This document shows positions 1 through 64,000 of a stretch of 64,000 nt of DNA, piece by piece. Under the pieces are notes generated by a model that was not told the origin of the DNA, did not search any database, and was given only the letters and a program-made list of their open reading frames with translations. Position numbers and translations under genes: made by a program. Numbering within the stretch: position 1 is the first letter of the stretch; each line of letters begins with the position of its first letter. This stretch comes from Bacteroidota bacterium (GTDB taxonomy: Bacteria > Bacteroidota > Bacteroidia > Palsa-965): the NCBI GenBank assembly GCA_031412295.1, contig JANOCU010000008.1, positions 100,921 to 164,920 on the forward strand. Direction: 5' to 3'.

Positions 1-1807
1 TTACAATCTGCATATTGTCCTGCGAATTAAAAAGCGAAACAAGTTCATTCAGCTCCTCACTCACTTTTTTGAAATCGTACGTCGGCACTTTTGCAATCAT
101 TATTTTTTCATGATGCGTCGGTAATGTATTCTCTTTATCATTCAATAATTCTTCATACAATTTTTCACCCGGACGCAAACCGGTAGTTACAATTTCAATA
201 TCGCGGCCAATCGTTAATCCCGAAAGCTGGATCATTTTTTTCGCGAGATCAATAATCTTCACCGATTTCCCCATGTCAAAAATCAGGATTTCACCGCCAT
301 TTCCCATGCAGCCGGCTTCAAGAACCAAACGGCATGCTTCAGGAATTGTCATAAAATAACGCGTGATCTTCGGGTCAGTGATCGTAACAGGTCCGCCGTT
401 TTCTATCTGCTGCCTGAAACGCGGAATCACCGAACCAACAGAGCCCAGCACATTGCCGAAACGTGTCGTGATAAATTTTGTTTGTTTATTCTCATTGCTC
501 AGCGCCTGCGTATAAATTTCTGCAATGCGTTTCGAAGCGCCCATTACGTTTGTCGGGTTCACCGCCTTATCCGTAGAGATCATCACGAATTTTTCTACGT
601 TGTACAGAACAGAAAGATCAGCAGTGATTTTTGTTCCGAGCACATTCGTCAGGATCGATTCCGATGGATTGTTTTCCATCATCGGCACATGTTTGTATGC
701 GGCAGCGTGATAAACCAATTGCGGACGAAATGTGTTGAATACATTTTCCATTCGCTCTTTGCTGCGCACATCGCCGATCACCACTTCGAATGTAAGCTGG
801 CTTTGTGTATCCGCAAGTTCCAGCTGCAGGTCGTGCAACGGTGATTCTGCATTGTCGAGCAGGATCAATTTGCCCGGATCAAATTTTGAAATCTGTCGCA
901 CCAGCTCACTGCCGATCGAACCGGCAGCGCCTGTGACAAGAATTGTTTTTCCTTTCAGCTGCTCGCGGATATTATCTTCATTCAATTTGATCGGATCACG
1001 CTCGAGCAATTCTTCAATGCGCACTTTGCGTATCTGGCGAAAGCTCAATTCACCGTTGATCCAGTTTTGCACGGGCGGAACAGTTAGCACGCGCGCATTA
1101 TTTTCAAGGCACAGCTCAATAATTTCTTGTCGCCGCGCAGGTGAAATTTGCTGGATCGAAAGGATTACATGCGCCACATCATTTTTTTTCAGCAGCTCCG
1201 GCAATTTCTCCGGGCCCATGATGGTAGTTCCTTCGAGCTTTCTTCCGTATTTCGCAGGATCATCATCAATGAATGCAAGCACGCGGTATTTTGTTCCCGC
1301 ATCACGGTCGAGCGTACGCTTTGTAATGAGTCCCGATTCGCCCGCGCCGAAAATAATGACGCTTCTTTTTCCGCGCGATGGATTTTTTAATTCCATGTAC
1401 ATCGCTTTATAAAGAAGCCTGCTGCCGATCATTCCGAAAGTGGTCGCAAGAAATTCGATGAAAATAATAGAGTGGGGGATAACATACGTTCCGGTGATCA
1501 CGCGGCTCGTCAATTGATTCAGAAGAAAAAATATTCCTGTACCGAGCATGATGGTTACAAGAATTCGTACCGCATCACGCTGCCCCATATAACGCACAAC
1601 CGCCCACGGAATTTTTGCAATAAGAAAGCTGACAAGACGAATGCCGGTGATCAAAGAAAAAACCAGCGGAAATACATCGATCTCTACCTGCGGAATAGAA
1701 AAGTCAAAACGAAGCAGGTAAGCTATAATGATCCCCGCAAATACAATAGCGAGGTCGATCAATAAAACGATCCACCGGGGAGTATAACCTTCATTCAGTT
1801 TAAGCAC
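1..1807 (-). CDS. CapD/WbpM-like polysaccharide biosynthesis protein (membrane-anchored NDP-sugar 4,6-dehydratase/epimerase); 3' end lies beyond the left window edge
   Basis: Edge-truncated, so absent from the ORF track. Manual minus-strand translation is open from a GTG at 1807-1805 down to base 2 (about 602 codons). It shows N-terminal TM helices (WIVLLIDLAIVFAGIIIAYLL), Rossmann motifs VIIFGAGESG and ILVTGAAGSIGSEL, and YHAAAYKHVPMME. The start codon choice is uncertain. Confidence 0.85.
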   Translation of the reverse strand, partial: MLKLNEGYTPRWIVLLIDLAIVFAGIIIAYLLRFDFSIPQVEIDVFPLVFSLITGIRLVSFLIAKIPWAVVRYMGQRDAVRILVTIMLGTGIFFLLNQLTSRVITGTYVIPHSIIFIEFLATTFGMIGSRLLYKAMYMELKNPSRGKRSVIIFGAGESGLITKRTLDRDAGTKYRVLAFIDDDPAKYGRKLEGTTIMGPEKLPELLKKNDVAHVILSIQQISPARRQEIIELCLENNARVLTVPPVQNWINGELSFRQIRKVRIEELLERDPIKLNEDNIREQLKGKTILVTGAAGSIGSELVRQISKFDPGKLILLDNAESPLHDLQLELADTQSQLTFEVVIGDVRSKERMENVFNTFRPQLVYHAAAYKHVPMMENNPSESILTNVLGTKITADLSVLYNVEKFVMISTDKAVNPTNVMGASKRIAEIYTQALSNENKQTKFITTRFGNVLGSVGSVIPRFRQQIENGGPVTITDPKITRYFMTIPEACRLVLEAGCMGNGGEILIFDMGKSVKIIDLAKKMIQLSGLTIGRDIEIVTTGLRPGEKLYEELLNDKENTLPTHHEKIMIAKVPTYDFKKVSEELNELVSLFNSQDNMQIV

Positions 1808-1830
1808 AATTGTAAAGATAAGGGAATCAG

Positions 1831-1920
1831 GATTCGAAGATTTGAAAATTCGAAAATTTGAAGATTCGAATAATGTACGACGTGGAATTTTCCAATTTTA
1901 GAATGTTCGAATTATTCGAA
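1831..1920. repeat. Intergenic word array built on ttcgaa/attcgaa units with 10-bp inverted ends
   Basis: gattcgaagatttgaaaattcgaaaatttgaagattcgaataat ... attattcgaa. The inverted ends are ttcgaataat (1865-1874) and attattcgaa (1911-1920). A tgtacga word sits in the centre. Confidence 0.85.
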
Positions 1921-2457
1921 TTATTTCTTCTGAATATATTTCTCTAAAACAGATAATAATTCATCCGGCTTTTGAGTTCCGATGCGATAAATAAATCCGT
2001 CTCTTGTTGTCATCTCAACTGCTTCATTTCCGTAAGTATAAAAACGAACGCGGCCCTTGCTGTGCAGGTTATACACCGGGCGGTTGAAAATGGAGGGACG
2101 AAAACGAATCTTTTTTGCAGATGCAATTCCTTTCAGATCAACACGCACTTTTTTTGATGATAAGCTTCCGTCGATAAAAACTGCGCCTTCTTTTATCGTG
2201 GTTTTCATATGCAAAATGAAAAGCAGCAAAGCCGATAAAAAAAGAATTGCAATTCCGAGAAGAAAAAATAATTGTCCCGAATCATCTCTTCCCGGGTATT
2301 CACCAATACGGAAAAGCTCCAGGTTCACAGGCTTCGGATTTTGCGACCAGTAATACGCCACAAAACAAAACACAGCCAGTAAAAGTCGGCGCACGAGCGA
2401 ATGTTTATTCAATCCGTGGTATTGCTTCTCCTCGAAGAATGGTGATTCAGGCGCCAT
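1921..2457 (-). CDS. Hypothetical membrane protein
   Basis: 178-aa ORF with hydrophobic segments LLLAVFCFVAYYW and LFFLLGIAILFLSALLLFILH followed by a soluble C-terminal part. It overlaps the tilS stop by 11 bp. No family recognised. Confidence 0.5.
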   Translation of the reverse strand: MAPESPFFEEKQYHGLNKHSLVRRLLLAVFCFVAYYWSQNPKPVNLELFRIGEYPGRDDSGQLFFLLGIAILFLSALLLFILHMKTTIKEGAVFIDGSLSSKKVRVDLKGIASAKKIRFRPSIFNRPVYNLHSKGRVRFYTYGNEAVEMTTRDGFIYRIGTQKPDELLSVLEKYIQKK

Positions 2458-3754
2458 AATTCTCCGGGTTGAATTTTAAACGTATAACAGCAGCAGTTTT
2501 TTTTGTGATGCGGAATTTATCAGCAATGCGATAGCCGGGAATCCACACAATTTCATCACCCGAAAGAATAACAGGTGCGCGTTCTTTTTTGTGCGTAGGC
2601 AATTTCATCTCGTTCAGAATATCGCTTACGTTTTTATGACCGTTCATGCCGAATGGAATTAAAGAATCACCTTCTTTCCACGTGCGCATGATTAAAGGCA
2701 AAATTACCAATGACGAATCAACCAGCGCCGACCATTTTTCATTCGGAATTTCATTCGGAATTTCTTCTTTCACAAAGCTGAATGCATCGGTAAGCGTTGT
2801 AGCCGGACTGTCTTTTTTTACAAGAAAAAGAAATTCACGGTCGCGGATCAATCGGTGCGAAGATGAAATTAATTCTGCGCCCGTTTCACCGTTAAGAATA
2901 GTTGAAATTGATGCCGATGCGAATTCAGGAAAACCATTTTTGCGTAAGAAGAAGCGCAGGTAAATTTCTGCTTCTGAAAAACCCCGGATTGCAGCAATTG
3001 AAATTTTCGTTTCGTTTGGATTCAAAATTTCGCAGCAGGTTTTTTCCCAATGGTCCATCGCTGCACCGATCAGCTTTTCAGATTCTTCTAAACGGTTAAA
3101 GCTGGCCTGGAATCCATCGTAAGTCTGCGGAATTTCTTTCATCAGCCACGGTAAAAGATGGTGACGAAAACGATTGCGTGTATATTTATCCGATTCATTG
3201 CTGCTGTCTTCCCGCCATGCTATATTATGTTCAGCGGCATAAGCAACAATTTCATCACGCGTAGTAAAAAGCATCGGCCGGATTAAATTTTTCTGCACAG
3301 GAGAAATTCCGGTAAGTCCTTTCACCCCTGTTCCGCGCGCAAAATTCAGCAAGGCCGTTTCAATTGAATCATCTTTATGATGTGCAGTAACAATTTTGCT
3401 GTAGCCATGTTGTTTGCAGCAAGCTTCAAAAAAATTATAGCGGATATTACGCGCTGCTGCCTGTATGGAATTTTCTCCGCTTGAAGCAAATGTTTCTTCG
3501 GTGCAACGTTCGAGGTAAAAAGGAGCATTCAGTTTTGTTGCAAGCTCCGAAACAAATTTTTCATCGTCATCCGATTCTTTCCCGCGCAATCGATAATTCA
3601 CATGCGCAATTGCAAAATCAATTTTATTCTTCACCAGCAAATCGCAAAGCACAACCGAATCCACGCCCCCGCTCACCGCAGCAAGCACAGGTTCCCCGGC
3701 TAAATAACCGCAAGAAGCAAAAAGGAAGTCATAGAATTGGTCCGGCCTGAGCAT
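2447..3754 (-). CDS. tilS: tRNA(Ile)-lysidine synthase
   Basis: 435 aa with the PP-loop motif SGGVDSVVL near the N-terminus. Overall TilS-like layout with a C-terminal substrate-binding region. Confidence 0.9.
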   Translation of the reverse strand: MLRPDQFYDFLFASCGYLAGEPVLAAVSGGVDSVVLCDLLVKNKIDFAIAHVNYRLRGKESDDDEKFVSELATKLNAPFYLERCTEETFASSGENSIQAAARNIRYNFFEACCKQHGYSKIVTAHHKDDSIETALLNFARGTGVKGLTGISPVQKNLIRPMLFTTRDEIVAYAAEHNIAWREDSSNESDKYTRNRFRHHLLPWLMKEIPQTYDGFQASFNRLEESEKLIGAAMDHWEKTCCEILNPNETKISIAAIRGFSEAEIYLRFFLRKNGFPEFASASISTILNGETGAELISSSHRLIRDREFLFLVKKDSPATTLTDAFSFVKEEIPNEIPNEKWSALVDSSLVILPLIMRTWKEGDSLIPFGMNGHKNVSDILNEMKLPTHKKERAPVILSGDEIVWIPGYRIADKFRITKKTAAVIRLKFNPENYGA

Positions 3755-3761
3755 TGGTAAA

Positions 3762-3905
3762 GTTAGTTGTTTGTTGTTTGTTGTTTGATGTTAGTTGTTT
3801 TGGCATTAAGATTTTGTTTTTCGCTCATTAATTCAATCCTTGAACTACTACCACAAACCACAAACAATCCATTTATGAACAACAAACGACTAACAACAAA
3901 CAACC
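3762..3905. repeat. Inverted pair of heptamer arrays (gttgttt / caaacaa) filling the tilS-pabB spacer
   Basis: The left side reads gttagttgtttgttgtttgttgtttgatgttagttgtttt. The right side reads ccacaaaccacaaacaa...aacaacaaacgactaacaacaaacaacc. The arms are imperfectly complementary. ORFs 3763..3963 and 3767..4000 are just translations of it. Confidence 0.85.
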
Positions 3906-3908
3906 TTT

Positions 3909-5186
3909 TCAACCAATTTCTAATCCCAAGGATTGAAACAACGTTTTCGCCTTTAACAAACATTCCGCATACTCCTTCTCCGGGTCAGACTTTGCTGTAA
4001 TGGCACTTCCAACCATCAGAGACAAATAGCCGGTTTTCGCATTGTACTGAATGCTCCGGATCACCACATTAAAATCGAAATTCATTTCCGGCGTAAAATA
4101 TCCAGTCGCACCTGAATACAGTCCGCGTTTCATATTTTCAAAATCTTCCGTGAGCTGCATCGCCCTGATCTTTGGTGCGCCGGTCATTGATCCCATTGGA
4201 AAAGCATTTTTAATCGCTTCCACCGGGTGAATTGTTTCGTCAAGAACTGCAGTCACCGTCGAGATCATTTGGTGTACGTTTTTGAACGAATGGATTCCGA
4301 AAAGCTCTTCCACTTTCACGCTTCCTTTTTTTGCAGAGCGGGAAAGATCATTGCGTACAAGATCCACGATCATCACATTTTCACTGCGCTCTTTCGGGTC
4401 GTTAAGCAATTCGGTTTTTAATGCTTCATCTTCTTCCTTGCTTTTTCCTCTTGGCCGCGTGCCTTTGATCGGTTGTGAAATTAATTTATCGTCCTCCTTT
4501 TTTAAAAACCGTTCCGGGCTCGCGCACATCAGCCATTGATCGTGGTATTTATACAACACTGAAAATGGCGCTTCACACAGCTCATTTAATTTACGGTAAA
4601 CAGCAAGAGGGTCAATTGAAACATTTTCCGCGTAAAATTCAATGCAATAATTTATCTCGTAAATATCACCCCGGTGAATATGCGCAAGAAGTGCATTGAC
4701 AGTTGAAATGTATTGCTCCTTTGTTGTGCGCTCCTGCAATGTAAATTGCTGTTCCTGGTTTTTATTTTCATCAGCATGGTTAAAAATGCGAAGGAAATCT
4801 GCAGGAAGAATTTTGTTTTCGGGGACAATCCTGAAATCATCTTTTGTTTTAACCAGCATTAATTCCGGGTTAAAAAAATAAGCCGCAGGAAATTCCATTC
4901 CTGAAAAATGGCGTGAAGAAAGTGTTTCTACCACATTCTTCAGCTCATAGCTGAAATGACCAAAAGCAGTTGCATTTCCCGAAAGAAATTCTTCCAGCTG
5001 CTTAAAAACACGTGCATCTTCATTACCGATAAATTCATTTTCCACGCCGAAACCTGCCATCCATTCAAAAGCACCGTTTTCACTGTTATCCTGGAAAATT
5101 ATTCCCACTTCATTTGTGCTGAAAAGGGAATACAGCTCCGATGGAAGTAAGCTTAATGATGAACGTTTCGTTTCAGTTTGATTCAC
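3909..5186 (-). CDS. pabB: Aminodeoxychorismate synthase component I / anthranilate synthase component I family protein
   Basis: 425 aa with chorismate-binding signatures PERFLK and GSMTGAPKIRAM. The short N-terminus is typical of PabB-type enzymes. Confidence 0.75.
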   Translation of the reverse strand: MNQTETKRSSLSLLPSELYSLFSTNEVGIIFQDNSENGAFEWMAGFGVENEFIGNEDARVFKQLEEFLSGNATAFGHFSYELKNVVETLSSRHFSGMEFPAAYFFNPELMLVKTKDDFRIVPENKILPADFLRIFNHADENKNQEQQFTLQERTTKEQYISTVNALLAHIHRGDIYEINYCIEFYAENVSIDPLAVYRKLNELCEAPFSVLYKYHDQWLMCASPERFLKKEDDKLISQPIKGTRPRGKSKEEDEALKTELLNDPKERSENVMIVDLVRNDLSRSAKKGSVKVEELFGIHSFKNVHQMISTVTAVLDETIHPVEAIKNAFPMGSMTGAPKIRAMQLTEDFENMKRGLYSGATGYFTPEMNFDFNVVIRSIQYNAKTGYLSLMVGSAITAKSDPEKEYAECLLKAKTLFQSLGLEIG

Positions 5187-5438
5187 GCATCAAAATTAGA
5201 AGTAAGTCCCGGAAAAAGGTTAATTTTTATCTTCAATTCCTACACCTGTGTCTGATCAATTTTAGAGAGAAAGTTGAAAATTGTATGGATTAATGCATTT
5301 ATTGTTTGAAACTTCCCGCTAAATGTTTGAAAAACGTCATTTAGCTATTGACTTTATCGGTTAGTTGTCTTATTTTTCGTTTGGCTAACACTCCCGTGTT
5401 ATAACACCCTGTTTGATTAATTTTTATAAACCAGAAAT

Positions 5439-7031
5439 ATGAAGACAAGACTACACGCAATTGCAGGTCTGATTGGAGTGTCATTTTTAATTAACACAAC
5501 CTCTTCGGCACAGAATGTCGCTATAAATTCAACCGGCGCAGCGCCCAATGCATCAGCTATGCTGGACATTTCTTCCGTTACAATGGGAGTTTTGATTCCG
5601 CGTATGACAACTGCTCAACGCTCAGCCATAGCAGCACCTGCCACCGGTTTACAGGTTTACGATACTACCACAGGAAGCTTCTGGTATTTTAACGGAACAA
5701 TCTGGGTTCAATTCGCCTCCGGCGCCACCGACTGGGCTTTGCTTGGAAATACAGGAACCAATCCTGCTATACATTTTGTGGGTACAACAGACGCTGTCGA
5801 TCTCGTTTTCCGCACAGGTAATACGGAGCGCATGCGTATGGTCAACTCCACAGGTAATTTAGGAATTAATACTACGACACCAACGGCAAGATTGCAGGCT
5901 GTGGCTACTGCAGCTGTCGGGAATACCGCTATTTCAGGAACTATTGCTGCGCAGGGTTCAGGCCATCTGGCTTATTATAATACTATTGCATTAGGTGCAT
6001 TCGGATCCCTGCCAAGCGCGCTCGTTTTTGCTGATGAAGCAGCTGCAGGAAATTCGCCTGCGCTCGTTTCCCGCTCAATGAATCCTGCCTCCTATTCGGC
6101 AGCCATTTCTTTTTCCAATGTATGGATCGCAGGTTATTATGGTGTTGATAATCCTTCCAATGCGCTTAATCCTTCTTCCCTGTATGGTCAGCTCAATGTT
6201 ACAAACAATACGCTCGGTGGATTTCAATCTGCGGTACGTGGTTATAATAACAGAACTGCTACCGGAAATCCTGGTTATACAATCGGTTTGCTTGGAACAG
6301 CGAATGCAGGTACGCAGGATGGAATGGGTGTGATGGGTGAATATTTCGGAACAGCCGCGGGGGTTCGTACAGGCGGATATTTTAGTGCCGGTGCTAATTA
6401 CAGCTATGTTGCTGAAAACGTAACGAACAGGAAAATTGTCGGCGCAGGAACTGTATCCGAAATTATTTCAACACCTGACCATGGCCGTATTACACTTACT
6501 TGTCCTGAGTCACCGGAATACTGGTACATCGATTATGGCACAGTTCAATTGGTAAATGGAAGAGCACACGTAGAGCTTGATCCGATCCTTATGGATGTGA
6601 TCGTTGTAGATCCGGCAAATCCGTTGAAAGTAATTACACAGGTAAATATTGTGGAATGCAATGGTGTTGCTGTAATCAATAAAACTGCAACCGGTTTTGA
6701 TATTGTTGAACTACGTGGTGGCACAAGCAGTGGTGAGATCGATTACCAGATTGTTGCAAAACCGAAAACGAATTATGGTGAAGGACGTTTTCCGCAAGCT
6801 CCCGGACCTGCATTTGTAAAAGGCAACGAGCCTGCACAAGCGAAAGCGGCTAATTCCGGTAACAGAACAACAATGTACCGCTGGCCTGCAGACTGGGAAG
6901 TTTATAATTACGATCCTGCAGCACTTACTAAAATAGGTGATATTGTTCCTGCCGGTCCGCACGCAGGTAAATACAAAATCGCAGAAGGTGTTTATAGCGA
7001 TCATATGCCTATTGAAGCTCCGAAACGTTAA
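5439..7031 (+). CDS. Secreted hypothetical protein
   Basis: Signal peptide MKTRLHAIAGLIGVSFLINTTSSAQ. The N-terminal module GVLIPRMTTAQRSAIAAPATGLQVYDTTTGSFWYFNG resembles modules I recall from Bacteroidota surface proteins. No T9SS tail is evident. Confidence 0.6.
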   Translation: MKTRLHAIAGLIGVSFLINTTSSAQNVAINSTGAAPNASAMLDISSVTMGVLIPRMTTAQRSAIAAPATGLQVYDTTTGSFWYFNGTIWVQFASGATDWALLGNTGTNPAIHFVGTTDAVDLVFRTGNTERMRMVNSTGNLGINTTTPTARLQAVATAAVGNTAISGTIAAQGSGHLAYYNTIALGAFGSLPSALVFADEAAAGNSPALVSRSMNPASYSAAISFSNVWIAGYYGVDNPSNALNPSSLYGQLNVTNNTLGGFQSAVRGYNNRTATGNPGYTIGLLGTANAGTQDGMGVMGEYFGTAAGVRTGGYFSAGANYSYVAENVTNRKIVGAGTVSEIISTPDHGRITLTCPESPEYWYIDYGTVQLVNGRAHVELDPILMDVIVVDPANPLKVITQVNIVECNGVAVINKTATGFDIVELRGGTSSGEIDYQIVAKPKTNYGEGRFPQAPGPAFVKGNEPAQAKAANSGNRTTMYRWPADWEVYNYDPAALTKIGDIVPAGPHAGKYKIAEGVYSDHMPIEAPKR

Positions 7032-7062
7032 GGTTTTTTTTGGTTGTAAATGTTTTTGAATT

Positions 7063-8640
7063 ATGAAGAACGCACTAGCAGCTTTACTGGTTTTTTGCAG
7101 CTCCGGAATCTTTTCGCAGGGCATTATAAATAACGGCGCGCATATTGTTTTTGACGGACCAGCTTATATTGTAATGAGCACTCCCGCCGGAAATTACCTA
7201 AGTCAGAACGGGGGAATAATCGACAATATCGCTGTCGGAGGTACAATGTATATTCCTAATGACTGGATAAATAATTCTGCAAATAATGGTTTCAGTAATG
7301 ATGGTACAGCCGTTGCGTTATACGGCGGTACACAGTCCATCGGTGGAACTACACCAACTTATTTCTACAGTATTTATTGCATCAGTGTAGGAAGTAAGGT
7401 GTTGAATATTAATACAACCGTCGGAGGGCAAAATCTTTTTAATGGTCAGCTCGTGCTTGGTTCATCGGTTCATCCGTTTGATTTAAACGGTTACCGCCTT
7501 GATGTTACCAATCCATTACCCGGCGCAATTTCTTATTCTTCGGGGTATATTATCAGCGAAACAAATGCGTCGCTTAATCCAAGTGTGGTGAGATGGAATG
7601 TTGGTGCAAATGCCGGTTCGTATATTATTCCTTTCGGATTGGCCGGCACACAAATTCCATTTACGTTCAACATTACTTCTCCAATGGCTGCCGGAACAGA
7701 TTACGTGGATGTTTCAACACGCGCGACAGCAGCTACTTCAAATACACCCTGGGCGAATACAGTAACACATATGTTTTCGCCGAACCTCGGGCAGGATGGT
7801 TCTGATGAAGCGGTAATTGATCGCTGGTGGGAATTGACCTTTTCAAATGCAGCAACTTCATCGCTTACTTTTTCTTACCTCGGAGCTGAAAACACGATGC
7901 AGGTTCCTTATAACACTGGAAATGTCGGTGCGCAATGGTGGGCAACAGGATGGTTTCCGAATAACGCGAACGTAGGTTCTGCACCTGCTGTAACTGCCGG
8001 TGTTGGCTCTGTAACAGCAACAGGAATTGTTTTTCCTGCGAATACATACAGGCCGATGGTGCTTTCTTCTTTAAGCGCGCCATTGCCAATCGAGCTCATC
8101 AGCTTTAAGTCGAATTGTGTAAAAGATCAGCAGCAAATTACCTGGTCAACAGCTTCAGAAACGAATAATGATTTTTTCACTGTTGAACGAAGCGATGATG
8201 GTGTTACTTTCCGCGATATCGGAACAGTGAACGGTCACGGAACCACAACACAATTTCACCAGTACAATTTTACTGATCCACAGCCTGTTTTGTCTGCTGC
8301 TTATTATCGTTTACGTCAAACCGATTATAACGGGCAATCCACCACATCCACAATTATTGTTGGTGAAAAATGCGGATCATACAGCACGAATTTCATCGAC
8401 GCATATTCTTCCGGATCAGCAATTACAATTCTACTGGATAATACATTTGAATCGGCTTACAAAGCTGAATTGTATGATGCACAGGGGAAGCTTGTTATTT
8501 CGCAAAATTTTGATTCAGGAATCGGTGCGAATCGTTTCACGTTGAATGACAAACTTCCTGCAACAGGAATTTACCTGCTTACCGTAGCCGGAAGTCACGG
8601 AGAAACTTTTTCTAAGAAATTGTTTGTTGCTGCGGAATAG
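7063..8640 (+). CDS. Secreted protein with T9SS C-terminal sorting domain
   Basis: Signal peptide MKNALAALLVFCSSGIFSQ. The last ~80 aa (…YKAELYDAQGKLV…ATGIYLLTVAGSHGETFSKKLFV) fit the Por secretion tail pattern. Confidence 0.7.
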   Translation: MKNALAALLVFCSSGIFSQGIINNGAHIVFDGPAYIVMSTPAGNYLSQNGGIIDNIAVGGTMYIPNDWINNSANNGFSNDGTAVALYGGTQSIGGTTPTYFYSIYCISVGSKVLNINTTVGGQNLFNGQLVLGSSVHPFDLNGYRLDVTNPLPGAISYSSGYIISETNASLNPSVVRWNVGANAGSYIIPFGLAGTQIPFTFNITSPMAAGTDYVDVSTRATAATSNTPWANTVTHMFSPNLGQDGSDEAVIDRWWELTFSNAATSSLTFSYLGAENTMQVPYNTGNVGAQWWATGWFPNNANVGSAPAVTAGVGSVTATGIVFPANTYRPMVLSSLSAPLPIELISFKSNCVKDQQQITWSTASETNNDFFTVERSDDGVTFRDIGTVNGHGTTTQFHQYNFTDPQPVLSAAYYRLRQTDYNGQSTTSTIIVGEKCGSYSTNFIDAYSSGSAITILLDNTFESAYKAELYDAQGKLVISQNFDSGIGANRFTLNDKLPATGIYLLTVAGSHGETFSKKLFVAAE

Positions 8641-9661
8641 AGTTATTTTCCTTCAGCAATAACGCTTTCACACCATCAACCCATTCTTCGCGCGAATTTA
8701 AGCTTGGCACCAGCTGGATTTTTTCTCCGCCATGCTCACGGAAAATTTCGTTGTATTCGGTTCCGATCTCGTAAATTGTTTCCAGGCAATCCGCAACAAA
8801 TGCAGGTGAGAATGCAAGAATTTTTTTCTTCCCTTCTTTCGCAAGCCGCTCGATTTCATGATCTGAATATGGCTTTATCCACGGATCACGACCTAAACGT
8901 GATTGGAAAGCAATGGTATAATCTTCTTTCTTAATATTTAATCTTGCAGCGATCGCCATTGCAGTCTGCACACAGTTCGCGCGGTAGCAATATTGATTTC
9001 CTTCTCTCGGAATTTCGCAACATTTTCCGAGACTGCATTTTCCGTCTCCGTAATGCGCATCACTTTTACGAATATGTCGCTCTGGCAATCCATGAAAGCT
9101 GAACAGCACGTGATCGTAATCGGCAGGATTAAATTCTTTTGCAGAAGCGACAACAGCGTTTAAATATTCTTCACGATGATGAAAACGCGAAATAATTTTT
9201 ACTTCAGGCGTTACTTCCCATGATCCGAAAAGTTTCATCAATGCTTCTATTGTGGAACCTGTCGACGAAGAAGCATATTGCGGATAAAGTGGAAGCGCAA
9301 TAATTTTTGTCACTTTTGCTTTGCGCAATTCCTCAAGCGCAGATTCGATCGACGGACTTTGATAGCGCATACCGAAAGCAACTAAAAATTTATCGCCGAG
9401 TTTTTCCTGCAGCTTTTTTTTCAAATCAATTCCATGCGTAAGTAAAGGCGAACCTTCTTTGGTCCAGATCTTTTCATACAGCTTCGCAGATTTGGGAGCG
9501 CGGGTAGGAGCGATGATGCAATTGATAAGAAGCCAGCGTGAAACAGGATGAATATCAATCACACGCGCATCCATCAAAAATTCGCGCAGATATTTCCGAA
9601 CGTCACTGGTAGCAGGACTATCCGGAGTGCCAAGGTTGATTAATAAAATTCCTGTTTTCAT
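8612..9661 (-). CDS. hemH: Ferrochelatase
   Basis: 349 aa. N-terminus GILLINLGTPDSP, with full-length resemblance to HemH. Confidence 0.9.
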   Translation of the reverse strand: MKTGILLINLGTPDSPATSDVRKYLREFLMDARVIDIHPVSRWLLINCIIAPTRAPKSAKLYEKIWTKEGSPLLTHGIDLKKKLQEKLGDKFLVAFGMRYQSPSIESALEELRKAKVTKIIALPLYPQYASSSTGSTIEALMKLFGSWEVTPEVKIISRFHHREEYLNAVVASAKEFNPADYDHVLFSFHGLPERHIRKSDAHYGDGKCSLGKCCEIPREGNQYCYRANCVQTAMAIAARLNIKKEDYTIAFQSRLGRDPWIKPYSDHEIERLAKEGKKKILAFSPAFVADCLETIYEIGTEYNEIFREHGGEKIQLVPSLNSREEWVDGVKALLLKENNSIPQQQTIS

Positions 9662-9702
9662 AAGGATGCAAAAGTAGGAAGAAAAGTTGGTGGTAGGGGA
9701 AG

Positions 9703-9778
9703 GGTTGGTGGTTGTAAAAGGTTGGTGGTTGATTCAAAATTCAACATTTATCCCACCAACCTTTTACAACGACCAACC
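9703..9778. repeat. 26-bp inverted repeat (1 mismatch) of ggttggt words with a 24-nt loop, directly upstream of hemH
   Basis: Left arm ggttggtggttgtaaaaggttggtgg (9703-9728) pairs with right arm ccaccaaccttttacaacgaccaacc (9753-9778). The loop contains attcaaaattcaacatt, a motif also present at 39790-39813 (other strand) and 45715-45730. Confidence 0.9.
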
Positions 9779-9789
9779 TCTCCAAAAAA

Positions 9790-9830
9790 TGTACGATTTA
9801 CGTCCGCCGCGTCGGATACGATGTACGATT
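9790..9830. repeat. GC-rich core hairpin tccgccgcgtcgga flanked by direct tgtacga words
   Basis: Sequence tgtacgatttacg-tccgccgcgtcgga-tacgatgtacgatt, with the core at 9803-9816. Confidence 0.85.
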
Positions 9831-9864
9831 GGATTTTTTAATTTATAACCAATCACTTTCAAGC

Positions 9865-9903
9865 AATCACCAATCACCTCCGCCGCGGCGGACACCAATC
9901 ACC
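9865..9903. repeat. 39-bp repeat copy 1: caccaat words around the palindrome tccgccgcggcgga
   Basis: aatcaccaatcacctccgccgcggcggacaccaatcacc is identical to 23770-23808 and in the same orientation. The 14-bp perfect palindrome lies at 9879-9892. Confidence 0.9.
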
Positions 9904-10131
9904 AATTCGGGTTTCCTAAACAAAGGTAAACAAACCCAATATTCCCTAATGTTCATGAGAGTTTTACGGATTTTGCCTTTAGAGGCGATTAGGTGCGTTT
10001 AGTTCGCTTTTGTGTGAAATTGTTACTGGTTTTTTCAACGGGTTAAATGAAGGTTCATGTATCCAATTCACGCCTTTTTCATTGCTGAGATTTGCAATGG
10101 AATGGCAATGTAAAACCCTTTAAAAAAACAA

Positions 10132-11096
10132 ATGAGAGTCGCAATAAGAGAGAAGAAATTGGGTAAAGGTCGGGTGTCCTTTTACCTTGACATCTACCAC
10201 AACAAAACAAGGTGGTACGAATTCTTAGAAATCAGAATCAACAAAAGCCACCCGATAGAACAGGACAAGGAAAAGAAAAGGTTAGCAACTGAAATTCGCT
10301 CGAAGCGTGAAAGTGAATTGATAGTTCAAGACAACGGGCTATTGGATCGTAACAAAAGTAAAGCGGATTTTGTAAAGTGGTTTGCACAGTACATAAAAAC
10401 CAAGAACAATTTTTCGCGAAACAATTCTACCTGGGGCATCTGCAAACTTATATGGGTAAGCGACCTTTGTTGTTTACTTCTATAACACCCGTTTGGATAA
10501 AAGGGGTTACGAATTATCTGTTAGGCAAGGTCACTAACAATACGACACGCTGCTACCTGATGGATATGTTTAATGGACTGGAAGATGCCGTAATGCAGGA
10601 GATTATTCATGTTAACCCGTTCAGAAAAATTCCGCAGCACGACAGGATACGAAAGCAGGACATTTTCCGGCAGGCTTTCACACTGGAAGAACTGGAGCAT
10701 TTAATAAATACGCCTTGCAAAATCCATCCGCAGGTAAAACAGGCTTATATATTTTCCTGCTTTACAGGTTTACGTTGGAGTGATGTGAATTGCTTGCGTT
10801 GGTCGGAGATCATTACAACGCAGCTTAAAGGGAAAAAGGAGTACTTCATTTATTTTGAACAAGAAAAGACAGAGGATATAGAGTATATGCCACTGTCTGA
10901 TCAGGCTGTAGAAATCATTAAAGAGCGGGAAACCGCCTCAACGGATGAACCGAACAGCATATAAGTATTCCCATGTATTAAGGAACGTGACGAAAAGAAT
11001 AAGGCGACCCACAAAAGGGTTAATTACGCGCTGAAAAAGTGGGCTAAGGCCGCAGAACTTACACCTATTACTTTCCAAAATGGCAAAGCAATTACA
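10132..11096 (+). pseudogene. Tyrosine recombinase / phage-type integrase, inactivated
   Basis: The N-terminus MRVAIREKKLGKGRVSFYLDIYHNKTRWYEF is typical of Bacteroidota integrases. There is a frameshift between ORFs 10132..10485 and 10377..10964. The catalytic-Arg region TGLRWSDV is present. An in-frame TAA lies at 10962-10964, after which the reading continues as VFPCIKERDEKNKATHKRVNYALKKWAKAAELTPITFQNGKAIT. The H-x-x-R and Tyr boxes are missing. Confidence 0.8.
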
Positions 11097-11394
11097 TGAT
11101 AACGAAATTATATTTCGTTTAAGCCCTGAACGTAAGGCTGAACTTATGGCTGTTCGGTTTATGATAGGAAATTCTGTGCCGAAGAAAAGTTTTAGCCAAT
11201 TGAAATTTGGTGATGGTATCAGGGAGGAGGTTGAGGCGGAATTTTATAAAAACGAGAATAAATAGTTGAGTATTTATTTGAACTCCCTTAAGATTCGTTT
11301 TACAGCTCCAATTCTGTTGTAAAAAAATGCCGAAGGATAACACTCCTTAAACTTTTCTTTGCTTTAAAAAATATTTAATAATTAACGATTATTT

Positions 11395-13695
11395 TCATTC
11401 GCTTCTATACTCTTCTGCATCAATAACAGCAATAGCTACCATATTAACAATCTCCCTAACCGAGCAACCAAGCTGTAATATGTGAACAGGTTTTTTAAGT
11501 CCAAGCAGAACTGGGCCGATTGCTTCCAATTTACCAATTTCCATCATTAACTTATAAGCAATATTGCCGGAATTAAGATCAGGAAAAATTAGTGTGTTAA
11601 CTTTTTGATCCACCAAATCCGAAAATGGAAATTGCTCTTTTAACAAAGCATTGTTAAGCGCGAAATTTGCCTGCATTTCTCCGTCTACAATTAATCCGGG
11701 ATAATTTTTATGAAGTATTTCTACTGCGTCACTAACCTTATTTGTTTGTTCTCCTTGCGCTGAACCAAAATTGGAATAGGATAGCATAGCAACTCGTGGA
11801 GTAATGCCGAATCGTTTAACTGCGTTCGCCGCAAGCACTGTTATGTCTGCCAGTTCTTCCGCTGTTGGATTTACATTCATAGTGGTATCAGCAAAAAAGA
11901 ATGGTCCTTGTTTCGTCATCAGGACATACATCCCTGCTGCGCGTTTAATTCCTTCTTGCATGCCGATAATCTGTAATGCCGGACGAATGGGGTCAGCATA
12001 TTTTCTTGTGATACCGGAGATCATTGCATCCGCCTCTCCTGTTTCCACCATCATTGCTCCGAAATGATTTCTGTCACGCATGATCTGTCTTGCCTCATAC
12101 AATGTGTACCCTCTTCTTTTGCGTTTTTTGAAAAATAATTCTGAAAATGAGTTTAATCTATATTTTTGTTCCGAACTGCGGGGATCAATAATCGGAACAC
12201 CATCAAGATTAAGATTATATTCTTTAATCAACTGCGCTATTCTTTCTGCATTCCCGAGTAGAATTGGTTGTGCAATGCCTTCTTCAACAACTTCCTGAGC
12301 AGCCTTCAGGATTTTATAATGATCTGCTTCTGCAAAAACGACACGTTTGGGGTGTTGTTTGGCTTTTACGGTAATGAACCGAATGAATTTATTATCAATA
12401 CCAAGTCGTGTGATCAACTCATTTGTATAGCCATCCCAATCGTTGATTTTAATTTGCGCAACACCGGAATCAATCGCTGCTTTTGCAACGGCAGGAGAAA
12501 CTGTATAGATTAATCGGGGATCAATAGGTTTAGGAATAATATAATCTTTACCGAAAGAAAGATTCCGTGAACTGTATGCAACATTTACTGAATCAGGAAC
12601 AGGCTCTTTTGCTAAAGCAGCTATTGCATACACAGCTGCCAATTTCATTTCTTCATTAATTTTGGTTGCTCTGACATCTAATGCGCCACGAAAAATGTAG
12701 GGAAATCCCAGCACATTATTAACTTGATTCGGAGTGTCGCTTCTTCCGGTGGCGATAATTATATCCTCTCTTGAAGCGAGAGCTTCTTCGTAGGAAATTT
12801 CCGGATCAGGGTTAGCAAGCGCGAAAACGATTGCATTCTTTGCCATGCTTCTGATCATTTCAGCATTGAGAACATTGCCTTTTGACAGGCCAACAAAAAC
12901 GTCTGCGTTTTTCATCGCATCTTCGAGATTCCGGGCTTTCGTTTTTATTGCAAAGAAGCTTTTATTTTCGTCAAGATCATTCCGGTCTGTTGAAAGCGTT
13001 CCTTTGCTATCCAACATTAATATGTTTTCTTTTTTAGCTCCTACACTGATGTAAAGTTTTGAGCAAGAAATGGCGGCTGCACCAGCTCCGTTAACAACAA
13101 TTTTTACTTTTGAAATCTCTTTCCCTGAAATTTCACAAGCGTTAAGTAATGCTGCAGTAGAAATAATTGCAGTCCCATGTTGATCATCGTGCATTAAAGG
13201 AATATTGAGTTCCTTTTTCAATCTTTTTTCAATTTCAAAACATTCAGGTGATTTTATATCCTCAAGGTTTATCCCGCCAAAAGTAGGTGCAATTGCTTTT
13301 ACGGTTTTTACAAACGTGTCAATATCTGATGCATCAACTTCAATATCAAAAACATCTATATCAGCATAAATTTTAAATAGCAATCCTTTCCCTTCCATTA
13401 CAGGTTTCGAAGCAAGAGGGCCAATATTCCCTAAGCCTAAGACGGCTGTTCCATTTGTTATAACTGCTACAAGGTTCGCTTTAGCAGTGTACTTATAGAC
13501 ATCATCCGGATTTTTCTCAATTTCAAGACAAGGTTCAGCAACTCCTGGAGAATATGCAAGAGCAAGATCACGCTGTGTGCTATATGGTTTTGTGGGTACA
13601 ACTTCTATTTTTCCAGGTTTACCTTTGGAATGATAATCTAATGCATCTTGTTTATTTGACTTTTTCATTTTTTGTTTTTTTTGCATCAGGATCAT
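11395..13695 (-). CDS. maeB: NADP-dependent malic enzyme (malic enzyme fused to a phosphate acetyltransferase-like domain)
   Basis: 766 aa. The N-terminal half matches malic enzyme ([30 protein letters not shown]) and the C-terminal half is PTA-like. The true start may be an internal Met at about 13668. Confidence 0.9.
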
Positions 13696-14047
13696 AACTC
13701 ACGAAAATATTGATCCATATTGCTCTGCTGTATCTCATGATTACAGGTTGTAATCCGAATATGTAAATTGCCATTATAAAAGCCATCCAGTCAATAGAAA
13801 TTAGAAAAATAAAATCCATAATTAAATAAAATGGAATTGCAATCAAAACGATGATCGGGAAACTGATCCATAACGCGCCGCTGTAAAATCCAGGCTCTAC
13901 TTCAAAATTCTGGTTGCAGACAGAACATTGCTTTGGCATTGTCAGCATGTTTTTGAAATTGTAAGCATTTTTGCTGACAAACAAATCTCCTTCCTGACAT
14001 CGAGGACATTTTAGATGGAGTATGCTGTATGTTTTAGTTCCTTTCAT
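13652..14047 (-). CDS. DUF983 family membrane protein
   Basis: 131 aa. Zinc-ribbon pairs CPRC ... CSVC are followed by EPGFYSGALWISF and two TM helices, the pattern I recall for DUF983. Confidence 0.65.
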   Translation of the reverse strand: MKGTKTYSILHLKCPRCQEGDLFVSKNAYNFKNMLTMPKQCSVCNQNFEVEPGFYSGALWISFPIIVLIAIPFYLIMDFIFLISIDWMAFIMAIYIFGLQPVIMRYSRAIWINIFVSYDPDAKKTKNEKVK

Positions 14048-14305
14048 TTCAATAATTTAAGTTATATACTATTCTCCTTTTTAATTTTGAACCAAAATTT
14101 TTAAAATCCATATTACGTTCAATTTATCAATCGGATGAGTAGGCCAAATTTTAACCATCCAGTGATCGTGATAATATTTTTCACTTTGCATTTTATCGTT
14201 TGAATAAGGTATGCTATTTCTTTCTAAAGGAAAAATACCCATCCGAGAATTGACAGCACTATTAATAATAAATATTGCCAGACATCAGGAAAGTGAATGA
14301 GGTAT

Positions 14306-15433
14306 TTAGTGTAGAACTTTCGAAACCGATTTTTCATTTTGAATTTCTATTTTGGGTTTAATAAAAGGAGGATTAACTATTTTGGCCTTTAATTCTTTAT
14401 TACGTATCTCAATGAATATTTCACTTCCTTCTTTTGCAAAACGTGTTTCGACATACCACATTCCGATTCCCTTGTGTAGTGATGGGGATTGAGTGCCGGA
14501 AGTAACAACTCCTATCTTATTCCCTTTACCATCTGTAACAGGATAATCATGACGCGGAACTGCGTGATCAATCATTTCAAATCCAACAAGTTTTTTCGCT
14601 ATTCCTTTTTCTTTTTGCTTTGATAAAAGATCGGAAGCCGTAAATAATTTATTGAATTTTGTTATCCAACCTAAACCTGCTTCCAGCGGACTTGTTGCAT
14701 CGTTAATGTCATTGCCATACAAACAATACCCCATTTCCAATCTAAGTGTATCACGCGCACCCTGACCGATAGGTTTAATGTCCATTTCTTTACCAGCTTC
14801 GAAAATTACGTTCCAAATTGTTTTTACATTGGCACTTTTACAATAAATTTCAAAACCACCTGAACCTGTATAACCAGTTGCAGAAATTATGACATCTTGT
14901 ATTCCTGCAAATCGGGTTTTCTGAAACGTGTAATATGGAATTAAATCCAGTTGTATATATGACAGCTTTTGCAGGGCAGAAATTGCCATAGGCCCCTGAA
15001 CAGCTAACAATGAAGTTTGTTCTGAAATATTTTCAAGAAGGGCACCAACTGTATTCTGTTTTGTTATCCAATTCCAATCTTTTTCAATATTCGAAGCATT
15101 TACAACCAACATATATTCGTACAGATTAATGCGGTAAACAAGCAGATCATCTACAATACCGCCTTTTTCATTTGTCATGCATGAGTACTGTACTTTCCCA
15201 TCAGTAAGTTTTGAAGCATCATTGCTTGTCACTTTCTGAATTAAATCCAATGCATATAAACCCTTAACCAGAAATTCTCCCATGTGAGATACATCAAAAA
15301 CGCCAACACCCTTTCGCACTGTTTCGTGTTCAATGTTGATGCCTTCATACTGAACGTGCATATTATATCCTGCAAATGGAACCATCTTCGCACCGAGTGT
15401 GATGTGAATGTCATTGAGTGCTGTCTTTTTCAT
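14306..15433 (-). CDS. gcvT: Glycine cleavage system aminomethyltransferase T
   Basis: 375 aa with full-length resemblance to GcvT ([13 protein letters not shown]..., [11 protein letters not shown]). Confidence 0.9.
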
Positions 15434-15443
15434 TGGAATTATT

Positions 15444-17114
15444 TTAGCTGATAATTTCTTTAGCTCTTATTAGTGCTTGTTCAAAGTGCGGGTGAACGTT
15501 GGTTTCCCCTAATTCGTGAAGTAGTCCCGATTTTTTCATTTCATCCAGTACGGCAGGTTGAACTCCTGAAAGAATAAACTTAGTATTGAGTTTGTCCGAT
15601 TGTTTGAAAACTTCTTCAAGTGCATGCAAACCCGTAGCATCAATGACAGGAACGAAACGCATTCGAATAATCAGAACTTTAGGAGGATTTTCTATGTACT
15701 GCATCGACTCTTTGAATTTGTATGCAGCTCCGAAGAAGAATGGCCCTGTTATTTCAAATACTTCAATGCCAATTGGTATGGAATATTTTTCCGTAGCATT
15801 CGGATCATCCTTTGGTTCTGTGTCGTTCATCTCCTTTGTAACAATGCCAACATTGCTTATTTGGGACATTCTCCTCATAAATAAAAATGCCGCCAGTACC
15901 ATTCCTACTTCAATAGCAATGGTAAGATCAACCAATACAGTCAGAAAAAATGTCACAAGTAAAACGACCACATCACTTCGTGGGCCACGTAGCATGGAGG
16001 TGAAAGATTTATATTCACTCATGTTGAAAGCAACAACGACAAGGATTCCTGCCAGGCACGAAAGAGGAATCAATGTGGCCCACTTTCCTACAAAAAGCAT
16101 GATGAGTAACAACACCACGGCATGTGTAATACCTGCAATTGGTGTACGACCGCCATTTTTGACATTTGTTGCAGTACGGGCAATTGCTCCAGTTGCAGGG
16201 ATACCACCAAAAATGGATGAAAAAATATTTGCTGCTCCTTGCGCAACTAATTCAATATTTGATTTGTGATTTCCACCAATCATCCCATCTGAAACTACAG
16301 CTGAGAGAAGTGATTCAATACCTCCGAGAAGTGCAATCGTAAAAGCGGGTGCAATAAGATCTTTAATTGTCGCAAAGTCGAAATGTGGAATTACAGGTGA
16401 TGGAAGCGATGAAGGGATAGCACCAAAACGGCTTCCAATCGTTTCTACATGAAGATGAAAAATCTGAACAATGACTGTTGCCAAAAGAATTGCAACGAGC
16501 GATCCGGGAATTCTGCGGGTAATTTTCGAAAAACCCATGGTCAGGATGATCGTACCAATTCCTATTCCCATTGCAAAAATGTTAACAGATTGGAAATTGA
16601 TGAAATAGTCTGACCATTTATTGATAAACTCTGGTGGGACTGTGCCCATCTGAAGTCCGAATAAATCTTTTATCTGCGAAGAAAAAATGATTAACGCAAT
16701 TCCGCTTGTAAAACCGACTATGAGTGGATGCGGAATAAATTTTATCACAGAACCTAACCGGGCAAATCCCATGACGATAAGCATAAGCCCCGCAATAAAT
16801 GTAGCAATCGTCAATCCATCGACACCATATTTTTGAACGATTCCATAAACGATTACGATAAAAGCACCGGTTGGCCCACCAATTTGTACGCGACTTCCAC
16901 CAAATACGGAAATAATAAATCCGGCAATAATTGCAGTGAAAATCCCCTTTTCAGGAGACACGCCGGATGCAATGGCGAATGCAATGGCCAGCGGAAGTGC
17001 AACAATCCCAACAACAATTCCGGCTATGAGATCTGCTCTGAATTGTTTAGCGGAATAATTTTTGAGGGTGCTGAAAATTTTGGGTTTATACATTCTTATT
17101 TTTAGATTGATCAT
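15444..17114 (-). CDS. SulP family inorganic anion transporter with C-terminal STAS domain
   Basis: 556 aa and polytopic ([27 protein letters not shown]). It has a C-terminal STAS-like region. Only 10 bp separate it from gcvT. Confidence 0.9.
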
Positions 17115-17117
17115 GTT

Positions 17118-17399
17118 TTATTCTATCCAATCAAATGCACCTTGTTTTTCTACAAAAGGAAATGGAGTGTGAACTTTTATATTTCTACTTGCCGTTAATA
17201 ATGGCGTTGCGATAAATCCGGATTTTGCATACACTATAAAATATTTGTCAATTTCAATTTGTGGGAAATGATACAAATGAGAATATCCTTCCAATTCTGA
17301 AAAGTTGTTTCTTAATATATCCGGTTCTTTTTCTTGTTGTGTCGTCCTGGCCGATTTGCTGAAAATTAATATTCGTTTTTCTTCAAGAAGACTTTCCAA
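17118..17399 (-). CDS. Hypothetical protein
   Basis: 93-aa ORF lying 3 bp upstream of the SulP gene. No family recognised, and it may belong to the decayed carbonic anhydrase region. Confidence 0.3.
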   Translation of the reverse strand: MESLLEEKRILIFSKSARTTQQEKEPDILRNNFSELEGYSHLYHFPQIEIDKYFIVYAKSGFIATPLLTASRNIKVHTPFPFVEKQGAFDWIE

Positions 17400-17493
17400 G
17401 GATTTAATAAATCGTTTTTCATGAATTGTCTTGGTAAATAATCTTCCACACTAACATCCATTATGATCAAATCAACGTGCTCATTACTTCCAT

Positions 17494-17856
17494 TCACATA
17501 ATCATATTTCTTGCCGTGCGAATTACAAACAGATCGCCAAAACCCTGATCAAAAATCAATTGGGGTGGGACGCGTGAATCAGAACAGCACACGACTACCG
17601 CAAAAGAGTTTTGTACCCCTGATAATGATGCACGCAAATCAAATGATTCGTTGGGATGCAATTGCCTGTTTTCCTGAAATCTCTTATTGCCTTCAATAAG
17701 TCGGGTGAGCGGATTTTCTGATTGTGTAAGTTTCTTAGGATAATTTAAAAAAACAATGCATGCAGTTGCTATGATCCCGATTATGAGAATTCCAATGAAA
17801 TATTTGATTAAAAAAATTTTCTTTTGCATTTTTTCTCTAACAGTATCAGAATTCAT
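17494..17856 (-). pseudogene. Beta-carbonic anhydrase, N-terminal fragment (truncated / frameshifted)
   Basis: An N-terminal TM/signal is followed by LIEGNKRFQEN and VVVCCSDSRVPPQLIFDQGFGDLFVIRTA, matching the first zinc-ligand region of beta-CA. The ORF stops right after this. A shifted frame reads VNGSNEHVDLIIMD (a possible remnant of the GS.EY...L.V.LIVV.GH block), but the H..C ligand pair is absent. Confidence 0.5.
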
Positions 17857-18062
17857 TTTTTTAATTGGTCAATCATTTCAGTGATTTTTTCATCAACATC
17901 TGCATCATTGCCAAGATTCGAACTCAATATTCGTTCGAAATACAGACGATAAACTTCATCTTCCAAAATGTTTTGTTCTGTAACATTCGTGAATCCAAAC
18001 AATTTAAGTTTTTTTACTCCGTGCTTAATTAGCTTGGTCTTTATGTCGATAGCTTGTTTCAT
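17853..18062 (-). CDS. Hypothetical small protein
   Basis: 69-aa ORF with a 4-bp ATGA overlap with the downstream ORF. No family recognised. Confidence 0.4.
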   Translation of the reverse strand: MKQAIDIKTKLIKHGVKKLKLFGFTNVTEQNILEDEVYRLYFERILSSNLGNDADVDEKITEMIDQLKK

Positions 18063-18076
18063 TTTTTTTTAATGAT

Positions 18077-18682
18077 TTATGCTGTCTTCTTCCAGAACTT
18101 CAATATTCCATCATAAGCAGCAAATTGTAACTCGTAATTACTCGGCACTTCAGTAAATAAAGTCCAATAGGTAACAAGGCGTGTTCCAATCGGCTTTTTT
18201 GAAAGTTCAACATTTAAATAATCAGTATAGTGTGCATAATATTTTTCACCTGTTTCAACTTGGTTGTCAATTCGTGCATTCTGATCAATATTTTCATGAA
18301 AGGAATTATAGAAATAAAAAGATTGAAACGACGAAAAATCTACTTCTGTGATGTTCGCGTGAAGAAAATGTACATTATGTATTTCATTTGTTTTGGCTAA
18401 CTCCTTTGACAGATCAACAAGATTTTCTCTCTGCTCAACTCCAGTGAAATGACCTTGGGTGGAAGTTGCCCCAACAAAACAAAATTTACCTGCACCTGAA
18501 CCAATATCTAAAACTTTAGCACCGGGGAAAGGAACAAGAAAATCAGCCGCCTTTTTAGCTACCTCAACTGGTGTCCAGTGTCTTTTTGCGAGAAGCCGGA
18601 TTTCCAGGGGATAAATCTGGTTGAAATCATCATCGCCCAACTCAATATTTAATTTCAGATATTTGAAAACAGTTTCAGTCAT
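18077..18682 (-). CDS. Class I SAM-dependent methyltransferase
   Basis: 201 aa with SAM-binding motif I, VLDIGSGAGKF. Confidence 0.7.
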   Translation of the reverse strand: MTETVFKYLKLNIELGDDDFNQIYPLEIRLLAKRHWTPVEVAKKAADFLVPFPGAKVLDIGSGAGKFCFVGATSTQGHFTGVEQRENLVDLSKELAKTNEIHNVHFLHANITEVDFSSFQSFYFYNSFHENIDQNARIDNQVETGEKYYAHYTDYLNVELSKKPIGTRLVTYWTLFTEVPSNYELQFAAYDGILKFWKKTA

Positions 18683-18695
18683 GGTTATTTTCTTG

Positions 18696-19100
18696 TCAAA
18701 CGTTTTCAGAATAGAGTATGGCTTTCACATATTCTTTGGAGGATAAGAAAAACGGTAATTCGGAAATCTCTTTTTCCTTTAACGAAATAACAGCAATCCA
18801 ATAATTATATGGATCGACATTTATTAGAAACGGATTTTGAATAATTTCCTGGTTGGTAATCAATACTCTTCCATTAAAGGGCATCAAGAGTTCGATAGAT
18901 TTGTTTGAACCATAAAGAAGTCCAAAAGATTCTTCCGTTTCCCTTTTTTTCCCTTCAGGCAAAAGTTCGATCATTCCAATTCTTCCTGATTCCTTTTGAG
19001 CATAATCCGTAACACCGACGTAAACATCCTGCTTGCCAATTGGTCTCAACCACAAGTGACGGAGTGTATAAAAATGGTTGGGTGGGAAAAACATGCTCAT
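18696..19100 (-). CDS. Divergent GcvH-like (lipoyl-domain-like) protein
   Basis: 134 aa, collinear with GcvH (HLWLRP..., VGVTDYAQKE, ...LLMPFNGRVLITNQEIIQNPFLINVDPYNYW). The lipoyl-lysine position aligns to Asn (GSNKSIE versus EAVKTVSD). Confidence 0.6.
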   Translation of the reverse strand: MSMFFPPNHFYTLRHLWLRPIGKQDVYVGVTDYAQKESGRIGMIELLPEGKKRETEESFGLLYGSNKSIELLMPFNGRVLITNQEIIQNPFLINVDPYNYWIAVISLKEKEISELPFFLSSKEYVKAILYSENV

Positions 19101-19101
19101 A

Positions 19102-19485
19102 CTAGTTAAGTCCTAATAACGCTTTATATTTTTGTGAATTGAGAAGATTGGCCGATCCTACTTTATCACTTGCCTTTATTTTAATCAGCCATCCTTCACC
19201 ATAAGGATCATTATTCATGAGTTCGGGATTCGAAATTATTTTAGGGTTGATTTCAATGATTACACCACCGAGGGGCATAAAAAGATCAGAAACCGTTTTA
19301 ACAGCTTCAATAGTTCCAAAAACCTCGTTTTGCTTCAGCGTTTCATTTACCGTTTCAATTTCTACATATAAAATATCCCCTAATTCTTTCTGCGCAAAAT
19401 CAGTTATTCCAATGAATGCGAAACCGTCAGTGATTTTCAACCATTCGTGATCTTTTGTGTAAAGGATGTTTTCTGGAAAATGCAT
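19102..19485 (-). CDS. gcvH: Glycine cleavage system protein H
   Basis: 127 aa with HEWLK, GITDFAQKELGD and the lipoylation motif IEAVKTVSD. Confidence 0.9.
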   Translation of the reverse strand: MHFPENILYTKDHEWLKITDGFAFIGITDFAQKELGDILYVEIETVNETLKQNEVFGTIEAVKTVSDLFMPLGGVIIEINPKIISNPELMNNDPYGEGWLIKIKASDKVGSANLLNSQKYKALLGLN

Positions 19486-19583
19486 AATATGATATTTGTT
19501 TTTTAGGGATCAATTAATTTAAATACGGAAATCGCATGAATGCTTTTGTTCTTTTCTAAAGATTGTGCATTGTATTTGAGGAA

Positions 19584-21203
19584 TTAAGCGATTGCCTTTT
19601 TATTAACCACAGGTTGTCCTGAAAGAATATTCTTATTTGCATATTCCTTATATCGTTCAAAATTCTCAATGAATTGAGCAGCCAGTTTGTTTGATGTATT
19701 ATCATACTTACTGGAATCTTTCCATGTATTTCTCGGATTTAAAAGCTGATCGGGAACACCAGGGCATTGATCCGGCATAAATAATCCAAAAACAGGATGA
19801 GGAGTATATGAGGCTTTTTCTAAATTCCCATCCAATACAGCTTTTATCATTGCTCGTGTGTAGGAAAGTTTTATTCGTTCACCCACCCCATATACTCCGC
19901 CTGACCAGCCGGTATTAATCAGCCAAACTTTTACTTTATGTTTATCTAATTTTTCTCCTAATAGTTCTGCGTACGTTGCAGGATGCAGTGGCAAAAATGG
20001 TTTCCCGAAACAAGCCGAAAATGTTGTTTGTGGTTCAGTAATTCCCGCTTCCGTGCCAGCCACTTTAGCTGTATAACCTGAAATGAAATGATACATTGCC
20101 TGACCAATTGTGAGTTTAGAAATCGGAGGTAATACACCAAACGCATCGCAGGTGAGGAAGAAAACATTTTCAGGTATCCCACCGATTGATGGAGTTGCTG
20201 CATTATCAATAAAATCAATTGGATAGGCCGCACGGGTATTTTCTGTTTTGACGATATTAGCATAGTCAACGACATTAGAATTGTCGTGGAAGGCTACGTT
20301 TTCAAGCAGCGTTCCAAATTTAATTGCGTCGAATATTTGCGGTTCTTTTTCTTGTGTAAGATTGACGCATTTCGCATAACAGCCACCTTCAATATTAAAA
20401 ACAGAAGTATCATCCCATCCATGTTCATCATCTCCGATTAATCTGCGATTCGGATCAGCAGATAAAGTTGTTTTACCTGTACCTGAAAGGCCAAAAAATA
20501 CTGATGTATCACCCTTCTTACCAATATTAGCAGAGCAATGCATAGACAATACTCCATGTTGATGTGGTAATAAATAATTCAGGACAGTAAAAATCCCCTT
20601 CTTGATTTCACCTGTATAGGCACTTCCTCCAATTAGAATTATTTTTTTTGTGAAATTGATTATTGTGAAATTATGCTTGCGTGTTCCGTCAATGTTATGT
20701 TTTGCATGGAAGCCGGGAACAGCAACAATCAACCATTCATGCTCAAAGTTCTCCGACTCGTTTTTTGTTGGCCGAAGAAATAAATTATTTGCAAATAAAT
20801 CCTGCCAAGGACTTTCGGTAATTACACGAATATTCAGCCGATACTTTGGTGATGCACATGCGTAAGCATCGCGAATAAAGACTTCCTTGCCAGCCAGATA
20901 TGCGCTAACGCGATGATAAAGTGCATCAAAATCTTTTGGATTGAAAGGATTGTTGACTTCTCCCCACCAAACTGATTTTTCCGTATTTGAGTCCTTTACA
21001 ATGTATTTGTCTTTTGGAGAACGTCCCGTAAATTCACCTGTATCACAAGCTAAAGCACCCGTATCGGTCAACAAACCTTGTTCACGCAGTATTGTTTCTT
21101 CTACAAGTTCAGGAACGCTCTTGTTCCAGTTGGCGATAGCTACATCTTCTAGTCCTATATTTTTCAGAATGGATTTCCTTTTGTTTTCGAGTGCAGTATT
21201 CAT
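19584..21203 (-). CDS. pckA: Phosphoenolpyruvate carboxykinase (ATP)
   Basis: 539 aa with kinase-1a motif GLSGTGKTTLS and IGDDEHGW. Confidence 0.95.
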   Translation of the reverse strand: MNTALENKRKSILKNIGLEDVAIANWNKSVPELVEETILREQGLLTDTGALACDTGEFTGRSPKDKYIVKDSNTEKSVWWGEVNNPFNPKDFDALYHRVSAYLAGKEVFIRDAYACASPKYRLNIRVITESPWQDLFANNLFLRPTKNESENFEHEWLIVAVPGFHAKHNIDGTRKHNFTIINFTKKIILIGGSAYTGEIKKGIFTVLNYLLPHQHGVLSMHCSANIGKKGDTSVFFGLSGTGKTTLSADPNRRLIGDDEHGWDDTSVFNIEGGCYAKCVNLTQEKEPQIFDAIKFGTLLENVAFHDNSNVVDYANIVKTENTRAAYPIDFIDNAATPSIGGIPENVFFLTCDAFGVLPPISKLTIGQAMYHFISGYTAKVAGTEAGITEPQTTFSACFGKPFLPLHPATYAELLGEKLDKHKVKVWLINTGWSGGVYGVGERIKLSYTRAMIKAVLDGNLEKASYTPHPVFGLFMPDQCPGVPDQLLNPRNTWKDSSKYDNTSNKLAAQFIENFERYKEYANKNILSGQPVVNKKAIA

Positions 21204-21270
21204 GAGAATTGTTTTAAACTAAAAATGATTGGCATATTTTTTTTCCGTCAATTTCACTCTTACCTTTTTA

Positions 21271-21298
21271 AATATGTCGATTGTTCTTTCGACATATT
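21271..21298. promoter_or_regulatory. Perfect 10-bp inverted repeat with 8-bp spacer in the divergent pckA / Crp-Fnr regulator spacer (candidate operator)
   Basis: Sequence aatatgtcga-ttgttctt-tcgacatatt. A Bacteroidota-type -7 box TAnnTTTG (taattttg on the minus strand, 21307-21314) lies just upstream relative to pckA. Confidence 0.35.
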
Positions 21299-21429
21299 TT
21301 GCGATACAAAATTACCTATCAGGGATTGGTGTTTTTTTGAATAGAATCAATGCTAAAGTTGATTTAAATCAACTTTCAAGAGCTGAAAAGCATTAAGTAC
21401 CTTTGTCCGTAGAATCAAACCATTTGACA

Positions 21430-22137
21430 ATGACCAGACTTTCGGGATTTCCGTTCGAAAAATTTCATTTCAAAAGCAATTCCATACTAGAGGAATTGCC
21501 GAGCAAAGAGCGGAAAATATTCGAGGAAAATATGGTGATGCGAAAATTCAAGAAAGGACAGGCCCTTTTTGTGGAAGGCAGTATTCCAACAGGCATCTTT
21601 TTTTTAAAACAGGGTAAGGTTAAAAAGTTCAAATCGGATCGTGACGGGAAAGAACAAATCATCTATATATGTAGTTCAGGCGAATTTTTCGGATACCAGG
21701 CACTTTTGAGTGAGGAGACTTATTCTGATTCTGCATCAACACTTGAGGATTCTGAAATCGGATTTATCCCTAAAAAATATTTTGAACAAGTACTTGAATC
21801 CTCAACAGCTTTTTCAAATAAACTTCTCAAGAATTTAAGCCATGAATTTGGTGTTTTGGGAAACAGCATTGTTATGTTTGCGAATAAAACTGTTCGCGAA
21901 CGACTTGCTTTAACGCTTTTGATTCTTAAGGAAAAATATATTGACAAAGCCAACAGTGAAAAACCGGCAGAGATTAATCTTTCGAGGGCAGATCTTGCCA
22001 ATATGGTAGGAACAGCTGTAGAAACACTCGTGCGCTTATTGCACGAATTCAAAGATGAAGGATTAATCGAAACAAAAGGGAGAATGATTCAGGTTAAGAA
22101 TTTGAAAAAGTTGATTGCGGTGGCTAATTTTTATTAA
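21430..22137 (+). CDS. Crp/Fnr family transcriptional regulator
   Basis: A cNMP-binding-like beta-barrel (GIFFLKQGKVKKF) is followed by a C-terminal HTH (RADLANMVGTAVETLVRLLHEFKDEGLI). The track start at 21403 is a TTG, so the ATG at 21430 is preferred. Confidence 0.8.
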   Translation: MTRLSGFPFEKFHFKSNSILEELPSKERKIFEENMVMRKFKKGQALFVEGSIPTGIFFLKQGKVKKFKSDRDGKEQIIYICSSGEFFGYQALLSEETYSDSASTLEDSEIGFIPKKYFEQVLESSTAFSNKLLKNLSHEFGVLGNSIVMFANKTVRERLALTLLILKEKYIDKANSEKPAEINLSRADLANMVGTAVETLVRLLHEFKDEGLIETKGRMIQVKNLKKLIAVANFY

Positions 22138-22178
22138 GGCAGGACAGCTTTATTTACTCCTTACCACAGAATGTAATA

Positions 22179-22793
22179 CTATAATTTTTCAATCTCATCC
22201 AAACTCAATCCTGTCAATTGCGCGATAAGATAATTATCCAACTTTTTCTTTTTCATCCCTTTTGCAATCCCAATCCGTGTTTTACGTTCGGATTCTTCCG
22301 CTACCATACTTTTAATTTTTGCCATCTGCTCAAATTTCGGAACCCACTTCAAACTCTTCCGCAACTCATCCATCAACCCAATATCGTGATAGCTTAAGTA
22401 ATCATCCGTTTTAGAATTAATAACGATGTGATCGAAAACAATAATGCCCACAATATTCCCAACCTGGATCATCCGGTCGGTCAAAGCCTTATCATCGGCC
22501 TGTGCGCTCAAATCGTTTGTTTTGCGGTTGTGGCAGATGTAGAGATACTTCGCATCCTTTTGCAGTGGGAGCCTGTACATTTCCATTGGCTGCACTTTAG
22601 CCTTCGCCGGAATGCCAAACGAAATGAGTTCCACGTAAAGCATTTTAAATTCCTCGCTCAGTCCAATCGTCCATACATGCTCGCGCTGACGACTCAATTT
22701 ATTTTCGCGCAGCAGAATTTGCTTCATGATCCGAGCCAAATCTTCGGAAGACTGAATTAAGTTTTTCTGTGTTTTTGTTAACGAAATATTCAT
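22179..22793 (-). CDS. RadC-like JAB-domain protein with degenerate metal-binding motif
   Basis: The stretch YICHNRKTNDLSAQADDKALTDRMIQVGNIVGIIVFDHIVI is collinear with RadC HNHPSG...PS..D...DHII, but the second His is Arg. The C-terminal tail is YLIAQLTGLSLDEIEKL. Confidence 0.55.
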   Translation of the reverse strand: MNISLTKTQKNLIQSSEDLARIMKQILLRENKLSRQREHVWTIGLSEEFKMLYVELISFGIPAKAKVQPMEMYRLPLQKDAKYLYICHNRKTNDLSAQADDKALTDRMIQVGNIVGIIVFDHIVINSKTDDYLSYHDIGLMDELRKSLKWVPKFEQMAKIKSMVAEESERKTRIGIAKGMKKKKLDNYLIAQLTGLSLDEIEKL

Positions 22794-23769
22794 AGGAATT
22801 CAAATTTAACCAAAAACGGGGCTACGGGGTGATATAAATTACTTTTTAGCTTGGCTTCTATTATGAAGAACCAAAGTACAAGAATAGAAAATGCTACTCA
22901 CAAAAGCAGATTTTATTTACCAACCGAAAATTATGCGAGGCATTTTTGAAACTGCCACATTTCCCTTTTCCTCAGCACGTTGCGTGTTATTTTATATAAC
23001 GAATTTGACATGTCTTTTGATCCGCGCCACCTTTGAAAAAACACTACTCGTAATGGCGCAAAAAAAGCAAACAATTCCAATTGGAAGAAGACAAAACCAT
23101 TAGTATAAAAGAGGCAAGGAACTGCACTTAAAGATATTAAAACCGAATTGAGGATTAATCGAAATCGTTAACAGCGCCGATAATGGTCGTGTATGTATAT
23201 TAAAGATTGACGATTTTAATTCCGTCAGTGATGCACACGCGTATGCTGAACTTTTAAAACTCGCACCTGAATTATTAGACATTTATTTATCGGATGCAAA
23301 AACACTTGCAGAAGTTGTTGTGCGATTTGAAAAAAAAGTCGCCCACGCTAAAAATAATGTGAAGAACAAAAAGCAGGGTGGAAAAAAATAGGAGTTGCTT
23401 TTTAGGAGCCGAAGAAAAGGGAAATTAAACTGAGAAAACGCCCCCGAGGTCCGGCCTATTTAAGACCAAAAGTGATTGATTTTTTCAGCCCAATTTCGGC
23501 CCCTAAAAGACGTTTTTTTTGGGGTATAAAAGTCACTTTCCCATAGGGAAAAAGCCCAATTCCCCTGTTCCGAAATAATTGCTTATCATAGCACGACTTC
23601 TTTGAAATACTGCCAAAAACAAACACAACTTTTCCCAATGAAAACGTTTCTAAGCTATTTACGGTAACATTAGATCGGGTTAGGTAAAAACCGTTAACTC
23701 CTTGTTACTGTGAATGCTTAATTTCACCCTCAAAAGACCTATTATCAGCGGCTACGGCAGGATTTCCGA

Positions 23770-23808
23770 AATCACCAATCACCTCCGCCGCGGCGGACAC
23801 CAATCACC
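23770..23808. repeat. 39-bp repeat copy 2 (identical to 9865-9903)
   Basis: aatcaccaatcacctccgccgcggcggacaccaatcacc, with the palindrome core at 23784-23797. It lies 35 bp downstream of the vWA gene stop. Confidence 0.9.
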
Positions 23809-23842
23809 CGCGGAAGTAAAACTTAATTTCAGCAGTATATTT

Positions 23843-25234
23843 CTACCGCGTTATATCAATCAAAATATCCTCAATCACCTGCGATCCAACCGCCTTATCC
23901 ATCTGTGTATAAAAAACAGTATTCGCATCGGGCATTGGCGGTGGAAGCTGCTCACGCATTGTTTTTGAAACCGTTCGTTTGTTGACGTAATTATATTTTC
24001 CACCTGGCGTGCGCAATGTTAATTCTTCCAGGTCAGGATTTGTCATGTTGCCGAATTGCATTACGCAGAAGCTCGTGTTATTTTTATTCATCAGCGAGTC
24101 GACATAATTTTTAGTTTCTTCCGTGATATTAAAAATTCCGTCTGTCGCGATGATCACGTGAATGCGTTGGGGAAGCGCCATGGAATCTACAATTCCGGAA
24201 ACACGGGTGAGCGCAAGATTTCCATTGGTAACTCCGTGCGATTTAAGATTATTTATTGTCGAATCAATTTCTACAGAATCAACAGGGCCCATAAAAGGAA
24301 GAAGCAATTTTGCATTATCAGAAAATGCCATTACAGCAATGCGGTTATTTTCATTCAGACCCTGTGTAAAATCAATCAGCTCGCTTTTCATCAAATCAAG
24401 CTTTCCTGATTTTGCCATTGATCCGGAAATGTCGAGAAGGAAAAGAAAATAATCTCCGGGGCGCGTATCCACTTTTTTTACTGTGCAATCACAAGCTTTT
24501 CCGTCATCAGGAGTAACACTTACATCATCGAAATAAAAATAAGCCCCGCGCATAATGTGTCCGCTTGAAAGACTTTTAAGCGGACTTTTTCCCAATGAAG
24601 AGAGTGTGACAACAGAAGTATCTGAATAGCTTCCCAGCGTAATATATTTTTCACCGCCTTTTGCAATGTATGTTCCTGAAATTTCTGTCCAGCCATTTTC
24701 ATGCGTGATGAGCTGGTGAGAGATAATTTGTGGTTGATGCGGCAACTGTTCTTTGTAATAAGAAAGAAAAGCATCTTGAGAAATGTAGGCTCCGATACCT
24801 GTTGAAGTATATGGTGAAGCACGATCAAGCGTTACATAAAACCGCACGCAATATTTTTTTCCTGCTTCAAGTGGTGTTGCAAATCGTCCCTGGATATATT
24901 CTTTATAATTTATCGCACCAACATTTTGCACACCTAATCCACAGATCAACGCACAACGTCCTTCACCGGTTCTTGCTTTTGCGATCGGGTAACCATCACA
25001 AACCGAAAGATCGGAATTGAAAAAATCTGCAGTGCCTTTTGTCGGTGTTACCCAACCCGGAAGTAGCTGCTGTCCCGGCTCTACATAACCCGGCCAGGTG
25101 CGGATAACAGGATACGTATAGGATTCCATGCTCGGATTTACCACTAAATTTTGTGCCTTAACCGAAATGGAAAACCCGGAAGCTGTTAAGAGAAAAATGA
25201 AAATGTTGCTTGCGGAACGTAGGAGTAGCTTCAT
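23843..25234 (-). CDS. Secreted von Willebrand factor type A domain protein
   Basis: The preferred start MKLLLRSASNIFIFLLTASGFSISVKAQ (ATG at 25234) gives a signal peptide. The MIDAS motif is LLDISGSMA. The N-terminal half is of unknown type. Confidence 0.7.
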   Translation of the reverse strand: MKLLLRSASNIFIFLLTASGFSISVKAQNLVVNPSMESYTYPVIRTWPGYVEPGQQLLPGWVTPTKGTADFFNSDLSVCDGYPIAKARTGEGRCALICGLGVQNVGAINYKEYIQGRFATPLEAGKKYCVRFYVTLDRASPYTSTGIGAYISQDAFLSYYKEQLPHQPQIISHQLITHENGWTEISGTYIAKGGEKYITLGSYSDTSVVTLSSLGKSPLKSLSSGHIMRGAYFYFDDVSVTPDDGKACDCTVKKVDTRPGDYFLFLLDISGSMAKSGKLDLMKSELIDFTQGLNENNRIAVMAFSDNAKLLLPFMGPVDSVEIDSTINNLKSHGVTNGNLALTRVSGIVDSMALPQRIHVIIATDGIFNITEETKNYVDSLMNKNNTSFCVMQFGNMTNPDLEELTLRTPGGKYNYVNKRTVSKTMREQLPPPMPDANTVFYTQMDKAVGSQVIEDILIDITR

Positions 25235-25332
25235 TAGGCAGATTTGAAATTCCTTCCAGCAAATAAAAGGCCATTTTGCCGATGTTCTTTCCCGCAATCG
25301 ATAACCGGCAGGAAAATGATCGTAATTGGTAA

Positions 25333-25917
25333 TTATTCTGCCGCGGCGCCGATAAAAACAGAACTCAGCTTGTCACTTTCAAAGTTGAAAATTATTCCGC
25401 CATAAACGCTTCCTGCAATAAGCGATTGTTCCTGGCCCTGGTTTTCAGGCAGCACATCTTTGTACGCTTCTTTTACTTCGGCCATCGAATTGCCAATCCC
25501 GATATTGCGTGAAGTTTTTAAAGTGCACGGAGCAAAAAACCGCAAGCTGAAAATTTCCAACTTCAAAGAATCGGAACCGGCCATATTCAAATCAATTCCT
25601 GAATCGTACGTCCAATCCTGGTGATACATGCCATCTGCTTCCCATTTTGTTATCGCAGATTTATAAGCAGGATTTCCTATTTCTTTGATCGTTGATTTAT
25701 CGCTGAGTCCGAGCTGTAGCTGTCCAAGTGTTTCAGTTCTCATAAGCAAATCTGCTTTTACGTTATCATCCGCATCAATGTCTTCGGAAAATGCATCTGC
25801 TTTTACCTGCAGCTGTTTTGTAGAATCAGGAACAGAATCAGCATCAGGATGATTTTCACCGGATGGATTACAAGCGAATAAAAAAAATGATAATGCTGCG
25901 AAGACAACTGGTTTCAT
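25333..25917 (-). CDS. Hypothetical lipoprotein
   Basis: 194 aa with a lipobox-like sequence, LFACN. Confidence 0.5.
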   Translation of the reverse strand: MKPVVFAALSFFLFACNPSGENHPDADSVPDSTKQLQVKADAFSEDIDADDNVKADLLMRTETLGQLQLGLSDKSTIKEIGNPAYKSAITKWEADGMYHQDWTYDSGIDLNMAGSDSLKLEIFSLRFFAPCTLKTSRNIGIGNSMAEVKEAYKDVLPENQGQEQSLIAGSVYGGIIFNFESDKLSSVFIGAAAE

Positions 25918-25953
25918 TTGCTGTTTGAATTTCGGTTTACAAATTCACATTTA

Positions 25954-27108
25954 CTATTTAAGCGTTGCAGGATGAAATTGTTTCCAGCTATGCCAGAATT
26001 CCTGCTTCGATGGAACAGGAGTTAATTGTTCGCGCGATTTTTCTAAATTTCTTCCGGAAAAATCATAGACTCTTCCATTTGAAAATAAGGTGTCATGACT
26101 GATTGTAAAATCTGCAGCGCCGCCGGTCATTGGGTAAAATGGATTTTCGAACGCGCAATACGTCTGGCGATCTTCAGCAAGCGCGATGACAATTCCTGTA
26201 TTGTCTATATGATCATTGATCACACGTTTTGCTTTTAATTCATTCCAGTCATATGCTTTTGATTTATTATTCAATTCAATTCCTATCACCCACGATTTAT
26301 CTTTCCATGAAGCAGTATCCGTCCGTTCAATCCCTGTTGTAATTTTTCCCTGCTCGAAAACGCGTTCAGAATCATACTCAGCCAAATAAAGCGGATCAGC
26401 CTGCATGATCAATGTATTCGGAAATAGTTGTGTGAATTTTTTTATTGTCATTTGGCTCGACGAAACATAAGGAAGCATCTTGCCTTTCATCGGACCTGCA
26501 ATACAAATTCCATCCGCCTGCGACCACCAGCTTTTGGTTGTGTGATCTTCAAACATTGCATTGTAATGCGTCATACCGACAAGACGGAATTTTTCCTGTT
26601 TTCCATTTACAACAGGCTCGAAAACAATTCCGCTTCTGCAAACAGAACAATACGTAACCATGATCGCTTTTCCTGCGATCGTATCCTGCACCTGGTGATG
26701 GAAAGTCAGGAATTGAATCGGGTAAGCCTTTGAAATTCCTTTATAAGTAACGCAAATGACAAGACTGCTGTCGTTTAATTTATTTTCCTTTTTGGATTTA
26801 AACGCAAGCGTAGATGGTTCATGAAACATTCTATCTGCACTCATCATAAAATCCGCAAAATAAATTCCGGCAGCTGCGATCAAAAGAAAAACGACCGGGA
26901 TCCATTTTCTTTTTTGGAAAACATCTTTTATCCCGGCGATAATAAGGATCATGAATAAAATGCGAAAGAGCCAGCGTTTGTCGTATAAAAAATAGACGAG
27001 TGAAACACTGTTTTGTTCCTGGCTGCCCGGCATTGGCATTAATAAATATCCCTTCAAAACTTCCACTACAAATAATCCGAATAGTCCGATGTAGAAATAT
27101 TTTTTCAT
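25954..27108 (-). CDS. DUF3179 domain-containing membrane protein
   Basis: N-terminal TM helices, then KAYPIQFL..HQVQDTIAGKAIMVTYCSVCRSG...FRLVGMTHYNAMFEDHTTKSWWSQ..G.CIAGPMKG, the pattern I recall for DUF3179. It has a 4-bp overlap with lnt. Confidence 0.65.
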   Translation of the reverse strand: MKKYFYIGLFGLFVVEVLKGYLLMPMPGSQEQNSVSLVYFLYDKRWLFRILFMILIIAGIKDVFQKRKWIPVVFLLIAAAGIYFADFMMSADRMFHEPSTLAFKSKKENKLNDSSLVICVTYKGISKAYPIQFLTFHHQVQDTIAGKAIMVTYCSVCRSGIVFEPVVNGKQEKFRLVGMTHYNAMFEDHTTKSWWSQADGICIAGPMKGKMLPYVSSSQMTIKKFTQLFPNTLIMQADPLYLAEYDSERVFEQGKITTGIERTDTASWKDKSWVIGIELNNKSKAYDWNELKAKRVINDHIDNTGIVIALAEDRQTYCAFENPFYPMTGGAADFTISHDTLFSNGRVYDFSGRNLEKSREQLTPVPSKQEFWHSWKQFHPATLK

Positions 27109-28727
27109 GCGATGGGGTTCCTGGTGAATTTTCGTTTGAAGAATTTAAAGAGTGAATATAAAATAGCGATAACACTTAAACCCGACATCGCGATTGCAAT
27201 TAAGTCGCCATAGCGGGTGTAAAATGTTAAACCTTCATTCGAAGTTAGTGTTTGTTTTATTGCGGTGGCCTTATTCCATGGTTGCGGCTGATCTATATCT
27301 CCACGCTGATTTACGAAGCAGGAAATTCCGGTGTTGGCAGAACGTGCAATACTTTTGCGTGTTTCAATGGCGCGTAATCTTCCGTACGTCAGATGTTGTT
27401 TGTAACCGGGCGTATCTTTCCACCAGCCGTCATTGGTAACGATAAAAATAAAATCAGCGCCGTTACGAATGTATTCTCCGACATAATCGCTGTAAATAGA
27501 TTCGTAACAAATTACAGGCGCAACTTTTCCGGGACCATATTTCGAAACAAATACTGTTCGCTCTTCCTGCATGCCCAGGCTTCCGGAAGTGCCGCCAAGA
27601 TCAATTGCGAAATCTTCCAAAAATCCAAGTGCTGCGGGAAAAGGCATTTTTTCTACACCCGGAACCAGCTTCGATTTATGATAAACAGGAATTGTTTTGG
27701 TGCAATCAATTTGTATTGCCGAATTGTACGATTCATAATACTGATCGTCTTGCAAAAATTTACGCGCAGTGGGTGAATGTTTTTCGCCGGGCTTATATTC
27801 ATATGCAGTACTTGCACCTGAAACGATTTTAAGCTTCGGATAATTTTTCAAAAACGCACGCAGGCGCTGAACCGACCATGTATATTGTAATTTTCCTTCC
27901 CACAAAGATTCTACTAATGATGTTTCAGGAAAAACAACATAATCTGTAGTGGAATCTATTTTTGATTCAGCAAGCAAGAGCATGTTCTCCGTCATCACAC
28001 GAAAATCAGACTCGAATTTTATATACGGATCAATATTTGGCTGAACGACAACAACCTTGATGGAATTCTTTTTATTCTCTTCAAGGTTGATGGTATGATA
28101 ACGGATGAGCGAACAAATGATGGGTACACAAAGAATAATTGCAAGCGAGGAAATATAAATCATTCTGATTCCCATCGGTCGAAGCAATGTATTCCTGTGC
28201 TTCATGATTTCAAATAAAAGCACGTTGATGATCAGCACCCAAAAGCTTCCTCCGAAAACGCCTGTGATTTCATACCACTGAATTATTTTGTGTGAATCGG
28301 CGAATGCATTGCCGAGCGTAACCCATGGCCAGCTGATGTCCCAGAGGTGATGTATGAATTCAAAGGTGATCCACAGCGGAATAAAAACGAACGTACCGAG
28401 TCGTTCAGGCAATACACGTTTGACTTTGTGGAAGATGAGAAACGTGAATGTCATCAGGAATAAATTCACTGCGGTTGCCATTACGGCTCCGAAAGGCGAT
28501 GCATACCAGATCCACCAGGTTGTAAGTCCGTTCCAAACGCCGAACGCGATCATTCCATAAAGAAAAAGATGCCGCGCGCGTAAACGATTATCGCCTGAGA
28601 TAATATGCTGCACGTAAAACAGCGGAATGAATGCGATAAAAAGCAAAGGAGCAAATCCCCACGGTGGCCATGCCGCCGTGAGTAATGCAGCGCTTAAAAG
28701 TGTAAGGAGAAAAAGCTTCTGTCGCAT
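27105..28727 (-). CDS. lnt: Apolipoprotein N-acyltransferase
   Basis: 540 aa. A multi-TM N-terminal half is followed by a CN-hydrolase domain with VVFPETS (Glu), YHKSKLVPGVE (Lys) and PVICYESIY (Cys). Confidence 0.85.
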   Translation of the reverse strand: MRQKLFLLTLLSAALLTAAWPPWGFAPLLFIAFIPLFYVQHIISGDNRLRARHLFLYGMIAFGVWNGLTTWWIWYASPFGAVMATAVNLFLMTFTFLIFHKVKRVLPERLGTFVFIPLWITFEFIHHLWDISWPWVTLGNAFADSHKIIQWYEITGVFGGSFWVLIINVLLFEIMKHRNTLLRPMGIRMIYISSLAIILCVPIICSLIRYHTINLEENKKNSIKVVVVQPNIDPYIKFESDFRVMTENMLLLAESKIDSTTDYVVFPETSLVESLWEGKLQYTWSVQRLRAFLKNYPKLKIVSGASTAYEYKPGEKHSPTARKFLQDDQYYESYNSAIQIDCTKTIPVYHKSKLVPGVEKMPFPAALGFLEDFAIDLGGTSGSLGMQEERTVFVSKYGPGKVAPVICYESIYSDYVGEYIRNGADFIFIVTNDGWWKDTPGYKQHLTYGRLRAIETRKSIARSANTGISCFVNQRGDIDQPQPWNKATAIKQTLTSNEGLTFYTRYGDLIAIAMSGLSVIAILYSLFKFFKRKFTRNPIA

Positions 28728-28766
28728 TTACGATCAAAGATAGCTATCAGCGAGGTTTTTTGCGAC

Positions 28767-28853
28767 TTACTTTTTTTTGCGGATAAAATAAACTAATCCA
28801 ACTAAAAAAACTGCGATTGCTAAGCCATACCACATTAATGAACCAGTTCCCAT
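28767..28853 (-). CDS. Possible 28-aa hydrophobic micro-protein upstream of lnt
   Basis: Manual translation gives MGTGSLMWYGLAIAVFLVGLVYFIRKKK, a single TM with a basic tail. It is below the ORF-track size cutoff and has no other support. Confidence 0.2.
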   Translation of the reverse strand: MGTGSLMWYGLAIAVFLVGLVYFIRKKK

Positions 28854-28921
28854 AAATTATATTTTATTAATAAATTTTAATTCAATGCATAAGATACGCA
28901 GAAAAAACGGCTTGCATAATT

Positions 28922-29983
28922 TCAATTGTCGAAGTACCAATAGTCGGGGTCTGCTATTAAATTTTTCCGTGTAAGCTTGAATGATCTTTCTGTACCGATA
29001 GCGCTGATCGGGATGGAAATTCCCATGGTTAGCAAGCTGATTCCTGCCCATGTAAAATAACGTTTAGAATTAAATCCTCCTTTTAAATAATTTATGCTCA
29101 CTAATGGGGCGATGAATAAAAGATTCAACCCCGCGAACGTGGAGATGCCACCGAAAACCACGTTCCGTCTTTCTTGTTTTTTGCTGATATATGAAAATGA
29201 GCTTATTTTTTTGTACTCAATTGTTTTTATAAATACTTCGTTATAATTTTTTACAAGCGTTTTGCTTGAATCGTTTTTATAAAAAATGCTGGTTTTATAT
29301 TGATAAATATTCAGCTGTATCGCTGAGTCAGTAATCCCCACAATTTCTCCTCCTGTTGAGGATTCATATGATTCTATCGTTGTATCTGACGTAGGTTCTT
29401 CAATTGTCACGTCAATTCTTTCTGATGCGCTGATCAAAACTTTCTTCGTTGTGTCTGCGGAATTGACAAGAACGAATTTTCTGTCGTCAAGCACAAAATC
29501 CTTTTTTTTAACCTTGACAAAATTTATTTCGCCACCCGATACCATTTGAGCGATTGGCACAACCCTTACGAACTGTGACTGATATGCAATTCCCCTTTTC
29601 GAATAGCTGAGCACTAATACAGAATCCGACAGCTTAAGAATTTTATAATTCTTATCATATTCGATCAAACCCATCAACGGAAAACTTTTCCGAATAGAAA
29701 GTGAATCGTTTTTTCGATTTATTTCCCATTTCCCATAATAAAACCGCTGGCCATAAATTTTTTGGGTCGAATCCTTGACTATATCCACGTCGTTTATTTG
29801 AAAGTGGCCGGATTTATAAAAAGAAAAAAATTGGGTAGTAGAAGTATTTGTGAGAACAAAACCAGCCGAATCTTTTTTAATCATTTTCCATGACCCAAGC
29901 AATTGTTTTTCAACTTTACGGTTAGCGAAACAGCAGATGGAAAAAATGAAGAAGAAAACTGTTACAAGAAGACATTTGTTCAT
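28922..29983 (-). CDS. Hypothetical protein with N-terminal signal and C-terminal TM segments
   Basis: 353-aa ORF with MNKCLLVTVFFFIFSICCFA at the N-terminus and hydrophobic stretches near the C-terminus (VVFGGISTFAGLNLLFIAPLV; WAGISLLTMGISIPISAI). Confidence 0.5.
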   Translation of the reverse strand: MNKCLLVTVFFFIFSICCFANRKVEKQLLGSWKMIKKDSAGFVLTNTSTTQFFSFYKSGHFQINDVDIVKDSTQKIYGQRFYYGKWEINRKNDSLSIRKSFPLMGLIEYDKNYKILKLSDSVLVLSYSKRGIAYQSQFVRVVPIAQMVSGGEINFVKVKKKDFVLDDRKFVLVNSADTTKKVLISASERIDVTIEEPTSDTTIESYESSTGGEIVGITDSAIQLNIYQYKTSIFYKNDSSKTLVKNYNEVFIKTIEYKKISSFSYISKKQERRNVVFGGISTFAGLNLLFIAPLVSINYLKGGFNSKRYFTWAGISLLTMGISIPISAIGTERSFKLTRKNLIADPDYWYFDN

Positions 29984-30040
29984 ATCCGGAGTTAAGAGCT
30001 ATTCATCAAATAGACGAAAAATATCTCAAACGTTATCATA

Positions 30041-30076
30041 AAAATAAAAAGTCGCCTCTGTTACCAAGGCGACTTT
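30041..30076 (-). terminator. Rho-independent terminator after the 30125..30646 gene
   Basis: The minus strand reads aaagtcgcc-ttggtaacaga-ggcgacttt followed by ttatttttat (9-bp stem, T-rich tail). Confidence 0.7.
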
Positions 30077-30095
30077 CTGTTAATCAATTTTTTTT

Positions 30096-30127
30096 ACTCC
30101 GAACTCCGAACTAAAAACTCCGAACTA
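30096..30127. repeat. ctccgaact word array abutting a stop codon
   Basis: Sequence actccgaactccgaactaaaaactccgaacta. On the coding strand the TAG stop is itself the first letters of tagttcggag. Confidence 0.85.
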
Positions 30128-30646
30128 CTCCACGTCACTTAAATCCAAATCACTGATTGCTGCATCAACGAAATCCTGGTCTTTTTGAGAATAGCCCGGG
30201 CTTGCGGTTTCCAATTCTTTATCGAGTTCGGCATCGTTTGCGGGTGTGTCATTCATCACTGCTTCATCTTCCGGATCCAGTTTCATATCTGCTGTTTCTG
30301 TTCCTTTGTTTGCCTGGATGGCGAGAATAGCAAAATGTCTTGCGCGTCGCGATTGGTGCATGGCGCGAAGGAATTTTCCCTGGAAATAAAGCTTACGCGC
30401 ATAACGCTGATGCGCAACGGCACGTGCGAGATCGCCGGTGTAATTTTTATTTTCTTTTACTTTTTTCTGCGCATGTAAAATGACATAAGCCGTACGACGA
30501 ATTACGCGACGTGCATGAATTTTGTCTGCTTTGCGGGCAGCTGCTTTTTGTCGTGGTGTGCGTTGACCGCGTTGCGCGTGGGCGTTTTCAGGAATGCCGA
30601 ATCCGGTGAAAAGAAGGAGGAAGAGGATGATTTTTGATAATTTCAT
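30125..30646 (-). CDS. Hypothetical secreted protein, basic N-terminal half and acidic tail
   Basis: 173 aa with signal peptide MKLSKIILFLLLFTGFGIPENAHAQ. An Arg/Lys-rich helical part is followed by a D/E-rich C-terminus. Confidence 0.5.
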   Translation of the reverse strand: MKLSKIILFLLLFTGFGIPENAHAQRGQRTPRQKAAARKADKIHARRVIRRTAYVILHAQKKVKENKNYTGDLARAVAHQRYARKLYFQGKFLRAMHQSRRARHFAILAIQANKGTETADMKLDPEDEAVMNDTPANDAELDKELETASPGYSQKDQDFVDAAISDLDLSDVE

Positions 30647-30720
30647 ACGTGTTAAGATTAGTTTCTGCGGGTTGGACTATTCTTTTGTCAGAAGGTTTAA
30701 TGTGGCTCAAGAAAAAAAGA

Positions 30721-30843
30721 TCGCCACTAAGGCACAAAGGCACGAAATCATGCGCATTAACATTTCCTGGTCACGTTAATTTTGCCACAAAGACACAGAG
30801 GCACAGTAAAAAATCTCCGAACTAACCACTCCAAACTAACCAC
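30721..30843. repeat. Word arrays ccac(t/a)aaggcacaaaggcac and ctccgaactaaccac downstream of the C25 peptidase gene
   Basis: Three blocks: gccactaaggcacaaaggcacgaaa (30722-30746), gccacaaagacacagaggcacag (30783-30805) and tctccgaactaaccactccaaactaaccac (30814-30843). The first type recurs, inverted, at 41103-41130. Confidence 0.8.
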
Positions 30844-30848
30844 TTTTT

Positions 30849-33800
30849 TCACCGCATTAAGTACATTTTGCCCCAGCCTTGATTGATGAATTGGTCGGCG
30901 CCGCTTTCTCTTTGTTCGATGCTCTGACCGTCGATGCGGGTGATGATGCGGTAGAGGTAAACACCATTCGCAAGCTGATCGCCGAACTGGTCGCGGCCGT
31001 CCCAGGAATAGGCGGTGATGTTTCTTCCGATGTGCAGATCACCGAATTCATCGCGGTTGATTTCACGAACTACTTTTCCGGTGATGGTCATGATCTGTAT
31101 GGTGAAAAGATCAGGGACTTCTGTGCCGGTGAGCGTGAAAACAAATTGTGTTGAAGATGAAAACGGATTCGGGTAATTTAAAACATTCGTGATCGTTGAG
31201 TGATTAATGACTTCAAACGAAATTTCAAAATCAATTAATCCCGATTGGTTATCAGAACGGTCTTTCGCCTGCACGATCAATTCATAAATACCGTCTTCTG
31301 CACACGTCGGGTTAAAAAGAATTTTGCAGGAATTATTCGGAAGCACTGCAGGAATGAATTGCATATCCGCGCCCCACTGGATAAGCTGTGCAACTTGCTG
31401 TGAAGGTTTACGCAGGAAAACATTAAAATCACTTGTGTCATTCAACGCGAGAAATTGATTTTCATCTTTGAGCGTAATGAGAATTCCCGGCTTTCCTGAA
31501 ACAAGATCTTTGTCCATGATGTGCACACCATCGAATGTTACATCAAGCAATGGATTAACCTGGTCAGTGCTAACAGTGAACGGAACCATCAGCACATTAT
31601 TGAAATGATATTGTTCCAGCTGCGAATTGCTGTTTCCAACCGGATTTACTTCGAGCCACAATTCATTTGCTCCTGCATAACCTGTTGTGCTCACTGAAAC
31701 GGTATCAATGAACCATTGGAATCCTGTAAACGGACCGACGCGCAGTTTCTGCGGAAGATTATGCCGCACGCGATTTTTGTCAATGATCCAATAGGTGAGG
31801 AGCAGCGAATCCGGCAATGACCACGGCGTTAAGTTTTGAATCGCAACAGCAAGTTTTGCATTAGCACCTTCCTGCAATGTATCGCTGTAAAAAGAAAATG
31901 CGCGCGGTGGATTTACTGCAACATCCGGCATCGGCGAATACAATACGTGCCAGCGTTCCATTTGTGCAGGCGTTCGTGAAGTATCATCTTTCATCTTCGC
32001 AACAAGACGGATATAAGGATATGCAGAAGCATTTACATAAGGAAGCAATGAATTAATATCTGTAGAATCTTCTACGAATGTTGTAAGCGAATCCTGTATG
32101 CCATTCGCAGTAATTCCATAAAGCACAACAGAAACAATATCATTATCCGGCACTTCTTCTGCATGCTGCTTCCAGTGAAAAGATCCCCACGCTGCAGCAG
32201 GCCCGATAACAGGTGAAGTAATTTGTCCTGTATTCCAATTCGTAACAAATGTATCCTGCAAAGTGATGAGTGAATTTTGATTTGCACCAACTACTTCTGT
32301 TGCATTTCCTGCAGGTCCGTTTTTTACACCCCAAACAATGAATGCAGTGGTGTCTTGTACGCTTGCCAGCGTGTCACTTCCGATTGTAGAAAACTGTGTA
32401 AGTAATGCAGGATTGTACGATTGTGCATTGTGATAATACTGGCTATACACTAACACATGCGCACCGGTTGGAATAGCTGCAATGAAATTTTCAATGTTTT
32501 GTCTTCCAGCAGGTGTATCATCAGCAAAATCATACGCGTAAAAAGTTTGCGGATAACAAATACAATTTCCAGCAGGACCAGTCGCATTTGTATCAAGATA
32601 TTGCCATGGATTTCCTGATACCGGATCAATTACTGCAATCGTAACACCACCACCGCCGCAGCTGAAGACACAAGAGAAAATATGCTGAATGCTATTATCA
32701 ATTTTGTAATACACTTCATTCCATGGAATGGTCGCTCCGTAAATTCCATTCTTAACGAAAATAGTTTTTACATCATTCACGAATTCAAAATCTCTTGCAG
32801 TGCGATCTAATTTTACAAACTGGTAATTATCTTTCGTGAATTGAAAAATATGATCTTGTCCCCAACCGACTTGATTCGCGATGTATTGAAACGAACTTTC
32901 TCTCCAGAGAAAAACATCTGCGGTTGTTAATGAATCCGGGCTGACACGCCAGAAATAAACCATGCTATCGGTCGACATTAAATTCGGCGACCAATTCACC
33001 ACACCACCTGGAGCAAGCACAACATACGTTTGTTTAAATGCGCTGTTGAACAAATCGGTTGTGTCCAATTCGAAGCGATATGTTTTCATCGGTTCAAGCG
33101 GATTTACCGTTGAAGCTTTTAGCGTAATGGTGTCAGCAGGAATAACAGCGTATTCATATGGATAAACCGGAACGATTGCGCTTCCACGGATGAGCAGATC
33201 AATATCAGGAACGGTTGCGTTATTGTTTTCATTCAGCTCATCAATCTGCCCGTAGAAATCGACGGTGATCCTGATGTGATTTAAACCAATTCCTCTTTGC
33301 TGATCAACAGGAATTTTAAATTTGATCGTATCCCTGAAAAGTGTGGATGGAATTTGCAGGAATTGCGAAGTGGTATCTCCCATAGGAAAACGTCTGAACA
33401 ATTGAACGATCATTGTATCCGTAATCGCTCTGCCGACGTTCGTGATCTTCGCATAAACAGAAATACTGTCGGGCTGTGAATCCTGGTCAAACCAAACATC
33501 TGCATTTGTAATTTGATAATCGGGTTTCGGAAAAGAATTGATCACAACTGCAGGGTCGCCTTCCAATGTCATTTCCATCAATGTTGTTTTCAGGAAAATA
33601 TCCTGCGGGTAAGCAAGCTCTGCCTGGCGAACACTCCATTGAATACATTCACCAATACTTTCTCCGTACAATGTTTGTCCGACAGATCGATAAATATTGG
33701 TGGAATACAAATTCAAAAATCCAGGAAGACCTAATCCGACAGAAGCGAGGTAACCGATTGTTCCTTTCTGCTCAATCAATGTAAACGCTTCACTCGAACT

Positions 33801-35834
33801 TATTCCGGGTGAATGAATATCTCCTGCGTAACATGAATTCGCCAATAAGAATGGATAACGATCTACATTATTGTAGGTTGTCGGATCGTCAATGCTTTGA
33901 TCAAAACCGGTTCCTGAAGCATGACCGAAAAATGTCATGATAGAAATTCCGGCTTCAATTCTGTCGCGCAACGAATCGGATTGATTGATTTGAATCGGTG
34001 ATGATGATGTTTTTAAATACGTTTGAACAAATCCCCCGAAAGAAGTGTCTTCGATGATTGTTTCATAACCATTTAAGTAACCTGAAAATTGGTTTTGCTC
34101 AATTGAATTTGATCCGCCACCAAAATGCAAAACATGTTTCATCCATTCTGCAGGAGGTTGACTTTCGTATGAAATCACTTTATTCAAATACCATTGCGCC
34201 TGTGCAGAATCGCGTGCTGCAATTCTTCCTGTAGGAATAGCAGGTTCCCATAATGTTCCGTTCAATCCTGCAGTAAGTGAATTATCGCAGGGCGGATATC
34301 CGTAAGTAGGAACAAGATTCGGTGCTAACGGATGTGAACGTGCATAGTCTGCGTAAATGGATTTTCCCATTAAAAATAAATGCGCAGGCGGTGTTGGATA
34401 ATTAGCGATCATGAACGCAGAAAAATTTCTGATCGATAATGGATGTTGTGCAACACCGTAAGCAAACTGATCATACAATTCAGAAACATCTGCCAGCACA
34501 ACGTTTCTTGTTCCGCCTGCGAATGAGCTTCTGTATGTTTTGTATTGCTGCGCGACATTCATCAACGATTTGTGCGCAACGATAACAAAAGCAGAATCAA
34601 CAGGAGTGAAACCGAAATCTGTGAATGAAGCTGTAGGCGTTACAGGAGCAAGCACAGTTACATTTCTAACGCTTGCTTCATCTACAACAGCAAATGGTTT
34701 TTCAGTTCCGTTTCCATTATTTACAAGCGCATGATGAACCGGACCAACGGAAGTTGAAGTGATACGTTCGTGATTAAAAAAATCATACACACGAACAGGT
34801 CCGCTTCCGCCAACGCCTGTCAATTGCAAATACGATTTCCCTGCAGGATCATCAGGAAGGTGACCGAAGAAACGAGTTCTCCCTTCCATATGAAACGTGT
34901 GCGGATAATCGAGCAAAATGTAAGCAATTGCAGTGCGACCTGAAGAAACAGAAGCGTTTGGATTAATGCTGCTGACAACAAACGTGGTGAAGCTTGCACC
35001 TAAAACAGCAGGATCGATCGTATTAAAATTATACGTGTGCACCTGGTAACCATTATACACCGTATCAAAAAGCACGGAAGGAAACTGAATTTGAATTTCG
35101 TTATCCAGCGGAATATTTCCATCATCCGAATGCGAACCGACTTTTACCTGCACGCGTGCATCAGGGCGACCGGGAGCTGTATAAGCATTTGCAGAATATA
35201 CATTTCGCGAAGCAGAAGTGGCATAATCAAAAGGCAGATCATAAAATCCTTCGGAAGAAATAAAATCAGGATCAGTTAAGCCTAACGCATTTTGCACTCC
35301 GGGAAAATAAGCTGCTGCACCGATAAATGTTTCGCGGTTGGTAAACCATTGCGCAGGTGTGTAGGTAGAAAATGCTGTATCAGCAGTATTTGTAAAACGA
35401 CGGTTTGCAAGTGAAGAATTCCATGTAAGAAAATAAACTGCTGTATCCGTATAAATGCTGTAGTACGGATTCAGAATTGTATTTCCATTGAGATAAAGCG
35501 CGGAATCTTTTGCACCGTCATTGTGAATGCCATAAAATTCAAGAAAATCGGTGCCGTCGAATGTTCCGTCTGTTTCGCCCTGCACCCATATATATTCTTC
35601 CAAACCATTATGAAAAAGCTGGAAGTTTCTCGGATCAACGGAGCTGAGCGGAACACCAATTGCATTCATCGCATTGCTGAGCACGGTGGAATCGACACGA
35701 TAAATTCCATCGTTGGCAACTTTGATCTTAAGATATTTCTGGGAATAGACGATCCATTCATTTCCATAGCTCTGTGCGGCTGCGGAAACAGTTAAGAGTA
35801 AAGAAACAACGAATAACGTGTAAAGTCGTTTCAT
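30849..35834 (-). CDS. C25-family (gingipain/PorU-like) cysteine peptidase with T9SS C-terminal sorting domain
   Basis: 1661 aa with a signal peptide. The catalytic-type dyad context is MTFFGHASGTG ... PFLLANSCYAGD. The C-terminus NYPNPFSSSTQFVFTL...GVYLYRIITRIDG fits the T9SS sorting domain. Confidence 0.75.
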   Translation of the reverse strand: MKRLYTLFVVSLLLTVSAAAQSYGNEWIVYSQKYLKIKVANDGIYRVDSTVLSNAMNAIGVPLSSVDPRNFQLFHNGLEEYIWVQGETDGTFDGTDFLEFYGIHNDGAKDSALYLNGNTILNPYYSIYTDTAVYFLTWNSSLANRRFTNTADTAFSTYTPAQWFTNRETFIGAAAYFPGVQNALGLTDPDFISSEGFYDLPFDYATSASRNVYSANAYTAPGRPDARVQVKVGSHSDDGNIPLDNEIQIQFPSVLFDTVYNGYQVHTYNFNTIDPAVLGASFTTFVVSSINPNASVSSGRTAIAYILLDYPHTFHMEGRTRFFGHLPDDPAGKSYLQLTGVGGSGPVRVYDFFNHERITSTSVGPVHHALVNNGNGTEKPFAVVDEASVRNVTVLAPVTPTASFTDFGFTPVDSAFVIVAHKSLMNVAQQYKTYRSSFAGGTRNVVLADVSELYDQFAYGVAQHPLSIRNFSAFMIANYPTPPAHLFLMGKSIYADYARSHPLAPNLVPTYGYPPCDNSLTAGLNGTLWEPAIPTGRIAARDSAQAQWYLNKVISYESQPPAEWMKHVLHFGGGSNSIEQNQFSGYLNGYETIIEDTSFGGFVQTYLKTSSSPIQINQSDSLRDRIEAGISIMTFFGHASGTGFDQSIDDPTTYNNVDRYPFLLANSCYAGDIHSPGISSSEAFTLIEQKGTIGYLASVGLGLPGFLNLYSTNIYRSVGQTLYGESIGECIQWSVRQAELAYPQDIFLKTTLMEMTLEGDPAVVINSFPKPDYQITNADVWFDQDSQPDSISVYAKITNVGRAITDTMIVQLFRRFPMGDTTSQFLQIPSTLFRDTIKFKIPVDQQRGIGLNHIRITVDFYGQIDELNENNNATVPDIDLLIRGSAIVPVYPYEYAVIPADTITLKASTVNPLEPMKTYRFELDTTDLFNSAFKQTYVVLAPGGVVNWSPNLMSTDSMVYFWRVSPDSLTTADVFLWRESSFQYIANQVGWGQDHIFQFTKDNYQFVKLDRTARDFEFVNDVKTIFVKNGIYGATIPWNEVYYKIDNSIQHIFSCVFSCGGGGVTIAVIDPVSGNPWQYLDTNATGPAGNCICYPQTFYAYDFADDTPAGRQNIENFIAAIPTGAHVLVYSQYYHNAQSYNPALLTQFSTIGSDTLASVQDTTAFIVWGVKNGPAGNATEVVGANQNSLITLQDTFVTNWNTGQITSPVIGPAAAWGSFHWKQHAEEVPDNDIVSVVLYGITANGIQDSLTTFVEDSTDINSLLPYVNASAYPYIRLVAKMKDDTSRTPAQMERWHVLYSPMPDVAVNPPRAFSFYSDTLQEGANAKLAVAIQNLTPWSLPDSLLLTYWIIDKNRVRHNLPQKLRVGPFTGFQWFIDTVSVSTTGYAGANELWLEVNPVGNSNSQLEQYHFNNVLMVPFTVSTDQVNPLLDVTFDGVHIMDKDLVSGKPGILITLKDENQFLALNDTSDFNVFLRKPSQQVAQLIQWGADMQFIPAVLPNNSCKILFNPTCAEDGIYELIVQAKDRSDNQSGLIDFEISFEVINHSTITNVLNYPNPFSSSTQFVFTLTGTEVPDLFTIQIMTITGKVVREINRDEFGDLHIGRNITAYSWDGRDQFGDQLANGVYLYRIITRIDGQSIEQRESGADQFINQGWGKMYLMR

Positions 35835-35900
35835 GCAAGAGGGTCAATAACATGTGCAGAGAAACGTCAACGGATTTGCCGCGGGTAAAAAACGTTTGCT

Positions 35901-36995
35901 CTATTTGGGTTTACGGTTGATGTCGAGCTTGATCGAAAAAATATTCGAGTACAGTGCCACAGACTGATCGCCAACATCGGTTAATGCATAATCGATGGTG
36001 AGTGATTTAATTTTAATTCCTATTCCAAGATTCGGCTGTATCGTTGTTACATCTTTTCCGAAAACATCTTTTGCTTTCTGAATATTTCCGATTCCGCCGC
36101 GCAGGAAGATCATGTTCTTAAACCCGGCTTCAATTCCGAGCACCGGCTCTAAGCTCCAGACATTTGTTTTGATCAATACATTTCGCTGACTGTCGAATGT
36201 GTTGATGAAATCCAATTCACCTGCGATGGAAAATTTCTTTTGTTTGCCGAAAGGAACTTTTTTCATTGCCCCGAAGATCAAACGCGGAAGAGTAAGCTCA
36301 AGTGAATTTGACGGAATAATATTTCCTGTTGCAAGAAACACATCCTGCATTTCCTGTGAAAGATTAAAGCTCCATGCATTGAATGTTGAAGTAACATCAC
36401 GCACAACAGCACCGAATTTCCAGCCTTTATAATCGTACTGCGCGCCTGCATCAATTCCGAATCCCCACGCACCGGCAAAGTCACCGATCTTCCTGCGGAT
36501 AATTTTTACGTTCGCACCATAATTCAAACCTGCTATTGGAGATTTACGTGCGTAAGAAAAAATGAATGCATAATCCTGCGCCGAAAAAGTGGTGATGCGG
36601 TCGTAATTAATATTTCCGCCGGCATCGATCAATTGAGTTGTATTCGGAATATCATCAACAGCAAAACGAATTACGCTGAAACCGAAAGAGCTGACGCTAT
36701 CAATTCTTCCTGCGACAGAAGCATAATCGTATTTAGCGATAGAAGCAAAATATTCGGCGTGCATCAGTCCAACCTGCGCATTGCTTTTTATTCCGAGCAG
36801 ACCTGCAGGATTCCAATAGCCGGAAGTCACGTCATCGACACCTGCAACACTGGCATTTGCCATCGCAAGTGAACGTGCGCCCACACCAATAGCGAGAAAC
36901 TCGTTACTGTATTTAGGTGCTGATGTCTGGGCAATAGAAGGGCTGATGGAAAAAACCGTTGCAATTACCGCAAATAGGGGAAAAATCCGCTTCAT
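35901..36995 (-). CDS. PorV/PorQ-family outer-membrane beta-barrel protein
   Basis: 364 aa with a signal peptide. The N-terminal region EFLAIGVGARSLAMANASVAGVDDVTSGYWNPAGL resembles the PorV/PorQ family signature. Alternating beta-strand pattern, with the last residues of typical OMP type. Confidence 0.65.
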   Translation of the reverse strand: MKRIFPLFAVIATVFSISPSIAQTSAPKYSNEFLAIGVGARSLAMANASVAGVDDVTSGYWNPAGLLGIKSNAQVGLMHAEYFASIAKYDYASVAGRIDSVSSFGFSVIRFAVDDIPNTTQLIDAGGNINYDRITTFSAQDYAFIFSYARKSPIAGLNYGANVKIIRRKIGDFAGAWGFGIDAGAQYDYKGWKFGAVVRDVTSTFNAWSFNLSQEMQDVFLATGNIIPSNSLELTLPRLIFGAMKKVPFGKQKKFSIAGELDFINTFDSQRNVLIKTNVWSLEPVLGIEAGFKNMIFLRGGIGNIQKAKDVFGKDVTTIQPNLGIGIKIKSLTIDYALTDVGDQSVALYSNIFSIKLDINRKPK

Positions 36996-37043
36996 AATTT
37001 ATCCTATAAAGTTAAGTGAATCCTTTGACGTCTCCAAAACGAA

Positions 37044-37982
37044 TCAGGGGCGGATATATTGCCTGAGTTCGGCGCAAAATCGTCGTGTAAAAGCCAATGC
37101 CCCTGCTTTATTGAGATGAGCGGGATCAGCGAAGAAGGTTTTGTTTTGCCTGATGGAGTCGTGCGAGAGATCGATGAAAGGTAAATTATGCTTTATTGCA
37201 AAGCTGCTGAACTCGCCGATAAACCTTGAATAATTGACCTCTTTTTCTTCCCTGCGGTAAAAAAGTGGTGATACGACAAGGATCAATTGCGAACCGTTTT
37301 TCTTGCAGATGGCTTCAATTCTTTCCAATTCCTGCCAAATCAGTGCGGAGGGATGATTGTTAAAAACAGGAATCGTCATTGTATCCAAATCGCCGAGTCG
37401 TGTGTTTTGCGGATGCGGTGCAAAGCCAAGCTCAAAATCTGCATCATATTTTCCCTGCGTGCCGGTATAGCCGCGTAAGGAAGAATTTAAATAGCGTGCC
37501 GAATAATAAGGCATGCTGTAAAACGGCAGGTATTTAAAATAAGTAAATCGTTTGTCGCGCTCTTTTAAACCTTCATATAATTTTTCATTTTCGAGATAAG
37601 CGAAATACCGCGGGAAGCTGTAAACGGTATCGGGATTATCGGAAAAAGAATGGAGGTCAAGATTCAGCACAACATATTCCGGTGCTTTGCTGTTTACAAG
37701 ATAAGCTTCGAGCGTTGCACGTGTGAATGGCATAATGGAACCAACCATTCCGATGTTGAATGATTTTAATCCTGTTGCGGAATCAATGAGTGGTGTGTAA
37801 AATTGACATTCCGCGCGTGATGAACCGATGACGATTAAATTGAAATTATTTTTCTCAAGAAATGTTTGACGCAGCTTTGCAAATTCACCTTTCGCATTTC
37901 TCCGTATTCCTGCATACTCGATCATACGAACCGCATAAAGCAGCACGATGGCGAGAGAGGCGAAGATTAAAGCACGTTTCAT
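37044..37982 (-). CDS. Membrane-anchored SGNH/DltD-like putative O-acyltransferase partner
   Basis: 312 aa with an N-terminal TM anchor. Block-I-like LIVIGSSRA and block-V-like DPAHLN (D-x-x-H) are present. It lies directly downstream of an MBOAT gene, as in the AlgI/AlgJ, PatA/PatB and DltB/DltD pairs. Confidence 0.55.
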   Translation of the reverse strand: MKRALIFASLAIVLLYAVRMIEYAGIRRNAKGEFAKLRQTFLEKNNFNLIVIGSSRAECQFYTPLIDSATGLKSFNIGMVGSIMPFTRATLEAYLVNSKAPEYVVLNLDLHSFSDNPDTVYSFPRYFAYLENEKLYEGLKERDKRFTYFKYLPFYSMPYYSARYLNSSLRGYTGTQGKYDADFELGFAPHPQNTRLGDLDTMTIPVFNNHPSALIWQELERIEAICKKNGSQLILVVSPLFYRREEKEVNYSRFIGEFSSFAIKHNLPFIDLSHDSIRQNKTFFADPAHLNKAGALAFTRRFCAELRQYIRP

Positions 37983-38054
37983 TTTTTATAATTAATTACG
38001 ACTATAGCCATTTCCAAATTCTTCCATCTATAACCGCGATTGGTATACATGATT

Positions 38055-38432
38055 TTATCTTGCCATTTTCTGTGAGGAAATATATAATTTTTGGTTTGTT
38101 GTTTTTATATAAAAAACCCACATATACAAAGGGTTCTTGTTCTTTAATATAACATCCAAGAACAGTTGAGTCTTTTTCACGTGCTTTTCTATGGGGTATA
38201 TTTCCATTTTATCAAAACTGTTTTCTTGATTTCGGATTTTTGAAATAACCAAATCGCAGTATATAGTAGCTCCTATTTTATCTATATGATGTTTCTCTAT
38301 AACAGCTGCACAGGGGAGCGTTGTATCCTTACAATCCTCAAGAAAAGATGTAATATTCCGAGTCGCATCTTCTTTGCAGGAAATAGTCAAGACAAGGCTG
38401 CACATAAATAAAATCTTTATAATGTTTTTCAT
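38055..38432 (-). CDS. Hypothetical small lipoprotein
   Basis: The preferred start MKNIIKILFMCSLVLTISCKED (ATG at 38432) gives a lipobox. The longer track ORF overlaps the MBOAT gene. Confidence 0.45.
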   Translation of the reverse strand: MKNIIKILFMCSLVLTISCKEDATRNITSFLEDCKDTTLPCAAVIEKHHIDKIGATIYCDLVISKIRNQENSFDKMEIYPIEKHVKKTQLFLDVILKNKNPLYMWVFYIKTTNQKLYISSQKMAR

Positions 38433-38449
38433 CGTGCAAGCAATTTTAT

Positions 38450-40000
38450 TTAGAAATGAAAATAAATGAATTCGTTTGAGCTGAAATTTCCGATGGTGAA
38501 GAGAAGAACAAATAGTAACGTATAAAATGCAGGACGTAACCATTTTTCATACGAAGGAAGTTTGTTTATCCAGCCATTTTCTTCGTTCAGCTCTTTCATA
38601 AAAAGAAAAAGTATCCCGCATAAAGCCAAAAGCAACGGGAAGAAATCTTTCAGCGTCCGCAATTCATAATAAGTTGTAATCAAATTATAATCGAAGCTGA
38701 AAATTTTCCGGTAAATAATTCCAAGATCATCAAATGAATTCGCCCTGAACGCGATTAAGGAAATGGTGTGGAATAAAATGAGGTAGAACCAGCCGGCCGC
38801 ACTTCCCAGCGCTGTTCGTTTGTAGTTTGTTGTTTGTTGTTCCTTCGTCCCTCGTCCCCTTTTCGTCCCTCGTCCCTTTTTCAAAAGAATTTCTCCCAAA
38901 TAGAAAACCCCATGCATCGCGCCCCAAATTACAAATGTCCAGCTTGCGCCGTGCCAGAGTCCGCTGATTAAAAAGACGAGAAAAATATTCAGCAGGAATC
39001 TATTGTACGTGCCGCGATTTCCTCCCAGGCTGATGTAGAGATAATCGCGGAACCAGGTGGTCATGCTGATGTGATTGCGCGTCCAGAATTCCTGCAGCGA
39101 TTTTGAAAGCAGCGGCCTGCGCCAATTCAGCTGAAGATCGTAGCCGAAAAATTTTGCAACACCGGTGGCGATATCGGAATAACCTGAAAAATCACAATAC
39201 ACTTGCACGACAAAAAAGAATCCTGCGACAAGAAGTGAGAGTCCGTTGTAATTTTCAGGATGATTAAAAAGCGGGTTAACAAAATCGGCAAGTCGATCGG
39301 CGATGGCAATCTTTTTAAAAAATCCCCAGAGCACGAGGCGTGAACCGAGGAGAATATTTTCTTTGCTTAAATATTTCCGCTCATGAAATTGCACTCCGAG
39401 ATCGGTAAAGCGTGCGATGGGTCCGGCTACAAGCTGCGGAAAAAACGAAACGAACAACGCAAAAATTCCAGGATCTTTTTCAGCTTTTATTGTTCCGCGA
39501 TACACATCGATGACATAACCCATGGAGTGAAACGTGTAAAATGAAAGTCCGACCGGGATAAGAATCGCTTCCAGGTAATGCGGCGACTGATCGGAGAAAT
39601 AAGAACCGGCGAATGAAAATGTATTGTAGAGGAAAGCGAAGTATTTAAATCCGGCTAAACAGGCGAGGTTTGTTATAATACTAATCAATAGCCATGTTTT
39701 GTCCGCACGTTTGTTGTTTGTTGTTTGTTGTTCGTTTGTTGTTTGTTGTTCTGAATTTTGAATCTTGATCCCGATAGGTATCGGGAGAATGTTGAATTTT
39801 GAATTTTGAATTTTTACAGCACAGTACCAATCGATCAAGGTTGTTCCTGCTAATAAAATTCCGAACCAGGGATTCCAGCTCATGTAGAAATAGTAGCTGG
39901 CTGCGAGCAACAAATATCTTCTCCATACAACAGGAACGAGCCAATGGAGGATGAACACCACGGGCAGGAAAATCATGAAGTGGAGCGAGTTGAAGAGCAT
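38450..40000 (-). CDS. MBOAT family O-acyltransferase (AlgI/DltB/PatA-like) carrying two in-frame repeat insertions
   Basis: 516 aa and polytopic, with the invariant-His context LISGLWHGASWTFVIWG. Two low-complexity segments are encoded by intergenic-type word repeats (see the repeat features at 38827 and 39709). Confidence 0.85.
   Translation of the reverse strand: MLFNSLHFMIFLPVVFILHWLVPVVWRRYLLLAASYYFYMSWNPWFGILLAGTTLIDWYCAVKIQNSKFNILPIPIGIKIQNSEQQTTNEQQTTNNKRADKTWLLISIITNLACLAGFKYFAFLYNTFSFAGSYFSDQSPHYLEAILIPVGLSFYTFHSMGYVIDVYRGTIKAEKDPGIFALFVSFFPQLVAGPIARFTDLGVQFHERKYLSKENILLGSRLVLWGFFKKIAIADRLADFVNPLFNHPENYNGLSLLVAGFFFVVQVYCDFSGYSDIATGVAKFFGYDLQLNWRRPLLSKSLQEFWTRNHISMTTWFRDYLYISLGGNRGTYNRFLLNIFLVFLISGLWHGASWTFVIWGAMHGVFYLGEILLKKGRGTKRGRGTKEQQTTNYKRTALGSAAGWFYLILFHTISLIAFRANSFDDLGIIYRKIFSFDYNLITTYYELRTLKDFFPLLLALCGILFLFMKELNEENGWINKLPSYEKWLRPAFYTLLFVLLFTIGNFSSNEFIYFHF
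38827..38890. repeat. In-frame intragenic repeat insertion 2 in the MBOAT gene (gggacga + caacaaa words)
   Basis: The coding strand aaaaagggacgagggacgaaaaggggacgagggacgaaggaacaacaaacaacaaactacaaacg translates to KKGRGTKRGRGTKEQQTTNYKR. The same words occur in spacers 62329-62431 and 3762-3905. Confidence 0.85.
39709..39813. repeat. In-frame intragenic repeat insertion 1 in the MBOAT gene (attcaaa words + tcccgata..tatcggga hairpin + caacaaa words)
   Basis: The coding strand aaaattcaaaattcaaaattcaacattctcccgatacctatcgggatcaagattcaaaattcagaacaacaaacaacaaacgaacaacaaacaacaaacaacaaac translates to KIQNSKFNILPIPIGIKIQNSEQQTTNEQQTTNNK. The core cattctcccgata.ctatcgg matches the intergenic element at 45691-45711. 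Confidence 0.9.
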
Positions 40001-40043
40001 GGTTTAAATGTGCAAATGGGGGAATGTGCAAATGTGCAAATTA

Positions 40044-40242
40044 AATGTGCTAGTGTGCTAATGCGGTAATGTGCTAATGCCGGAGGAGTTTGAAATAGTG
40101 AAACTCTCAAAGAGTTGCGCGTATGCTTTGCGCGCAACTCTTGTAGGGTTGAATGGCGAATAAATTAATCTGAGCAAGGTTGTAATGTCCGATTGTCCTT
40201 AACACACATTAGCACATTACCGCATTAGCACACTAGCACATT
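40044..40242. repeat. Perfect 36-bp inverted repeat separated by 127 bp, with an internal 12-bp-stem hairpin
   Basis: Left arm aatgtgctagtgtgctaatgcggtaatgtgctaatg (40044-40079) pairs with right arm cattagcacattaccgcattagcacactagcacatt (40207-40242). The inner hairpin is aagagttgcgcg (40110-40121) / cgcgcaactctt (40131-40142). It sits in the divergent MBOAT / pssA spacer. Confidence 0.95.
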
Positions 40243-40268
40243 CATTCTTAGCGCTATCTTTGTCGTCG

Positions 40269-41042
40269 ATGAAACTATTTACTATCCCCAATATTATTAC
40301 GTTGCTGAATTTGCTTTGCGGGTGTTTGGCAATTGTATTTGCGTTTGATGGCAATCTTGTTTGGAGTGCTTATTTGGTTGGGATTGCTGCGGTGCTGGAT
40401 TTCTTGGATGGATTTGTTGCGCGGGCACTGAAGCAATATTCGGAAATCGGAAAGCAGTTGGATTCATTGGCGGATATGGTGACGTTTGGTGTGGTGCCAG
40501 GGGTGGTTATGTTTAAACTTATTCAAATTTCGATTTTCCATAACAATCCTGAAACAATGATTTCGGCGCTTAATGGAGATTTGCTTCAGCGCTATCCTCC
40601 TTTGACATATGTAGCTTTCCTTATCCCACTTTTTTCTGCATTGCGGCTTGCGAAGTTTAATATTGATACACGTCAAAGTGATTCTTTCATTGGTGTTCCG
40701 ACGCCTGCAAATGCTATTTTGATTTGTGCTATCCCATTGATACTGAAATTTGGTGGTGACACATTATGGTATGCAAGCACAGACTTACCAATGCTTTTAA
40801 ATACCTGGTCTTTGATTGGACTGACTGTAATTATGTCCATTCTCCTCATTTCCGAAATCCCACTCTTCGCATTAAAATTCAAATCGTTCGGATGGAAGGG
40901 AAATGAAATTCGCTGGAGCTTTTTGGCAGCGGCGGTTTTGCTTTTGGTGACGTTGCAGTTTGTGGGAATTCCATTGGCGATTGTGCTTTATATTTTTATG
41001 TCGGTGGTGAATAATCTGGTGAGCAAAAAGGTTGCCGGCTAG
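40269..41042 (+). CDS. pssA: CDP-diacylglycerol--serine O-phosphatidyltransferase (CDP-alcohol phosphatidyltransferase family)
   Basis: Motif DFLDGFVARAL-x8-GKQLDSLADMV. The ATG at 40269 is preferred over the TTG at 40260. Confidence 0.85.
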   Translation: MKLFTIPNIITLLNLLCGCLAIVFAFDGNLVWSAYLVGIAAVLDFLDGFVARALKQYSEIGKQLDSLADMVTFGVVPGVVMFKLIQISIFHNNPETMISALNGDLLQRYPPLTYVAFLIPLFSALRLAKFNIDTRQSDSFIGVPTPANAILICAIPLILKFGGDTLWYASTDLPMLLNTWSLIGLTVIMSILLISEIPLFALKFKSFGWKGNEIRWSFLAAAVLLLVTLQFVGIPLAIVLYIFMSVVNNLVSKKVAG

Positions 41043-41102
41043 CTCTTTTGTCGTCCTTCGGCTGTCGCTCAGGATGACAAAAGAGCTATAGGGAGATTTT
41101 TT
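41041..41102 (+). terminator. 16-bp-stem hairpin after pssA with a distal T-run (possible terminator / dispersed repeat)
   Basis: agctcttttgtcgtcc-ttcggctgtcgctca-ggatgacaaaagagct contains one G-T pair. The T6 run begins 10 nt after the stem, so terminator function is uncertain. Confidence 0.4.
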
Positions 41103-41326
41103 CTTTGTGTCTTGGTGCCTTGGTGGCAAAACGTGTGCGGGTGGGTTTGTGCGTCTCCCTTTAACAAGGAAATGCAAAGAATAGCCCGGATAGCAGGGAG
41201 CTCCGCCGACCGAATAGCCGGAGAAATGTTAATAAAATGAGGTAATCTCTCCGCTCATAATCCTTAATTTTGCACTCCGATTCATTAGCACATCAGCACA
41301 TTAACACATTAGCAAATTTCTCCACC

Positions 41327-41578
41327 ATGAAATTCAAAGCAGAAATAGACGTAATGCCACTCAAAGCACTTCTTGATCCACAAGGAAAAGCGGTGACCGG
41401 AAGTATGAAAAACCTCGGTTTGGCTGAGATCCAGAACGTGCGTATTGGTAAGCACATTACACTTGAGATTGAAGCGGCGGATAAAGAAGCGGCATCGGTG
41501 AAAGTGGATGAAGCATGCAAAAAATTGCTCGCCAACCAGATCATGGAATTTTATGAGTTTACTGTGGAGGAAGCGTAA
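41327..41578 (+). CDS. purS: Phosphoribosylformylglycinamidine synthase subunit PurS
   Basis: 83 aa from the ATG at 41327: MKFKAEIDVMPLKALLDPQGKAV...NQIMEFYEF. The track N-terminal extension translates tagcaca word repeats. Confidence 0.85.
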   Translation: MKFKAEIDVMPLKALLDPQGKAVTGSMKNLGLAEIQNVRIGKHITLEIEAADKEAASVKVDEACKKLLANQIMEFYEFTVEEA

Positions 41579-41604
41579 TCTCAGGAGTTGAATTTTTCTT
41601 GAGC

Positions 41605-41697
41605 GGTTGTTTGTTGTTAGTTGTTTGTCGTTCCTTATGTTTCGATAATTCCCACTATTTTTTAACTACAAACAACAAACTTTTTTAAACAACAAAC
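41605..41697. repeat. Inverted pair of gttgttt / caaacaa heptamer arrays downstream of purS
   Basis: The left side is ggttgtttgttgttagttgtttgtcgtt. The right side is aactacaaacaacaaac ... aaacaacaaac. Confidence 0.85.
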
Positions 41698-41705
41698 ATT
41701 TTTTT

Positions 41706-42329
41706 GTGAAATTCTACCGCTATCCACTCGCACTTGTTTCTTACGCGCTTCTTGCGATTTTCGTGATGGCGTTTTTGTGGAACTGGCTGGGGAATGCATC
41801 GCTTGAAACGTATTGGTATTATTTTCCTGCAAGCGCGGCGATTTACCTGGCACTTGCTTTTATACTTTCAAGGTTAAATCTGCAGTGGGAATGGGATGTG
41901 GCAATCCAGGTTGCGTTTGTGCTTGCGCCGGTGTTGTGGTATGTGAATATTAAAGAACAATACCAACCTCCCGTTTACATGTTCATGGTAAAATCGGGTT
42001 ATCGCGGAAATCTTGATGTTTATTTTGATCACGGAAAAGATGCGGTCACAAATGCAAACAGCACCGCCGATACGTTGTATTTTAAATTTAACGACAACGG
42101 CGAAATTCTTTTAAATGAAGAAGTAGATTACGTGAAGAAAAGCATGCACGAACATTTGTATCTCATCTTCCCTGACAAACACAAAGAAAAAGTTTCACCC
42201 GCCAACATCAGCGCGTTGCCTTCCGACACAACCAAACCCGTGCTCGTAGATGACGCTGTAGAAGCCGAAAAAGGAAAGATGAACGTAATGCACTACCGGC
42301 TCGACTATCCCCAAAAACTCAAACGATAA
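41706..42329 (+). CDS. Hypothetical membrane protein
   Basis: 207-aa ORF with a GTG start. Three predicted N-terminal TM helices are followed by a soluble domain. No family recognised. Confidence 0.45.
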   Translation: MKFYRYPLALVSYALLAIFVMAFLWNWLGNASLETYWYYFPASAAIYLALAFILSRLNLQWEWDVAIQVAFVLAPVLWYVNIKEQYQPPVYMFMVKSGYRGNLDVYFDHGKDAVTNANSTADTLYFKFNDNGEILLNEEVDYVKKSMHEHLYLIFPDKHKEKVSPANISALPSDTTKPVLVDDAVEAEKGKMNVMHYRLDYPQKLKR

Positions 42330-42362
42330 ACACACAGCACCCCACCGGAGAGTCTGCGGAAC

Positions 42363-42498
42363 GGTAAGCAAAGTCCTACACGGAAATCAGCGTGACGGTA
42401 AGCATAATGCTGCCCGAATATCTGCGTACCGGTATACATAACGCTGCCCGAATATCTGCGTACCGGTAAGCATTGTGCTGCATGTGATTTGGTAATCT
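42363..42498. repeat. 34-bp tandem array, about 4 units
   Basis: Units are ggtaagcaaagtcctacacggaaatcagcgtgac / ggtaagcataatgctgcccgaatatctgcgtacc / ggtatacataacgctgcccgaatatctgcgtacc / ggtaagcattgtgctgcatgtgatttggtaatct. They abut directly with no spacers. Confidence 0.9.
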
Positions 42499-42650
42499 TC
42501 CCGATGAAAGATCGGGATGGTAACTGGGTAATTGAAAAAAATATTGGTAGAATTATAATTTCTTGCTGCTAATTATTGCATGAAAAAGGCGAACGGAAAC
42601 GTTCGCCTTTCATTTTGAATTTTTTTAATCGCAACAATTACCCAGTTACC
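42499..42650. repeat. Empty copy of the ggtaactgggtaattg inverted-repeat element (hairpin tcccgat-gaaag-atcggga plus 16-bp perfect IR around a 100-bp core)
   Basis: The IR arms are ggtaactgggtaattg (42519-42534) and caattacccagttacc (42635-42650). The ends are homologous to the ORF-bearing copy at 51907-52496. The core holds the bidirectional terminator hairpin. Confidence 0.85.
42585..42610. terminator. Bidirectional rho-independent terminator between convergent genes
   Basis: aaaggcgaacg-gaaa-cgttcgccttt is an 11-bp perfect stem. It is flanked by an A-run on the left and tcatttt on the right. Confidence 0.75.
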
Positions 42651-42695
42651 AGATTACGAGATTACCAGATGTGCGCTGGCCCTTCGTGCGTGGGC

Positions 42696-43139
42696 CTAGT
42701 CTTGCGGTGGGTCGGGGGCGGCGGTGTAGCCTACTTTTTTCGGCTTTAGTGTTTTCGGGAAGATGACGTTGATGAGTGCGTCGTCCATGGTGAGTAGTGT
42801 GGCTGAGATTCCGTTGGTGATGGTCATCGGAATTTCATATTTCAATTTTGGTTTGAAAATTTCGTACGAGCCATCTGCCATTCTGCGGTGCATGGAAATA
42901 ATTTTTCCGTCTTTCACTTCCACTTTTCCCGAGTAACATTGCGCATCAGGTCCGGAGCGAACGGAAATAATTATATCATCATAAGTTCCGTCCTTTACTT
43001 CAGTGGCTCCACGCTCTTCAAATTTTTCTTCCCAGCGTGTGTAACAATTCGATGGTGCCGGTGTAGTTGTAGCAGCTGTTTGTGCATAAGCTCCTGCCAC
43101 CAGTATAAGCGCGCATAGACTTAAGTAAAATTTTTTCAT
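42696..43139 (-). CDS. Hypothetical secreted protein
   Basis: 147 aa with signal peptide MKKFYLSLCALILVAGAYAQ. No family recognised. Confidence 0.5.
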   Translation of the reverse strand: MKKFYLSLCALILVAGAYAQTAATTTPAPSNCYTRWEEKFEERGATEVKDGTYDDIIISVRSGPDAQCYSGKVEVKDGKIISMHRRMADGSYEIFKPKLKYEIPMTITNGISATLLTMDDALINVIFPKTLKPKKVGYTAAPDPPQD

Positions 43140-43183
43140 AAGGAGATGGTGGTTTTGACGTGTGGTTAAAGATAATAGAAAAA

Positions 43184-43255
43184 GGGTGATTGGAAATTGG
43201 GAAATTAGGGAATTGGGAAATTAGGTTGGTTGTTGGTGTTGGAGAAGGGTTGGTG
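43184..43255. repeat. Word arrays tgggaaat / ggttggt
   Basis: Sequence gggtgattggaaattgggaaattagggaattgggaaattaggttggttgttggtgttggagaagggttggtg. Confidence 0.85.
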
Positions 43256-43552
43256 TTTATTTGTAATTAGTAAAATGTAAGACGAAAGATTGACGGGCTA
43301 CGATGAATTAATGGAAGAGAGGGACGAAATAGTACAAAAGATTTATCTGCGCTCTATCCCTGCCTGCCGGCGCGCTTGCATGTGCTGCTGCAGGCAAGAG
43401 CGAACTCTGCGGTAATCTGCGTGGGAATTTTATTTTATCCGTGTCTCGCGAACAAGGTCATTTAGTTGACAGAGATTTCTGTGGGCAGGCGTTACCTGTA
43501 TATTTGGCTAAAACCAATTACGTTATCGTGCATTACCGCGCCATAAATTACG

Positions 43553-43668
43553 CGGTAATAAAAAAGCAGTGTGTTCTTCACGGTAATAAAAAGCTGTGTG
43601 TGTTCTTTACGGTAATAAAAAAGCGGCGGGTGTTCTGCGCGGTAATAAAAAGCGGGGGGCGTTCTTAA
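43553..43668. repeat. 29-30-bp tandem array, 4 units, preceded by a 9-bp-stem hairpin
   Basis: Units are ggtaataaaaaagcagtgtgttcttcac / ggtaataaaaagctgtgtgtgttctttac / ggtaataaaaaagcggcgggtgttctgcgc / ggtaataaaaagcggggggcgttctta. The hairpin is attaccgcg...cgcggtaat at 43531-43558. Confidence 0.9.
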
Positions 43669-43733
43669 TTAAAAAAGAGAATAAAAAAAGTCCACCATTG
43701 CTGATGAACTTTTCTCAATGCAATTAATTACAA

Positions 43734-45626
43734 TTATTCTTTCACCAATCGTGCTACCGATTTTCCTTTTGCAGTATACATGTTTACAAAATAAACACCG
43801 TTTGCAAATACGGATACATCAATTGTAGTTGTTGTGCCGGAAAATGTTTTACTGAAAATTATTTTACCCGAGAGATCCATCAGTTCAATTGTTCCGCTTT
43901 CTGCACCATTTGTTTTGACATAAACAAGATCATGTGCCGGACTTGGATAGAGCTGAAAAGTAGTTTCCTGCGCCGAGTAAATTCCTGTAGAAAGAATAAG
44001 AAAACAATCACTTGTATCTGTACAACCGTTCATCGTTACCGATACAGCGTACGTTCCATTGCTGATTGCCATATAGGATTGATTCGTTGCACCCGGAATT
44101 ATCGCAAAACCATTTGAACAATCGAGCCACTGATATGTTGCGCCTGCAAGATTTGATGTGAGCGTTTCATTCACAACTGAAACAGATGTGTCAGGCTGAT
44201 CAACAGCGATTGAAGTAGTGATCGAACTGTCGCAACCATTTACAGTGGAAAGTGCGCTCGTATAAACAACTGGTGAAGTGATATTGTTTTGCGTTGAACC
44301 GTCAGCGAATGTAAAGCTGTTGCCGCTGCAAACCGTGTACGAATCATTCATCGCATACGTGGAGTTTACATTTACAGTTGTTGTCACTGTGCTGTCGCAT
44401 CCTGCTGCATTCGAAATCGTGCTTGTGTAAATTACCTGCGATGTAATTCCCATTAACATCGAGCCGTCAGGAAAAGTATGATTGCCTCCCGGACAAACTG
44501 CAACTGTTTCACCTGCTGAAGTAGGTTGTAAAACACCAACGTGCGTGATCACCAAACTGTCGCAGCCTCCTGTTGTTTGTAATGTGCTGGTGTAATCTAC
44601 TGAAGAAACAATATTTGTTTGTGTGCTTCCATCAGCAAAAGTAAAACCGCTTCCGCTGCACACAAACGCTGTGTCATTCCTCGAAAGAGGCGCATTCACC
44701 GTTACAGTTGTGCTTACCATTGTATCACAAACAGGTCCGGTTACCAAACTGTTTTGTACAAACGGCGCAGTGATATTTGTTTGTGTTGATCCATCAGGAA
44801 ATGTAAGATCACCACCGCTGCAAATGTTCATGCTTTGCGAGCGGTTGAATGTTGTAAACGGATTTCCTGATGTTGTAACTGTTGCGCCGGAAGTGATCCA
44901 GTTGGATGTTGACGCAGTAAGTGTAAAGTTTGTCAGCGTGCCGTTGAATGCGTTTCCGGAAATATCATTCAATGTAATTGTGCCCGTATTATTTCCGCCA
45001 GCAATTCCCTGGTTGAAATTATAATTTGCAACAAGGTTCGGCTGAACTCCTGTAATGCTGGTGTTCATGTTCGATTGGACCTGGCAATCGGTGCGGTGTT
45101 CGCTCCACACACGTGCTTCATCAAGCGCACCATTAAAATATTGCGCGCCGCCCGGACGTGAACCGAGTGTCATCAGTCCGTTCGTGCCGGTTGATGAAGA
45201 ACCACCTGCAACAGCCGCCTGCAGCACACCATTAAAAAGCACTTGAGGTGTAAGCGTGCTTGCATTCCACCGCGCTGCAACATGCGTCCACTGATTTTGC
45301 GGAATGCCTGCAGTCGTTGCAATGCTGTAGGTAGTACCGTTAGCAATCACATAAAAATAAATGACATTGCCTGTGCTGGTTGATACAGTCGCAAAATTGG
45401 TAGTGGAAGGTTGCGCAAAGAAAATGCGCGTAAAAGCATTCCCACGCGGATTCACCCATGCTTCAAACGTAAAGCTGTTTGTTGCAAGGTTGGAAAAAAG
45501 TGTTGGAATGGTGTTAGAAACTACCATGTCATTCGTCCCGTCAAAATCCAGCGCATTGCCGGCGAATTGAGCGAAAACAGGGGAGAAGCTGAGAAGTGAA
45601 AAAGCAAGAAGTAAACGTTTGATCAT
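43734..45626 (-). CDS. Secreted LamG/concanavalin-A-like lectin domain protein with Cys-bounded repeats and T9SS C-terminal sorting domain
   Basis: A signal peptide is followed by an N-terminal LamG-type region (ALDFDGTNDMV...FTFEAWV...GALDEARVW). There are four ~47-aa modules of the form C.G..FTF.DGS.Q.NI....Y.S.....GCDS. The C-terminus is LYPSPAHDLVYV...NGVYFVNMYTAKGKSVARLVK. Confidence 0.7.
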   Translation of the reverse strand: MIKRLLLAFSLLSFSPVFAQFAGNALDFDGTNDMVVSNTIPTLFSNLATNSFTFEAWVNPRGNAFTRIFFAQPSTTNFATVSTSTGNVIYFYVIANGTTYSIATTAGIPQNQWTHVAARWNASTLTPQVLFNGVLQAAVAGGSSSTGTNGLMTLGSRPGGAQYFNGALDEARVWSEHRTDCQVQSNMNTSITGVQPNLVANYNFNQGIAGGNNTGTITLNDISGNAFNGTLTNFTLTASTSNWITSGATVTTSGNPFTTFNRSQSMNICSGGDLTFPDGSTQTNITAPFVQNSLVTGPVCDTMVSTTVTVNAPLSRNDTAFVCSGSGFTFADGSTQTNIVSSVDYTSTLQTTGGCDSLVITHVGVLQPTSAGETVAVCPGGNHTFPDGSMLMGITSQVIYTSTISNAAGCDSTVTTTVNVNSTYAMNDSYTVCSGNSFTFADGSTQNNITSPVVYTSALSTVNGCDSSITTSIAVDQPDTSVSVVNETLTSNLAGATYQWLDCSNGFAIIPGATNQSYMAISNGTYAVSVTMNGCTDTSDCFLILSTGIYSAQETTFQLYPSPAHDLVYVKTNGAESGTIELMDLSGKIIFSKTFSGTTTTIDVSVFANGVYFVNMYTAKGKSVARLVKE

Positions 45627-45655
45627 CAGGGGAGTTTTTTATGAATCGCGAAGAT

Positions 45656-45821
45656 AATTCAAAATTCAAGATTCAAGATTCAAAATTGGACATTCTCCCG
45701 ATAGCTATCGGTTTCAACATTCAAAATACTCTTGAATTTAAAGTCATAGCCTAAAACTCAAAACTCAAAACTCGAAACCGAAACTCGAAACTCTGAACTA
45801 AAAACTCCGAACTAAAAACTA
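45656..45821. repeat. Composite intergenic element: attcaaa heptamers, hairpin ccgatagctatcgg, then ctcaaaa to ctccgaa heptamers running into a stop codon
   Basis: The left part reads aattcaaaattcaagattcaagattcaaaatt and the palindrome lies at 45698-45711. The right part reads ctaaaactcaaaactcaaaactcgaaaccgaaactcgaaactctgaactaaaaactccgaactaaaaacta. Confidence 0.9.
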
Positions 45822-46271
45822 CCCTTCACATAAATCCTTCAAATCATTCAAAGCCTTCGGCCACATTTCTTCCATCATCTTTTTATATTCTTCAGATGTT
45901 TGCATTTCAATTTTTACTTCGGTCTTGTCGCCTTTGTCAACGAATGTGTAATTCTCCAATGCAGGAGTCCACTTTTTTACTTCTTCGCTTGTGGTATCTA
46001 CTACGCCGTTCTTTATCATTCCCAGGTGTTCGATCGAAATAAATTCATGCGGCACATTTTCTTTGATGCGGGCGTACATGCCTTCTTTGTTTCCTTTATC
46101 ATCCGTAGGTCCGTAAAAATGAATTTCACTTCCCTTTTCCCAGCTGCCTTCGTAATACGAACCTTCATGAAATGCTTTTGTCCACTGACGATACGTTTCG
46201 TCGTTCAGCATTGTATTCCATACTTTTTGTTTGTCCGCGTTGATCTCGATTGAAAAGTTTAATGTTTCCAT
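45819..46271 (-). CDS. SRPBCC / AHSA1 (START-like) domain protein
   Basis: 150 aa. The sequence METLNFSIEINADKQKVWNTMLNDETYRQWT fits the pattern of Aha1-like SRPBCC proteins. Confidence 0.65.
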   Translation of the reverse strand: METLNFSIEINADKQKVWNTMLNDETYRQWTKAFHEGSYYEGSWEKGSEIHFYGPTDDKGNKEGMYARIKENVPHEFISIEHLGMIKNGVVDTTSEEVKKWTPALENYTFVDKGDKTEVKIEMQTSEEYKKMMEEMWPKALNDLKDLCEG

Positions 46272-46330
46272 GGTTAAAATAATTTAAATTTTTAAAATTC
46301 TAAGTTCGTTGCAATTCAAAGATCTCTTAT

Positions 46331-46412
46331 CGTAATTCCGGTAATCCGTAATTGGTAATCCGGTAATTGGTAATCCGGTAATTGGTAATCTGTAATCCGG
46401 TAATCTGTAATC
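46331..46412. repeat. ggtaatc-type 7-8-nt tandem array
   Basis: Sequence cgtaattccggtaatccgtaattggtaatccggtaattggtaatccggtaattggtaatctgtaatccggtaatctgtaatc. Confidence 0.9.
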
Positions 46413-46420
46413 TTTTCCCC

Positions 46421-46885
46421 TTATTGTTTAAACATTTCATCAAAACGCTTTTGCATTTCTTCGAAGCTTACATCTTCTTTGTGCGTTGTGAGGCTCCACT
46501 TATAACCAAACGGATCCATCACCTGCCCGATACGATCGCCATAAAATTCATCTTTAAGCGGCATAACAACTTTTCCACCCGCATCAATTGCTTTCTGAAA
46601 TGCTGCATCCACATCTTTCACATACAGCGCGAAGCCCATCGGATTGCCACCAATAGTTTCCGGGCTTTTATTTCCCCAATCCAGGTTTTCATCCGCCATC
46701 ATCAGCAACGAACCTTCAATTTCAATTTCTGCATGTCCGACTTTTCCATTCGGCATAGTGAGTATACCAACTTCTTTTGCGTCGAATGCTTCTTTGTACC
46801 ATTCGATTGCTTTTTTGCAATCTTTAAGCGTGATGTAAACGCCGAGTGAGTGGGAGCCGGGATAGATGTGTGATTTTGGTTTCAT
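46421..46885 (-). CDS. VOC family (glyoxalase/PhnB-like) protein
   Basis: 154 aa. The stretch AIEWYKEAFDAKE...GKVGHAEIEIEGSLLMMADE...DPFGYKWSL is typical of PhnB-like VOC proteins. Confidence 0.8.
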   Translation of the reverse strand: MKPKSHIYPGSHSLGVYITLKDCKKAIEWYKEAFDAKEVGILTMPNGKVGHAEIEIEGSLLMMADENLDWGNKSPETIGGNPMGFALYVKDVDAAFQKAIDAGGKVVMPLKDEFYGDRIGQVMDPFGYKWSLTTHKEDVSFEEMQKRFDEMFKQ

Positions 46886-46962
46886 GGGTAAGGATTTAGA
46901 TATGGTTTATGGATAAGAATTAAGAATTCAAAAAGTTATATGTGCAAATATACTACAGGTAA

Positions 46963-47448
46963 TTAGTTTTTTTTCGGGGAAGAAATTATTCCTCTGAAAA
47001 TAATTAATGCGAAAAATATATATTGTATTGTCCAAACCGGAAGGTTAACAAGACCTTCTGTTATAATGGTGCTGCGGGAAATGCTGTCAGCATAACTTTC
47101 CATTGCAAGTTTGTACTCAGGCGATCTGAAATTGCTAATAACTATTTCTAATACGAATTGAAGGACTTGTGTAAAAATATAGGACAATATAAAAAAGATA
47201 AAGCCTTTTTTCACGATCAATAAATCTTCAAAATTATATTTTATTATTTTTTTTGTAAATAAGAAAAACAAAAGAAGAGTAATTGCTAACGATCCATATT
47301 TAGAAGCTCCATAAATAAGAAATGGGTTGATTTGAAAATTCAAAAGTGCTCTTTCAAAACCTTCATAAAATATATATAAAGTGGCCTGGAAGGTTAGGCA
47401 GGCAAATATTCCGATTCCGATTAGACCGATGATTTGTTGTTTTTTCAT
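46963..47448 (-). CDS. Hypothetical polytopic membrane protein
   Basis: The preferred start is MKKQQIIGLIGIGIFACL (ATG at 47448). About 5 TM helices are predicted. No family recognised. Confidence 0.45.
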   Translation of the reverse strand: MKKQQIIGLIGIGIFACLTFQATLYIFYEGFERALLNFQINPFLIYGASKYGSLAITLLLFFLFTKKIIKYNFEDLLIVKKGFIFFILSYIFTQVLQFVLEIVISNFRSPEYKLAMESYADSISRSTIITEGLVNLPVWTIQYIFFALIIFRGIISSPKKN

Positions 47449-47470
47449 GATGGGGGTTGGGGGATGTTCT

Positions 47471-47950
47471 TTATTTATTTCTTGTTTCCTGTTCCTTCCA
47501 AAGCGACTCTTCATTAACATCAAACACATATTTATTAAGAACGCCTATGATTTCTTCAAAAGTATTTGTTTCATCAATTGCAAACTTTATTACATCTGCC
47601 TCTTCATATTGAGTTATAATATCATCGTCTTTGTCAACACAAACTTTTAAACTATTTTTTAGTTCCTCGAGTGAATAAGTTTCTTTAAAGATCCAAATGA
47701 TTTTTGCTTCGTGAGTTGGATTATAAAATGTTTTTGCAAGAACTTTAGTAAGCCAATTGTTTTTAAATTTTTCGAAAATTTTACGATAAGTCCACTTGTT
47801 TCCCATGCTGTCAAATAAAATTTCCTTTTCAAAACAAGTTGGATCAATCAAGGCAATTGTTGAAACCCAGGAAGATGAAAGTTCGTTTGGGATTAGGTCA
47901 AATCCTCCGTCAGTGGAAAGGGAAATTAATGGGAATGTTGGATTTGTCAT
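47471..47950 (-). CDS. Hypothetical protein
   Basis: 159-aa ORF with an acidic C-terminal half. No family recognised. Confidence 0.45.
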   Translation of the reverse strand: MTNPTFPLISLSTDGGFDLIPNELSSSWVSTIALIDPTCFEKEILFDSMGNKWTYRKIFEKFKNNWLTKVLAKTFYNPTHEAKIIWIFKETYSLEELKNSLKVCVDKDDDIITQYEEADVIKFAIDETNTFEEIIGVLNKYVFDVNEESLWKEQETRNK

Positions 47951-48010
47951 TAGAATTAAAGTCCTATCTAATTATCAGTTTTTATTTGCGAGTTATTAGC
48001 GAGTGTGATA

Positions 48011-49168
48011 TTAAATCATTTTTACTTTTTCAATAACCTCAATTCCTAAAACGTTTCTTACTTTAATCAGCACTTTTGGGAACTGGCCTTCTAACGCTAA
48101 AATTACTCTGCAATCAGGTTGTTGATTATTTACGATCTGTTCAGCTTCAATTAAATGTATATATTTTACACATTGAAAGAGCCCACGGAGAATGTCTGCA
48201 TTGTCGGAAATTTTTGATTTTACTTCAACGCCGATCTTAGTGTTGAGTGAGGTAAAAACTATATCTACTGTGTCCGCAGATGGTAAGCAATATTCTGTTT
48301 TACCAACACCAACCGTCACTGGCAGGCCAATTGATGCCGGATGTTTTGCAATGAAATTTTTAAACGCAAGGTGAAAAGGACTTTCACCTCCATTGCCTCT
48401 TATTCGTTTTGCTTCTTCAATTATGGGCCTGATATCTGTTTTTAAAGGTTCAAGATTTAATTGTTGAAGAACCCAATCCCACTGTTGAAAGGCATAAATA
48501 TTAGTTAAAACTCTGTTAACGGTTTGCTCCTTTTGGCTCCTGGACTGTTTTTTAAAATCTGCCATATTTATAAACCAAGCAATCCCTTCACCTGGCAATC
48601 TGGTGTTTTTATTTATTACCAAACATTGAATTTGTGGAATTTCTATTTTGGATTTTTTGCTGAGTTTTATTAATGCTTTTCCTATTGCACCAAGAACGTA
48701 ATTTAAATTTCTTGGATTAGGAATAGCAGTTTCTTCAGCAAGATCGGAATAGAAAATTGTTTGACCAGCCTTAGCTTGTCTGATCAAATAGGGTAATACG
48801 ATCCTTGCTCTTTGAAGGTATATCTTATTACCTGCTAAGTCAGAATTTGCAATTTGAGCTGTTTGGCGAATTTTGTTAGACGTAATCTTTATACTGCTAG
48901 TTGTGGCTAATAAATATTTAGCCCCGATGGCCCACCGAATTTCCCCATTTTTTTTATTTAATCCACCTTTTTTACTTTGTAATGCATTTCTTAAAGTACG
49001 GTGCCAATCCAACTCTTTATTGTTGGGTGTCACGGGTGCAAGATCGTCTTTCGTAAAGCTGTTAAAATTATCTTCAACGATTTTGTATAAAGAAGAAATA
49101 TGGAGCCACTCTTCTCGGGGCATATTTTCTACTAAAATTGCCCAAAGGGTATTAGATGCGGTTTTCAT
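48011..49168 (-). CDS. Three-domain protein: N-terminal winged-helix (Mrr_N-like), central MGMT/ATL-like wHTH-type module, C-terminal PD-(D/E)xK nuclease fold
   Basis: The C-terminus reads GGESPFHLAFKNFIAKHPASIGL...ADTVDIVF...IGVEVKSK...RGLFQCVKY, with a D...E-x-K arrangement. The middle reads GQTIFYSDLAEETAIPNPRNLNYVLGAIG...IPQIQCLVINKNTRLPGEG. The N-terminus has ...DWHRTLRNALQSKKG...GEIRW. All assignments come from motif recognition only. Confidence 0.5.
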   Translation of the reverse strand: MKTASNTLWAILVENMPREEWLHISSLYKIVEDNFNSFTKDDLAPVTPNNKELDWHRTLRNALQSKKGGLNKKNGEIRWAIGAKYLLATTSSIKITSNKIRQTAQIANSDLAGNKIYLQRARIVLPYLIRQAKAGQTIFYSDLAEETAIPNPRNLNYVLGAIGKALIKLSKKSKIEIPQIQCLVINKNTRLPGEGIAWFINMADFKKQSRSQKEQTVNRVLTNIYAFQQWDWVLQQLNLEPLKTDIRPIIEEAKRIRGNGGESPFHLAFKNFIAKHPASIGLPVTVGVGKTEYCLPSADTVDIVFTSLNTKIGVEVKSKISDNADILRGLFQCVKYIHLIEAEQIVNNQQPDCRVILALEGQFPKVLIKVRNVLGIEVIEKVKMI

Positions 49169-49184
49169 TACGAGATTCGTCTTT

Positions 49185-50069
49185 TTATGTTTTTACAAAA
49201 TGCTGAATATTTGTTGGGTTAGAGCCAATTGGCTTTAATTGTCCAATTGAAAGCCAAGTAATTTTATTTGAATTGATATCTTGAATTAAATTTTGAGAAA
49301 AAAGTAGAAGATTAGCTGTGTCAATTCTTCTGGTATTTTTTTCTAATATTTCTTTCAAAGTCTTTTCATCCCCTACTTTTAATGATGTGACTTTAAACCA
49401 TACCAGCTCTATAAAGTCCTTGTAATTGTCAATTATTGTATCAAGTTCAGATTTTGCTTCTTTGTCAATTAGGTATAAGTTTTTCAATAAATGTTCTACT
49501 ATTCCTAAAACGATATATAATTTTTTGTCGGAGGGTACAACCATATCATGAATAGAATCATTGCCTAAAAACCTTATGGAATGAAGTCGGTTGGATTCCT
49601 TTTCAGTGATCAATTTTTTCTTTAATAAGTTAGATATTTTTTGTTCTAAATTACCTCCTTTAATTCCTTCTTCGATGCAGATAGCTTCAATAATAGCTCT
49701 AAAGCCAACCCCTGCTAACAAAAAGCTTTTGGACTTAAAAGTTTCGATTGTTTCTAAATAAACAGTTCTGATTCTCTCGGGGATGTAGTAGTAGTTAGAA
49801 ATTAAATTGTGATCAAGTAAATAAGGAGGATGACATTTTATTGAATTGTATGAATATTCATTCCCTTCTTCATCGTAGTTTACCATTTCTTCATGAGAAT
49901 AAATTTCCCTGAACTGTATTGAAGAACAACCATTACATTCTATTATTTGGTATTCTGTACTCCAATGAAAATCTTCATCGCGAGATGAGGACTCTTCTTT
50001 AGTAAATAAAATTGAATGTTTGGTTTCGCGCCTACATGAGACGCAATAATTTAATAAATTGGATGTCAT
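49185..50069 (-). CDS. Zinc-ribbon + DUF4145 domain protein
   Basis: The N-terminus has CVSC...CNGC. The central region YLETIETFKSKSFLLAGVGFRAIIEAI...LHSIRFLGNDSIHD matches the DUF4145 pattern (R..GN...H) as I recall it. Confidence 0.6.
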   Translation of the reverse strand: MTSNLLNYCVSCRRETKHSILFTKEESSSRDEDFHWSTEYQIIECNGCSSIQFREIYSHEEMVNYDEEGNEYSYNSIKCHPPYLLDHNLISNYYYIPERIRTVYLETIETFKSKSFLLAGVGFRAIIEAICIEEGIKGGNLEQKISNLLKKKLITEKESNRLHSIRFLGNDSIHDMVVPSDKKLYIVLGIVEHLLKNLYLIDKEAKSELDTIIDNYKDFIELVWFKVTSLKVGDEKTLKEILEKNTRRIDTANLLLFSQNLIQDINSNKITWLSIGQLKPIGSNPTNIQHFVKT

Positions 50070-50169
50070 GATTGTTTTTTTGTTCTTAATTGTCCGATAT
50101 TGGGTTATCCAAATTCTTTGAAAATTACTCCTAAATATTAGACATTACACAAATTATCCGACAACAAAC

Positions 50170-50189
50170 GCTTGTAAACGTTTACAAGC
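50170..50189. promoter_or_regulatory. Perfect 20-bp palindrome in the divergent spacer between the DUF4145 operon and comM
   Basis: The sequence is gcttgtaaac|gtttacaagc. It lies 100 bp upstream of the 50069 start and 170 bp upstream of comM. Confidence 0.3.
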
Positions 50190-50360
50190 AATTAACTCCG
50201 TTTAACCTCCCCCAAACATTTCCTTTCCTCAAAAATTTCTCTTTCATTTGCCACCCAGAAAACACACATCACACAACTACATCATCCTATATTTTTCCCA
50301 TTAGCATCAATATCAAATTAGCAGTTTTTTAGTTCCACATCTTATTCATAAATCCAACAC

Positions 50361-51902
50361 ATGAGTTTAGTAAAAACCTACGGCTGCGCCGTATACGGAA
50401 TCTCCGCAACAACAGTAACCGTCGAAGTAAACATCGACACAGGAATCAACTTTCACATCGTCGGTCTTCCCGACAGCGCCGTCAAAGAATCACAACAACG
50501 CATCGACGCTGCATTAAAAAACAACGGCTTTAAAATTCCAGGAAAAAAGATCACCGTCAATCTTGCGCCGGCGGATATTCGCAAGGAAGGTTCTTCGTAT
50601 GATCTTCCGATTGCGATGGGAATTCTTTGCGCGTCGGGGCAATTGCTTGCGGATGATATTTCGGAATACGTGATCATGGGCGAACTTTCGCTTGATGGAA
50701 TTTTGCGGCCGGTGCGTGGTTCGTTGCCGATGGCGATTCATGCAAAAGCTTCCGGGTTTAAAGGATTAATTCTTCCTGCTGAAAATGCGAAGGAAGCTGC
50801 TGTCGTCGAAGGAATAAATATTTACAGCATGTCGCATATTTCTGATGTGATCAGCTTCTTCGAAGGGAATTCTGAAGCGCTGCCCGTGAAAATAGATCTC
50901 GAAGCAGAATTTTCGAAGCCTCCGAATTCATTCGACGTCGATTTCTCTGATGTGAAAGGCCAGGAAAATATTAAACGTGCATTGGAGATCGCTGCTTCGG
51001 GCGGACATAATATTCTCATGGTTGGTCCGCCCGGCGCCGGTAAAACGATGCTTGCAAAACGGCTTTCAGGAATTCTTCCGCCAATGACATTGGATGAAGC
51101 TTTGGAAACAACGAAGATTCATTCTGTCGCAGGAAAAACTTCGAAGAATGCAGGTCTTGTTACAACGCGCCCCTTCCGCGCGCCGCATCATACGATCTCT
51201 GATGTTGCTTTAGTAGGAGGTGGTTCCAATCCGCAACCCGGAGAAATTTCTCTCGCGCACAACGGCGTTTTATTTCTTGATGAATTGCCCGAATACAAAC
51301 GTTCTGTGCTCGAAGTAATGCGTCAGCCACTCGAAGATCGCATCGTCACCATTTCACGCGCGAAGTTCACTGTTGTTTATCCCGCAGGATTTATGCTCGT
51401 CACTTCGATGAATCCATGTCCGTGCGGCTATTACAACCATCCCGAAAAAGAATGCGTCTGTCCTCCCGGCGGCGTGCAGAAATATCTCAATCGTTTATCC
51501 GGACCGTTACTCGATCGCATCGACATTCACATCGAAGTAACACCGGTCGGATTCAGCGAGCTCACCGATCGCCGTCCCGCAGAATCCAGCGCAGTAGTAA
51601 GAGAACGCGTAGTAAAAGCGCGCTTGATCCAGCTCAAACGTTTCGAGGGCATGGAAGGAATTTATTCGAACGCACAAATGAACGCAAGCCTTCTAAGAGA
51701 CGTTTGCCGCATCGACGAAGCAGGACAACAATTATTAAAAACCGCGATGGAACGTTTGGGATTATCCGCAAGAGCCTACGACCGAATCCTGAAAGTAGCA
51801 AGAACCGTAGCAGACTTAGACGGATCGCAAGCCATAGAATCGCAACATTTAGCAGAAGCAATACAATACAGAAGTCTTGACAGGGAGAATTGGGCGGGCT
51901 GA
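50361..51902 (+). CDS. comM: YifB/ComM family Mg-chelatase-like AAA+ ATPase
   Basis: 513 aa with a Lon-protease-like N-domain, Walker [15 protein letters not shown], Walker [10 protein letters not shown] and a C-terminal ChlI-like region. Confidence 0.9.
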
Positions 51903-51906
51903 TGGG

Positions 51907-52496
51907 ATCTGGTAATCTGGTAACTGGGTAATTGAATTGCGATTGAAAGAAAAAAATTGAAATAAAAAACTAAATGAATAAAATTATGACATCTGAAGAT
52001 TTGAAGAAACGAACCAAATTGTTTGCAATTAATGCTATTCATTTTTCTAAAACGTTGCCCAAAAATGATGAAGGGTTTATTGTGAAGAAGCAGCTTATTC
52101 GTTGTGCAACTTCTGTGGGTGCGAATTATAGGGCGGTTTGTCGTGCGCGTTCTACGGCAGACTTTATTTCAAAGCTTGCAATTGTAGAAGAAGAAGCCGA
52201 CGAAACATGTTTTTGGTTAGAAGTGCTCGAAGAAAGTGGAATGATAAGCAAAGAATCCGTAGCGAAGCTGTACGATGAATCAACACAATTAACCGCAATC
52301 TTCTCCGCCAGCCGAAAAACCAGCAGAATGAACAATGATAAATACAAATAGTTTTATTAGCACTAAGTGTAACCTTCCCGATTTATCGGGACCTCACTTA
52401 TAAATATTTTAAATACCCACTTTCAATATTTTAATTACCCACTTTCAATATTTTAATTACCCACTTATCAATTTCCCAGTTACCAGATTACCAGAT
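51907..52496. repeat. ORF-bearing copy of the ggtaactgggtaattg inverted-repeat element (28-bp IR, 27/28 match) enclosing the four-helix-bundle gene
   Basis: The left arm is atctggtaatctggtaactgggtaattg (51907-51934). The right arm is caatttcccagttaccagattaccagat (52469-52496). Inside lie the ORF 51974..52351, the hairpin tcccgat-tt-atcggga (52376-52391), and 22-bp direct repeats cccactttcaatattttaatta x2.5 (52416-52474). Confidence 0.9.
51974..52351 (+). CDS. Four-helix-bundle protein (23S rRNA intervening-sequence protein / Avd-like family)
   Basis: 125 aa. The stretch LIRCATSVGANYRAVCRARSTADFISKLAIVEEEADETCFWLEVL is the family hallmark as I recall it (TIGR02436-type). Confidence 0.85.
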   Translation: MNKIMTSEDLKKRTKLFAINAIHFSKTLPKNDEGFIVKKQLIRCATSVGANYRAVCRARSTADFISKLAIVEEEADETCFWLEVLEESGMISKESVAKLYDESTQLTAIFSASRKTSRMNNDKYK

Positions 52497-52507
52497 TACT
52501 AAATCAA

Positions 52508-52687
52508 GTGCATGATAATGTTGATGGCTTAGGTTACGTGCATGATAATGTTGATGGCATAGATTACGTGCAGCAGTATGGTGATGGTACAGGTTACTTG
52601 TAGCAGTATGCTGATTGTTCAGGTTACGTGCAGCAGTATGTTGATGGTTCAGGCTAGGTGCAGGAGTATGTTGATAGTATTTGTTGC
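52508..52687. repeat. 30-bp tandem array, 6 units
   Basis: Units are gtgcatgataatgttgatggcttaggttac / gtgcatgataatgttgatggcatagattac / gtgcagcagtatggtgatggtacaggttac / ttgtagcagtatgctgattgttcaggttac / gtgcagcagtatgttgatggttcaggctag / gtgcaggagtatgttgatagtatttgttgc. Confidence 0.9.
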
Positions 52688-52760
52688 GCCAGTCGGCTTA
52701 TCTTTGCACACGGTGATGATTGATGATCACAGTAAATTAACAACAACATTCAACATTCTT

Positions 52761-53591
52761 ATGCGCACGTTTCTTTTTGTTTGCTTATTTATTTCATCAT
52801 CACTTTTCGCCCAGCGCGATTCTGTTATTAACGGAATCAAATGTCATCTCATTTCGGAAAGCCGTGATACCGGAACTGTGTGGATCCAGCGGAAGATCGT
52901 AAATAAAAAAAAGAATACTGAAAAATTCGGTGGACGCTATTGGGAATTTTATCCGGGTGGAAAATTAAAAGCATCAGGCTATTATAAAAATGGGAAGCGT
53001 GATGAAAAGTGGATTCGTTATTATCAAAACGGACAACGATCGGAGGAAGGATATTTTGACAATGGTTTAAAATCAGATCTCTGGATGACGTATTTTGAAT
53101 CCGGTAAAATGTCGTGGAAAGGAAACTTTTTTAAGAATATTCGTTCAGGTGTCTGGCGATATTTTTATGAAGACGGGAAATTAAAAGGCATGACACGATA
53201 CAGGATCAAAACACAAAAGATTGCGAAAAAACCAAAGGCCGGAGTAAAAAGAGGAATAGCAATAGGTGCTTACAAGGAAGTAACGTACACCATTTCTCCT
53301 GCTGATTCGCTTGTGGAATATTACCCGGATGGAAAATTACGGACACGGATCACATACGGACATGAAGGTGGATTGACCGGTAGTTATGCAATGTATTATG
53401 ATAATGGAACAATTAAAACACGCGGCCAATATTCTGAAGGGAAAAAAACCGGTACATGGGAATATTTTTGTTCTTCCGGTACGTTGTATTTTAAAGGAAC
53501 TGAACTCAATCCAAATTATACAGATGGACCGTGTGAGTTTGTGGAAGAACTACCGTGGCTGAAATGGGAAGTGGAGCAAATCACACTTTAA
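52761..53591 (+). CDS. MORN-variant repeat protein (YwqK-like), secreted
   Basis: The ATG at 52761 gives signal peptide MRTFLFVCLFISSSLFAQ. There are repeated G.....G.Y.NG...G.W..YY.NG units. The track start at 52578 translates the 30-bp tandem array. Confidence 0.75.
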   Translation: MRTFLFVCLFISSSLFAQRDSVINGIKCHLISESRDTGTVWIQRKIVNKKKNTEKFGGRYWEFYPGGKLKASGYYKNGKRDEKWIRYYQNGQRSEEGYFDNGLKSDLWMTYFESGKMSWKGNFFKNIRSGVWRYFYEDGKLKGMTRYRIKTQKIAKKPKAGVKRGIAIGAYKEVTYTISPADSLVEYYPDGKLRTRITYGHEGGLTGSYAMYYDNGTIKTRGQYSEGKKTGTWEYFCSSGTLYFKGTELNPNYTDGPCEFVEELPWLKWEVEQITL

Positions 53592-53633
53592 CTTTAATTG
53601 ATTTAATAAAGCACGATAAAGCTGGTTAGTGCA

Positions 53634-55037
53634 TTATTTAATCATTTCCAGCAATCCCGGTCCAACCTGCTCGCCAAGCGGAAGATGTCCATAAACTTCT
53701 TCAAACGTATACCTGCAGAAATCGGAATTCGGAAATTCTTTTGCACGCGATTTTACGTAATTGATGAAATGATTAAAGGTTCTTTCTTTATTCAAATCAT
53801 CAATGAAGTCAGAATATTTTTTGTAATCAGTAAAGAAATCGCCGGCAAGCAAATAATGAAATACTTCATAAGCATCCAGGAATTTTTTATAACCATTATC
53901 CTCTGTTCCTAAATGAGAGAAGTTTAATAATTCCGGATCATAAAACAAGCGAACGAATTTTTCAATCAGCGCGTATCCTCCGTTGATATCAATATAATGG
54001 TTTTCAAAAGCTTTTTGAGCCGCTTCATTTCCTTCACGGAATTTTATGTCCAGCGATTTGCTTACACGATGTGCCGTTTCCATTGCAACATAAATTCCAC
54101 TCGAAAAAATCGGATCAAGAAATGCACCCGCATCACCGATCATTGCATAGTTAGGTCCGTATTTCTTTTCTACCGAATAAGAATAATCCCCTAAGACAAT
54201 TACATCATGCTCCAGCTTTGCATTTTTCAAAACAGGAATTAAATTCACCGCTTCACTCAGCTCTTGCTTATACAAACGTTCTTTCCAGTCTGTCCCGGTA
54301 AATTTTTTCTTTTGCTCTTTTACGTATGAATTATTCAGCGTAACGCCTATGCTTAAATGATTTCGTCCAACAGGAATAACCCAGAGCCAGCCTTTTTTTT
54401 CTCCGCCGAGATAAATGATTTTAATTAATCCGCCTGATAAAGCTTCATCGTAATTTGTTTCCAGCCAATGCGAGAAAAATGCAACACGATCTAATCCTTC
54501 ATACGGTTTTTTATCCTCCAGCTTGCGCGCAAGAAAAGCACCTTGTCCGCTTGCATCAATTAAAAAACGTGCCGTGTAATTTGTTTCTGCTCCCGATTTA
54601 TCTGCAACACGCAGCGTTACGCTTTCAGGATTCGAAAGATCTGCTTCTTTAACCAAACATTCTTCATACACTGTCGCGCCGCACTTTTTTGAATTATCCA
54701 ATAATGCTTTATCAAACGGCGCACGTAATGTATGAAACGACATTTGCGCACCATCATCAATCACTTTATCAAAACACCAAACCGACTGACGTGAATTATC
54801 ACGATCAACAAAATGAACGCCGGGCTTTTTCGTTGCAAAGGTGAGCACTTCCTCCAGCACACCCATTTCTTTCATCTTATAATAGCAATATGGAATCAGA
54901 GATTCGCCCACATGATCACGCGGGAATTTTGCTTTTTCAAATACAACAACATTGTAACCGAATTTAGTAAGGTAAGTCGCCGCCGAAGATCCACCAGGAC
55001 CACCACCGATTATTGCCACATCAAAATTTGTTTTCAT
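53634..55037 (-). CDS. FAD-dependent oxidoreductase of the flavin-dependent halogenase type
   Basis: It has FDVAIIGGGPGGSSAA (GxGxxG), GWLWVIPVG (WxWxIP) and FLDPIFSSGI (Fx.Px.Sx.G). The preferred start is MKTNFDV. Confidence 0.65.
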   Translation of the reverse strand: MKTNFDVAIIGGGPGGSSAATYLTKFGYNVVVFEKAKFPRDHVGESLIPYCYYKMKEMGVLEEVLTFATKKPGVHFVDRDNSRQSVWCFDKVIDDGAQMSFHTLRAPFDKALLDNSKKCGATVYEECLVKEADLSNPESVTLRVADKSGAETNYTARFLIDASGQGAFLARKLEDKKPYEGLDRVAFFSHWLETNYDEALSGGLIKIIYLGGEKKGWLWVIPVGRNHLSIGVTLNNSYVKEQKKKFTGTDWKERLYKQELSEAVNLIPVLKNAKLEHDVIVLGDYSYSVEKKYGPNYAMIGDAGAFLDPIFSSGIYVAMETAHRVSKSLDIKFREGNEAAQKAFENHYIDINGGYALIEKFVRLFYDPELLNFSHLGTEDNGYKKFLDAYEVFHYLLAGDFFTDYKKYSDFIDDLNKERTFNHFINYVKSRAKEFPNSDFCRYTFEEVYGHLPLGEQVGPGLLEMIK

Positions 55038-55190
55038 CAGGAAGATTTGGAGGATCAAATTTAATGGAATTACTGCTTGTTTTAACCCTCAAGGGTTCGC
55101 GCCGTACTGCGCGCCTGCAAACTTTTGAGGGATAAAACTATTCGTTTGTATCTATTTTCCTGCGTCACGTTATACAGGAAATCAAAACTC

Positions 55191-56102
55191 ATGAAAACAA
55201 TTTTCTCTTTAACCCTTACGCTTTTCACCGGCTACATTTTCGCTTGCAATAATCCGCATTTCGGACTCGCGCTTAATCAACGTTCATTTTATAATCCTGC
55301 TGCGCTTTGTCCGTATTGCGTGGGCTCAACGTTTATGTCAGGCGGATCAAGTTTTATTCCGGGCGCTAAGAATATTTCAGGTTTCAATTATGCATTCGGT
55401 AATGATGCAGACAATTTCATTCATGGTCCGTGGGATCTTTCGTATTCGCAAATGAAAACGCCTGAGATAAAAATGAGTGCTTACAGCATGCGTTATGCGT
55501 ATTCGATGCAAATCGGAAACTGGAAAGCTGCAATCGGAATGCGCGGATCACGGTATACAATCAAAGGAAATGGTGATGCGCAATTCTCAACCAAATTGTT
55601 TGATGCAGATGCTGGTATAATGGCCACCAATCAGAAAGGAATGTATTTCGGAATGTCAATGCTGCACCTTGGTTCACCTTCACGCACGATACGAAATGAA
55701 AGTGGCATAACTTATTCTGTTTCGTTGCCACAAACATTTAATGTCATAGGTGGTTATGTTCAGAAAATAAGTCCAGCCTGGGATGTATTGCCCGATGTTT
55801 CTTTTCTGTCGAATAAAATGGAGAACGTTTTTATTCCCGGTGCGATGATTCGTTTTAAGCATCATTACTCGTTAGGCGGTGGAATGACATTTGCCAGCAA
55901 TGAAAAAGCCTCTTATCAAATCCGTGCAGGTTACATGAGCTCTAAATTTAAATTCCTTGCATCCGCATGCCCATCTCCGCAAGGCTGGACTATCGAAACC
56001 GGCATCACCTGGCGCTTTTGGTTCACGCAAGATTGCGACGGCGGCACTTGCACAGTAGTAAAACCGTGGAAGAAAGTAGATGACTTTATAAGACACAGAT
56101 AA
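55191..56102 (+). CDS. PorP/SprF-family T9SS-associated outer-membrane protein (probable)
   Basis: A signal peptide is followed by NPHFGLALNQRSFYNPAAL, which resembles the PorP/SprF N-terminal signature (..F.......yNPA). About 300 aa with a beta-rich pattern. Confidence 0.5.
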   Translation: MKTIFSLTLTLFTGYIFACNNPHFGLALNQRSFYNPAALCPYCVGSTFMSGGSSFIPGAKNISGFNYAFGNDADNFIHGPWDLSYSQMKTPEIKMSAYSMRYAYSMQIGNWKAAIGMRGSRYTIKGNGDAQFSTKLFDADAGIMATNQKGMYFGMSMLHLGSPSRTIRNESGITYSVSLPQTFNVIGGYVQKISPAWDVLPDVSFLSNKMENVFIPGAMIRFKHHYSLGGGMTFASNEKASYQIRAGYMSSKFKFLASACPSPQGWTIETGITWRFWFTQDCDGGTCTVVKPWKKVDDFIRHR

Positions 56103-56107
56103 TATTT

Positions 56108-56330
56108 TAGTTCGGAGTCCGCCGCGCGGATTAGTTTTTAGTTCGGAGAATTAGGTTGGAGTTTTTAGTGATTAGTTCGGAGAGTTAGTTCGGAGTTTTT
56201 AGTGGTTAGTTCTGAGAGTTTAGTTGAAAGAGAATAATTTATAATTCTCCTAACAAAAAATTGAAACTCTGAACCCTAAACCCTAAACCCGAAACTTTTC
56301 TCCGAACTAACCACTCCGAACTAACCACTA
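56108..56330. repeat. tagttcggag / ctccgaacta word arrays in inverted orientation, with core hairpin tccgccgcgcgga
   Basis: The core lies at 56118-56130. The 17-bp IR is tagtggttagttctgag (56200-56216) versus ctccgaactaaccacta (56314-56330), with 1 mismatch. The right arm abuts the M43 gene stop. The centre contains gaaccctaaaccctaaacccgaaac. Confidence 0.9.
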
Positions 56331-59300
56331 TCAATGAAGGATAGCTATCTTCTTATGAATAATCTTCCCTTCCGAATGAACTTCCATCATATACAATCCA
56401 TCTGCAAAATCACCTGTCGCGATTTCAATTAATGATGAACTCGTTTGCTTAGTGAAAATCAATTGCCCCGAAGAATTGTACAAACGGATTTCAGCGTTTA
56501 CATTTCCGGGATAGTTAATTGTAATAAATTGATTCGCCGGATTCGGATAGATGGAAATGGTTGAATTCGTAATATCAAAGACTGAATTAGCACAAAGAAT
56601 TACGTTTAATGTATCGCGTGCTGAACAACCATTTGCATCTGTAACCGTTACAAAATATTGGCCCGGACCATTAACAGTATAGCTGCTTAACGTTGTGTTA
56701 TCATCCCACAAATAAGATGGATAACCTGCAGGCGCATTAATTGTAAATGGAAATCCGGTTGCACATACGCTTGTATCACTTCCCAAATCAAGCGCAATTG
56801 CCGATTCATCACCGATAACTCTTATTGTATCTGTTGCAGTATAACAAGGAGCTGTAACAGTTACCCAATAGGTTCCGGGTAAATACGCAGTGAATGTTTG
56901 TGTTGTCGAACCATCCTGCCACAAATAAGAAGTGTAATTATTTCCTGCATCTAAAATTGCAGTATGACTGAGACAAACAGTTACATCAGCACCAAGATTC
57001 AAAGGCGTTACATTCGGACTTGCAGAAAAAATTATTGAGTCACGATCACTGCAACCAACTGCATTTGTTACCTGCACCCAATACGTTCCTGGTGTAGTTA
57101 CATTAATTGAACTTAACATGGAATTGTTTTGCCAGAGGTAAGATGTAAATATTGTCCCTGGAGATATCCATTGACTTCCACAAAACGCAGTATCATTTCC
57201 CAATGAAATAACCGGACTTTGAATAGTTTGAATTACAAATGTATCCCTGCTCACACCACATGTTCCATAATAAGTAACAAACAACGAATCTGCGCCAATT
57301 CCATTTCCGCTTATTAACGTTGCAGTTGAATCGGTAGTAGAAATTAAATTTCCAATTCCCGAATGCGACCAGTTTGCTGTTCCACCGGTTGATGTATTGT
57401 TAATGGTATACGAGTATGATTGTTGTCCCGAACAAATTGTAGCAGGCCCGGAAATATTCGGCACTGCATTTTTATTTAAGCCAATCATCATATTGGGCAG
57501 ACACCAACCATTCGACCCAGTTATCGGTAATCCGGCCATCACAAAATTACAAGCTGTACCTGCGAGGTTCGGAAAATTAATTACATCCAATGCCCCGTTT
57601 GCCGCACCCGCAACATAAATTTTACCATCCGGCGCTAATAACAAATGACCGAAATTCATGAAACCGGAATACGTATCAACAAGCGTGCTGGTTGCATTGA
57701 TTGCAGTTTCGCTTCCTGCAGTCAAATCCCATTGGTAAACCTGCCCGAAATTTACGAGTGTGGAATAAAGCTTCGAATTATCAGGAGAAAATTCAACGCA
57801 ATAGGGTTGCTCCCAGGTTGAGCTGCTGAATGAAATATTCATCGGGTTGAAAAATACGCCTGTTGTTGAATTGAAATTTGCATACACAAGTGAACGCGGC
57901 GGTGCGCTCGACATAATCACCGCAGCCATATGTGTTCCATCAGGAGAAAATTTCATTGAACCTAATCCCATGTCGCAGCTGTTTCCGATGTTCGATGTAA
58001 CAGGTGTTGTATTAATTCCTGAAGGAGTAACTAAAAAAGTATAGAAAGTAGTTCCTGTTGTGGCATGCGTCGCTAACCAGATGTCAGTAGAATTGCTGTG
58101 CCACGTCGCCGTAATTTTTTCACCGATGCCCGGCATGATCACTACATTTTTTATTGCGGTAACATCGCCCAGTCCCGCGTTCAATGTCATGTCTACAACA
58201 CTATAACGTAATCCGTTCGCATAGGAGTTCTCAACAGCGCCTGTGGTGAAAATGTAATACTTGTTTGCATTACCCGGAAACGGAGTAATAAGAACGCCCT
58301 GAGTGGATGAAGAATGACTTTGTAATCCGCTTCCATTCGGCATAACCGTATGATTCGCATTAAAAACATTTAATCCATCCGTATAGAAAAGCAAATTTCC
58401 GCTGGCATCTGCAATCGAAGCTGAACATTCAAGCGAGCTGCTGATGATTTGACTTGATCCGATTACCGGCGAGCCCGAAGTAAAATCAATCGAGCTGCCT
58501 CGGAAGTACCATTGATCAGCAGCTTTTGATACACCACACTGACCAATGCTGAAAAAATTTACTGTTGATGTATCGGAACACGAACCATTGCTCACAACAA
58601 GAAATACAGAATGACCACCTGCATTGTTGAATGTCATGTTGAAAGATGTTGCAGTTGATTGCGGAACTCCATCAAGCAACCATTGGTATGTTGTAGCGTT
58701 TGTCGCAGTGCTTGTGAAAGTAATATTCGCACCCGGTAAATAAGGTCCTGCAGGATTCATAACAAACGAAGCCTGCGCCTGGCACGTTACAATTAAAATT
58801 TGATCAAGCGTTTCATCGCACGATGGATCACCGTTGGTAGCAATCAGTGTAATCGTATAAGTTCCCGGTGTTGAAAAGAGTTGATTGTGATTTGTTGTTG
58901 TTGCAACAGGAACGCCATTGACTTGCCATGTATAGTTTGAAGCAGGTGTAGTGGAGTTGGTAAAGTTTACTGCATTTCCTGCCTGGATAACATAAGCGCT
59001 CAATGAAAATCCGATGTTGATTGGATTTAAACAAAGTGAATTGCATCCCTGTGATTGAAGTAAGCTCGCACGTGTTGTAGTTAATGCAGCAGTCATTCGT
59101 GTTCCTTGTCCCGCCGAAAAATAAAGCTGGCAATATTGATAACCATAATCCATATAGTTTTCAATCATGTCATTCTGATCTCCGATTCCTCCTTGCGCTG
59201 CCGGACGAAATGGATTGTTTGCTGAAAGATCATCATCATCCGTCGTGCACGAATTCGGTGCAAACGTGCAGCTTGTTGCAGCAGTTGAATTATCAGGCGG

Positions 59301-60092
59301 TGTATCACAAACCATATCACCATCTGTCTGGCAATTATTATTTGCGCAGCCAATATTGAACGTATGATACAAACCAAGATAATGTCCCGCCTCATGAATA
59401 TGAACTTTAGAATTATTCGGATCGCTGCCAAACCAGCGCGCTTCATTTACAATTCCATCTTCCGGATTTCCGTGCGACGAAGGCAAATAAGCATAACCGG
59501 CAACTCCCGATCCCATCGACTGCGATGTTATTTCATTCACGAGCCAGATGTTCAAATATTTTGTCGGATCCCAACCGATGAGTGTTTTTAAAGCAGCATC
59601 ATCCGTCTCCGCAGTTAAATTCGTAAGCGACGAAACCACGCGATTAATTCCCGTCGATGCATTTCCATTCTCATCCTGTTGCGCAAGACAAAATTGAATG
59701 TTGGTATTTACGCCATTCACATCTGCATACGCTCCCGAGTTTGCAAATGCTTCATTCAAATCCTGTATGCCCTGCAACACCAACGCATTCGAAATGTTTT
59801 CCGGTCCGTTGTTGTGAACAATATGTACGACAACAGGAATGGTCAATACAGATTGTACGCTTGGCAATGAATTCGAAGTATGAGAAGCGATGGATTGATT
59901 CATCTGCTGCACACGCAACAAATAGGAGGGATCTGCAGCTTGTTTTTGCTGCATCAGAATATCCATCACACAGCCCGGAGGATTTCCGGTTGGTGTTGAA
60001 TTAGAATTTGTCGGAAGCTGTGAATAGATCGTGTTTTGTCCGTTCACGGCCATGCATAGCAATAGCAATGCAAGAGAGAAGAGGTGTCTCAT
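56331..60092 (-). CDS. M43-type (pappalysin/cytophagalysin-like) zinc metalloprotease with PKD/Ig-like repeats and T9SS C-terminal sorting domain
   Basis: The preferred start is MRHLFSLALLLLCMAVNGQ (ATG at 60092). The zinc motif is HEAGHYLGLYHTF. Modules of the form SYLWQ.. ...PGTYWV.VT recur. The C-terminus is IYPNPANQFITINY...DGLYMMEVH. Confidence 0.8.
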   Translation of the reverse strand: MRHLFSLALLLLCMAVNGQNTIYSQLPTNSNSTPTGNPPGCVMDILMQQKQAADPSYLLRVQQMNQSIASHTSNSLPSVQSVLTIPVVVHIVHNNGPENISNALVLQGIQDLNEAFANSGAYADVNGVNTNIQFCLAQQDENGNASTGINRVVSSLTNLTAETDDAALKTLIGWDPTKYLNIWLVNEITSQSMGSGVAGYAYLPSSHGNPEDGIVNEARWFGSDPNNSKVHIHEAGHYLGLYHTFNIGCANNNCQTDGDMVCDTPPDNSTAATSCTFAPNSCTTDDDDLSANNPFRPAAQGGIGDQNDMIENYMDYGYQYCQLYFSAGQGTRMTAALTTTRASLLQSQGCNSLCLNPINIGFSLSAYVIQAGNAVNFTNSTTPASNYTWQVNGVPVATTTNHNQLFSTPGTYTITLIATNGDPSCDETLDQILIVTCQAQASFVMNPAGPYLPGANITFTSTATNATTYQWLLDGVPQSTATSFNMTFNNAGGHSVFLVVSNGSCSDTSTVNFFSIGQCGVSKAADQWYFRGSSIDFTSGSPVIGSSQIISSSLECSASIADASGNLLFYTDGLNVFNANHTVMPNGSGLQSHSSSTQGVLITPFPGNANKYYIFTTGAVENSYANGLRYSVVDMTLNAGLGDVTAIKNVVIMPGIGEKITATWHSNSTDIWLATHATTGTTFYTFLVTPSGINTTPVTSNIGNSCDMGLGSMKFSPDGTHMAAVIMSSAPPRSLVYANFNSTTGVFFNPMNISFSSSTWEQPYCVEFSPDNSKLYSTLVNFGQVYQWDLTAGSETAINATSTLVDTYSGFMNFGHLLLAPDGKIYVAGAANGALDVINFPNLAGTACNFVMAGLPITGSNGWCLPNMMIGLNKNAVPNISGPATICSGQQSYSYTINNTSTGGTANWSHSGIGNLISTTDSTATLISGNGIGADSLFVTYYGTCGVSRDTFVIQTIQSPVISLGNDTAFCGSQWISPGTIFTSYLWQNNSMLSSINVTTPGTYWVQVTNAVGCSDRDSIIFSASPNVTPLNLGADVTVCLSHTAILDAGNNYTSYLWQDGSTTQTFTAYLPGTYWVTVTAPCYTATDTIRVIGDESAIALDLGSDTSVCATGFPFTINAPAGYPSYLWDDNTTLSSYTVNGPGQYFVTVTDANGCSARDTLNVILCANSVFDITNSTISIYPNPANQFITINYPGNVNAEIRLYNSSGQLIFTKQTSSSLIEIATGDFADGLYMMEVHSEGKIIHKKIAILH

Positions 60093-60191
60093 GTGGAGAT
60101 GGGTTTGGTAAGATTTGTTTGCCGAAAAAAAGATACGACAATTTTGGAATATGATATTGACCGTTAAATAAGTCAGATAGCATAGCGTGCC

Positions 60192-60223
60192 CCGTGAAGT
60201 AAAGCGGAGCATTTCCTTCACGG
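60192..60223. repeat. Hairpin of the tgaag...tttccttca family (copy H1)
   Basis: ccgtgaag-taaagcggagcatttc-cttcacgg. Related copies lie at 62494-62527 and 62553-62584. Confidence 0.8.
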
Positions 60224-60255
60224 TCAGGCTGTCTGCAGTCGCTTTTTTATTTTGC

Positions 60256-60294
60256 TTTTCATTATGCAGGTTTCGCAAACCTGCCTAATGAAAA
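60256..60294. repeat. 19-bp-arm hairpin (1 mismatch) with a 3-nt loop
   Basis: Sequence cttttcattatgcaggttt-cgc-aaacctgcctaatgaaaag. Confidence 0.85.
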
Positions 60295-60328
60295 GTAAAA
60301 GAAAAAGAGCTCCGACAATCCCTCCATC

Positions 60329-60368
60329 CCTGCCTGCAGCAACGCAGACCAACGCGGAAGCAGGCAGG
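60329..60368. repeat. Hairpin cctgcctgc ... gcaggcagg, related to 43358-43398
   Basis: Both copies begin atccctgcctgc. This copy has a 9-bp stem and a 22-nt loop. Confidence 0.8.
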
Positions 60369-60376
60369 CTTCACGC

Positions 60377-60410
60377 AAAAAAAATGCCCCATCATTTCTG
60401 ACAGGGCATT
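60377..60410 (-). terminator. Rho-independent terminator of the atpDC transcript
   Basis: The minus strand reads aatgccc-tgtcagaaatgatg-gggcatt followed by ttttttt. Confidence 0.65.
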
Positions 60411-60433
60411 ATTAAAATTATTTCCCGGTGAAT

Positions 60434-60670
60434 TTACTCAGCCAGCACAATGATCTTGTTCTTATGAACTTCAGCAACTCCGCCGGTGATCTCGAAGTAT
60501 TTTGTTTCCTGCTTATCATCCACAATTTTGATCTTGCCTTTTTTCAGCGAAGAGATCATTGAAGCATGCTTGTTCAGCACACCGAATTTTCCCTGCGTTC
60601 CCGGTAATACAACCGATTTCACATCGCCGCTGAAAAGCTTTTTATCCGGAGTAATTATTTCTAAATGCAT
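60434..60670 (-). CDS. atpC: F0F1 ATP synthase subunit epsilon (short form)
   Basis: 78 aa, MHLEIITPDKKLFSGDVKSVVLPGTQGKFGVL, located directly downstream of atpD. Confidence 0.85.
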   Translation of the reverse strand: MHLEIITPDKKLFSGDVKSVVLPGTQGKFGVLNKHASMISSLKKGKIKIVDDKQETKYFEITGGVAEVHKNKIIVLAE

Positions 60671-60675
60671 TTTTT

Positions 60676-60743
60676 AAGTTGTCAGTTTTCAGTTGTCGGT
60701 TGTCAGCATAGCCTTTCGACTGACTACTGACAACTGACTACTT
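60676..60743. repeat. Imperfect inverted heptamer arrays (gttgtca / tgacaac) in the atpD-atpC intercistronic spacer
   Basis: The left arm is aagttgtcagttttcagttgtcggttgtcag. The right arm is actgactactgacaactgactactt. The arms are roughly 80 percent complementary. Confidence 0.85.
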
Positions 60744-60745
60744 TT

Positions 60746-62584
<1,839 letters not shown>

Positions 62585-62650
62585 GCACGCCCATAAAAAA
62601 ATGTACGAATTACGATGTCGAATTACTTCCCACTATTCTCTATTCACTTT

Positions 62651-62732
62651 TCACCTGTCACCTGTCACCCGTCACCCGTCACCCGTCACCAATCACCAAT
62701 CACCAATCACCACCAACCACCAACCACCAACC
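62651..62732. repeat. Stepwise-mutating heptamer array
   Basis: The units run (tcacctg)x2 (tcacccg)x3 (tcaccaa)x3 tcaccac (caaccac)x2 caacc, with the 7-nt phase uninterrupted. Confidence 0.95.
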
Positions 62733-62757
62733 TTTTTTTCCTTTTATCTTTACCGCC

Positions 62758-63681
62758 GTGAAAGTTTTCAATAACATCTCCGAATTTCTTCCTGTTGCGA
62801 ATCCAGTGGTGACTACCGGCACTTTTGATGGCGTACACCTTGGGCACCAGCAGATTATAAAACGATTAAAAGAAGTGGCTTCAAAAATTGGTGGCGAAAC
62901 GGTGCTGCTTACTTTCTTTCCGCATCCGAGAATGGTGCTTTTTCCGGATTATAAACCGTTGCTGATCAATACGCTTGATGAAAAAACGGCTTTGCTGGAA
63001 AAAGCAGGCATCGATAATTTGATCATTCATCCGTTTAACCGTGAATTTTCGATGCTGAGCTCAAAGGAATTTATTTCGGATATTCTTGTGAATTCGCTAC
63101 AAACTAAAAAGCTGGTGATTGGCTACGATCATCATTTTGGGAAAAATAGGGAAGGGAGCTTCGGTCATTTAAAGGAATTTGGTCCGATTTATGGATTTGA
63201 TGTGGAGGAAATTCCGGCGCAGGAAGTGGAACATACGGGAGTGAGCTCGACCAGGATAAGGCAGGCGCTGACAAAAGGCGATGTAGAAACCGCGAATTCA
63301 TTTTTGGGATATAAATACCTGCTTTCGGGAACTGTTGTAAAAGGAAGAATGATTGGCAGATCGATTGATTTTCCGACAGCGAACTTACAGGTGCATGATC
63401 CGTATAAATTAATACCTGCAGATGGCGTGTATGCGGTGCGCGTGAAAAGAGGAACGACAGAATTAAACGGAATGCTCAATATAGGTATGCGTCCGACTGT
63501 AGATGGAAAAGCAAGAACGATCGAAGTAAATATCCTCGATTTCAATGCTGATCTTTATGGTGAAACACTTACCTTGGAGTTTGTAAAACGTCTGCGTGAC
63601 GAAATAAAATTCGACGGCATCGAATCACTGAAACAACAACTGTTGAAAGACAGAGAACAAACGAGAGAAATTCTTTCTTAA
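62758..63681 (+). CDS. ribF: Bifunctional riboflavin kinase / FAD synthetase
   Basis: The GTG at 62758 gives (M)KVFNNISEF...TTGTFDGVHLGHQ. The kinase part contains GRSIDFPTANL. The track start at 62554 translates repeat DNA. Confidence 0.9.
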   Translation: MKVFNNISEFLPVANPVVTTGTFDGVHLGHQQIIKRLKEVASKIGGETVLLTFFPHPRMVLFPDYKPLLINTLDEKTALLEKAGIDNLIIHPFNREFSMLSSKEFISDILVNSLQTKKLVIGYDHHFGKNREGSFGHLKEFGPIYGFDVEEIPAQEVEHTGVSSTRIRQALTKGDVETANSFLGYKYLLSGTVVKGRMIGRSIDFPTANLQVHDPYKLIPADGVYAVRVKRGTTELNGMLNIGMRPTVDGKARTIEVNILDFNADLYGETLTLEFVKRLRDEIKFDGIESLKQQLLKDREQTREILS

Positions 63682-63731
63682 TAGAATAGAAATTCCTGGC
63701 AATAAATAAAAGGTTAATCCCCCATAAAAAA

Positions 63732-64000
63732 ATGAAATTTCCCTTTCAGCTGATTTTTGTTTTGGTCACGCTTTTTTCCTTTACTACCGCCCGCGCCCAG
63801 GAAGGGATCAGCAATGCACCTTTGCCGTTATTGGATTCGATTACGTTAGATACGATGATCGGCTACACGGATTTGGCGACTGCAATGAAAGAGCCGGAAA
63901 AAGTGACAAAGCTGACGTTAAGAAAAATGAAGCTGAAAGAATTTCCAAAAGAGATTTGGAGCTTCCCGAATTTACAATACCTCGACCTGAGCAAAAACCA
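63732..64000 (+). CDS. Leucine-rich-repeat protein, N-terminal fragment (continues past the right edge)
   Basis: Manual translation gives MKFPFQLIFVLVTLFSFTTARAQ...LTLRKMKLKEFPKEIWSFPNLQYLDLSKN, a signal peptide plus an LRR consensus. Confidence 0.5.
   Translation, partial: MKFPFQLIFVLVTLFSFTTARAQEGISNAPLPLLDSITLDTMIGYTDLATAMKEPEKVTKLTLRKMKLKEFPKEIWSFPNLQYLDLSKN

What the first reader, a model, noticed from the sequence alone, without database searches (positions are those of the whole stretch)
38827..39813. Intergenic-type repeat elements inserted in frame, twice, inside an MBOAT acyltransferase gene
Seen: two stretches of the coding strand are built entirely from the same words and hairpin used in spacers.
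Insertion 1 (39709-39813) contains attcaaa heptamers, then cattctcccgatacctatcggga, then attcaaa, then caacaaa heptamers. It matches the intergenic element at 45656-45725 with 21/22 identity over the hairpin core. It translates without stops as KIQNSKFNILPIPIGIKIQNSEQQTTNEQQTTNNK.
Insertion 2 (38827-38890) contains gggacga words (as at 62329-62431) plus caacaaa words. It translates as KKGRGTKRGRGTKEQQTTNYKR.
Both fall between hydrophobic segments, so they are probably in loops, and the invariant His region is intact.
Established knowledge: Rickettsia palindromic elements are the classic case of repeats inserted in frame into protein genes.
Inference: this repeat system can colonise ORFs when the word set is stop-free in the used frame. 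In addition, gain or loss of one 7-nt unit would frameshift the gene, giving a potential, if low-copy, phase-variation switch for surface O-acylation.
Basis: partly seen in the sequence, partly recalled or inferred. Interest (0 to 1): 0.75.

Follow-up and report, generated by a model that had tools for sequence, protein, structure and literature searches.

The report
Spacer repeats colonise two enzyme loops
Two floppy loops of a conserved membrane acyltransferase in an uncultured Bacteroidia lineage are built, in frame, from the same 7-base word arrays and small hairpins that fill this genome's gene spacers. Relatives keep rewriting these two loops, but nothing points to an on/off switch.

Summary
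The MBOAT gene (38450-40000, minus strand, 516 aa) carries two in-frame segments: K63-K97 (39710-39814) and K374-R395 (38816-38881). They are made of ATTCAAA, CAACAAA and GGGACGA heptamer arrays plus an 18-nt palindrome. The same words, and a 60-nt composite at 45668-45727 (87% identical), occur in spacers.

- **Loops:** both segments are disordered inter-helix loops. H310 and H350 are invariant. dN/dS outside the loops is 0.05-0.11.
- **Orthologues:** distant ones (469-473 aa) have short 16-residue loops.
- **Clade-wide pattern:** every close relative has heptamer arrays at these two loops, with different words and lengths. In 231 kb from 12 genomes, MBOAT is the only verified CDS containing such arrays (22 arrays).
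- **Turnover:** relatives about 95-96% identical in protein differ only by in-frame indels (18, 21, 30, 42 nt) or wholesale replacement.
- **Copying:** in one relative (L083), a 63-nt piece including native MBOAT codons (90%) and a 35-nt hairpin (94%) are shared between loop 2 and nearby spacers.
- **Phase variation:** not supported. Perfect tracts are short and no frameshifted allele was seen. Loops are identical across 8 near-identical sequences on 19 contigs.

This is a new variant of known kinds: in-frame repeat insertions (Rickettsia palindromic elements) and heptanucleotide arrays.

The parts
38450..40000 (-). MBOAT-family O-acyltransferase CDS (516 aa), the host of both repeat segments
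   Evidence: Pfam PF03062, E 1.2e-23. The AF2 model's best fold match is DltB 6bug. H310 and H350 are invariant. dN/dS is 0.05-0.11.
39791..39814 (-). Insert 1, left ATTCAAA heptamer array (3.3 perfect units). It starts inside the conserved K-I of the native loop edge.
   Evidence: The conserved 'LKIxxS' edge is seen in alignment A1.
39769..39786 (-). Insert 1, 18-nt palindromic core tcccgatacctatcggga (7-bp stem, 4-nt loop, -9.9 kcal/mol). It is read as L-P-I-P-I-G.
   Evidence: It belongs to a hairpin family with the same TCCCGAT/ATCGGGA stem at 42499, 45696 and 52376, and in L088.
39751..39768 (-). Insert 1, right ATTCAAA words (tcaag attcaaa attcag)
39709..39750 (-). Insert 1, CAACAAA array with an 18-nt (in-frame) super-repeat gaacaacaaacaacaaac x2.3
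   Evidence: TRF period 18, 95% matches. It matches the spacer module in L001 2657-2703 at 44/47; that module has a 20-nt super-repeat.
38842..38876 (-). Insert 2, GGGACGA array (KRGRGT x2; 18-nt super-repeat)
38816..38841 (-). Insert 2, CAACAAA array (EQQTTNYKR)
45656..45727 (+). Spacer counterpart of insert 1: ATTCAAR array, palindromic core, then ATTCAAA words
   Evidence: 52/60 identity to 39755-39814, E 3e-14.
62329..62431 (+). Spacer GGGACG-type array, the word family of insert 2
62495..62526 (+). Spacer hairpin CCTGAAGG..CCTTCAGG beside the GGGACG array. The same hairpin type sits in frame in MBOAT loop 2 of relative L083.
3762..3904 (.). Spacer with inverted CAACAAA/TTTGTTG arrays, the word family shared with both inserts
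41606..41703 (.). Spacer with inverted CAACAAA-type arrays
42499..42517 (+). Spacer copy of the TCCCGAT/ATCGGGA hairpin (loop GAAAG)
52376..52391 (+). Spacer copy of the TCCCGAT/ATCGGGA hairpin (loop TT)

Best explanation
The genome belongs to an uncultured Bacteroidia lineage. Its spacers are filled with tandem 7-8-nt word arrays, often as inverted pairs, and with small palindromic hairpins that sit inside those arrays.

Two inter-helix loops of a conserved, functional MBOAT acyltransferase act as permissive sites for this repeat material. They are disordered and K/R-rich, and I infer that they are cytoplasmic.

Proposed steps:
1. Array-containing segments of about 35-65 nt are copied non-reciprocally between spacers and the loops, in both directions. 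The likely route is ectopic gene conversion or template switching seeded on shared words.
2. Small hairpins insert into existing arrays.
3. Arrays grow, shrink and are replaced by multi-unit slippage and duplication.
4. Purifying selection on the enzyme passes only variants whose total length is a multiple of 3 and whose words are stop-free in the sense orientation.

The product is a hydrophilic, unstructured linker that is probably neutral for catalysis. The loops therefore became hypervariable across the clade while the rest of the protein stays conserved.

Shown: the repeats, their in-frame state, their loop location, clade-wide turnover, the copy events, and purifying selection. Inferred: the copying mechanism, neutrality, and cytoplasmic topology.
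For: Repeats and their spacer counterparts.

Loop location:
- AF2 gives coil at residues 70-94 and 377-396, with pLDDT below 50 over residues 72-94 and 382-392, between helices 44-69/95-136 and 354-376/397-419.
- The fold matches DltB.

Lineage specificity:
- Orthologues of 469-473 aa have 16-residue loops.
- Expansion occurs only in the window's clade and its sister clades.

Clade-wide pattern:
- Each of 11 orthologous loci has heptamer arrays in the loops, but with different words: attcaaa, caacaaa, cacggaa, caaccac, ccgccaa, aacccgg, gggacga.
- Several of these words (CAACAAA, ATTCAAA, CACGGAA, TCACCAA) also form spacer arrays in the loci sampled, some in the same locus (L001, L081).
- In 231 kb there are 22 arrays in MBOAT and 45 elsewhere. 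None of the 45 lies in a verified CDS.

Copying:
- L083 loop 2 shares 57/63 nt with spacer 7798-7860. The shared stretch includes native codons for GEILLAKWR.
- L083 loop 2 shares 33/35 nt of a palindromic hairpin with spacer 6324-6358. The 7798 copy is the 'empty site' without the hairpin.

Selection filter:
- The super-repeat is 18 nt in the CDS and 20 nt in the spacer homologue.
- Indels of 18, 42 and 30 nt separate L004 from L089 at 96.4% nt identity.
- A 7-aa (21-nt) gap and full replacement of loop 2 separate P0004 from P0123 at 95%.
- All 22 in-gene arrays are stop-free in sense.

Functional gene: dN/dS is 0.05-0.11, and synteny with the partner gene is conserved.
Against: - Why only this gene, and both of its loops, host arrays in every genome sampled is not explained by simple permissiveness. 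The sample is one neighbourhood (231 kb), not whole genomes.
- No mobilising enzyme was found. No transposase or RAYT is present in the window.
- The left part of loop 1 is ATTCAAA-type in most relatives and overlaps the native K-I-x-x-S edge. Part of the array could therefore have arisen in situ rather than by import.
- Neutrality and cytoplasmic topology are inferred. The basis is the positive-inside rule and the position one transmembrane helix after the extracellular-facing catalytic His (PMC11035591). Neither was measured.
Confidence: 0.68

Rival explanations
1. Phase-variable contingency locus. Gain or loss of single 7-nt units switches the MBOAT gene off and on.
For: The unit length is not a multiple of 3. 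The arrays lie inside the CDS. Two relatives have 4.9 perfect units. Heptamer tracts are slippage-prone in general (Mrazek 2007, as cited in PMC4679880).
Against: - In this gene the longest perfect tract is about 3.3 units, and the arrays are interrupted.
- All orthologous and cluster-member sequences examined are in frame.
- Eight cluster members, 99-100% identical and found on 19 contigs, have identical loops despite an (attcaaa)x4.9 tract.
- Differences between close relatives are 18, 21, 30 and 42 nt. No allele is out of frame.
- Consensus assemblies would hide minority OFF alleles, so the idea is not excluded.
Confidence: 0.07
2. Purely in-situ origin. The loop arrays arose locally by slippage from native codons (KIQNS = aaaattcaaaattca). 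They resemble spacer arrays only because the same mutational bias makes the same words everywhere, with no transfer between sites.
For: - The left edge of loop 1 is ATTCAAA-type in most relatives and overlaps the conserved K-I.
- P0018 has the array-like peptide KIQNSEFKNS in a loop of basal length (no DNA seen for it).
- Orthologous spacers keep their word type with drift.
Against: - Irregular, non-periodic matches cannot come from convergence. These are the 63 nt at 90% and 35 nt at 94% in L083, the 60-nt composite at 87% in the window, and the 47-nt module at 94% against L001.
- Loop 2 is wholly replaced between proteins 95% identical.
- A hairpin is present or absent in otherwise identical array contexts.
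Confidence: 0.12
3. The arrays are functional. One version: they are cis-regulatory RNA or DNA sites, binding sites of a regulator that also acts on the spacer arrays. Another version: the hypervariable peptides are adaptive, for example by modulating donor docking or escaping an inhibitor.
For: - The arrays persist at exactly two sites in all clade members.
- Inverted arrays in the adjacent divergent spacer keep their complementarity while the words drift.
- A regulator-binding role was proposed for TAACTGA arrays (PMC4679880).
Against: - Neither word, length nor peptide is conserved across relatives.
- The AF2 model gives both segments as disordered.
- Only the small core hairpin has significant RNA structure, z -2.26. 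Insert 2 has z -0.89.
- There are no Rfam matches.
Confidence: 0.1
4. Assembly artefact or chimeric join at repeats in a metagenome-assembled contig.
For: The window and all relatives are metagenome assemblies. Repeats can cause misjoins.
Against: - The same two sites carry arrays in 12 independently assembled loci from ENA, JGI, NCBI and Logan.
- The frame is always intact, flanks are collinear and synteny is conserved.
- The inserts are shorter than typical reads.
Confidence: 0.02

Closest known systems
Rickettsia palindromic elements (RPEs; Ogata et al. 2000, as reviewed in PMC10969869)
   Same: Non-coding-type repeats occur in frame inside conserved protein genes, at positions compatible with fold and function, and add a peptide segment.
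   Different: - RPEs are discrete elements of about 150 bp that are palindromic over their whole length. They belong to ten sequence families and each encodes a conserved peptide.
- Here the segments are mosaics of 7-nt word arrays plus an 18-35-nt hairpin.
- The arrays are direct, not palindromic, and the encoded peptides are not conserved.
- Only two sites in one gene are occupied, but in every member of the clade.
- The taxon is different (Bacteroidia).
Heptanucleotide simple-sequence arrays: cyanobacterial STRR (from memory), long SSRs of Mrazek et al. 2007, and TAACTGA arrays of Beggiatoaceae, Cyanobacteria and some Bacteroidetes (PMC4679880)
   Same: - Many families of tandem 7-nt words are involved, overwhelmingly intergenic.
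- Stop-codon content dictates which orientation can lie in an ORF.
- Occasional stop-free 'reverse' arrays inside ORFs were reported.
- The window also has CAACTGA arrays, one base from TAACTGA.
   Different: - Reported in-ORF cases are mostly at protein termini or in hypothetical ORFs.
- Here the arrays lie deep inside a conserved enzyme, at two loops, and persist with turnover across a clade.
- Direct evidence of loop-to-spacer copying is also new.
Small dispersed repeats (SDR) of Nostocaceae (Elhai et al. 2008; recalled from memory, paper not held; mentioned in PMC5861425) and REP/REPIN hairpins (PMC3116915)
   Same: - The elements are very small (about 18-35 nt), palindromic and dispersed.
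- Stems are conserved while loops vary.
- They are found inserted within other repeats. One filled-versus-empty pair was seen in L083.
   Different: - Copy number could only be sampled: 4 in 64 kb.
- No associated RAYT or transposase was found in the window.
- The sequences are unrelated, and in-frame residence in a CDS is unusual for REPs.
Phase-variable SSR contingency genes (for example Haemophilus and Neisseria; PMC12721329)
   Same: A repeat unit that is not a multiple of 3 lies inside the CDS of an envelope-related gene.
   Different: The tracts are short and imperfect. No out-of-frame alleles or unit-number polymorphism were seen among near-identical strains.

Membership tests
MBOAT superfamily (PF03062) | Pfam MBOAT domain above the gathering score | tested here: met
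   84.3 bits against a cut-off of 27, E 1.2e-23.
MBOAT superfamily (PF03062) | Invariant catalytic His (and the upstream N/H motif) retained | tested here: met
   H350 (WHG) and H310 are invariant, and N309 is at least 90% conserved, in 35 orthologues.
MBOAT superfamily (PF03062) | Multi-helix MBOAT fold | tested here: met
   The AF2 model (pLDDT 78.9) matches DltB 6bug_C at E 3e-9 and TM 0.68, then HHAT and PORCN.
DltB (D-alanyl-LTA transferase) equivalog | NCBIfam TIGR04091 score above the curated cut-off | tested here: not met
   131 bits against a cut-off of 375. The partner is a 312-aa DUF1574-like protein, not DltD. The acceptor substrate is unknown.
Rickettsia palindromic element | Discrete element of about 150 bp that is palindromic over its whole length | tested here: not met
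   Only an 18-nt core pairs. The flanking arrays are direct repeats.
Rickettsia palindromic element | In-frame residence in conserved genes at structurally permissive sites | tested here: met
Rickettsia palindromic element | Conserved encoded peptide, and many unrelated host genes | tested here: not met
   The peptides differ between relatives. MBOAT is the only verified host in 231 kb.
Heptanucleotide SSR / STRR-type arrays | Tandem 7-nt units from several word families, predominantly intergenic | tested here: met
   There are 12 period-7 arrays in the window, 9 of them in spacers. Across 12 loci there are 45 spacer arrays of about 37 words.
Small dispersed palindromic element (SDR/REP-like) | Multiple dispersed copies with a conserved stem | tested here: met
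   The TCCCGAT/ATCGGGA stem occurs at 39769, 42499, 45696 and 52376, against 0.00 expected, and in L088. CCTGAAGG..CCTTCAGG occurs in the window and twice in L083.
Small dispersed palindromic element (SDR/REP-like) | Filled and empty sites showing insertion | tested here: met
   L083 loop 2 (hairpin present) against the spacer copy at 7798-7860 (hairpin absent in the same aactccg context). This is one case only.
Small dispersed palindromic element (SDR/REP-like) | Cognate mobilising enzyme (RAYT or Y1 transposase) | tested here: inconclusive
   None was found among 46 of the window's 47 ORFs of at least 120 aa (Pfam). The rest of the genome was not available.
MITE | Terminal inverted repeats and target-site duplication at the insert ends | tested here: not met
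   No TIR or TSD bounds either insert. The upstream spacer element at 40044-40242 does have 36-nt perfect inverted arms.
Phase-variable contingency locus | Long perfect tract of units not divisible by 3 | tested here: not met
   The maximum is 3.3 perfect units in this gene, and at most 4.9 in relatives.
Phase-variable contingency locus | Unit-number polymorphism, including out-of-frame alleles, among close strains | tested here: not met
   Loops are identical in 8 sequences on 19 contigs at 99-100% identity. All indels are multiples of 3. Read-level heterogeneity cannot be tested with these tools.

The most novel reading that the evidence does not exclude
This Bacteroidia lineage has an active, so far undescribed copy-and-paste process for array-plus-hairpin modules. 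It would be an analogue of cyanobacterial STRR/SDR systems. The process exchanges short segments in both directions between spacers and two specific loops of a conserved enzyme gene. That makes the loops a clade-wide hypervariable region, and possibly a targeted one, since no other CDS in 231 kb is hit. If the process is targeted or enzyme-driven, it would be a new class of very small mobile element whose insertions are visible and datable inside a protein.
Probability: 0.25. Interest if true: 0.75.

Novelty: new variant of a known kind. Interest (0 to 1): 0.55.

Why it matters
- **In-frame tolerance of 7-nt repeats.** Repeats with a unit not divisible by 3 can live for a long time inside a conserved enzyme. 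They do so only as multi-unit, stop-free mosaics. This gives a natural read-out of the selective filter: an 18-nt super-repeat in the CDS against 20 nt in spacers.
- **Tracing the repeat mechanism.** The loops are flanked by alignable coding sequence, so gains, losses, replacements and copy direction can be followed between strains. That is almost impossible in spacers. The locus is therefore a handle on the unknown mechanism that makes and spreads heptamer arrays and small hairpins in bacteria.
- **Practical use.** The result flags two sites in MBOAT enzymes that tolerate 20-45 extra residues. It also warns annotators that such low-complexity segments are real.

Tried and rejected
- **Peptide search.** I searched the 5.8-billion-protein collection with the insert peptide to find other host proteins. 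There were no scorable hits, probably because of low complexity.
- **Metagenome scan.** A scan for core plus flank gave only one locus (L088, a spacer copy), so copy number could not be estimated.
- **Rfam.** There were no matches anywhere in the window.
- **Missing DNA.** P0012 and P0123 were not retrievable because the sample files are too large. P0012 has the same palindrome in both loops in two frames, and P0123 is the loop-2 replacement case. Both rest on protein sequence only.
- **Literature.** Elhai 2008 (SDR) is not held in the library, so that comparison is from memory.
- **Other candidate in-CDS arrays.** All proved to lie upstream of the true start codons:
  - RibF ORF 62554 (Pfam starts at aa 84).
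  - L081 3709-3737 (the orthologue starts at aa 85).
  - L001 2660-2705 and L083 5241-5266 (gene calls).
- **Readings rejected.** MITE (no TIR or TSD), pseudogene (dN/dS about 0.07), assembly artefact (12 independent loci).
- **Mobilising enzyme.** A search for a transposase or RAYT among 46 of the window's 47 ORFs of at least 120 aa found none.
Full report
**1. What is there**

The ORF at 38450-40000 (minus strand, 516 aa) is an MBOAT-family O-acyltransferase.
- Pfam PF03062 matches at E 1.2e-23.
- The closest solved relatives are DltB 8jem and 6bug.
- An AF2 model (mean pLDDT 78.9) matches DltB 6bug best, then HHAT and PORCN.
- It is not a DltB equivalog. TIGR04091 scores 131 bits against a cut-off of 375.

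The gene sits in a conserved block: CDP-alcohol phosphatidyltransferase (divergent), then MBOAT, a 312-aa DUF1574-like protein, PorV and a PorU-like C25 peptidase. Relatives are uncultured Bacteroidia/Bacteroidota MAGs.

**2.

On the coding strand, insert 1 runs as follows:
- An (aaaattc)x3.3 array.
- The palindrome tcccgatacctatcggga.
- tcaag attcaaa attcag.
- A caacaaa array.

It spans 39814-39709 and encodes K63-K97. Insert 2 is a gggacga array followed by a caacaaa array. It spans 38881-38816 and encodes K374-R395.

Word dimers are far above chance and occur only in these inserts and in spacers:

| Motif | Observed | Expected |
|---|---|---|
| CAACAAA dimer | 10 | 0.11 |
| ATTCAAA dimer | 6 | 0.48 |
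| GGGACGA dimer | 3 | 0.09 |

Insert 1 and the spacer element at 45668-45727 are homologous over 60 nt (52/60, E 3e-14). The hairpin core matches at 20/21, not 21/22.

The core belongs to a dispersed hairpin family with an identical 7-bp stem (TCCCGAT/ATCGGGA) and variable loops. Further copies lie in spacers at 42499, 45696 and 52376, and in metagenome locus L088. Three exact matches compare with 0.00 expected.

Of 12 period-7 arrays in the window, three are in MBOAT and the rest are in spacers. Arrays that fall in long ORFs elsewhere lie upstream of the real start codons.

**3. The segments are loops in a functional enzyme**

- AF2 gives coil at residues 70-94 and 377-396, with pLDDT below 50 over residues 72-94 and 382-392. 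The flanking helices are 44-69/95-136 and 354-376/397-419.
- H310 and H350 are invariant in 35 orthologues.
- Outside the loops, dN/dS against 11 orthologues is 0.05-0.11.
- Loop 2 follows the single helix after the catalytic His. That His faces the extracellular side in DltB and other MBOATs (PMC11035591).
- Both basal loops are K/R-rich. I therefore infer a cytoplasmic location for both. This was not measured.

**4. Comparative picture: the main new result**

Orthologues of 469-473 aa (59-73% identity outside the loops) have short loops of constant length. In the slice used, each is 16 residues, for example AALQIEKATAQAKKKA and ILEILLKGKIRIRFLG. Expansion is confined to the window's clade and its sister clades. 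Loop 1 expansion is the older of the two.

At the DNA level, each of 11 orthologous loci carries heptamer arrays in these loops. The words differ from genome to genome: attcaaa, caacaaa, caacaat, cacggaa, caaccac, ccgccaa, aacccgg, gggacga and 8-mers. Several of these words (CAACAAA, ATTCAAA, CACGGAA, TCACCAA) also form spacer arrays in the loci sampled, some in the same locus (L001, L081).

In 231 kb from 12 genomes there are 22 period-7 arrays inside MBOAT and 45 outside. None of the 45 lies in a verified CDS.

Turnover is fast relative to the protein:
- L004 and L089 (96.4% nt identity, dS 0.06) differ in the gene only by substitutions plus three loop indels of 18, 42 and 30 nt.
- P0004 and P0123 (95% identical) differ by a 7-aa (21-nt) gap in loop 1 and a complete replacement of loop 2.

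**5. Evidence for copying between loops and spacers**

In L083 (the P0009 genome), loop 2 is a mosaic.
- Its first 63 nt match a spacer 2.2 kb away, between convergent genes, on the opposite strand (57/63, E 1e-18).
- The match extends into native MBOAT codons for the conserved helix end GEILLAKWR. This copy therefore went from gene to spacer.
- The next 35 nt are a palindromic hairpin, ccctgaagg...ccttcagggcca. It matches another spacer at 33/35, where it sits in a caaccac array.
- In MBOAT the hairpin interrupts an aactccg array. The spacer copy of that array lacks it, giving a filled-versus-empty pair.
- The same hairpin type lies beside the GGGACG array in the window's spacer at 62495-62526.

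The window's caacaaa module matches the spacer just downstream of MBOAT in L001 at 44/47. The spacer version has a 20-nt super-repeat, while the coding version has 18 nt. Both inserts in the window have 18-nt super-periods. That is the signature expected if only in-frame duplications survive in a CDS.

**6. Stop-codon filter**

Because 7 is coprime with 3, an array is read in all three frames. All 22 in-gene arrays are stop-free in sense, and 12 of 22 would also be stop-free in antisense. Among the 45 spacer arrays, 7 have stops in both orientations and 24 in one. ATTCAAA can only be read in the observed orientation, because TTTGAAT gives TGA.

**7. Phase variation**

This idea is not supported.
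- Perfect tracts are about 3.3 units here. Relatives reach at most 4.9, and spacers reach 11.
- All orthologous and cluster-member sequences examined are in frame.
- Eight cluster members at 99-100% identity, found on 19 contigs, have identical loops although they carry (attcaaa)x4.9.
- All indels seen are multiples of 3.
- Minority OFF alleles in populations cannot be excluded without reads.

**8. Interpretation**

The best reading (confidence about 0.68) has four parts:
- Two permissive, disordered loops of a functional MBOAT host the lineage's spacer repeat material.
- Segments are exchanged by non-reciprocal copying, and small hairpins insert into arrays.
- Arrays change by multi-unit slippage or duplication.
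- Selection enforces frame and stop-freeness.

Rivals are a purely in-situ origin (0.12), a regulatory or adaptive function (0.10), phase variation (0.07) and an artefact (0.02).

It remains unexplained why this gene alone, at both loops, is the host in every genome sampled.

**9. Relation to known systems**

- The locus works like Rickettsia palindromic elements: in-frame repeat segments at permissive sites (PMC10969869). It fails their defining features of a discrete element of about 150 bp that is palindromic over its whole length, a conserved peptide, and many host genes.
- The arrays are of the heptanucleotide SSR/STRR/TAACTGA kind (PMC4679880). That paper already noted that stop content restricts in-ORF orientation, and it listed a few in-ORF cases, mostly peripheral.
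- The small hairpins resemble SDR/REP elements. The SDR comparison is from memory. No RAYT was found in the window.
- I found no description of this Bacteroidia system or of clade-wide hypervariable enzyme loops built from such arrays.

**10. Verdict**

The feature is real. The phase-variation idea is not supported. Novelty: a new variant of a known kind. Interest: 0.55.

Noticed in passing
window 40001-40259 (arms 40044-40079 and 40207-40242): The divergent spacer upstream of MBOAT is a large palindrome. It has 36-nt, 100% complementary arms made of imperfect GTGCTAAT-type 8-mer arrays around a 127-nt centre with its own GC hairpin. Orthologous spacers in L004, L081 (35 nt, 97%), L085 and L086 (60 nt, 75%) keep inverted ATGTGC-type arrays while the words drift, so the arms co-vary.
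   Followed up: partly
L083 7798-7860 (minus strand): A 63-nt fragment of the MBOAT gene, made of native helix-end codons plus the GGGACG/ACTCCG array, is copied into the spacer between two convergent genes 2.2 kb upstream (57/63).
   Followed up: yes
window 42499-42517, 45696-45713, 52376-52391; L088 2624-2641: A dispersed hairpin family has an identical TCCCGAT/ATCGGGA stem and different loops (GAAAG, AGCT, TT). It is REP-like, and its genome-wide copy number is unknown.
   Followed up: partly
window 60677-60742; L083 8529-8554 and 9923-9947; L087 4463-4494 and 5908-5935: CAACTGA heptamer arrays occur, with an inverted pair in the window. The word is one base from the TAACTGA repeats described in Beggiatoaceae, Cyanobacteria and some Bacteroidetes.
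   Followed up: no
window 42353-42481, 43553-43666, 52395-52472, 52518-52675, 56131-56225: Spacers also hold longer-period tandem repeats (34, 29-30, 22, 30 and 34 nt). The 30-nt array at 52518-52675 runs into the 5' end of the maximal ORF of a MORN-repeat protein (52578-53591), probably upstream of its real start.
   Followed up: no
window 62631-62732: Long TCACCCG/TCACCAA/CACCAAC arrays lie in the 5' part of the maximal RibF ORF but upstream of the real start (the Pfam FAD_syn domain begins at aa 84). The same TCACCAA words are read in frame (PITNHQSP) in MBOAT loop 1 of P0010, P0012 and P0122.
   Followed up: partly
window 30849-40000 and loci L081-L087: The synteny MBOAT, 312-aa DUF1574-like membrane-anchored protein, PorV, PorU-like C25 peptidase is conserved. 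This hints that the acyltransferase pair is linked to the type IX secretion or cell-surface pathway. The substrate is unknown.
   Followed up: partly
window 10377-10964 and 17494-17856: Two gene fragments were seen. One is a 195-aa tyrosine-integrase piece (partial SAM-like and catalytic domains). The other is a 120-aa ORF whose C-terminus matches only the first 34 positions of beta-carbonic anhydrase.
   Followed up: no
P0012 (protein only; DNA not retrievable): This orthologue appears to carry the same palindromic core in both loops, read in two different frames (IPIAIR in loop 1, NPDSYRD in loop 2). Each copy is embedded in ATTCAAA-encoded peptide.
   Followed up: partly

What the first reader, a model, noticed from the sequence alone, without database searches (positions are those of the whole stretch)
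51907..52496. Four-helix-bundle (23S-rRNA-IVS / Avd-like) gene enclosed by a 28-bp inverted repeat, resembling an IVS outside rRNA
Seen: atctggtaatctggtaactgggtaattg (51907-51934) and its complement (52469-52496, 27/28 match) bracket 534 bp. The only ORF inside is the 125-aa four-helix-bundle protein. The bracketed region also holds a tcccgat-tt-atcggga hairpin and 2.5 copies of a 22-bp repeat. An ORF-less version of the same element exists at 42499-42650.
Established knowledge: this protein family was first noticed encoded inside stem-loop intervening sequences of 23S rRNA, which RNase III excises. Its relatives include the Avd accessory proteins of diversity-generating retroelements. Stand-alone copies are numerous in Bacteroidota and cyanobacteria, and their function is unknown.
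Inference: the gene here is cargo of a stem-forming, possibly mobile or RNase-III-processed cassette, and it may be functionally linked to the word-repeat system (for example binding or propagating these hairpins). No reverse transcriptase or template/variable repeat pair is present in the window, so it is not a DGR.
Basis: partly seen in the sequence, partly recalled or inferred. Interest (0 to 1): 0.75.

Follow-up and report, generated by a model that had tools for sequence, protein, structure and literature searches.

The report
Stem-enclosed four-helix-bundle gene cassette
A small gene of unknown function, first known from inserts inside ribosomal RNA genes, sits here outside any rRNA inside a long hairpin built from repeated 7-8-letter "words", and about 80% of its relatives sampled across many bacterial phyla are packaged the same way, which seems not to have been described.

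Summary
A 29-nt inverted repeat (51907-51935 / 52468-52496, one mismatch) encloses one gene. It encodes a 121-aa PF05635/TIGR02436 four-helix-bundle protein and starts 84 nt after the comM-like stop codon.

The repeat is not a local accident.
- Orthologous comM-linked cassettes (66-97% protein identity) have arms with completely different words. The two arms of each cassette still complement each other.
- In 79 relatives from many phyla, 65 are tightly flanked by inverted arrays of 7-8-nt words. Only 5% of 277 neighbouring ORFs are (at a cutoff where 59 of 77 four-helix-bundle genes score).
- Five of six plasmid copies from cultured or enriched bacteria show the same layout.
- 89% of the genes point the same way as the upstream gene, with a median gap of 65 nt.

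This matches the published Coxiella 23S rRNA intervening sequence: a 28-bp stem, tandem heptamers before the S23p start codon, and RNase III cleavage.

Best reading: an IVS-type stem-loop cassette outside rRNA, co-transcribed with its host gene and probably cut at the stem by RNase III. Cleavage, mobility and protein function are untested. A G:U wobble test did not separate RNA-level from DNA-level pairing. It is not a DGR. At this locus the cassette is inherited vertically.

The parts
50361..51902 (+). Upstream host gene, ComM/YifB-type Mg-chelatase-like AAA+ protein (513 aa). Its stop codon lies 4 nt before the left arm.
   Evidence: Pfam Mg_chelatase E=1e-96, ChlI, Mg_chelatase_C. The comM-to-four-helix-bundle adjacency is kept in L001, L006, L086, L088, L089 and the P0018 contig.
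51907..51935 (.). 5' arm of the inverted repeat: words ATCTGGTA, ATCTGGTA, ACTGGGTA, then ATTGA. G/T-rich.
   Evidence: Forms the terminal stem in both the MFE and centroid RNA folds.
51936..51985 (+). A-rich 50-nt leader between the arm and the start codon. Contains GCGATTGAAAG, conserved in orthologs and in the ORF-less copy. ATTGAAAG can pair with CTTTCAAT in the 22-nt repeats.
   Evidence: Alignment A2. Second tier of the stem in the fold. Promoter-like matches across the wider 51500-52900 scan were not above chance.
51986..52351 (+). Four-helix-bundle protein gene (121 aa; alternative start at 51974 gives 125 aa), PF05635/TIGR02436.
   Evidence: dN/dS about 0.05 against L001 and L002.
52376..52391 (.). 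Mini-hairpin TCCCGAT-TT-ATCGGGA, 25 nt after the stop codon.
   Evidence: Motif CCCGAT-N(2-9)-ATCGGG occurs 3 times in the window against 0 expected. A copy sits at the same relative place in L002-L005.
52403..52468 (.). Three 22-nt direct repeats (AATATTTTAATTACCCACTTTC) abutting the 3' arm.
   Evidence: They pair partly with the leader in the fold.
52468..52496 (.). 3' arm of the inverted repeat (A/C-rich complement of the words).
52518..52675 (.). 30-nt tandem array, 5.3 copies, just outside the 3' arm. Adjacent feature; it is not certain that it belongs to the cassette.
   Evidence: Present with varying copy number in L002, L003 and L005. A 34-nt array sits on the equivalent side of the ORF-less element (42353-42481).
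42484..42670 (-). ORF-less homolog of the cassette in inverted orientation. Arms 42484-42534 (split by mini-hairpin 42500-42516) and 42635-42670. The loop holds the terminator-like hairpin 42585-42610.
   Evidence: Fold z = -8.6.

Best explanation
This is an IVS-type stem-loop gene cassette located outside rRNA. A functional four-helix-bundle (S23p/Avd-like) gene sits in the loop of a roughly 29-bp long-range stem. The two arms are inverted arrays of 7-8-nt words.

The cassette lies directly behind comM and has little room for a promoter of its own, so it is most likely transcribed by read-through from comM. In that transcript the arms pair. The double-stranded stem is probably cut by RNase III, as shown for the same architecture inside 23S rRNA. 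Cleavage would release a discrete mRNA for the four-helix-bundle protein and separate it from the host transcript. That would explain why such cassettes are tolerated inside rRNA genes, defence operons and ordinary gene strings.

Shown here: the inverted repeat; its conservation with matched changes in both arms; its association with this protein subfamily across phyla; its tight fit around the ORF; co-orientation with the upstream gene; and purifying selection on the protein.

Inferred: transcription through both arms, RNase III cleavage, and what the protein does. By analogy with Avd, which binds structured RNA, it may bind the stem or the word arrays.
For: Local evidence:
- The inverted repeat is far above chance and forms the terminal stem of the predicted fold, z = -5.8.
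- In the orthologous comM-linked cassettes (W, L001, L002/3, L086, L087, L088), arm complementarity within a cassette scores 17-37. Between diverged lineages it scores 7-15. The words have been replaced in both arms together, and mixed word orders are mirrored.

Census:
- 65 of 79 relatives have an inverted-repeat score of 15 or more. At 13 or more the count is 59 of 77 against 15 of 277 neighbouring ORFs.
- The left arm ends a median 19 nt before the start codon. The right arm begins a median 1 nt before the end of the stop codon.
- The word period is 7 in 44 loci and 8 in 7.
- Five of six plasmid copies from cultured or enriched cyanobacteria, Chloroflexota and Bacteroidota repeat the layout, as do several viral-contig copies.
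- 63 of 71 genes are co-directional with the upstream gene, against 63% background (p = 1e-6), with a median gap of 65 nt.

Gene status: dN/dS is about 0.05.

Literature:
- The Coxiella IVS has a 28-bp stem, tandem GACAGAT heptamers before the S23p start, and RNase III cleavage mapped at the first repeat (PMC4990558).
- 23S_rRNA_IVP genes occur inside cas operons (PMC3936711) and at several rRNA sites in CPR bacteria (bioRxiv 10.1101/2024.02.27.582315).
- The analysis in a DGR study looked for Avd-binding RNA stem-loops (bioRxiv 10.1101/2023.10.23.563531).
Against: - No transcript data exist for this organism, so co-transcription and cleavage are inferences.
- The wobble test found no excess of G:U-compatible mismatches on the sense strand (38 vs 41; isolated mismatches 10 vs 14). 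That excess would be expected if pairing were selected only in the sense RNA. The arms could instead be kept alike at the DNA level.
- In the ORF-less copy a terminator-like hairpin sits between the arms, so there both arms would be transcribed together only on read-through.
- About 18% of relatives, and one distant PF05635 gene (L188), lack the repeat.
- In Coxiella the excised IVS RNA is labile and S23p is probably not made. Excision therefore need not serve expression.
Confidence: 0.5

Rival explanations
1. DNA-level mobile or recombining element. The inverted word arrays act as terminal repeats or single-strand DNA hairpins used by a host or trans-acting recombination or replication process. 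The four-helix-bundle gene is cargo or an accessory factor, and ORF-less hairpins are non-autonomous derivatives in the manner of MITEs.
For: - Two homologous copies lie in the window, one without the ORF, and the similarity extends beyond the arms.
- A second pair of homologous word hairpins is at 39755-39814 and 45668-45727.
- The closest relatives outside the clade are in unrelated phyla.
- Copies occur on plasmids, on viral contigs and inside defence operons.
- An Arthrospira comparison lists two four-helix-bundle genes among that strain's unique genes (PMC8700078).
- No G:U bias was found, which fits DNA-level complementarity.
- L093 and L176 show a hairpin-gene-hairpin layout reminiscent of duplication on insertion.
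Against: - No transposase or recombinase lies in or next to the cassette.
- No target-site duplication is visible at the arm ends.
- Arm sequences differ completely between orthologs at a fixed site. This is not expected for ends recognised by a sequence-specific enzyme.
- The cassette has stayed behind comM down to 66% protein identity.
- 80 more distant comM loci gave no alignable empty site.
Confidence: 0.2
2. The word arrays are repeated binding sites, on RNA or DNA, for a multimeric protein. That protein could be the pentameric four-helix-bundle protein itself, giving autoregulation or packaging. On this reading the inverted symmetry is secondary.
For: - Arrays show strict 7-8-nt periodicity with 3-5 words per arm.
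- Arrays abut the start codon at a median of 19 nt. TAACTGA heptamers in Beggiatoaceae lie similarly and were proposed to be post-transcriptional regulator sites (PMC4679880).
- The PDB relative 2RLD is deposited with five chains, and Xcc0516 and Avd are pentamers.
- The protein is mildly basic, pI 8.8.
- Arrays also occur singly, and are denser in loci carrying these genes.
Against: - Mixed word orders are mirrored base for base between the arms. This points to pairing or copying, not to independent arrays of binding sites.
- Words differ completely between orthologs whose proteins are 66-73% identical, which fits poorly with sequence-specific recognition.
- No binding data exist.
Confidence: 0.15
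3. Coincidence. This genome carries word hairpins in most intergenic regions, and a small gene simply happens to lie inside one.
For: The window holds about 30 arrays of period 6-9 and many ORF-less inverted pairs.
Against: - Neighbouring ORFs in 80 loci are flanked by such repeats in 5% of cases, against 77-82% for these genes.
- The arrangement recurs across phyla, in finished plasmids and in orthologs.
Confidence: 0.02

Closest known systems
ORF-bearing 23S rRNA intervening sequences (Coxiella burnetii, Leptospira; S23p ORF)
   Same: The same protein family is encoded in the loop. Terminal inverted repeats form a stem of about 28 bp with one mismatch. Tandem heptamer or octamer words lie in the 5' arm next to the start codon, and word copy number varies between strains (PMC4990558).
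   Different: This cassette is not in an rRNA gene. It lies between comM and a MORN-repeat gene, and Rfam finds no rRNA. The ORF is under strong purifying selection, whereas the Coxiella ORF is decaying and probably untranslated. RNase III cleavage is untested here.
Avd accessory protein of diversity-generating retroelements
   Same: Homologous four-helix-bundle fold. Avd is a basic pentamer, and a DGR study looked for Avd-binding RNA stem-loops.
   Different: No reverse transcriptase was found in the ten ORFs scanned within about 10 kb, and there is no template/variable repeat pair.
Intergenic heptamer arrays (STRR of cyanobacteria, GGGAATC of Xanthomonas, GGGGAYT of Nostoc, TAACTGA of Beggiatoaceae, cyanobacteria and Bacteroidetes)
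   Same: Tandem 7-nt words that are intergenic, variable in copy number and often lie just upstream of start codons. In Xanthomonas campestris, 70 cases of paired repeat sites (out of 186 repeat patterns) lie in convergent inverted orientation (PMC4692102, PMC4679880).
   Different: Those papers do not mention PF05635, IVS or four-helix-bundle proteins. Here the arrays specifically bracket one gene family.
REP sequences and their RAYT transposases
   Same: A gene flanked in inverted orientation by copies of the short repeats that are dispersed through the same genome. This is an analogy recalled from general knowledge.
   Different: The protein is a small helical bundle with no HUH or Y1 motifs. 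Words are locus-specific, not one genome-wide consensus. No evidence for catalysis.
RNase III processing stems that enclose 16S and 23S rRNA in precursor transcripts, and phage T7 early-mRNA RNase III sites
   Same: Long-range or local double-stranded RNA stems that cut a discrete RNA out of a longer transcript. This is a functional analogy from general knowledge.
   Different: Those stems are not built of tandem words and do not enclose a small protein gene.

Membership tests
PF05635 / TIGR02436 four-helix-bundle (23S rRNA IVS protein) family | Profile score above the curated cutoff | tested here: met
   Pfam 64.6 bits against 33.8. TIGR02436 87.6 bits against 24.
PF05635 / TIGR02436 four-helix-bundle (23S rRNA IVS protein) family | Length of about 110-130 aa and sequence similarity to a solved family member | tested here: met
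   121 aa. PDB 2RLD (5 chains) E=3e-18 over residues 6-115.
PF05635 / TIGR02436 four-helix-bundle (23S rRNA IVS protein) family | Homopentameric ring assembly | not testable with these tools
   Known for Xcc0516 and Avd from the literature. Not modelled here.
rRNA intervening sequence (IVS) | Inserted within a 23S or 16S rRNA gene | tested here: not met
   No Rfam match in the window. The flanks are comM and a MORN-repeat gene. None of 20 related loci checked is in rRNA.
rRNA intervening sequence (IVS) | Terminal inverted repeats forming a stem of about 20-30 bp that encloses the whole element | tested here: met
   29-nt arms with 1 mismatch. Terminal stem present in the MFE and centroid folds.
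rRNA intervening sequence (IVS) | S23p-family ORF in the loop, with tandem short words in the 5' arm next to the start codon | tested here: met
   Compared with the Coxiella description.
rRNA intervening sequence (IVS) | Excision from the precursor by RNase III | not testable with these tools
   Needs RNA end mapping or an in-vitro cleavage assay.
Diversity-generating retroelement | Adjacent DGR-type reverse transcriptase | tested here: not met
   Pfam scan of 10 ORFs within about 10 kb found none. The immediate neighbours are comM and a MORN-repeat gene.
Diversity-generating retroelement | Template repeat / variable repeat pair | tested here: not met
   Self-BLAST of the window finds only tandem arrays and two short hairpin pairs.
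MITE / transposon with terminal inverted repeats | Terminal inverted repeats and several homologous copies | tested here: met
   Inverted repeat. One ORF-less homolog in the window.
MITE / transposon with terminal inverted repeats | Target-site duplication at the ends | tested here: not met
   No direct repeat flanks the arms in W, L086 or L088, by inspection of the sequence.
MITE / transposon with terminal inverted repeats | Ends conserved among copies (recognised by a transposase) and presence/absence polymorphism | tested here: not met
   Arms are completely different between orthologs at a fixed site. The site is stable in the clade. No alignable empty site was found.
Intergenic heptamer simple-sequence arrays (LSSR/STRR type) | Tandem 6-9-nt units, intergenic, often as convergent inverted pairs | tested here: met
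   8-nt words here; period 7 in 44 of 65 relatives. Convergent pairs are described for Xanthomonas.

The most novel reading that the evidence does not exclude
PF05635 four-helix-bundle proteins are the trans-acting partner of the dispersed heptamer-word inverted arrays. The cassette would be the 'autonomous' form of a family whose ORF-less hairpins populate intergenic regions. The pentameric protein would bind, stabilise or help to copy these word hairpins, comparable to the RAYT/REP relationship or to Avd's role with structured RNA. This would explain both a very large protein family of unknown function and the long-unexplained heptamer arrays of cyanobacteria, Xanthomonas, Bacteroidota and others.
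Probability: 0.15. Interest if true: 0.9.

Novelty: new variant of a known kind. Interest (0 to 1): 0.78.

Why it matters
The four-helix-bundle (23S rRNA IVS protein) family is very large. One search returned the capped maximum of about 8,000 hits. It is structurally solved and related to Avd, yet it has no known function outside DGRs.

Intergenic heptamer arrays have been catalogued for decades without a mechanism or a partner protein. The analysis here shows that the rRNA IVS architecture is the normal packaging of this protein subfamily wherever it sits: behind housekeeping genes, inside defence operons, next to tRNA genes. That ties three separate observations together: rRNA IVSs, stand-alone four-helix-bundle genes, and heptamer word arrays.

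It also gives concrete experiments in cultured carriers: RNase III mapping and binding assays with arm RNA or DNA. If the stem is a general self-excising wrapper for a gene inside host transcripts, it is a simple strategy for a selfish or accessory gene to live inside operons without polar damage.

The full-text searches available here found no paper describing this association. The library omits most subscription journals, so prior description cannot be excluded.

Tried and rejected
- **Source contig.** Looking up the window's own protein found no record.
- **G:U wobble asymmetry.** Meant to decide between RNA-level and DNA-level pairing. No bias was found, so it is inconclusive.
- **Empty site.** 80 metagenome comM loci (64-80% identity) lack this gene but are too diverged to define insertion boundaries. 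One of them (L093) carries a very distant family member instead.
- **Remnants of the gene in other word hairpins of the window.** None found by tblastn at E up to 50.
- **Known RNA families.** None at gathering threshold in the window. Only a sub-threshold snoRNA chance hit in the region.
- **rRNA location of related cassettes.** None of the 20 loci checked is in rRNA.
- **DGR membership.** Rejected.
- **DGR-Avd negative control.** The viral-contig scan returned only the same subfamily, with no RT-like ORF nearby and mostly with word repeats. The one phage-collection hit is a distant stand-alone gene without a repeat and without a reverse transcriptase.
- **Own promoter.** Sigma-70-type matches were no more frequent than in shuffles, and that consensus does not apply to Bacteroidota anyway.
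- **Ralph & McClelland 1993 (PMC47033).** The paper could not be read.
- **Chance explanation.** Rejected by the neighbour-ORF control.

Full report
**1. The observation**

The sequence shows a 29-nt inverted repeat, 51907-51935 and 52468-52496, 97% complementary with 532 nt between the arms. The 28-mer with up to three mismatches occurs three times in the window and never in 100 shuffles. Measured flank to flank, the repeat scores 26 against a maximum of 12 in local shuffles.

The arms are made of 8-nt words: ATCTGGTA, ATCTGGTA, ACTGGGTA.

The only convincing ORF inside encodes a PF05635 / TIGR02436 four-helix-bundle protein. Its closest solved relative is PDB 2RLD, E=3e-18, deposited with five chains. 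Almost all homologs are 119-122 aa and begin at the MTSEDL position, so the start is probably ATG 51986 and not 51974.

The mini-hairpin (52377-52390) and the 22-nt repeats (52403-52468) are present. The ORF-less relative near 42.5 kb is also real.

**2. Local anatomy**

The comM-like gene ends at 51902, 4 nt before the left arm. A MORN-repeat gene follows the cassette.

An A-rich 50-nt leader separates the arm from the start codon. Promoter-like matches in the wider region are at chance level.

Folded as RNA, 51895-52510 forms the terminal stem in both the minimum-energy and centroid structures. A second tier of pairing joins the leader to the 22-nt repeats. The z-score is -5.8.

No reverse transcriptase domain was found in the ten ORFs scanned within about 10 kb, and there is no TR/VR-like repeat pair. 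It is not a DGR.

**3. Orthologs**

Related Bacteroidota contigs keep the same arrangement of comM followed by the four-helix-bundle gene: L001, L002-L006, L086-L090 and the P0018 contig. Their four-helix-bundle proteins are 66-97% identical to the window's. The comM C-terminus is at least 93.5% identical where measured (L001, L006, L086, L088, L089).

In every one the gene is bracketed by an inverted repeat, but the words differ between lineages:
- GGTAATCT / GGTAACTG in the window, L001 and L002;
- GCCGATT / TTCGATT in L086;
- GCCAATT in L087;
- GTCGATT / GCCGATT in L088.

In a cross-comparison, arms of the same cassette score 17-37. A left arm of one diverged lineage against the right arm of another scores 7-15, close to chance. 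Mixed word orders are mirrored exactly, and word number changes between near-identical strains. The two arms therefore evolve in concert, either through selection for pairing or through copying of one arm from the other.

The gene itself is under purifying selection, with dN/dS about 0.05.

Eighty more distant comM loci (64-80% identity) lack this gene. The cassette is thus a clade-specific acquisition that has since been inherited vertically.

**4. Family-wide census**

I took the 80 best loci found with this protein in one-genome-per-species contigs. They are 48-69% identical and come from Acidobacteriota, Planctomycetota, Patescibacteria, Verrucomicrobiota, Bacteroidota, Desulfobacterota, Chloroflexota and others. 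I scored the best ungapped inverted repeat between the upstream and downstream flanks of each gene.

- 65 of 79 genes score 15 or more.
- At a score of 13 or more the count is 59 of 77, against 15 of 277 neighbouring ORFs in the same loci (Mann-Whitney p = 7e-28; Fisher p = 1e-36). Most of the control hits that score highest are genes lying directly next to a cassette and sharing its words.
- The left arm ends a median 19 nt before the start codon. The right arm begins a median 1 nt before the end of the stop codon and often starts inside the last codons.
- The 5' arm is G/T-rich in 61 of 65 loci. The word period is 7 in 44 and 8 in 7.
- Arrays of period 6-9 occur at 1.85 per kb next to these genes, 0.30 per kb elsewhere in the same loci, 0.47 per kb in the window, 0.12 per kb in the comM loci that lack the gene, and not at all in a shuffled window.
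- ORF-less arrays elsewhere in a locus carry the exact word of the cassette arms in 49% of cases, against 21% for arms of other loci.
- The genes are co-directional with the upstream gene in 63 of 71 cases, against a 63% background (p = 1e-6), with a median gap of 65 nt.

Independent confirmation comes from plasmids of cultured or enriched organisms, where five of six copies have word-built inverted repeats: Planktothrix, Gloeocapsa, two Nostoc and Chlorohelix. Several sit inside defence operons. Viral-contig copies mostly show the same layout. One distant family member (32% identity) has no repeat, so the association may be a property of this subfamily and not of all PF05635.

**5. The ORF-less element**

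In reverse orientation, 42484-42670 aligns to both ends of the cassette. This includes about 25 nt of leader beyond the arm and the bases just outside the other arm.

One of its arms is interrupted by a CCCGAT...ATCGGG mini-hairpin. Its loop holds a terminator-like hairpin lying between convergent genes.

In relatives, the orthologous intergenic site also carries a word hairpin, but with different words from their own cassette. In the L086 and L088 gene maps that site lies about 1.3-1.5 kb upstream of comM. The window has roughly 7 kb inserted in between.

The two window copies are therefore either a duplication or have been homogenised. This is the best local hint of movement or gene conversion, and it does not prove either.

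**6. Comparison with what is known**

The Coxiella 23S rRNA IVS is described as having a 28-bp terminal stem with one mismatch and a bulge. [quoted passage not shown] RNase III cleavage was mapped at the first repeat (PMC4990558). That is the architecture found here.

Published surveys report 23S_rRNA_IVP genes inside cas operons (PMC3936711) and at several 16S and 23S sites in CPR bacteria (bioRxiv 10.1101/2024.02.27.582315).

Papers on intergenic heptamer arrays in Xanthomonas, Nostoc, Beggiatoaceae and Bacteroidetes note convergent inverted pairs and positions just upstream of start codons. They do not mention this protein family.

Six full-text searches found no description of stand-alone four-helix-bundle genes being enclosed by word-built inverted repeats. 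The library is incomplete, so this is absence of evidence only.

**7. Mechanism**

The tight fit of the arms around the ORF, the short gap to a co-directional upstream gene, and the precedent of RNase III cleavage of the same structure in rRNA together favour an RNA-level model. The cassette is transcribed by read-through, the arms pair, and RNase III cuts the stem. The enclosed mRNA is thereby separated from the host transcript.

The weak points:
- There are no transcript data.
- The wobble test shows no excess of G:U-compatible mismatches (38 vs 41; 10 vs 14 for isolated mismatches).
- The ORF-less copy has a terminator-like hairpin between its arms.

A DNA-level process that keeps the arms alike, for instance template switching within the hairpin, remains possible. 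So does a role for the arrays as repeated binding sites for the pentameric protein.

I put the RNA-processing cassette model at about 0.5, a DNA-level mobile or recombining element at 0.2, binding-site arrays at 0.15, and chance at 0.02.

**8. Verdict**

The packaging of this gene is conserved with matched changes in both arms among orthologs, and it recurs across bacterial phyla. It is best filed as a new variant of a known kind: an IVS-type stem-loop cassette outside rRNA. It fails the defining IVS feature of lying within an rRNA gene and meets the structural ones.

The more ambitious reading is that the protein is the partner of the dispersed heptamer-word hairpins. It is not excluded, and only association supports it.

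Noticed in passing
window 52518-52675 and 42353-42481: A 30-nt tandem array (5.3 copies) lies just outside the 3' arm. A 34-nt array (3.8 copies) lies on the equivalent side of the ORF-less element. By eye the units look related (GTTACG...GCAGCA..TATG). Copy number differs between L003 and L005.
   Followed up: partly
window 39770-39785, 42500-42516, 52377-52390 (near-copy about 45696-45712): Mini-hairpin CCCGAT-N(2-9)-ATCGGG occurs 3 times against 0 expected, always inside word-hairpin intergenic regions. In the ORF-less element it splits one arm.
   Followed up: partly
window 39755-39814 and 45668-45727: A second pair of homologous word hairpins (87% over 60 nt, inverted orientation, GAATTTT/AATTCAA words around the mini-hairpin). 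Word hairpins other than the cassette also exist as multi-copy families.
   Followed up: partly
window, e.g. 1832-1925, 3753-3917, 9698-9783, 40006-40242, 41606-41703, 56131-56330, 60677-60742: Many intergenic regions carry an inverted pair of arrays of 7-8-nt words, each region with its own words, in most of the listed pairs with the G/T-rich version as the 5' arm on either strand. Gene 40260-41042 has CATTAGCA arrays on both sides plus an inverted partner at 40044-40079.
   Followed up: partly
L093 3250-3950; L176 1300-2000: A very distant PF05635 gene (L093 3429-3785) again sits right after a comM ortholog (77% identity). It is flanked on both sides by complete GAGAATG/CATTCTC hairpins. The Chlorohelix plasmid copy has the same hairpin-gene-hairpin layout, with a repeated unit of about 100 nt.
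   Followed up: partly
L009 3442-3513, L013 2813-2884, L082 3779-3851: In three Patescibacteria loci the cassette lies about 30-420 nt upstream of a tRNA gene on the same strand.
   Followed up: no
L172, L173, L175, L176 (plasmids): Four-helix-bundle genes sit between co-directional defence genes: DISARM drmD and an MmeI-type enzyme (Planktothrix), and DUF1156 and a Swt1-family HEPN protein (Gloeocapsa and Chlorohelix, same position). One lies next to XisH/XisI and TnsA (Nostoc punctiforme). The Planktothrix arms have reversed polarity, with an A/C-rich 5' arm.
   Followed up: partly
window 51986-52351 vs 51153-51899, compared with L001: Synonymous divergence of the four-helix-bundle gene (dS 1.41) is about twice that of the adjacent comM C-terminus (dS 0.71). 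Protein identities are also discordant between L001 (ComM 98%, four-helix-bundle 89%) and L002 (ComM C-terminus 89%, four-helix-bundle 97%). This hints at recombination or a locally raised mutation rate.
   Followed up: no
window about 43140-50360: About 7 kb separates the 147-aa gene from comM here. It holds a Laminin_G_3 / Por_Secre_tail protein, an AHSA1-like protein, a DUF4145 protein and others. Relatives (L088, P0018 contig) have these two genes a few hundred bases apart.
   Followed up: no
L056/L057 2478-2954, L062 3382-3858, L033/L049 about 2310-2940, L048/L070: Genes directly next to a cassette (158, 208 and 232 aa) are themselves bracketed by the same words, giving three arrays in a row (complement words, gene, words, four-helix-bundle gene, complement words).
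   Followed up: no
window 43553-43666 and 46332-46413: A 29-30-nt tandem array (CGGTAATAAAAAAGCGG..GTTCTTCA, about 3.9 copies) and a long CGGTAAT array (about 10 copies) use GGTAAT-type words similar to those of the cassette arms.
   Followed up: no

What the first reader, a model, noticed from the sequence alone, without database searches (positions are those of the whole stretch)
62651..62732. Heptamer array that mutates stepwise along its length while keeping phase
Seen: (tcacctg)x2, (tcacccg)x3, (tcaccaa)x3, tcaccac, (caaccac)x2, caacc. Each block differs from the previous one by one or two substitutions, and each variant is itself amplified 2-3 times. The 7-nt register is never broken over 82 bp. 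The terminal variants are the very words that form separate arrays elsewhere: tcaccaa at 9865 and 23770, and ccaccaa at 9753 and 43225. This looks like a fossil record of how one word family evolves into another by mutation followed by local re-amplification (slippage or templated copying). It links families that otherwise look unrelated.
Basis: seen in the sequence. Interest (0 to 1): 0.5.

Follow-up and report, generated by a model that had tools for sequence, protein, structure and literature searches.

The report
Graded heptamer repeat upstream of ribF
The stepwise-changing 7-base repeat is real, but it is an unusually tidy example of a known, fast-changing kind of bacterial spacer repeat built from a small shared set of words, not a unique record of how new repeat families are born.

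Summary
The array at 62651-62732 reads exactly as described. Its lag-7 self-match is 69 of 75 (P about 2e-23), and its unit order is far more sorted than chance (p = 1.4e-5).

It lies in the 509-bp divergent spacer between atpD and ribF and ends 12 nt before a conserved Bacteroidota -7 promoter box, so it is non-coding. The genome is an uncultured Bacteroidia MAG of 5.47 Mb. It holds about 270 period-7 arrays, 97% of them non-coding.

abutting blocks genome-wide differ by 0-2 in-phase substitutions in 32 of 42 cases (null 2.5%). The closest relative carries an orthologous, in-phase array with other variants and copy numbers.
- **Against a "birthplace of families" reading:**
  - Variant words are almost always words used at other loci (48 of 52, against 10.4 expected).
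  - The vocabulary is restricted (60 words, against about 221 expected).
  - The last junction is better read as a 3-nt phase shift, and its 15-mer recurs at four other loci.

Verdict: a compound heptanucleotide simple-sequence repeat, STRR-like and of the LSSR5-11 class, already described in Cyanobacteria, Xanthomonas and some Bacteroidetes. This scan has noted the same class before on many other genomes. Interest is low to moderate.

The parts
62631..62650 (+). Degenerate leading units in the same 7-nt register (cactatt ctctatt cactttt)
   Evidence: TRF period-7 row 62631-62654. The tolerant lag-7 scan joins them to the array.
62651..62664 (+). Block A: tcacctg x2
   Evidence: The word family ACAGGTG has 29 exact runs genome-wide.
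62665..62685 (+). Block B: tcacccg x3, 1 substitution from block A
   Evidence: The A/B junction 14-mers occur 22 + 17 times in the genome.
62686..62706 (+). Block C: tcaccaa x3, 2 in-phase substitutions from block B
   Evidence: AATCACC is the commonest run family, with 36 runs.
62707..62732 (+). Block D/E: either tcaccac, caaccac x2, caacc read in phase, or tca + ccaccaa x3 + cc (1 substitution and a 3-nt phase shift)
   Evidence: The junction 15-mer caatcaccaccaacc recurs at 4 other loci. This block is absent from the L001 ortholog.
62731..62743 (+). ccttttttccTT-type outer clamp: right half of a perfect 13-nt inverted repeat with 62347-62359
   Evidence: I1, 100% complementary. The same position in L002 is the base of a spacer-wide hairpin.
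62745..62752 (+). Predicted Bacteroidota -7 promoter box (TATCTTTA), 5 nt before the ribF GTG
   Evidence: A TAnnTTT(G/A)-like box (gAccTTTG in L003) lies 3-8 nt before the start in all 12 species compared. Genome-wide, TAnnTTTG peaks 0-9 nt before start codons. No transcript data.
62758..63681 (+). ribF (bifunctional riboflavin kinase / FAD synthetase), GTG start
   Evidence: Pfam FAD_syn 5e-48 and Flavokinase 9e-43. Relatives align from residue 1.
60746..62248 (-). atpD (ATP synthase beta subunit), divergent neighbour
   Evidence: Pfam ATP-synt_ab 6e-63.
62329..62431 (+). Left-hand G-rich word array (gggacgg/gggacga words with A-runs)
   Evidence: The same words form the left arm of the L002 hairpin.
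62463..62593 (+). Two hairpins belonging to a dispersed repeat element
   Evidence: Fold z = -4.6. At least 12 further copies in G000, and copies in G001, G002 and G012. Sub-threshold Flavo-1 hit, 25.7 bits against 42.
62601..62626 (+). 13-mer words atgtacgaattacg x1.9 (three copies in L001)

Best explanation
The feature is a compound (interrupted) heptanucleotide simple-sequence repeat. It is one of about 270 period-7 arrays that fill the non-coding spacers of this uncultured Bacteroidia genome.

Position. It forms the C-rich, structure-free right-hand part of a mosaic spacer: G-rich words, dispersed hairpins, 13-mer words, then the heptamer array. It ends just upstream of the ribF core promoter, so it is probably not part of the ribF mRNA or protein.

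How it changes. Blocks grow and shrink by unit gain and loss in the 7-nt register, the process usually ascribed to replication slippage. Neighbouring blocks differ by one or two in-phase base changes. The words that get amplified are not random mutants. They belong to a small vocabulary shared by arrays all over the genome, and some junctions recur elsewhere. The graded look is therefore a walk among favoured or exchanged words, not the birthplace of new families.

Function. Most likely it has no sequence-specific function and is fast-turning-over spacer DNA.

Shown: periodicity, ordering, non-coding position, genome-wide class, vocabulary restriction, turnover between species.

Inferred: slippage as the mechanism, promoter position, lack of function.
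For: - Periodicity and ordering.
- Genome-wide class: 201 arrays at lag 7 and 88 at lag 8, against 9 or fewer at lags 1-6 and 10-13.
- Non-coding position: 262 of 271 arrays are non-coding, and they are spread over co-directional, divergent and convergent spacers in proportion to spacer bases (0.61/0.23/0.165 against 0.59/0.23/0.17).
- Small in-phase steps between abutting blocks: 32 of 42 against a 2.5% null.
- Turnover at the same locus:
  - L001 (ribF 96% aa) has an in-phase array with interspersed variants and other copy numbers.
  - L002 (89%) has other words.
  - L003 (88%) has no array.
  - Other orthologous arrays keep the word and change copy number.
- Restricted vocabulary: 60 majority words against about 221 expected. 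Variant blocks are words at other loci in 48 of 52 transitions against 10.4. Junctions recur.
- Promoter: a conserved -7 box lies between the array and the GTG in 12 species.
- Structure: the array strand has zero predicted structure.
- Literature:
  - Heptanucleotide repeats are the most abundant long SSR class in many prokaryotes, with polymerase slippage proposed (Mrazek 2007, as summarised in PMC4679880 and PMC4692102).
  - Heterogeneous heptamer repeats show length and sequence variation between Xanthomonas species (PMC4692102).
  - Mixed heptamer repeats occur in Bacteroidetes spacers that close relatives lack (PMC4679880).
Against: - No strain-level or read-level data could be obtained, so unit gain and loss is seen only between species, and slippage itself is inferred.
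- The restricted vocabulary, the recurrent out-of-phase junction and the G-left/C-right orientation bias (162:80) are not explained by plain slippage. They point to an extra process: exchange, dispersal or selection.
- Genome-wide, clustering of identical units into blocks is only weak (477 runs against 507 expected), so this locus is an extreme case.
- The TSS is predicted, not measured. If transcription starts upstream, the array would lie in a leader.
Confidence: 0.7

Rival explanations
1. Mosaic by copying. The blocks were not made in place by point mutation. They were brought in from other arrays (ectopic templated repair or recombination aligned on the shared tcacc core) or as dispersed modules, and then slightly amplified.
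For: - Block words are ranks 1, 3, 4 and 12 of the genome's vocabulary.
- Variant words occur elsewhere in 48 of 52 transitions against 10.4 expected.
- The identical 15-mer junction caatcaccaccaacc, usually followed by a T-run, is found at 4 other loci.
- The (ccaccaa)n block is missing from the L001 ortholog.
Against: - The first two junctions are in phase with 1-2 changes.
- tcacccg and tcacctg both sit in the L001 ortholog at the aligned position, so they predate the species split at this locus.
- No donor tract longer than the words themselves was identified.
- No enzyme or element that moves words was found. The 14-nt palindrome inserts into arrays of many different words and does not carry them.
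Confidence: 0.25
2. First reader's strong form. This locus records the actual origin of word families: new words arose here by mutation and re-amplification, and later founded the separate arrays elsewhere.
For: Ordered minimal-path gradient. In-phase small steps are common genome-wide.
Against: - All four words are already abundant at 9-36 other sites, and the CACC-type words also occur in G002 of the same genus.
- The junctions recur at other loci.
- No polarity of degeneracy along arrays that would give a time axis (p = 0.06, and in the opposite direction to this locus).
- The ortholog has the same words interspersed, not graded.
Confidence: 0.05
3. Cis-regulatory array. The tandem heptamers are binding sites for a regulator of ribF, either a DNA-binding protein acting upstream of the promoter or a single-strand-binding S1/CSP-type protein if the array is transcribed.
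For: - The array abuts the core promoter.
- Start-proximal arrays are C-rich on the sense strand 90:44.
- A similar forward orientation upstream of start codons led MacGregor to propose translational regulation (PMC4679880).
Against: - The array is absent or replaced by unrelated words in species with 88-89% identical RibF.
- Arrays occupy all spacer types in proportion to length, convergent ones included.
- Only 48 of 173 start-proximal arrays have a -7 box between array and start, and 43 abut the start codon, so there is no uniform geometry.
- The orientation bias is equally well described as a strand-symmetric G-left/C-right rule independent of transcription.
Confidence: 0.08
4. Contingency (phase-variation) switch. 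Copy-number changes of the repeat switch ribF expression on and off.
For: A slippage-prone repeat next to a promoter.
Against: - The array lies upstream of the -7 box, not between promoter elements or in the reading frame.
- ribF is a single-copy housekeeping gene.
- A 7-nt unit is atypical. Phase-variable SSRs mostly have 1-5-nt units (PMC4692102).
Confidence: 0.02
5. Coding N-terminal extension of RibF. The 375-aa ORF from GTG 62554 runs through the array in frame.
For: The frame is open through the array in both the window and L001.
Against: - The array has no TAA, TAG or TGA in any + frame, so openness follows trivially from its near G-free composition.
- The upstream peptide is not conserved.
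- Relatives align from residue 1 of the 307-aa form, with the -7 box just upstream.
- The FAD_syn domain starts at residue 16.
- No Pfam hit to the extension.
Confidence: 0.02

Closest known systems
Long simple sequence repeats with 5-11-nt units (LSSR5-11) of prokaryotes, heptanucleotides being the commonest class (Mrazek, Guo and Shah 2007, as summarised in PMC4679880 and PMC4692102)
   Same: Head-to-tail 7-nt units, non-coding location, genome-wide excess of period 7 over neighbouring periods, patchy distribution among related genomes, and slippage as the proposed mechanism.
   Different: This is a previously unexamined uncultured Bacteroidia lineage. The locus is a four-word compound array, and its words come from a vocabulary far smaller than random seeding would give.
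GGGAATC / GGGGA(C/T)T heptamer repeats of Xanthomonas and Nostoc (Rehm et al. 2015, PMC4692102)
   Same: Perfect and heterogeneous units mixed in one array. The arrays lie mostly between the same genes in related species, with extensive length and sequence variation. They are often present as convergent inverted pairs; here 38% of arrays have a reverse-complement partner.
   Different: The focal array is C/A-rich with little G-quadruplex potential of the GGG type, and it has no complementary partner in its spacer. Many unrelated word families coexist here, where those genomes have one dominant motif.
TAACTGA and other heptamer direct repeats in Beggiatoaceae, Cyanobacteria and five Bacteroidetes (MacGregor 2015, PMC4679880)
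   Same: Intergenic arrays with an orientation bias relative to the downstream start codon. Bacteroidetes spacers hold several different heptamer repeats that close relatives lack, and contigs break at the repeats.
   Different: The words differ. The bias here (2:1) is weaker than the 12 of 14 forward repeat sets reported for F. litoralis. The predicted promoter places this array outside the mRNA.
STRR (short tandemly repeated repetitive) heptamers of heterocystous cyanobacteria, and the small dispersed palindromes embedded in them
   Same: A few heptamer families are repeated at many intergenic loci. In this genome a 14-nt palindrome is embedded 87 times in such arrays.
   Different: Different phylum and words. 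The focal array itself holds no embedded palindrome.
Compound or interrupted microsatellites and minisatellite variant-repeat maps of eukaryotes (established knowledge)
   Same: Blocks of variant units arranged along one array, explained by point mutation plus local unit duplication.
   Different: Here the variant words are shared with hundreds of other loci, which is not expected for independent microsatellites.

Membership tests
Prokaryotic heptanucleotide SSR (LSSR5-11 / STRR-like, broad sense) | Head-to-tail iteration of a 5-11-nt unit, at least 3 copies, far beyond chance | tested here: met
   11.7 units; lag-7 match 69/75, P about 2e-23
Prokaryotic heptanucleotide SSR (LSSR5-11 / STRR-like, broad sense) | Non-coding location | tested here: met
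   Lies between atpD and the ribF GTG. Relatives' RibF starts at the same residue. No Pfam hit on spacer ORFs. Genome-wide, 262 of 271 arrays are non-coding.
Prokaryotic heptanucleotide SSR (LSSR5-11 / STRR-like, broad sense) | Genome-wide excess of period 7 over neighbouring periods | tested here: met
   201 arrays at lag 7 and 88 at lag 8, against 0-9 at lags 1-6 and 10-13
Prokaryotic heptanucleotide SSR (LSSR5-11 / STRR-like, broad sense) | Copy number and unit sequence vary between related genomes at the same locus | tested here: met
   Window compared with L001, L002 and L003. Three further orthologous arrays compared between G000 and G001.
Prokaryotic heptanucleotide SSR (LSSR5-11 / STRR-like, broad sense) | Length polymorphism within a population (slippage in action) | not testable with these tools
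No identical-protein contigs. No close relative in metagenome contigs.
STRR in the strict sense (cyanobacterial STRR1-3) | Cyanobacterial host and the specific STRR heptamers | tested here: not met
   The host is Bacteroidota: a T9SS sorting domain and relatives titled Bacteroidia. The top word families listed are different words.
Convergent (inverted) heptamer-repeat pairs / repeat-arm hairpins | A reverse-complement array of the same words within the same spacer, giving a long hairpin | tested here: not met
   No partner at up to 3 mismatches per 14 nt. The whole-spacer fold has z = -0.9. Only a 13-nt outer inverted repeat remains. The feature is met in the L002 ortholog (z = -9) and in 103 of 271 arrays of this genome.
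Phase-variable contingency SSR | Repeat inside the reading frame or between the core promoter elements, so that unit changes switch expression | tested here: not met
   The array ends 12 nt upstream of the conserved -7 box and 25 nt upstream of the GTG.
Small dispersed palindromes nested in heptamer repeats (Nostoc SDR-like) | A short palindromic insert interrupting the array | tested here: not met
   No palindrome inside 62631-62732. Elsewhere in the genome there are 87 such inserts.

The most novel reading that the evidence does not exclude
The word arrays of this lineage are not free-running microsatellites. They form a grammar-bound, dispersed repeat system in which an unknown copy or templated-repair process moves 7-nt words and whole junctions between spacers.

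Four observations fit this: the restricted vocabulary, identical out-of-phase junctions at five loci, the G-left/C-right orientation rule, and a 14-nt palindrome with 4-nt flank duplications inserted 87 times into arrays.

On this reading the graded array is a recombination mosaic that exposes the process. The same process could explain why bacteria favour 7-nt repeats.
Probability: 0.2. Interest if true: 0.6.

Novelty: new member of a known kind. Interest (0 to 1): 0.28.

Why it matters
In itself it matters little. It adds a Bacteroidia lineage to the list of bacteria whose spacers are filled with heptanucleotide repeats, and it gives a clean textbook example of a compound array.

The useful by-products are quantitative:
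- In-phase one- or two-base steps between blocks are the rule.
- The words are drawn from a vocabulary about four times smaller than chance, including recurrent junctions.

That argues against pure random mutation plus slippage. It gives a concrete handle (word sharing between loci) on the unexplained excess of 7-nt repeats in prokaryotes. It also warns annotators that long ORFs running through such arrays, as at ribF, are artefacts of composition.

Tried and rejected
- **Strain-level variation could not be tested.** An exact-pattern scan and a protein scan of metagenome contigs found nothing closer than 62%. The look-up of encoding contigs had no record for atpD or ribF.
- **Polar growth (old degenerate end, young perfect end).** No consistent asymmetry over 127 runs (p = 0.06, opposite in sign to this locus).
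- **Preference for 3-unit (21 bp, two helical turns) blocks.** Run lengths fall off geometrically (304, 81, 24, 7 ...), with no excess at 3.
- **Word network by single substitutions.** 91 of 92 necklaces fall in one component, but random word sets give components of 38-81, so the test has little power.
- **Unit-order permutation over all arrays.** It is biased because detection by self-match selects similar neighbours. I replaced it with the exact-run adjacency test.
- **Focal array as one arm of a present-day hairpin.** No complementary partner, and the whole-spacer fold is not better than shuffles.
- **Known RNA families.** Only a sub-threshold Flavo-1 hit on the neighbouring hairpin element.
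- **Spacer ORFs.** No Pfam match.
- **Lead from earlier notes that heptamer arrays go with PF05635 (S23p) cassettes.** Gene counts are 8, 16, 13, 8, 6, 0 in G000, G002, G012, G010, G011, G016. Array densities are about 5, 6, 2.5, 0, 0, 0 per 100 kb. G010 and G011 have the gene but no arrays in the 80-100 kb sampled, so the two are not tightly coupled in this genus.
- **One literature search failed on a format error.** Mrazek 2007 was therefore cited only through the two papers that summarise it.

Full report
**1. The observation**

The sequence at 62651-62732 reads tcacctg x2, tcacccg x3, tcaccaa x3, tcaccac, caaccac x2, caacc, exactly as reported. Tandem Repeats Finder lists the same arrays.
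- Self-match at lag 7 is 69 of 75 positions, against 0.21-0.44 at other lags. With the array's own skewed composition (C 42, A 24, T 11, G 5) the binomial probability is about 2e-23.
- A random order of the 11 full units gives a summed neighbour distance as small as observed (6) with p = 1.4e-5.
- The order of the five word types is one of the 2 of 60 distinct minimal paths.

Three corrections apply.
- The register begins about 20 nt earlier, with degenerate units.
- The last junction is ambiguous. In phase it costs three substitutions. Read as tcaccaa x3, tca, ccaccaa x3, cc, it costs one substitution and a 3-nt phase shift, and TRF also needs indels there.
- The cited sister sites are weaker than stated. 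tcaccaa at 9865 and 23770 is 2 + 2 units around a 14-nt palindrome. 'ccaccaa' at 9753 and 43225 is a single word plus degenerate reverse-complement words.

**2. Where it lies**

The array lies in the 509-bp spacer between atpD (60746-62248, minus strand) and ribF (GTG 62758-63681, plus strand), both identified by Pfam.

The 375-aa ORF that runs through the array is an artefact.
- The array has no stop triplet in any plus-strand frame because it is nearly free of G.
- The upstream peptide is not conserved.
- Relatives align from residue 1 of the 307-aa form.
- There is no Pfam hit on the extension.

In all 12 species compared, a Bacteroidota-type -7 box (TAnnTTTG, or a one-base variant as in L003) lies 3-8 nt before the ribF start. 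In the window it is TATCTTTA at 62745-62752. Genome-wide this box peaks 0-9 nt before start codons, which suggests many leaderless mRNAs. The array therefore ends 12 nt upstream of the predicted core promoter. This is an inference, since no transcript data exist.

The array strand has no predicted secondary structure at all (MFE 0). It sits next to two strong hairpins (z = -4.6) that belong to a dispersed element with at least 12 further copies in the genome.

**3. The genome-wide class**

The window is C8:100921-164920 of a 5.47-Mb, 33-contig, 41% GC genome. It is an uncultured Bacteroidia lineage (T9SS sorting domain; relatives' titles).

A self-match scan finds 201 arrays at lag 7 and 88 at lag 8, against 9 or fewer at lags 1-6 and 10-13. 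A more tolerant scan gives 271 period-7 arrays.
- 262 of the 271 are non-coding.
- They are distributed over co-directional, divergent and convergent spacers in proportion to spacer bases.
- Of 173 arrays within 150 nt upstream of a start, 48 have a -7 box between array and start, 43 abut the start codon, and 82 have neither. There is no uniform functional geometry.

There is an orientation bias. Arrays in the left half of a spacer are G-rich and those in the right half are C-rich on either strand (162 against 80). Equivalently, start-proximal arrays are C-rich on the sense strand 90:44. The present spacer obeys it: G-rich words on the left, C-rich heptamers on the right. Arrays in one spacer are not independent, so the significance is overstated.

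38% of arrays have a reverse-complement partner within 400 nt (8% in controls). The focal array has none.

The class is patchy:

| Genome | Kinship | Sampled | Period-7 arrays |
|---|---|---|---|
| G002 | same genus | 100 kb | 6 |
| G012 | same genus | 40 kb | 1 |
| G010 | same genus | 100 kb | 0 |
| G016 | same genus | 100 kb | 0 |
| G011 | same genus | 80 kb | 0 |
| G024 | other family | 100 kb | 3 |
| G029 | other family | 100 kb | 3 |
| G030 | other family | 100 kb | 1 |
| G027 | other family | 80 kb | 0 |

Across 769 kb around ribF in 160 diverse Bacteroidota loci there are 21 arrays at lag 7, 7 at lag 8, and 0-2 at lags 5, 6, 9 and 10.

**4.

The check proposed was whether adjacent blocks differ by single steps more often than expected.

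A permutation test over all multi-variant arrays makes this locus the most ordered of 98. That test is biased by how arrays are detected, and block clustering overall is weak (477 runs against 507 expected).

I therefore used exact runs (at least 2.4 copies; 432 runs) and asked about runs that abut, whatever their similarity.
- Of 42 pairs, 32 differ by 0-2 in-phase substitutions (random expectation 2.5%).
- 34 of 42 are best aligned in phase.

Small in-phase steps are therefore a rule of this genome. There are 28 two-block, 4 three-block and 2 four-block loci, and this is the only one with four different words.

The words themselves are not random mutants.
- The four amplified words rank 1, 3, 4 and 12 among the genome's run families.
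- The 271 arrays use only 60 majority words, where about 221 are expected for random non-coding heptamers.
- Over 52 directed transitions at distance 1-2, the neighbouring word is an array word at another locus 48 times, against 10.4 expected.
- The tcacctg/tcacccg junction 14-mers occur 22 and 17 times in the genome.
- The out-of-phase 15-mer caatcaccaccaacc recurs at four other loci, often followed by a T-run as here.

The graded array is thus assembled from a recurrent grammar. It cannot be read as the place where the families arose.

Two further checks were negative. There is no polarity of decay along arrays that would supply a time axis, and there is no preference for three-unit blocks.

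**5. History at this locus**

- **L001** (RibF 96% identical). It has the same spacer layout and an array that aligns in phase with the window's tcacctg/tcacccg part, but with variants interspersed (tcacccg, ccacccg, tcacctg, ccaccct, tcacttg, tcacctt). It holds single caaccaa and tcacca words where the window has three-copy blocks, no (ccaccaa)n block, and a different tctcatg-type array next to the promoter. The 13-mer atgtacgaattacg is present three times, against 1.9 in the window.
- **L002** (89%). It has the same G-rich left words, but its right arm is their reverse complement, and the whole spacer folds into one hairpin (-59.6 kcal/mol, z = -9).
- **L003** (88%). It has no array.
- **More distant genus members.** They carry unrelated 8-nt or 21-nt arrays abutting the same -7 box.
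- **The window.** Only the outermost 13 bp of the two sides are still perfectly complementary (62347-62359 with 62731-62743), and the whole spacer folds no better than shuffles (z = -0.9).

I infer that the heptamer array occupies the right arm of a formerly hairpin-like mosaic spacer, and has since drifted and expanded on its own. Three other orthologous arrays compared between G000 and G001 keep their word and change copy number and variants.

**6. Mechanism**

- **Shown:** in-register unit gain and loss and in-phase base changes between species; a restricted, shared vocabulary; no conservation of the array.
- **Inferred:** replication slippage in the 7-nt register as the engine. This is the explanation proposed for the general excess of heptanucleotide repeats (Mrazek 2007, as cited in PMC4679880 and PMC4692102).
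- **Open:** whether the vocabulary constraint comes from selection or propensity for certain words, or from exchange between arrays.
- **Function:** a sequence-specific regulatory role is unlikely, given the turnover and the spacer-type neutrality. A phase-variation role does not fit the position.

**7. Comparison with what is known**

The class is described.
- Heptanucleotide LSSR5-11 (Mrazek 2007).
- Heterogeneous GGGANTN repeats with convergent pairs and between-species variation in Xanthomonas and Nostoc (PMC4692102).
- TAACTGA and other heptamer repeats in Bacteroidetes spacers that relatives lack, with contigs ending in the repeats (PMC4679880).
- Cyanobacterial STRR, and palindromes nested in heptamer repeats (from my own knowledge).

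This scan has also noted STRR-like arrays on many other genomes. The locus is a new member of a known kind.

The leads from earlier notes were checked.
- The palindrome-in-array observation holds: 87 copies of a 14-nt palindrome, in arrays of many words, with a 4-nt duplication of the flank.
- Inverted pairing holds for 38% of arrays, but not for this one.
- The PF05635 link is not tight within this genus.

**8. Verdict**

The kind is known. Interest is 0.28.

The residual novelty lies in the restricted vocabulary and the recurrent junctions, which plain slippage does not explain.

Noticed in passing
window 9879-9892 and 23784-23797; genome-wide 87 sites: A 14-nt palindrome (t CCGCCGCGGCGG a) is embedded 87 times in word arrays of at least ten different word families. 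Usually the 4 nt of the word before the insert are repeated after it, like a target-site duplication. This resembles the small dispersed palindromes nested in heptamer repeats of Nostoc.
   Followed up: partly
window 62463-62593: The two hairpins in the atpD/ribF spacer belong to a dispersed element. It has at least 12 further copies in this genome (80-97% identity), and copies in three other species of the genus. L001 carries different hairpins at the same place between conserved flanks. There is a weak sub-threshold match to Rfam Flavo-1 (25.7 bits, gathering 42).
   Followed up: partly
window 62745-62760; genome-wide: The Bacteroidota -7 box TAnnTTTG ends 0-9 nt before the start codon at 154 genes, the largest bin, including ribF in all 12 species compared. 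This suggests widespread leaderless mRNAs in this lineage.
   Followed up: partly
L002:2775-2995 and the L005 spacer (2696-3000): The orthologous atpD/ribF spacers of two other species are long hairpins whose arms are complementary word arrays (gggacga words in L002, 8-nt gaaatgct/gatgtgct words in L005). The L002 fold has z = -9. Different words with the same architecture at one locus imply rapid arm turnover with complementarity kept.
   Followed up: partly
genome-wide (G000): Orientation rule: arrays in the left half of a spacer are G-rich and those in the right half are C-rich, read on either strand (162 against 80). The rule holds in co-directional spacers, in most of divergent ones, and partly in convergent ones. 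It is unexplained.
   Followed up: partly
G000 C8:26309-26453, C5:425265-425373, C5:4745-4825, C32:20612-20672: Four AATCACC arrays (3 to 15 units) are each preceded by the same terminator-like hairpin (tcattagg..gtttgcgaaac..cctaatga) and an A-run, which suggests a composite dispersed module.
   Followed up: no
G000 C3:4-124 and C5:57-141: Contigs begin inside long heptamer arrays (17 and 12 units), so arrays break the assembly and the array count is a lower bound.
   Followed up: no
window 62325-62435 (+) and the minus strand of 62707-62732: The left word array has many GGGG tracts with short loops. The complement of the ccaccaa block reads ggttggtggttgg, similar to two-tetrad quadruplex formers. 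In both cases the G-rich strand is the antisense strand of the nearest gene. Not tested.
   Followed up: no
G000, G002, G010, G011, G012, G016: PF05635 (23S rRNA IVS four-helix-bundle protein) genes number 8, 16, 8, 6, 13 and 0 in these genomes. G010 and G011 have the genes but no period-7 arrays in the 80-100 kb sampled.
   Followed up: partly
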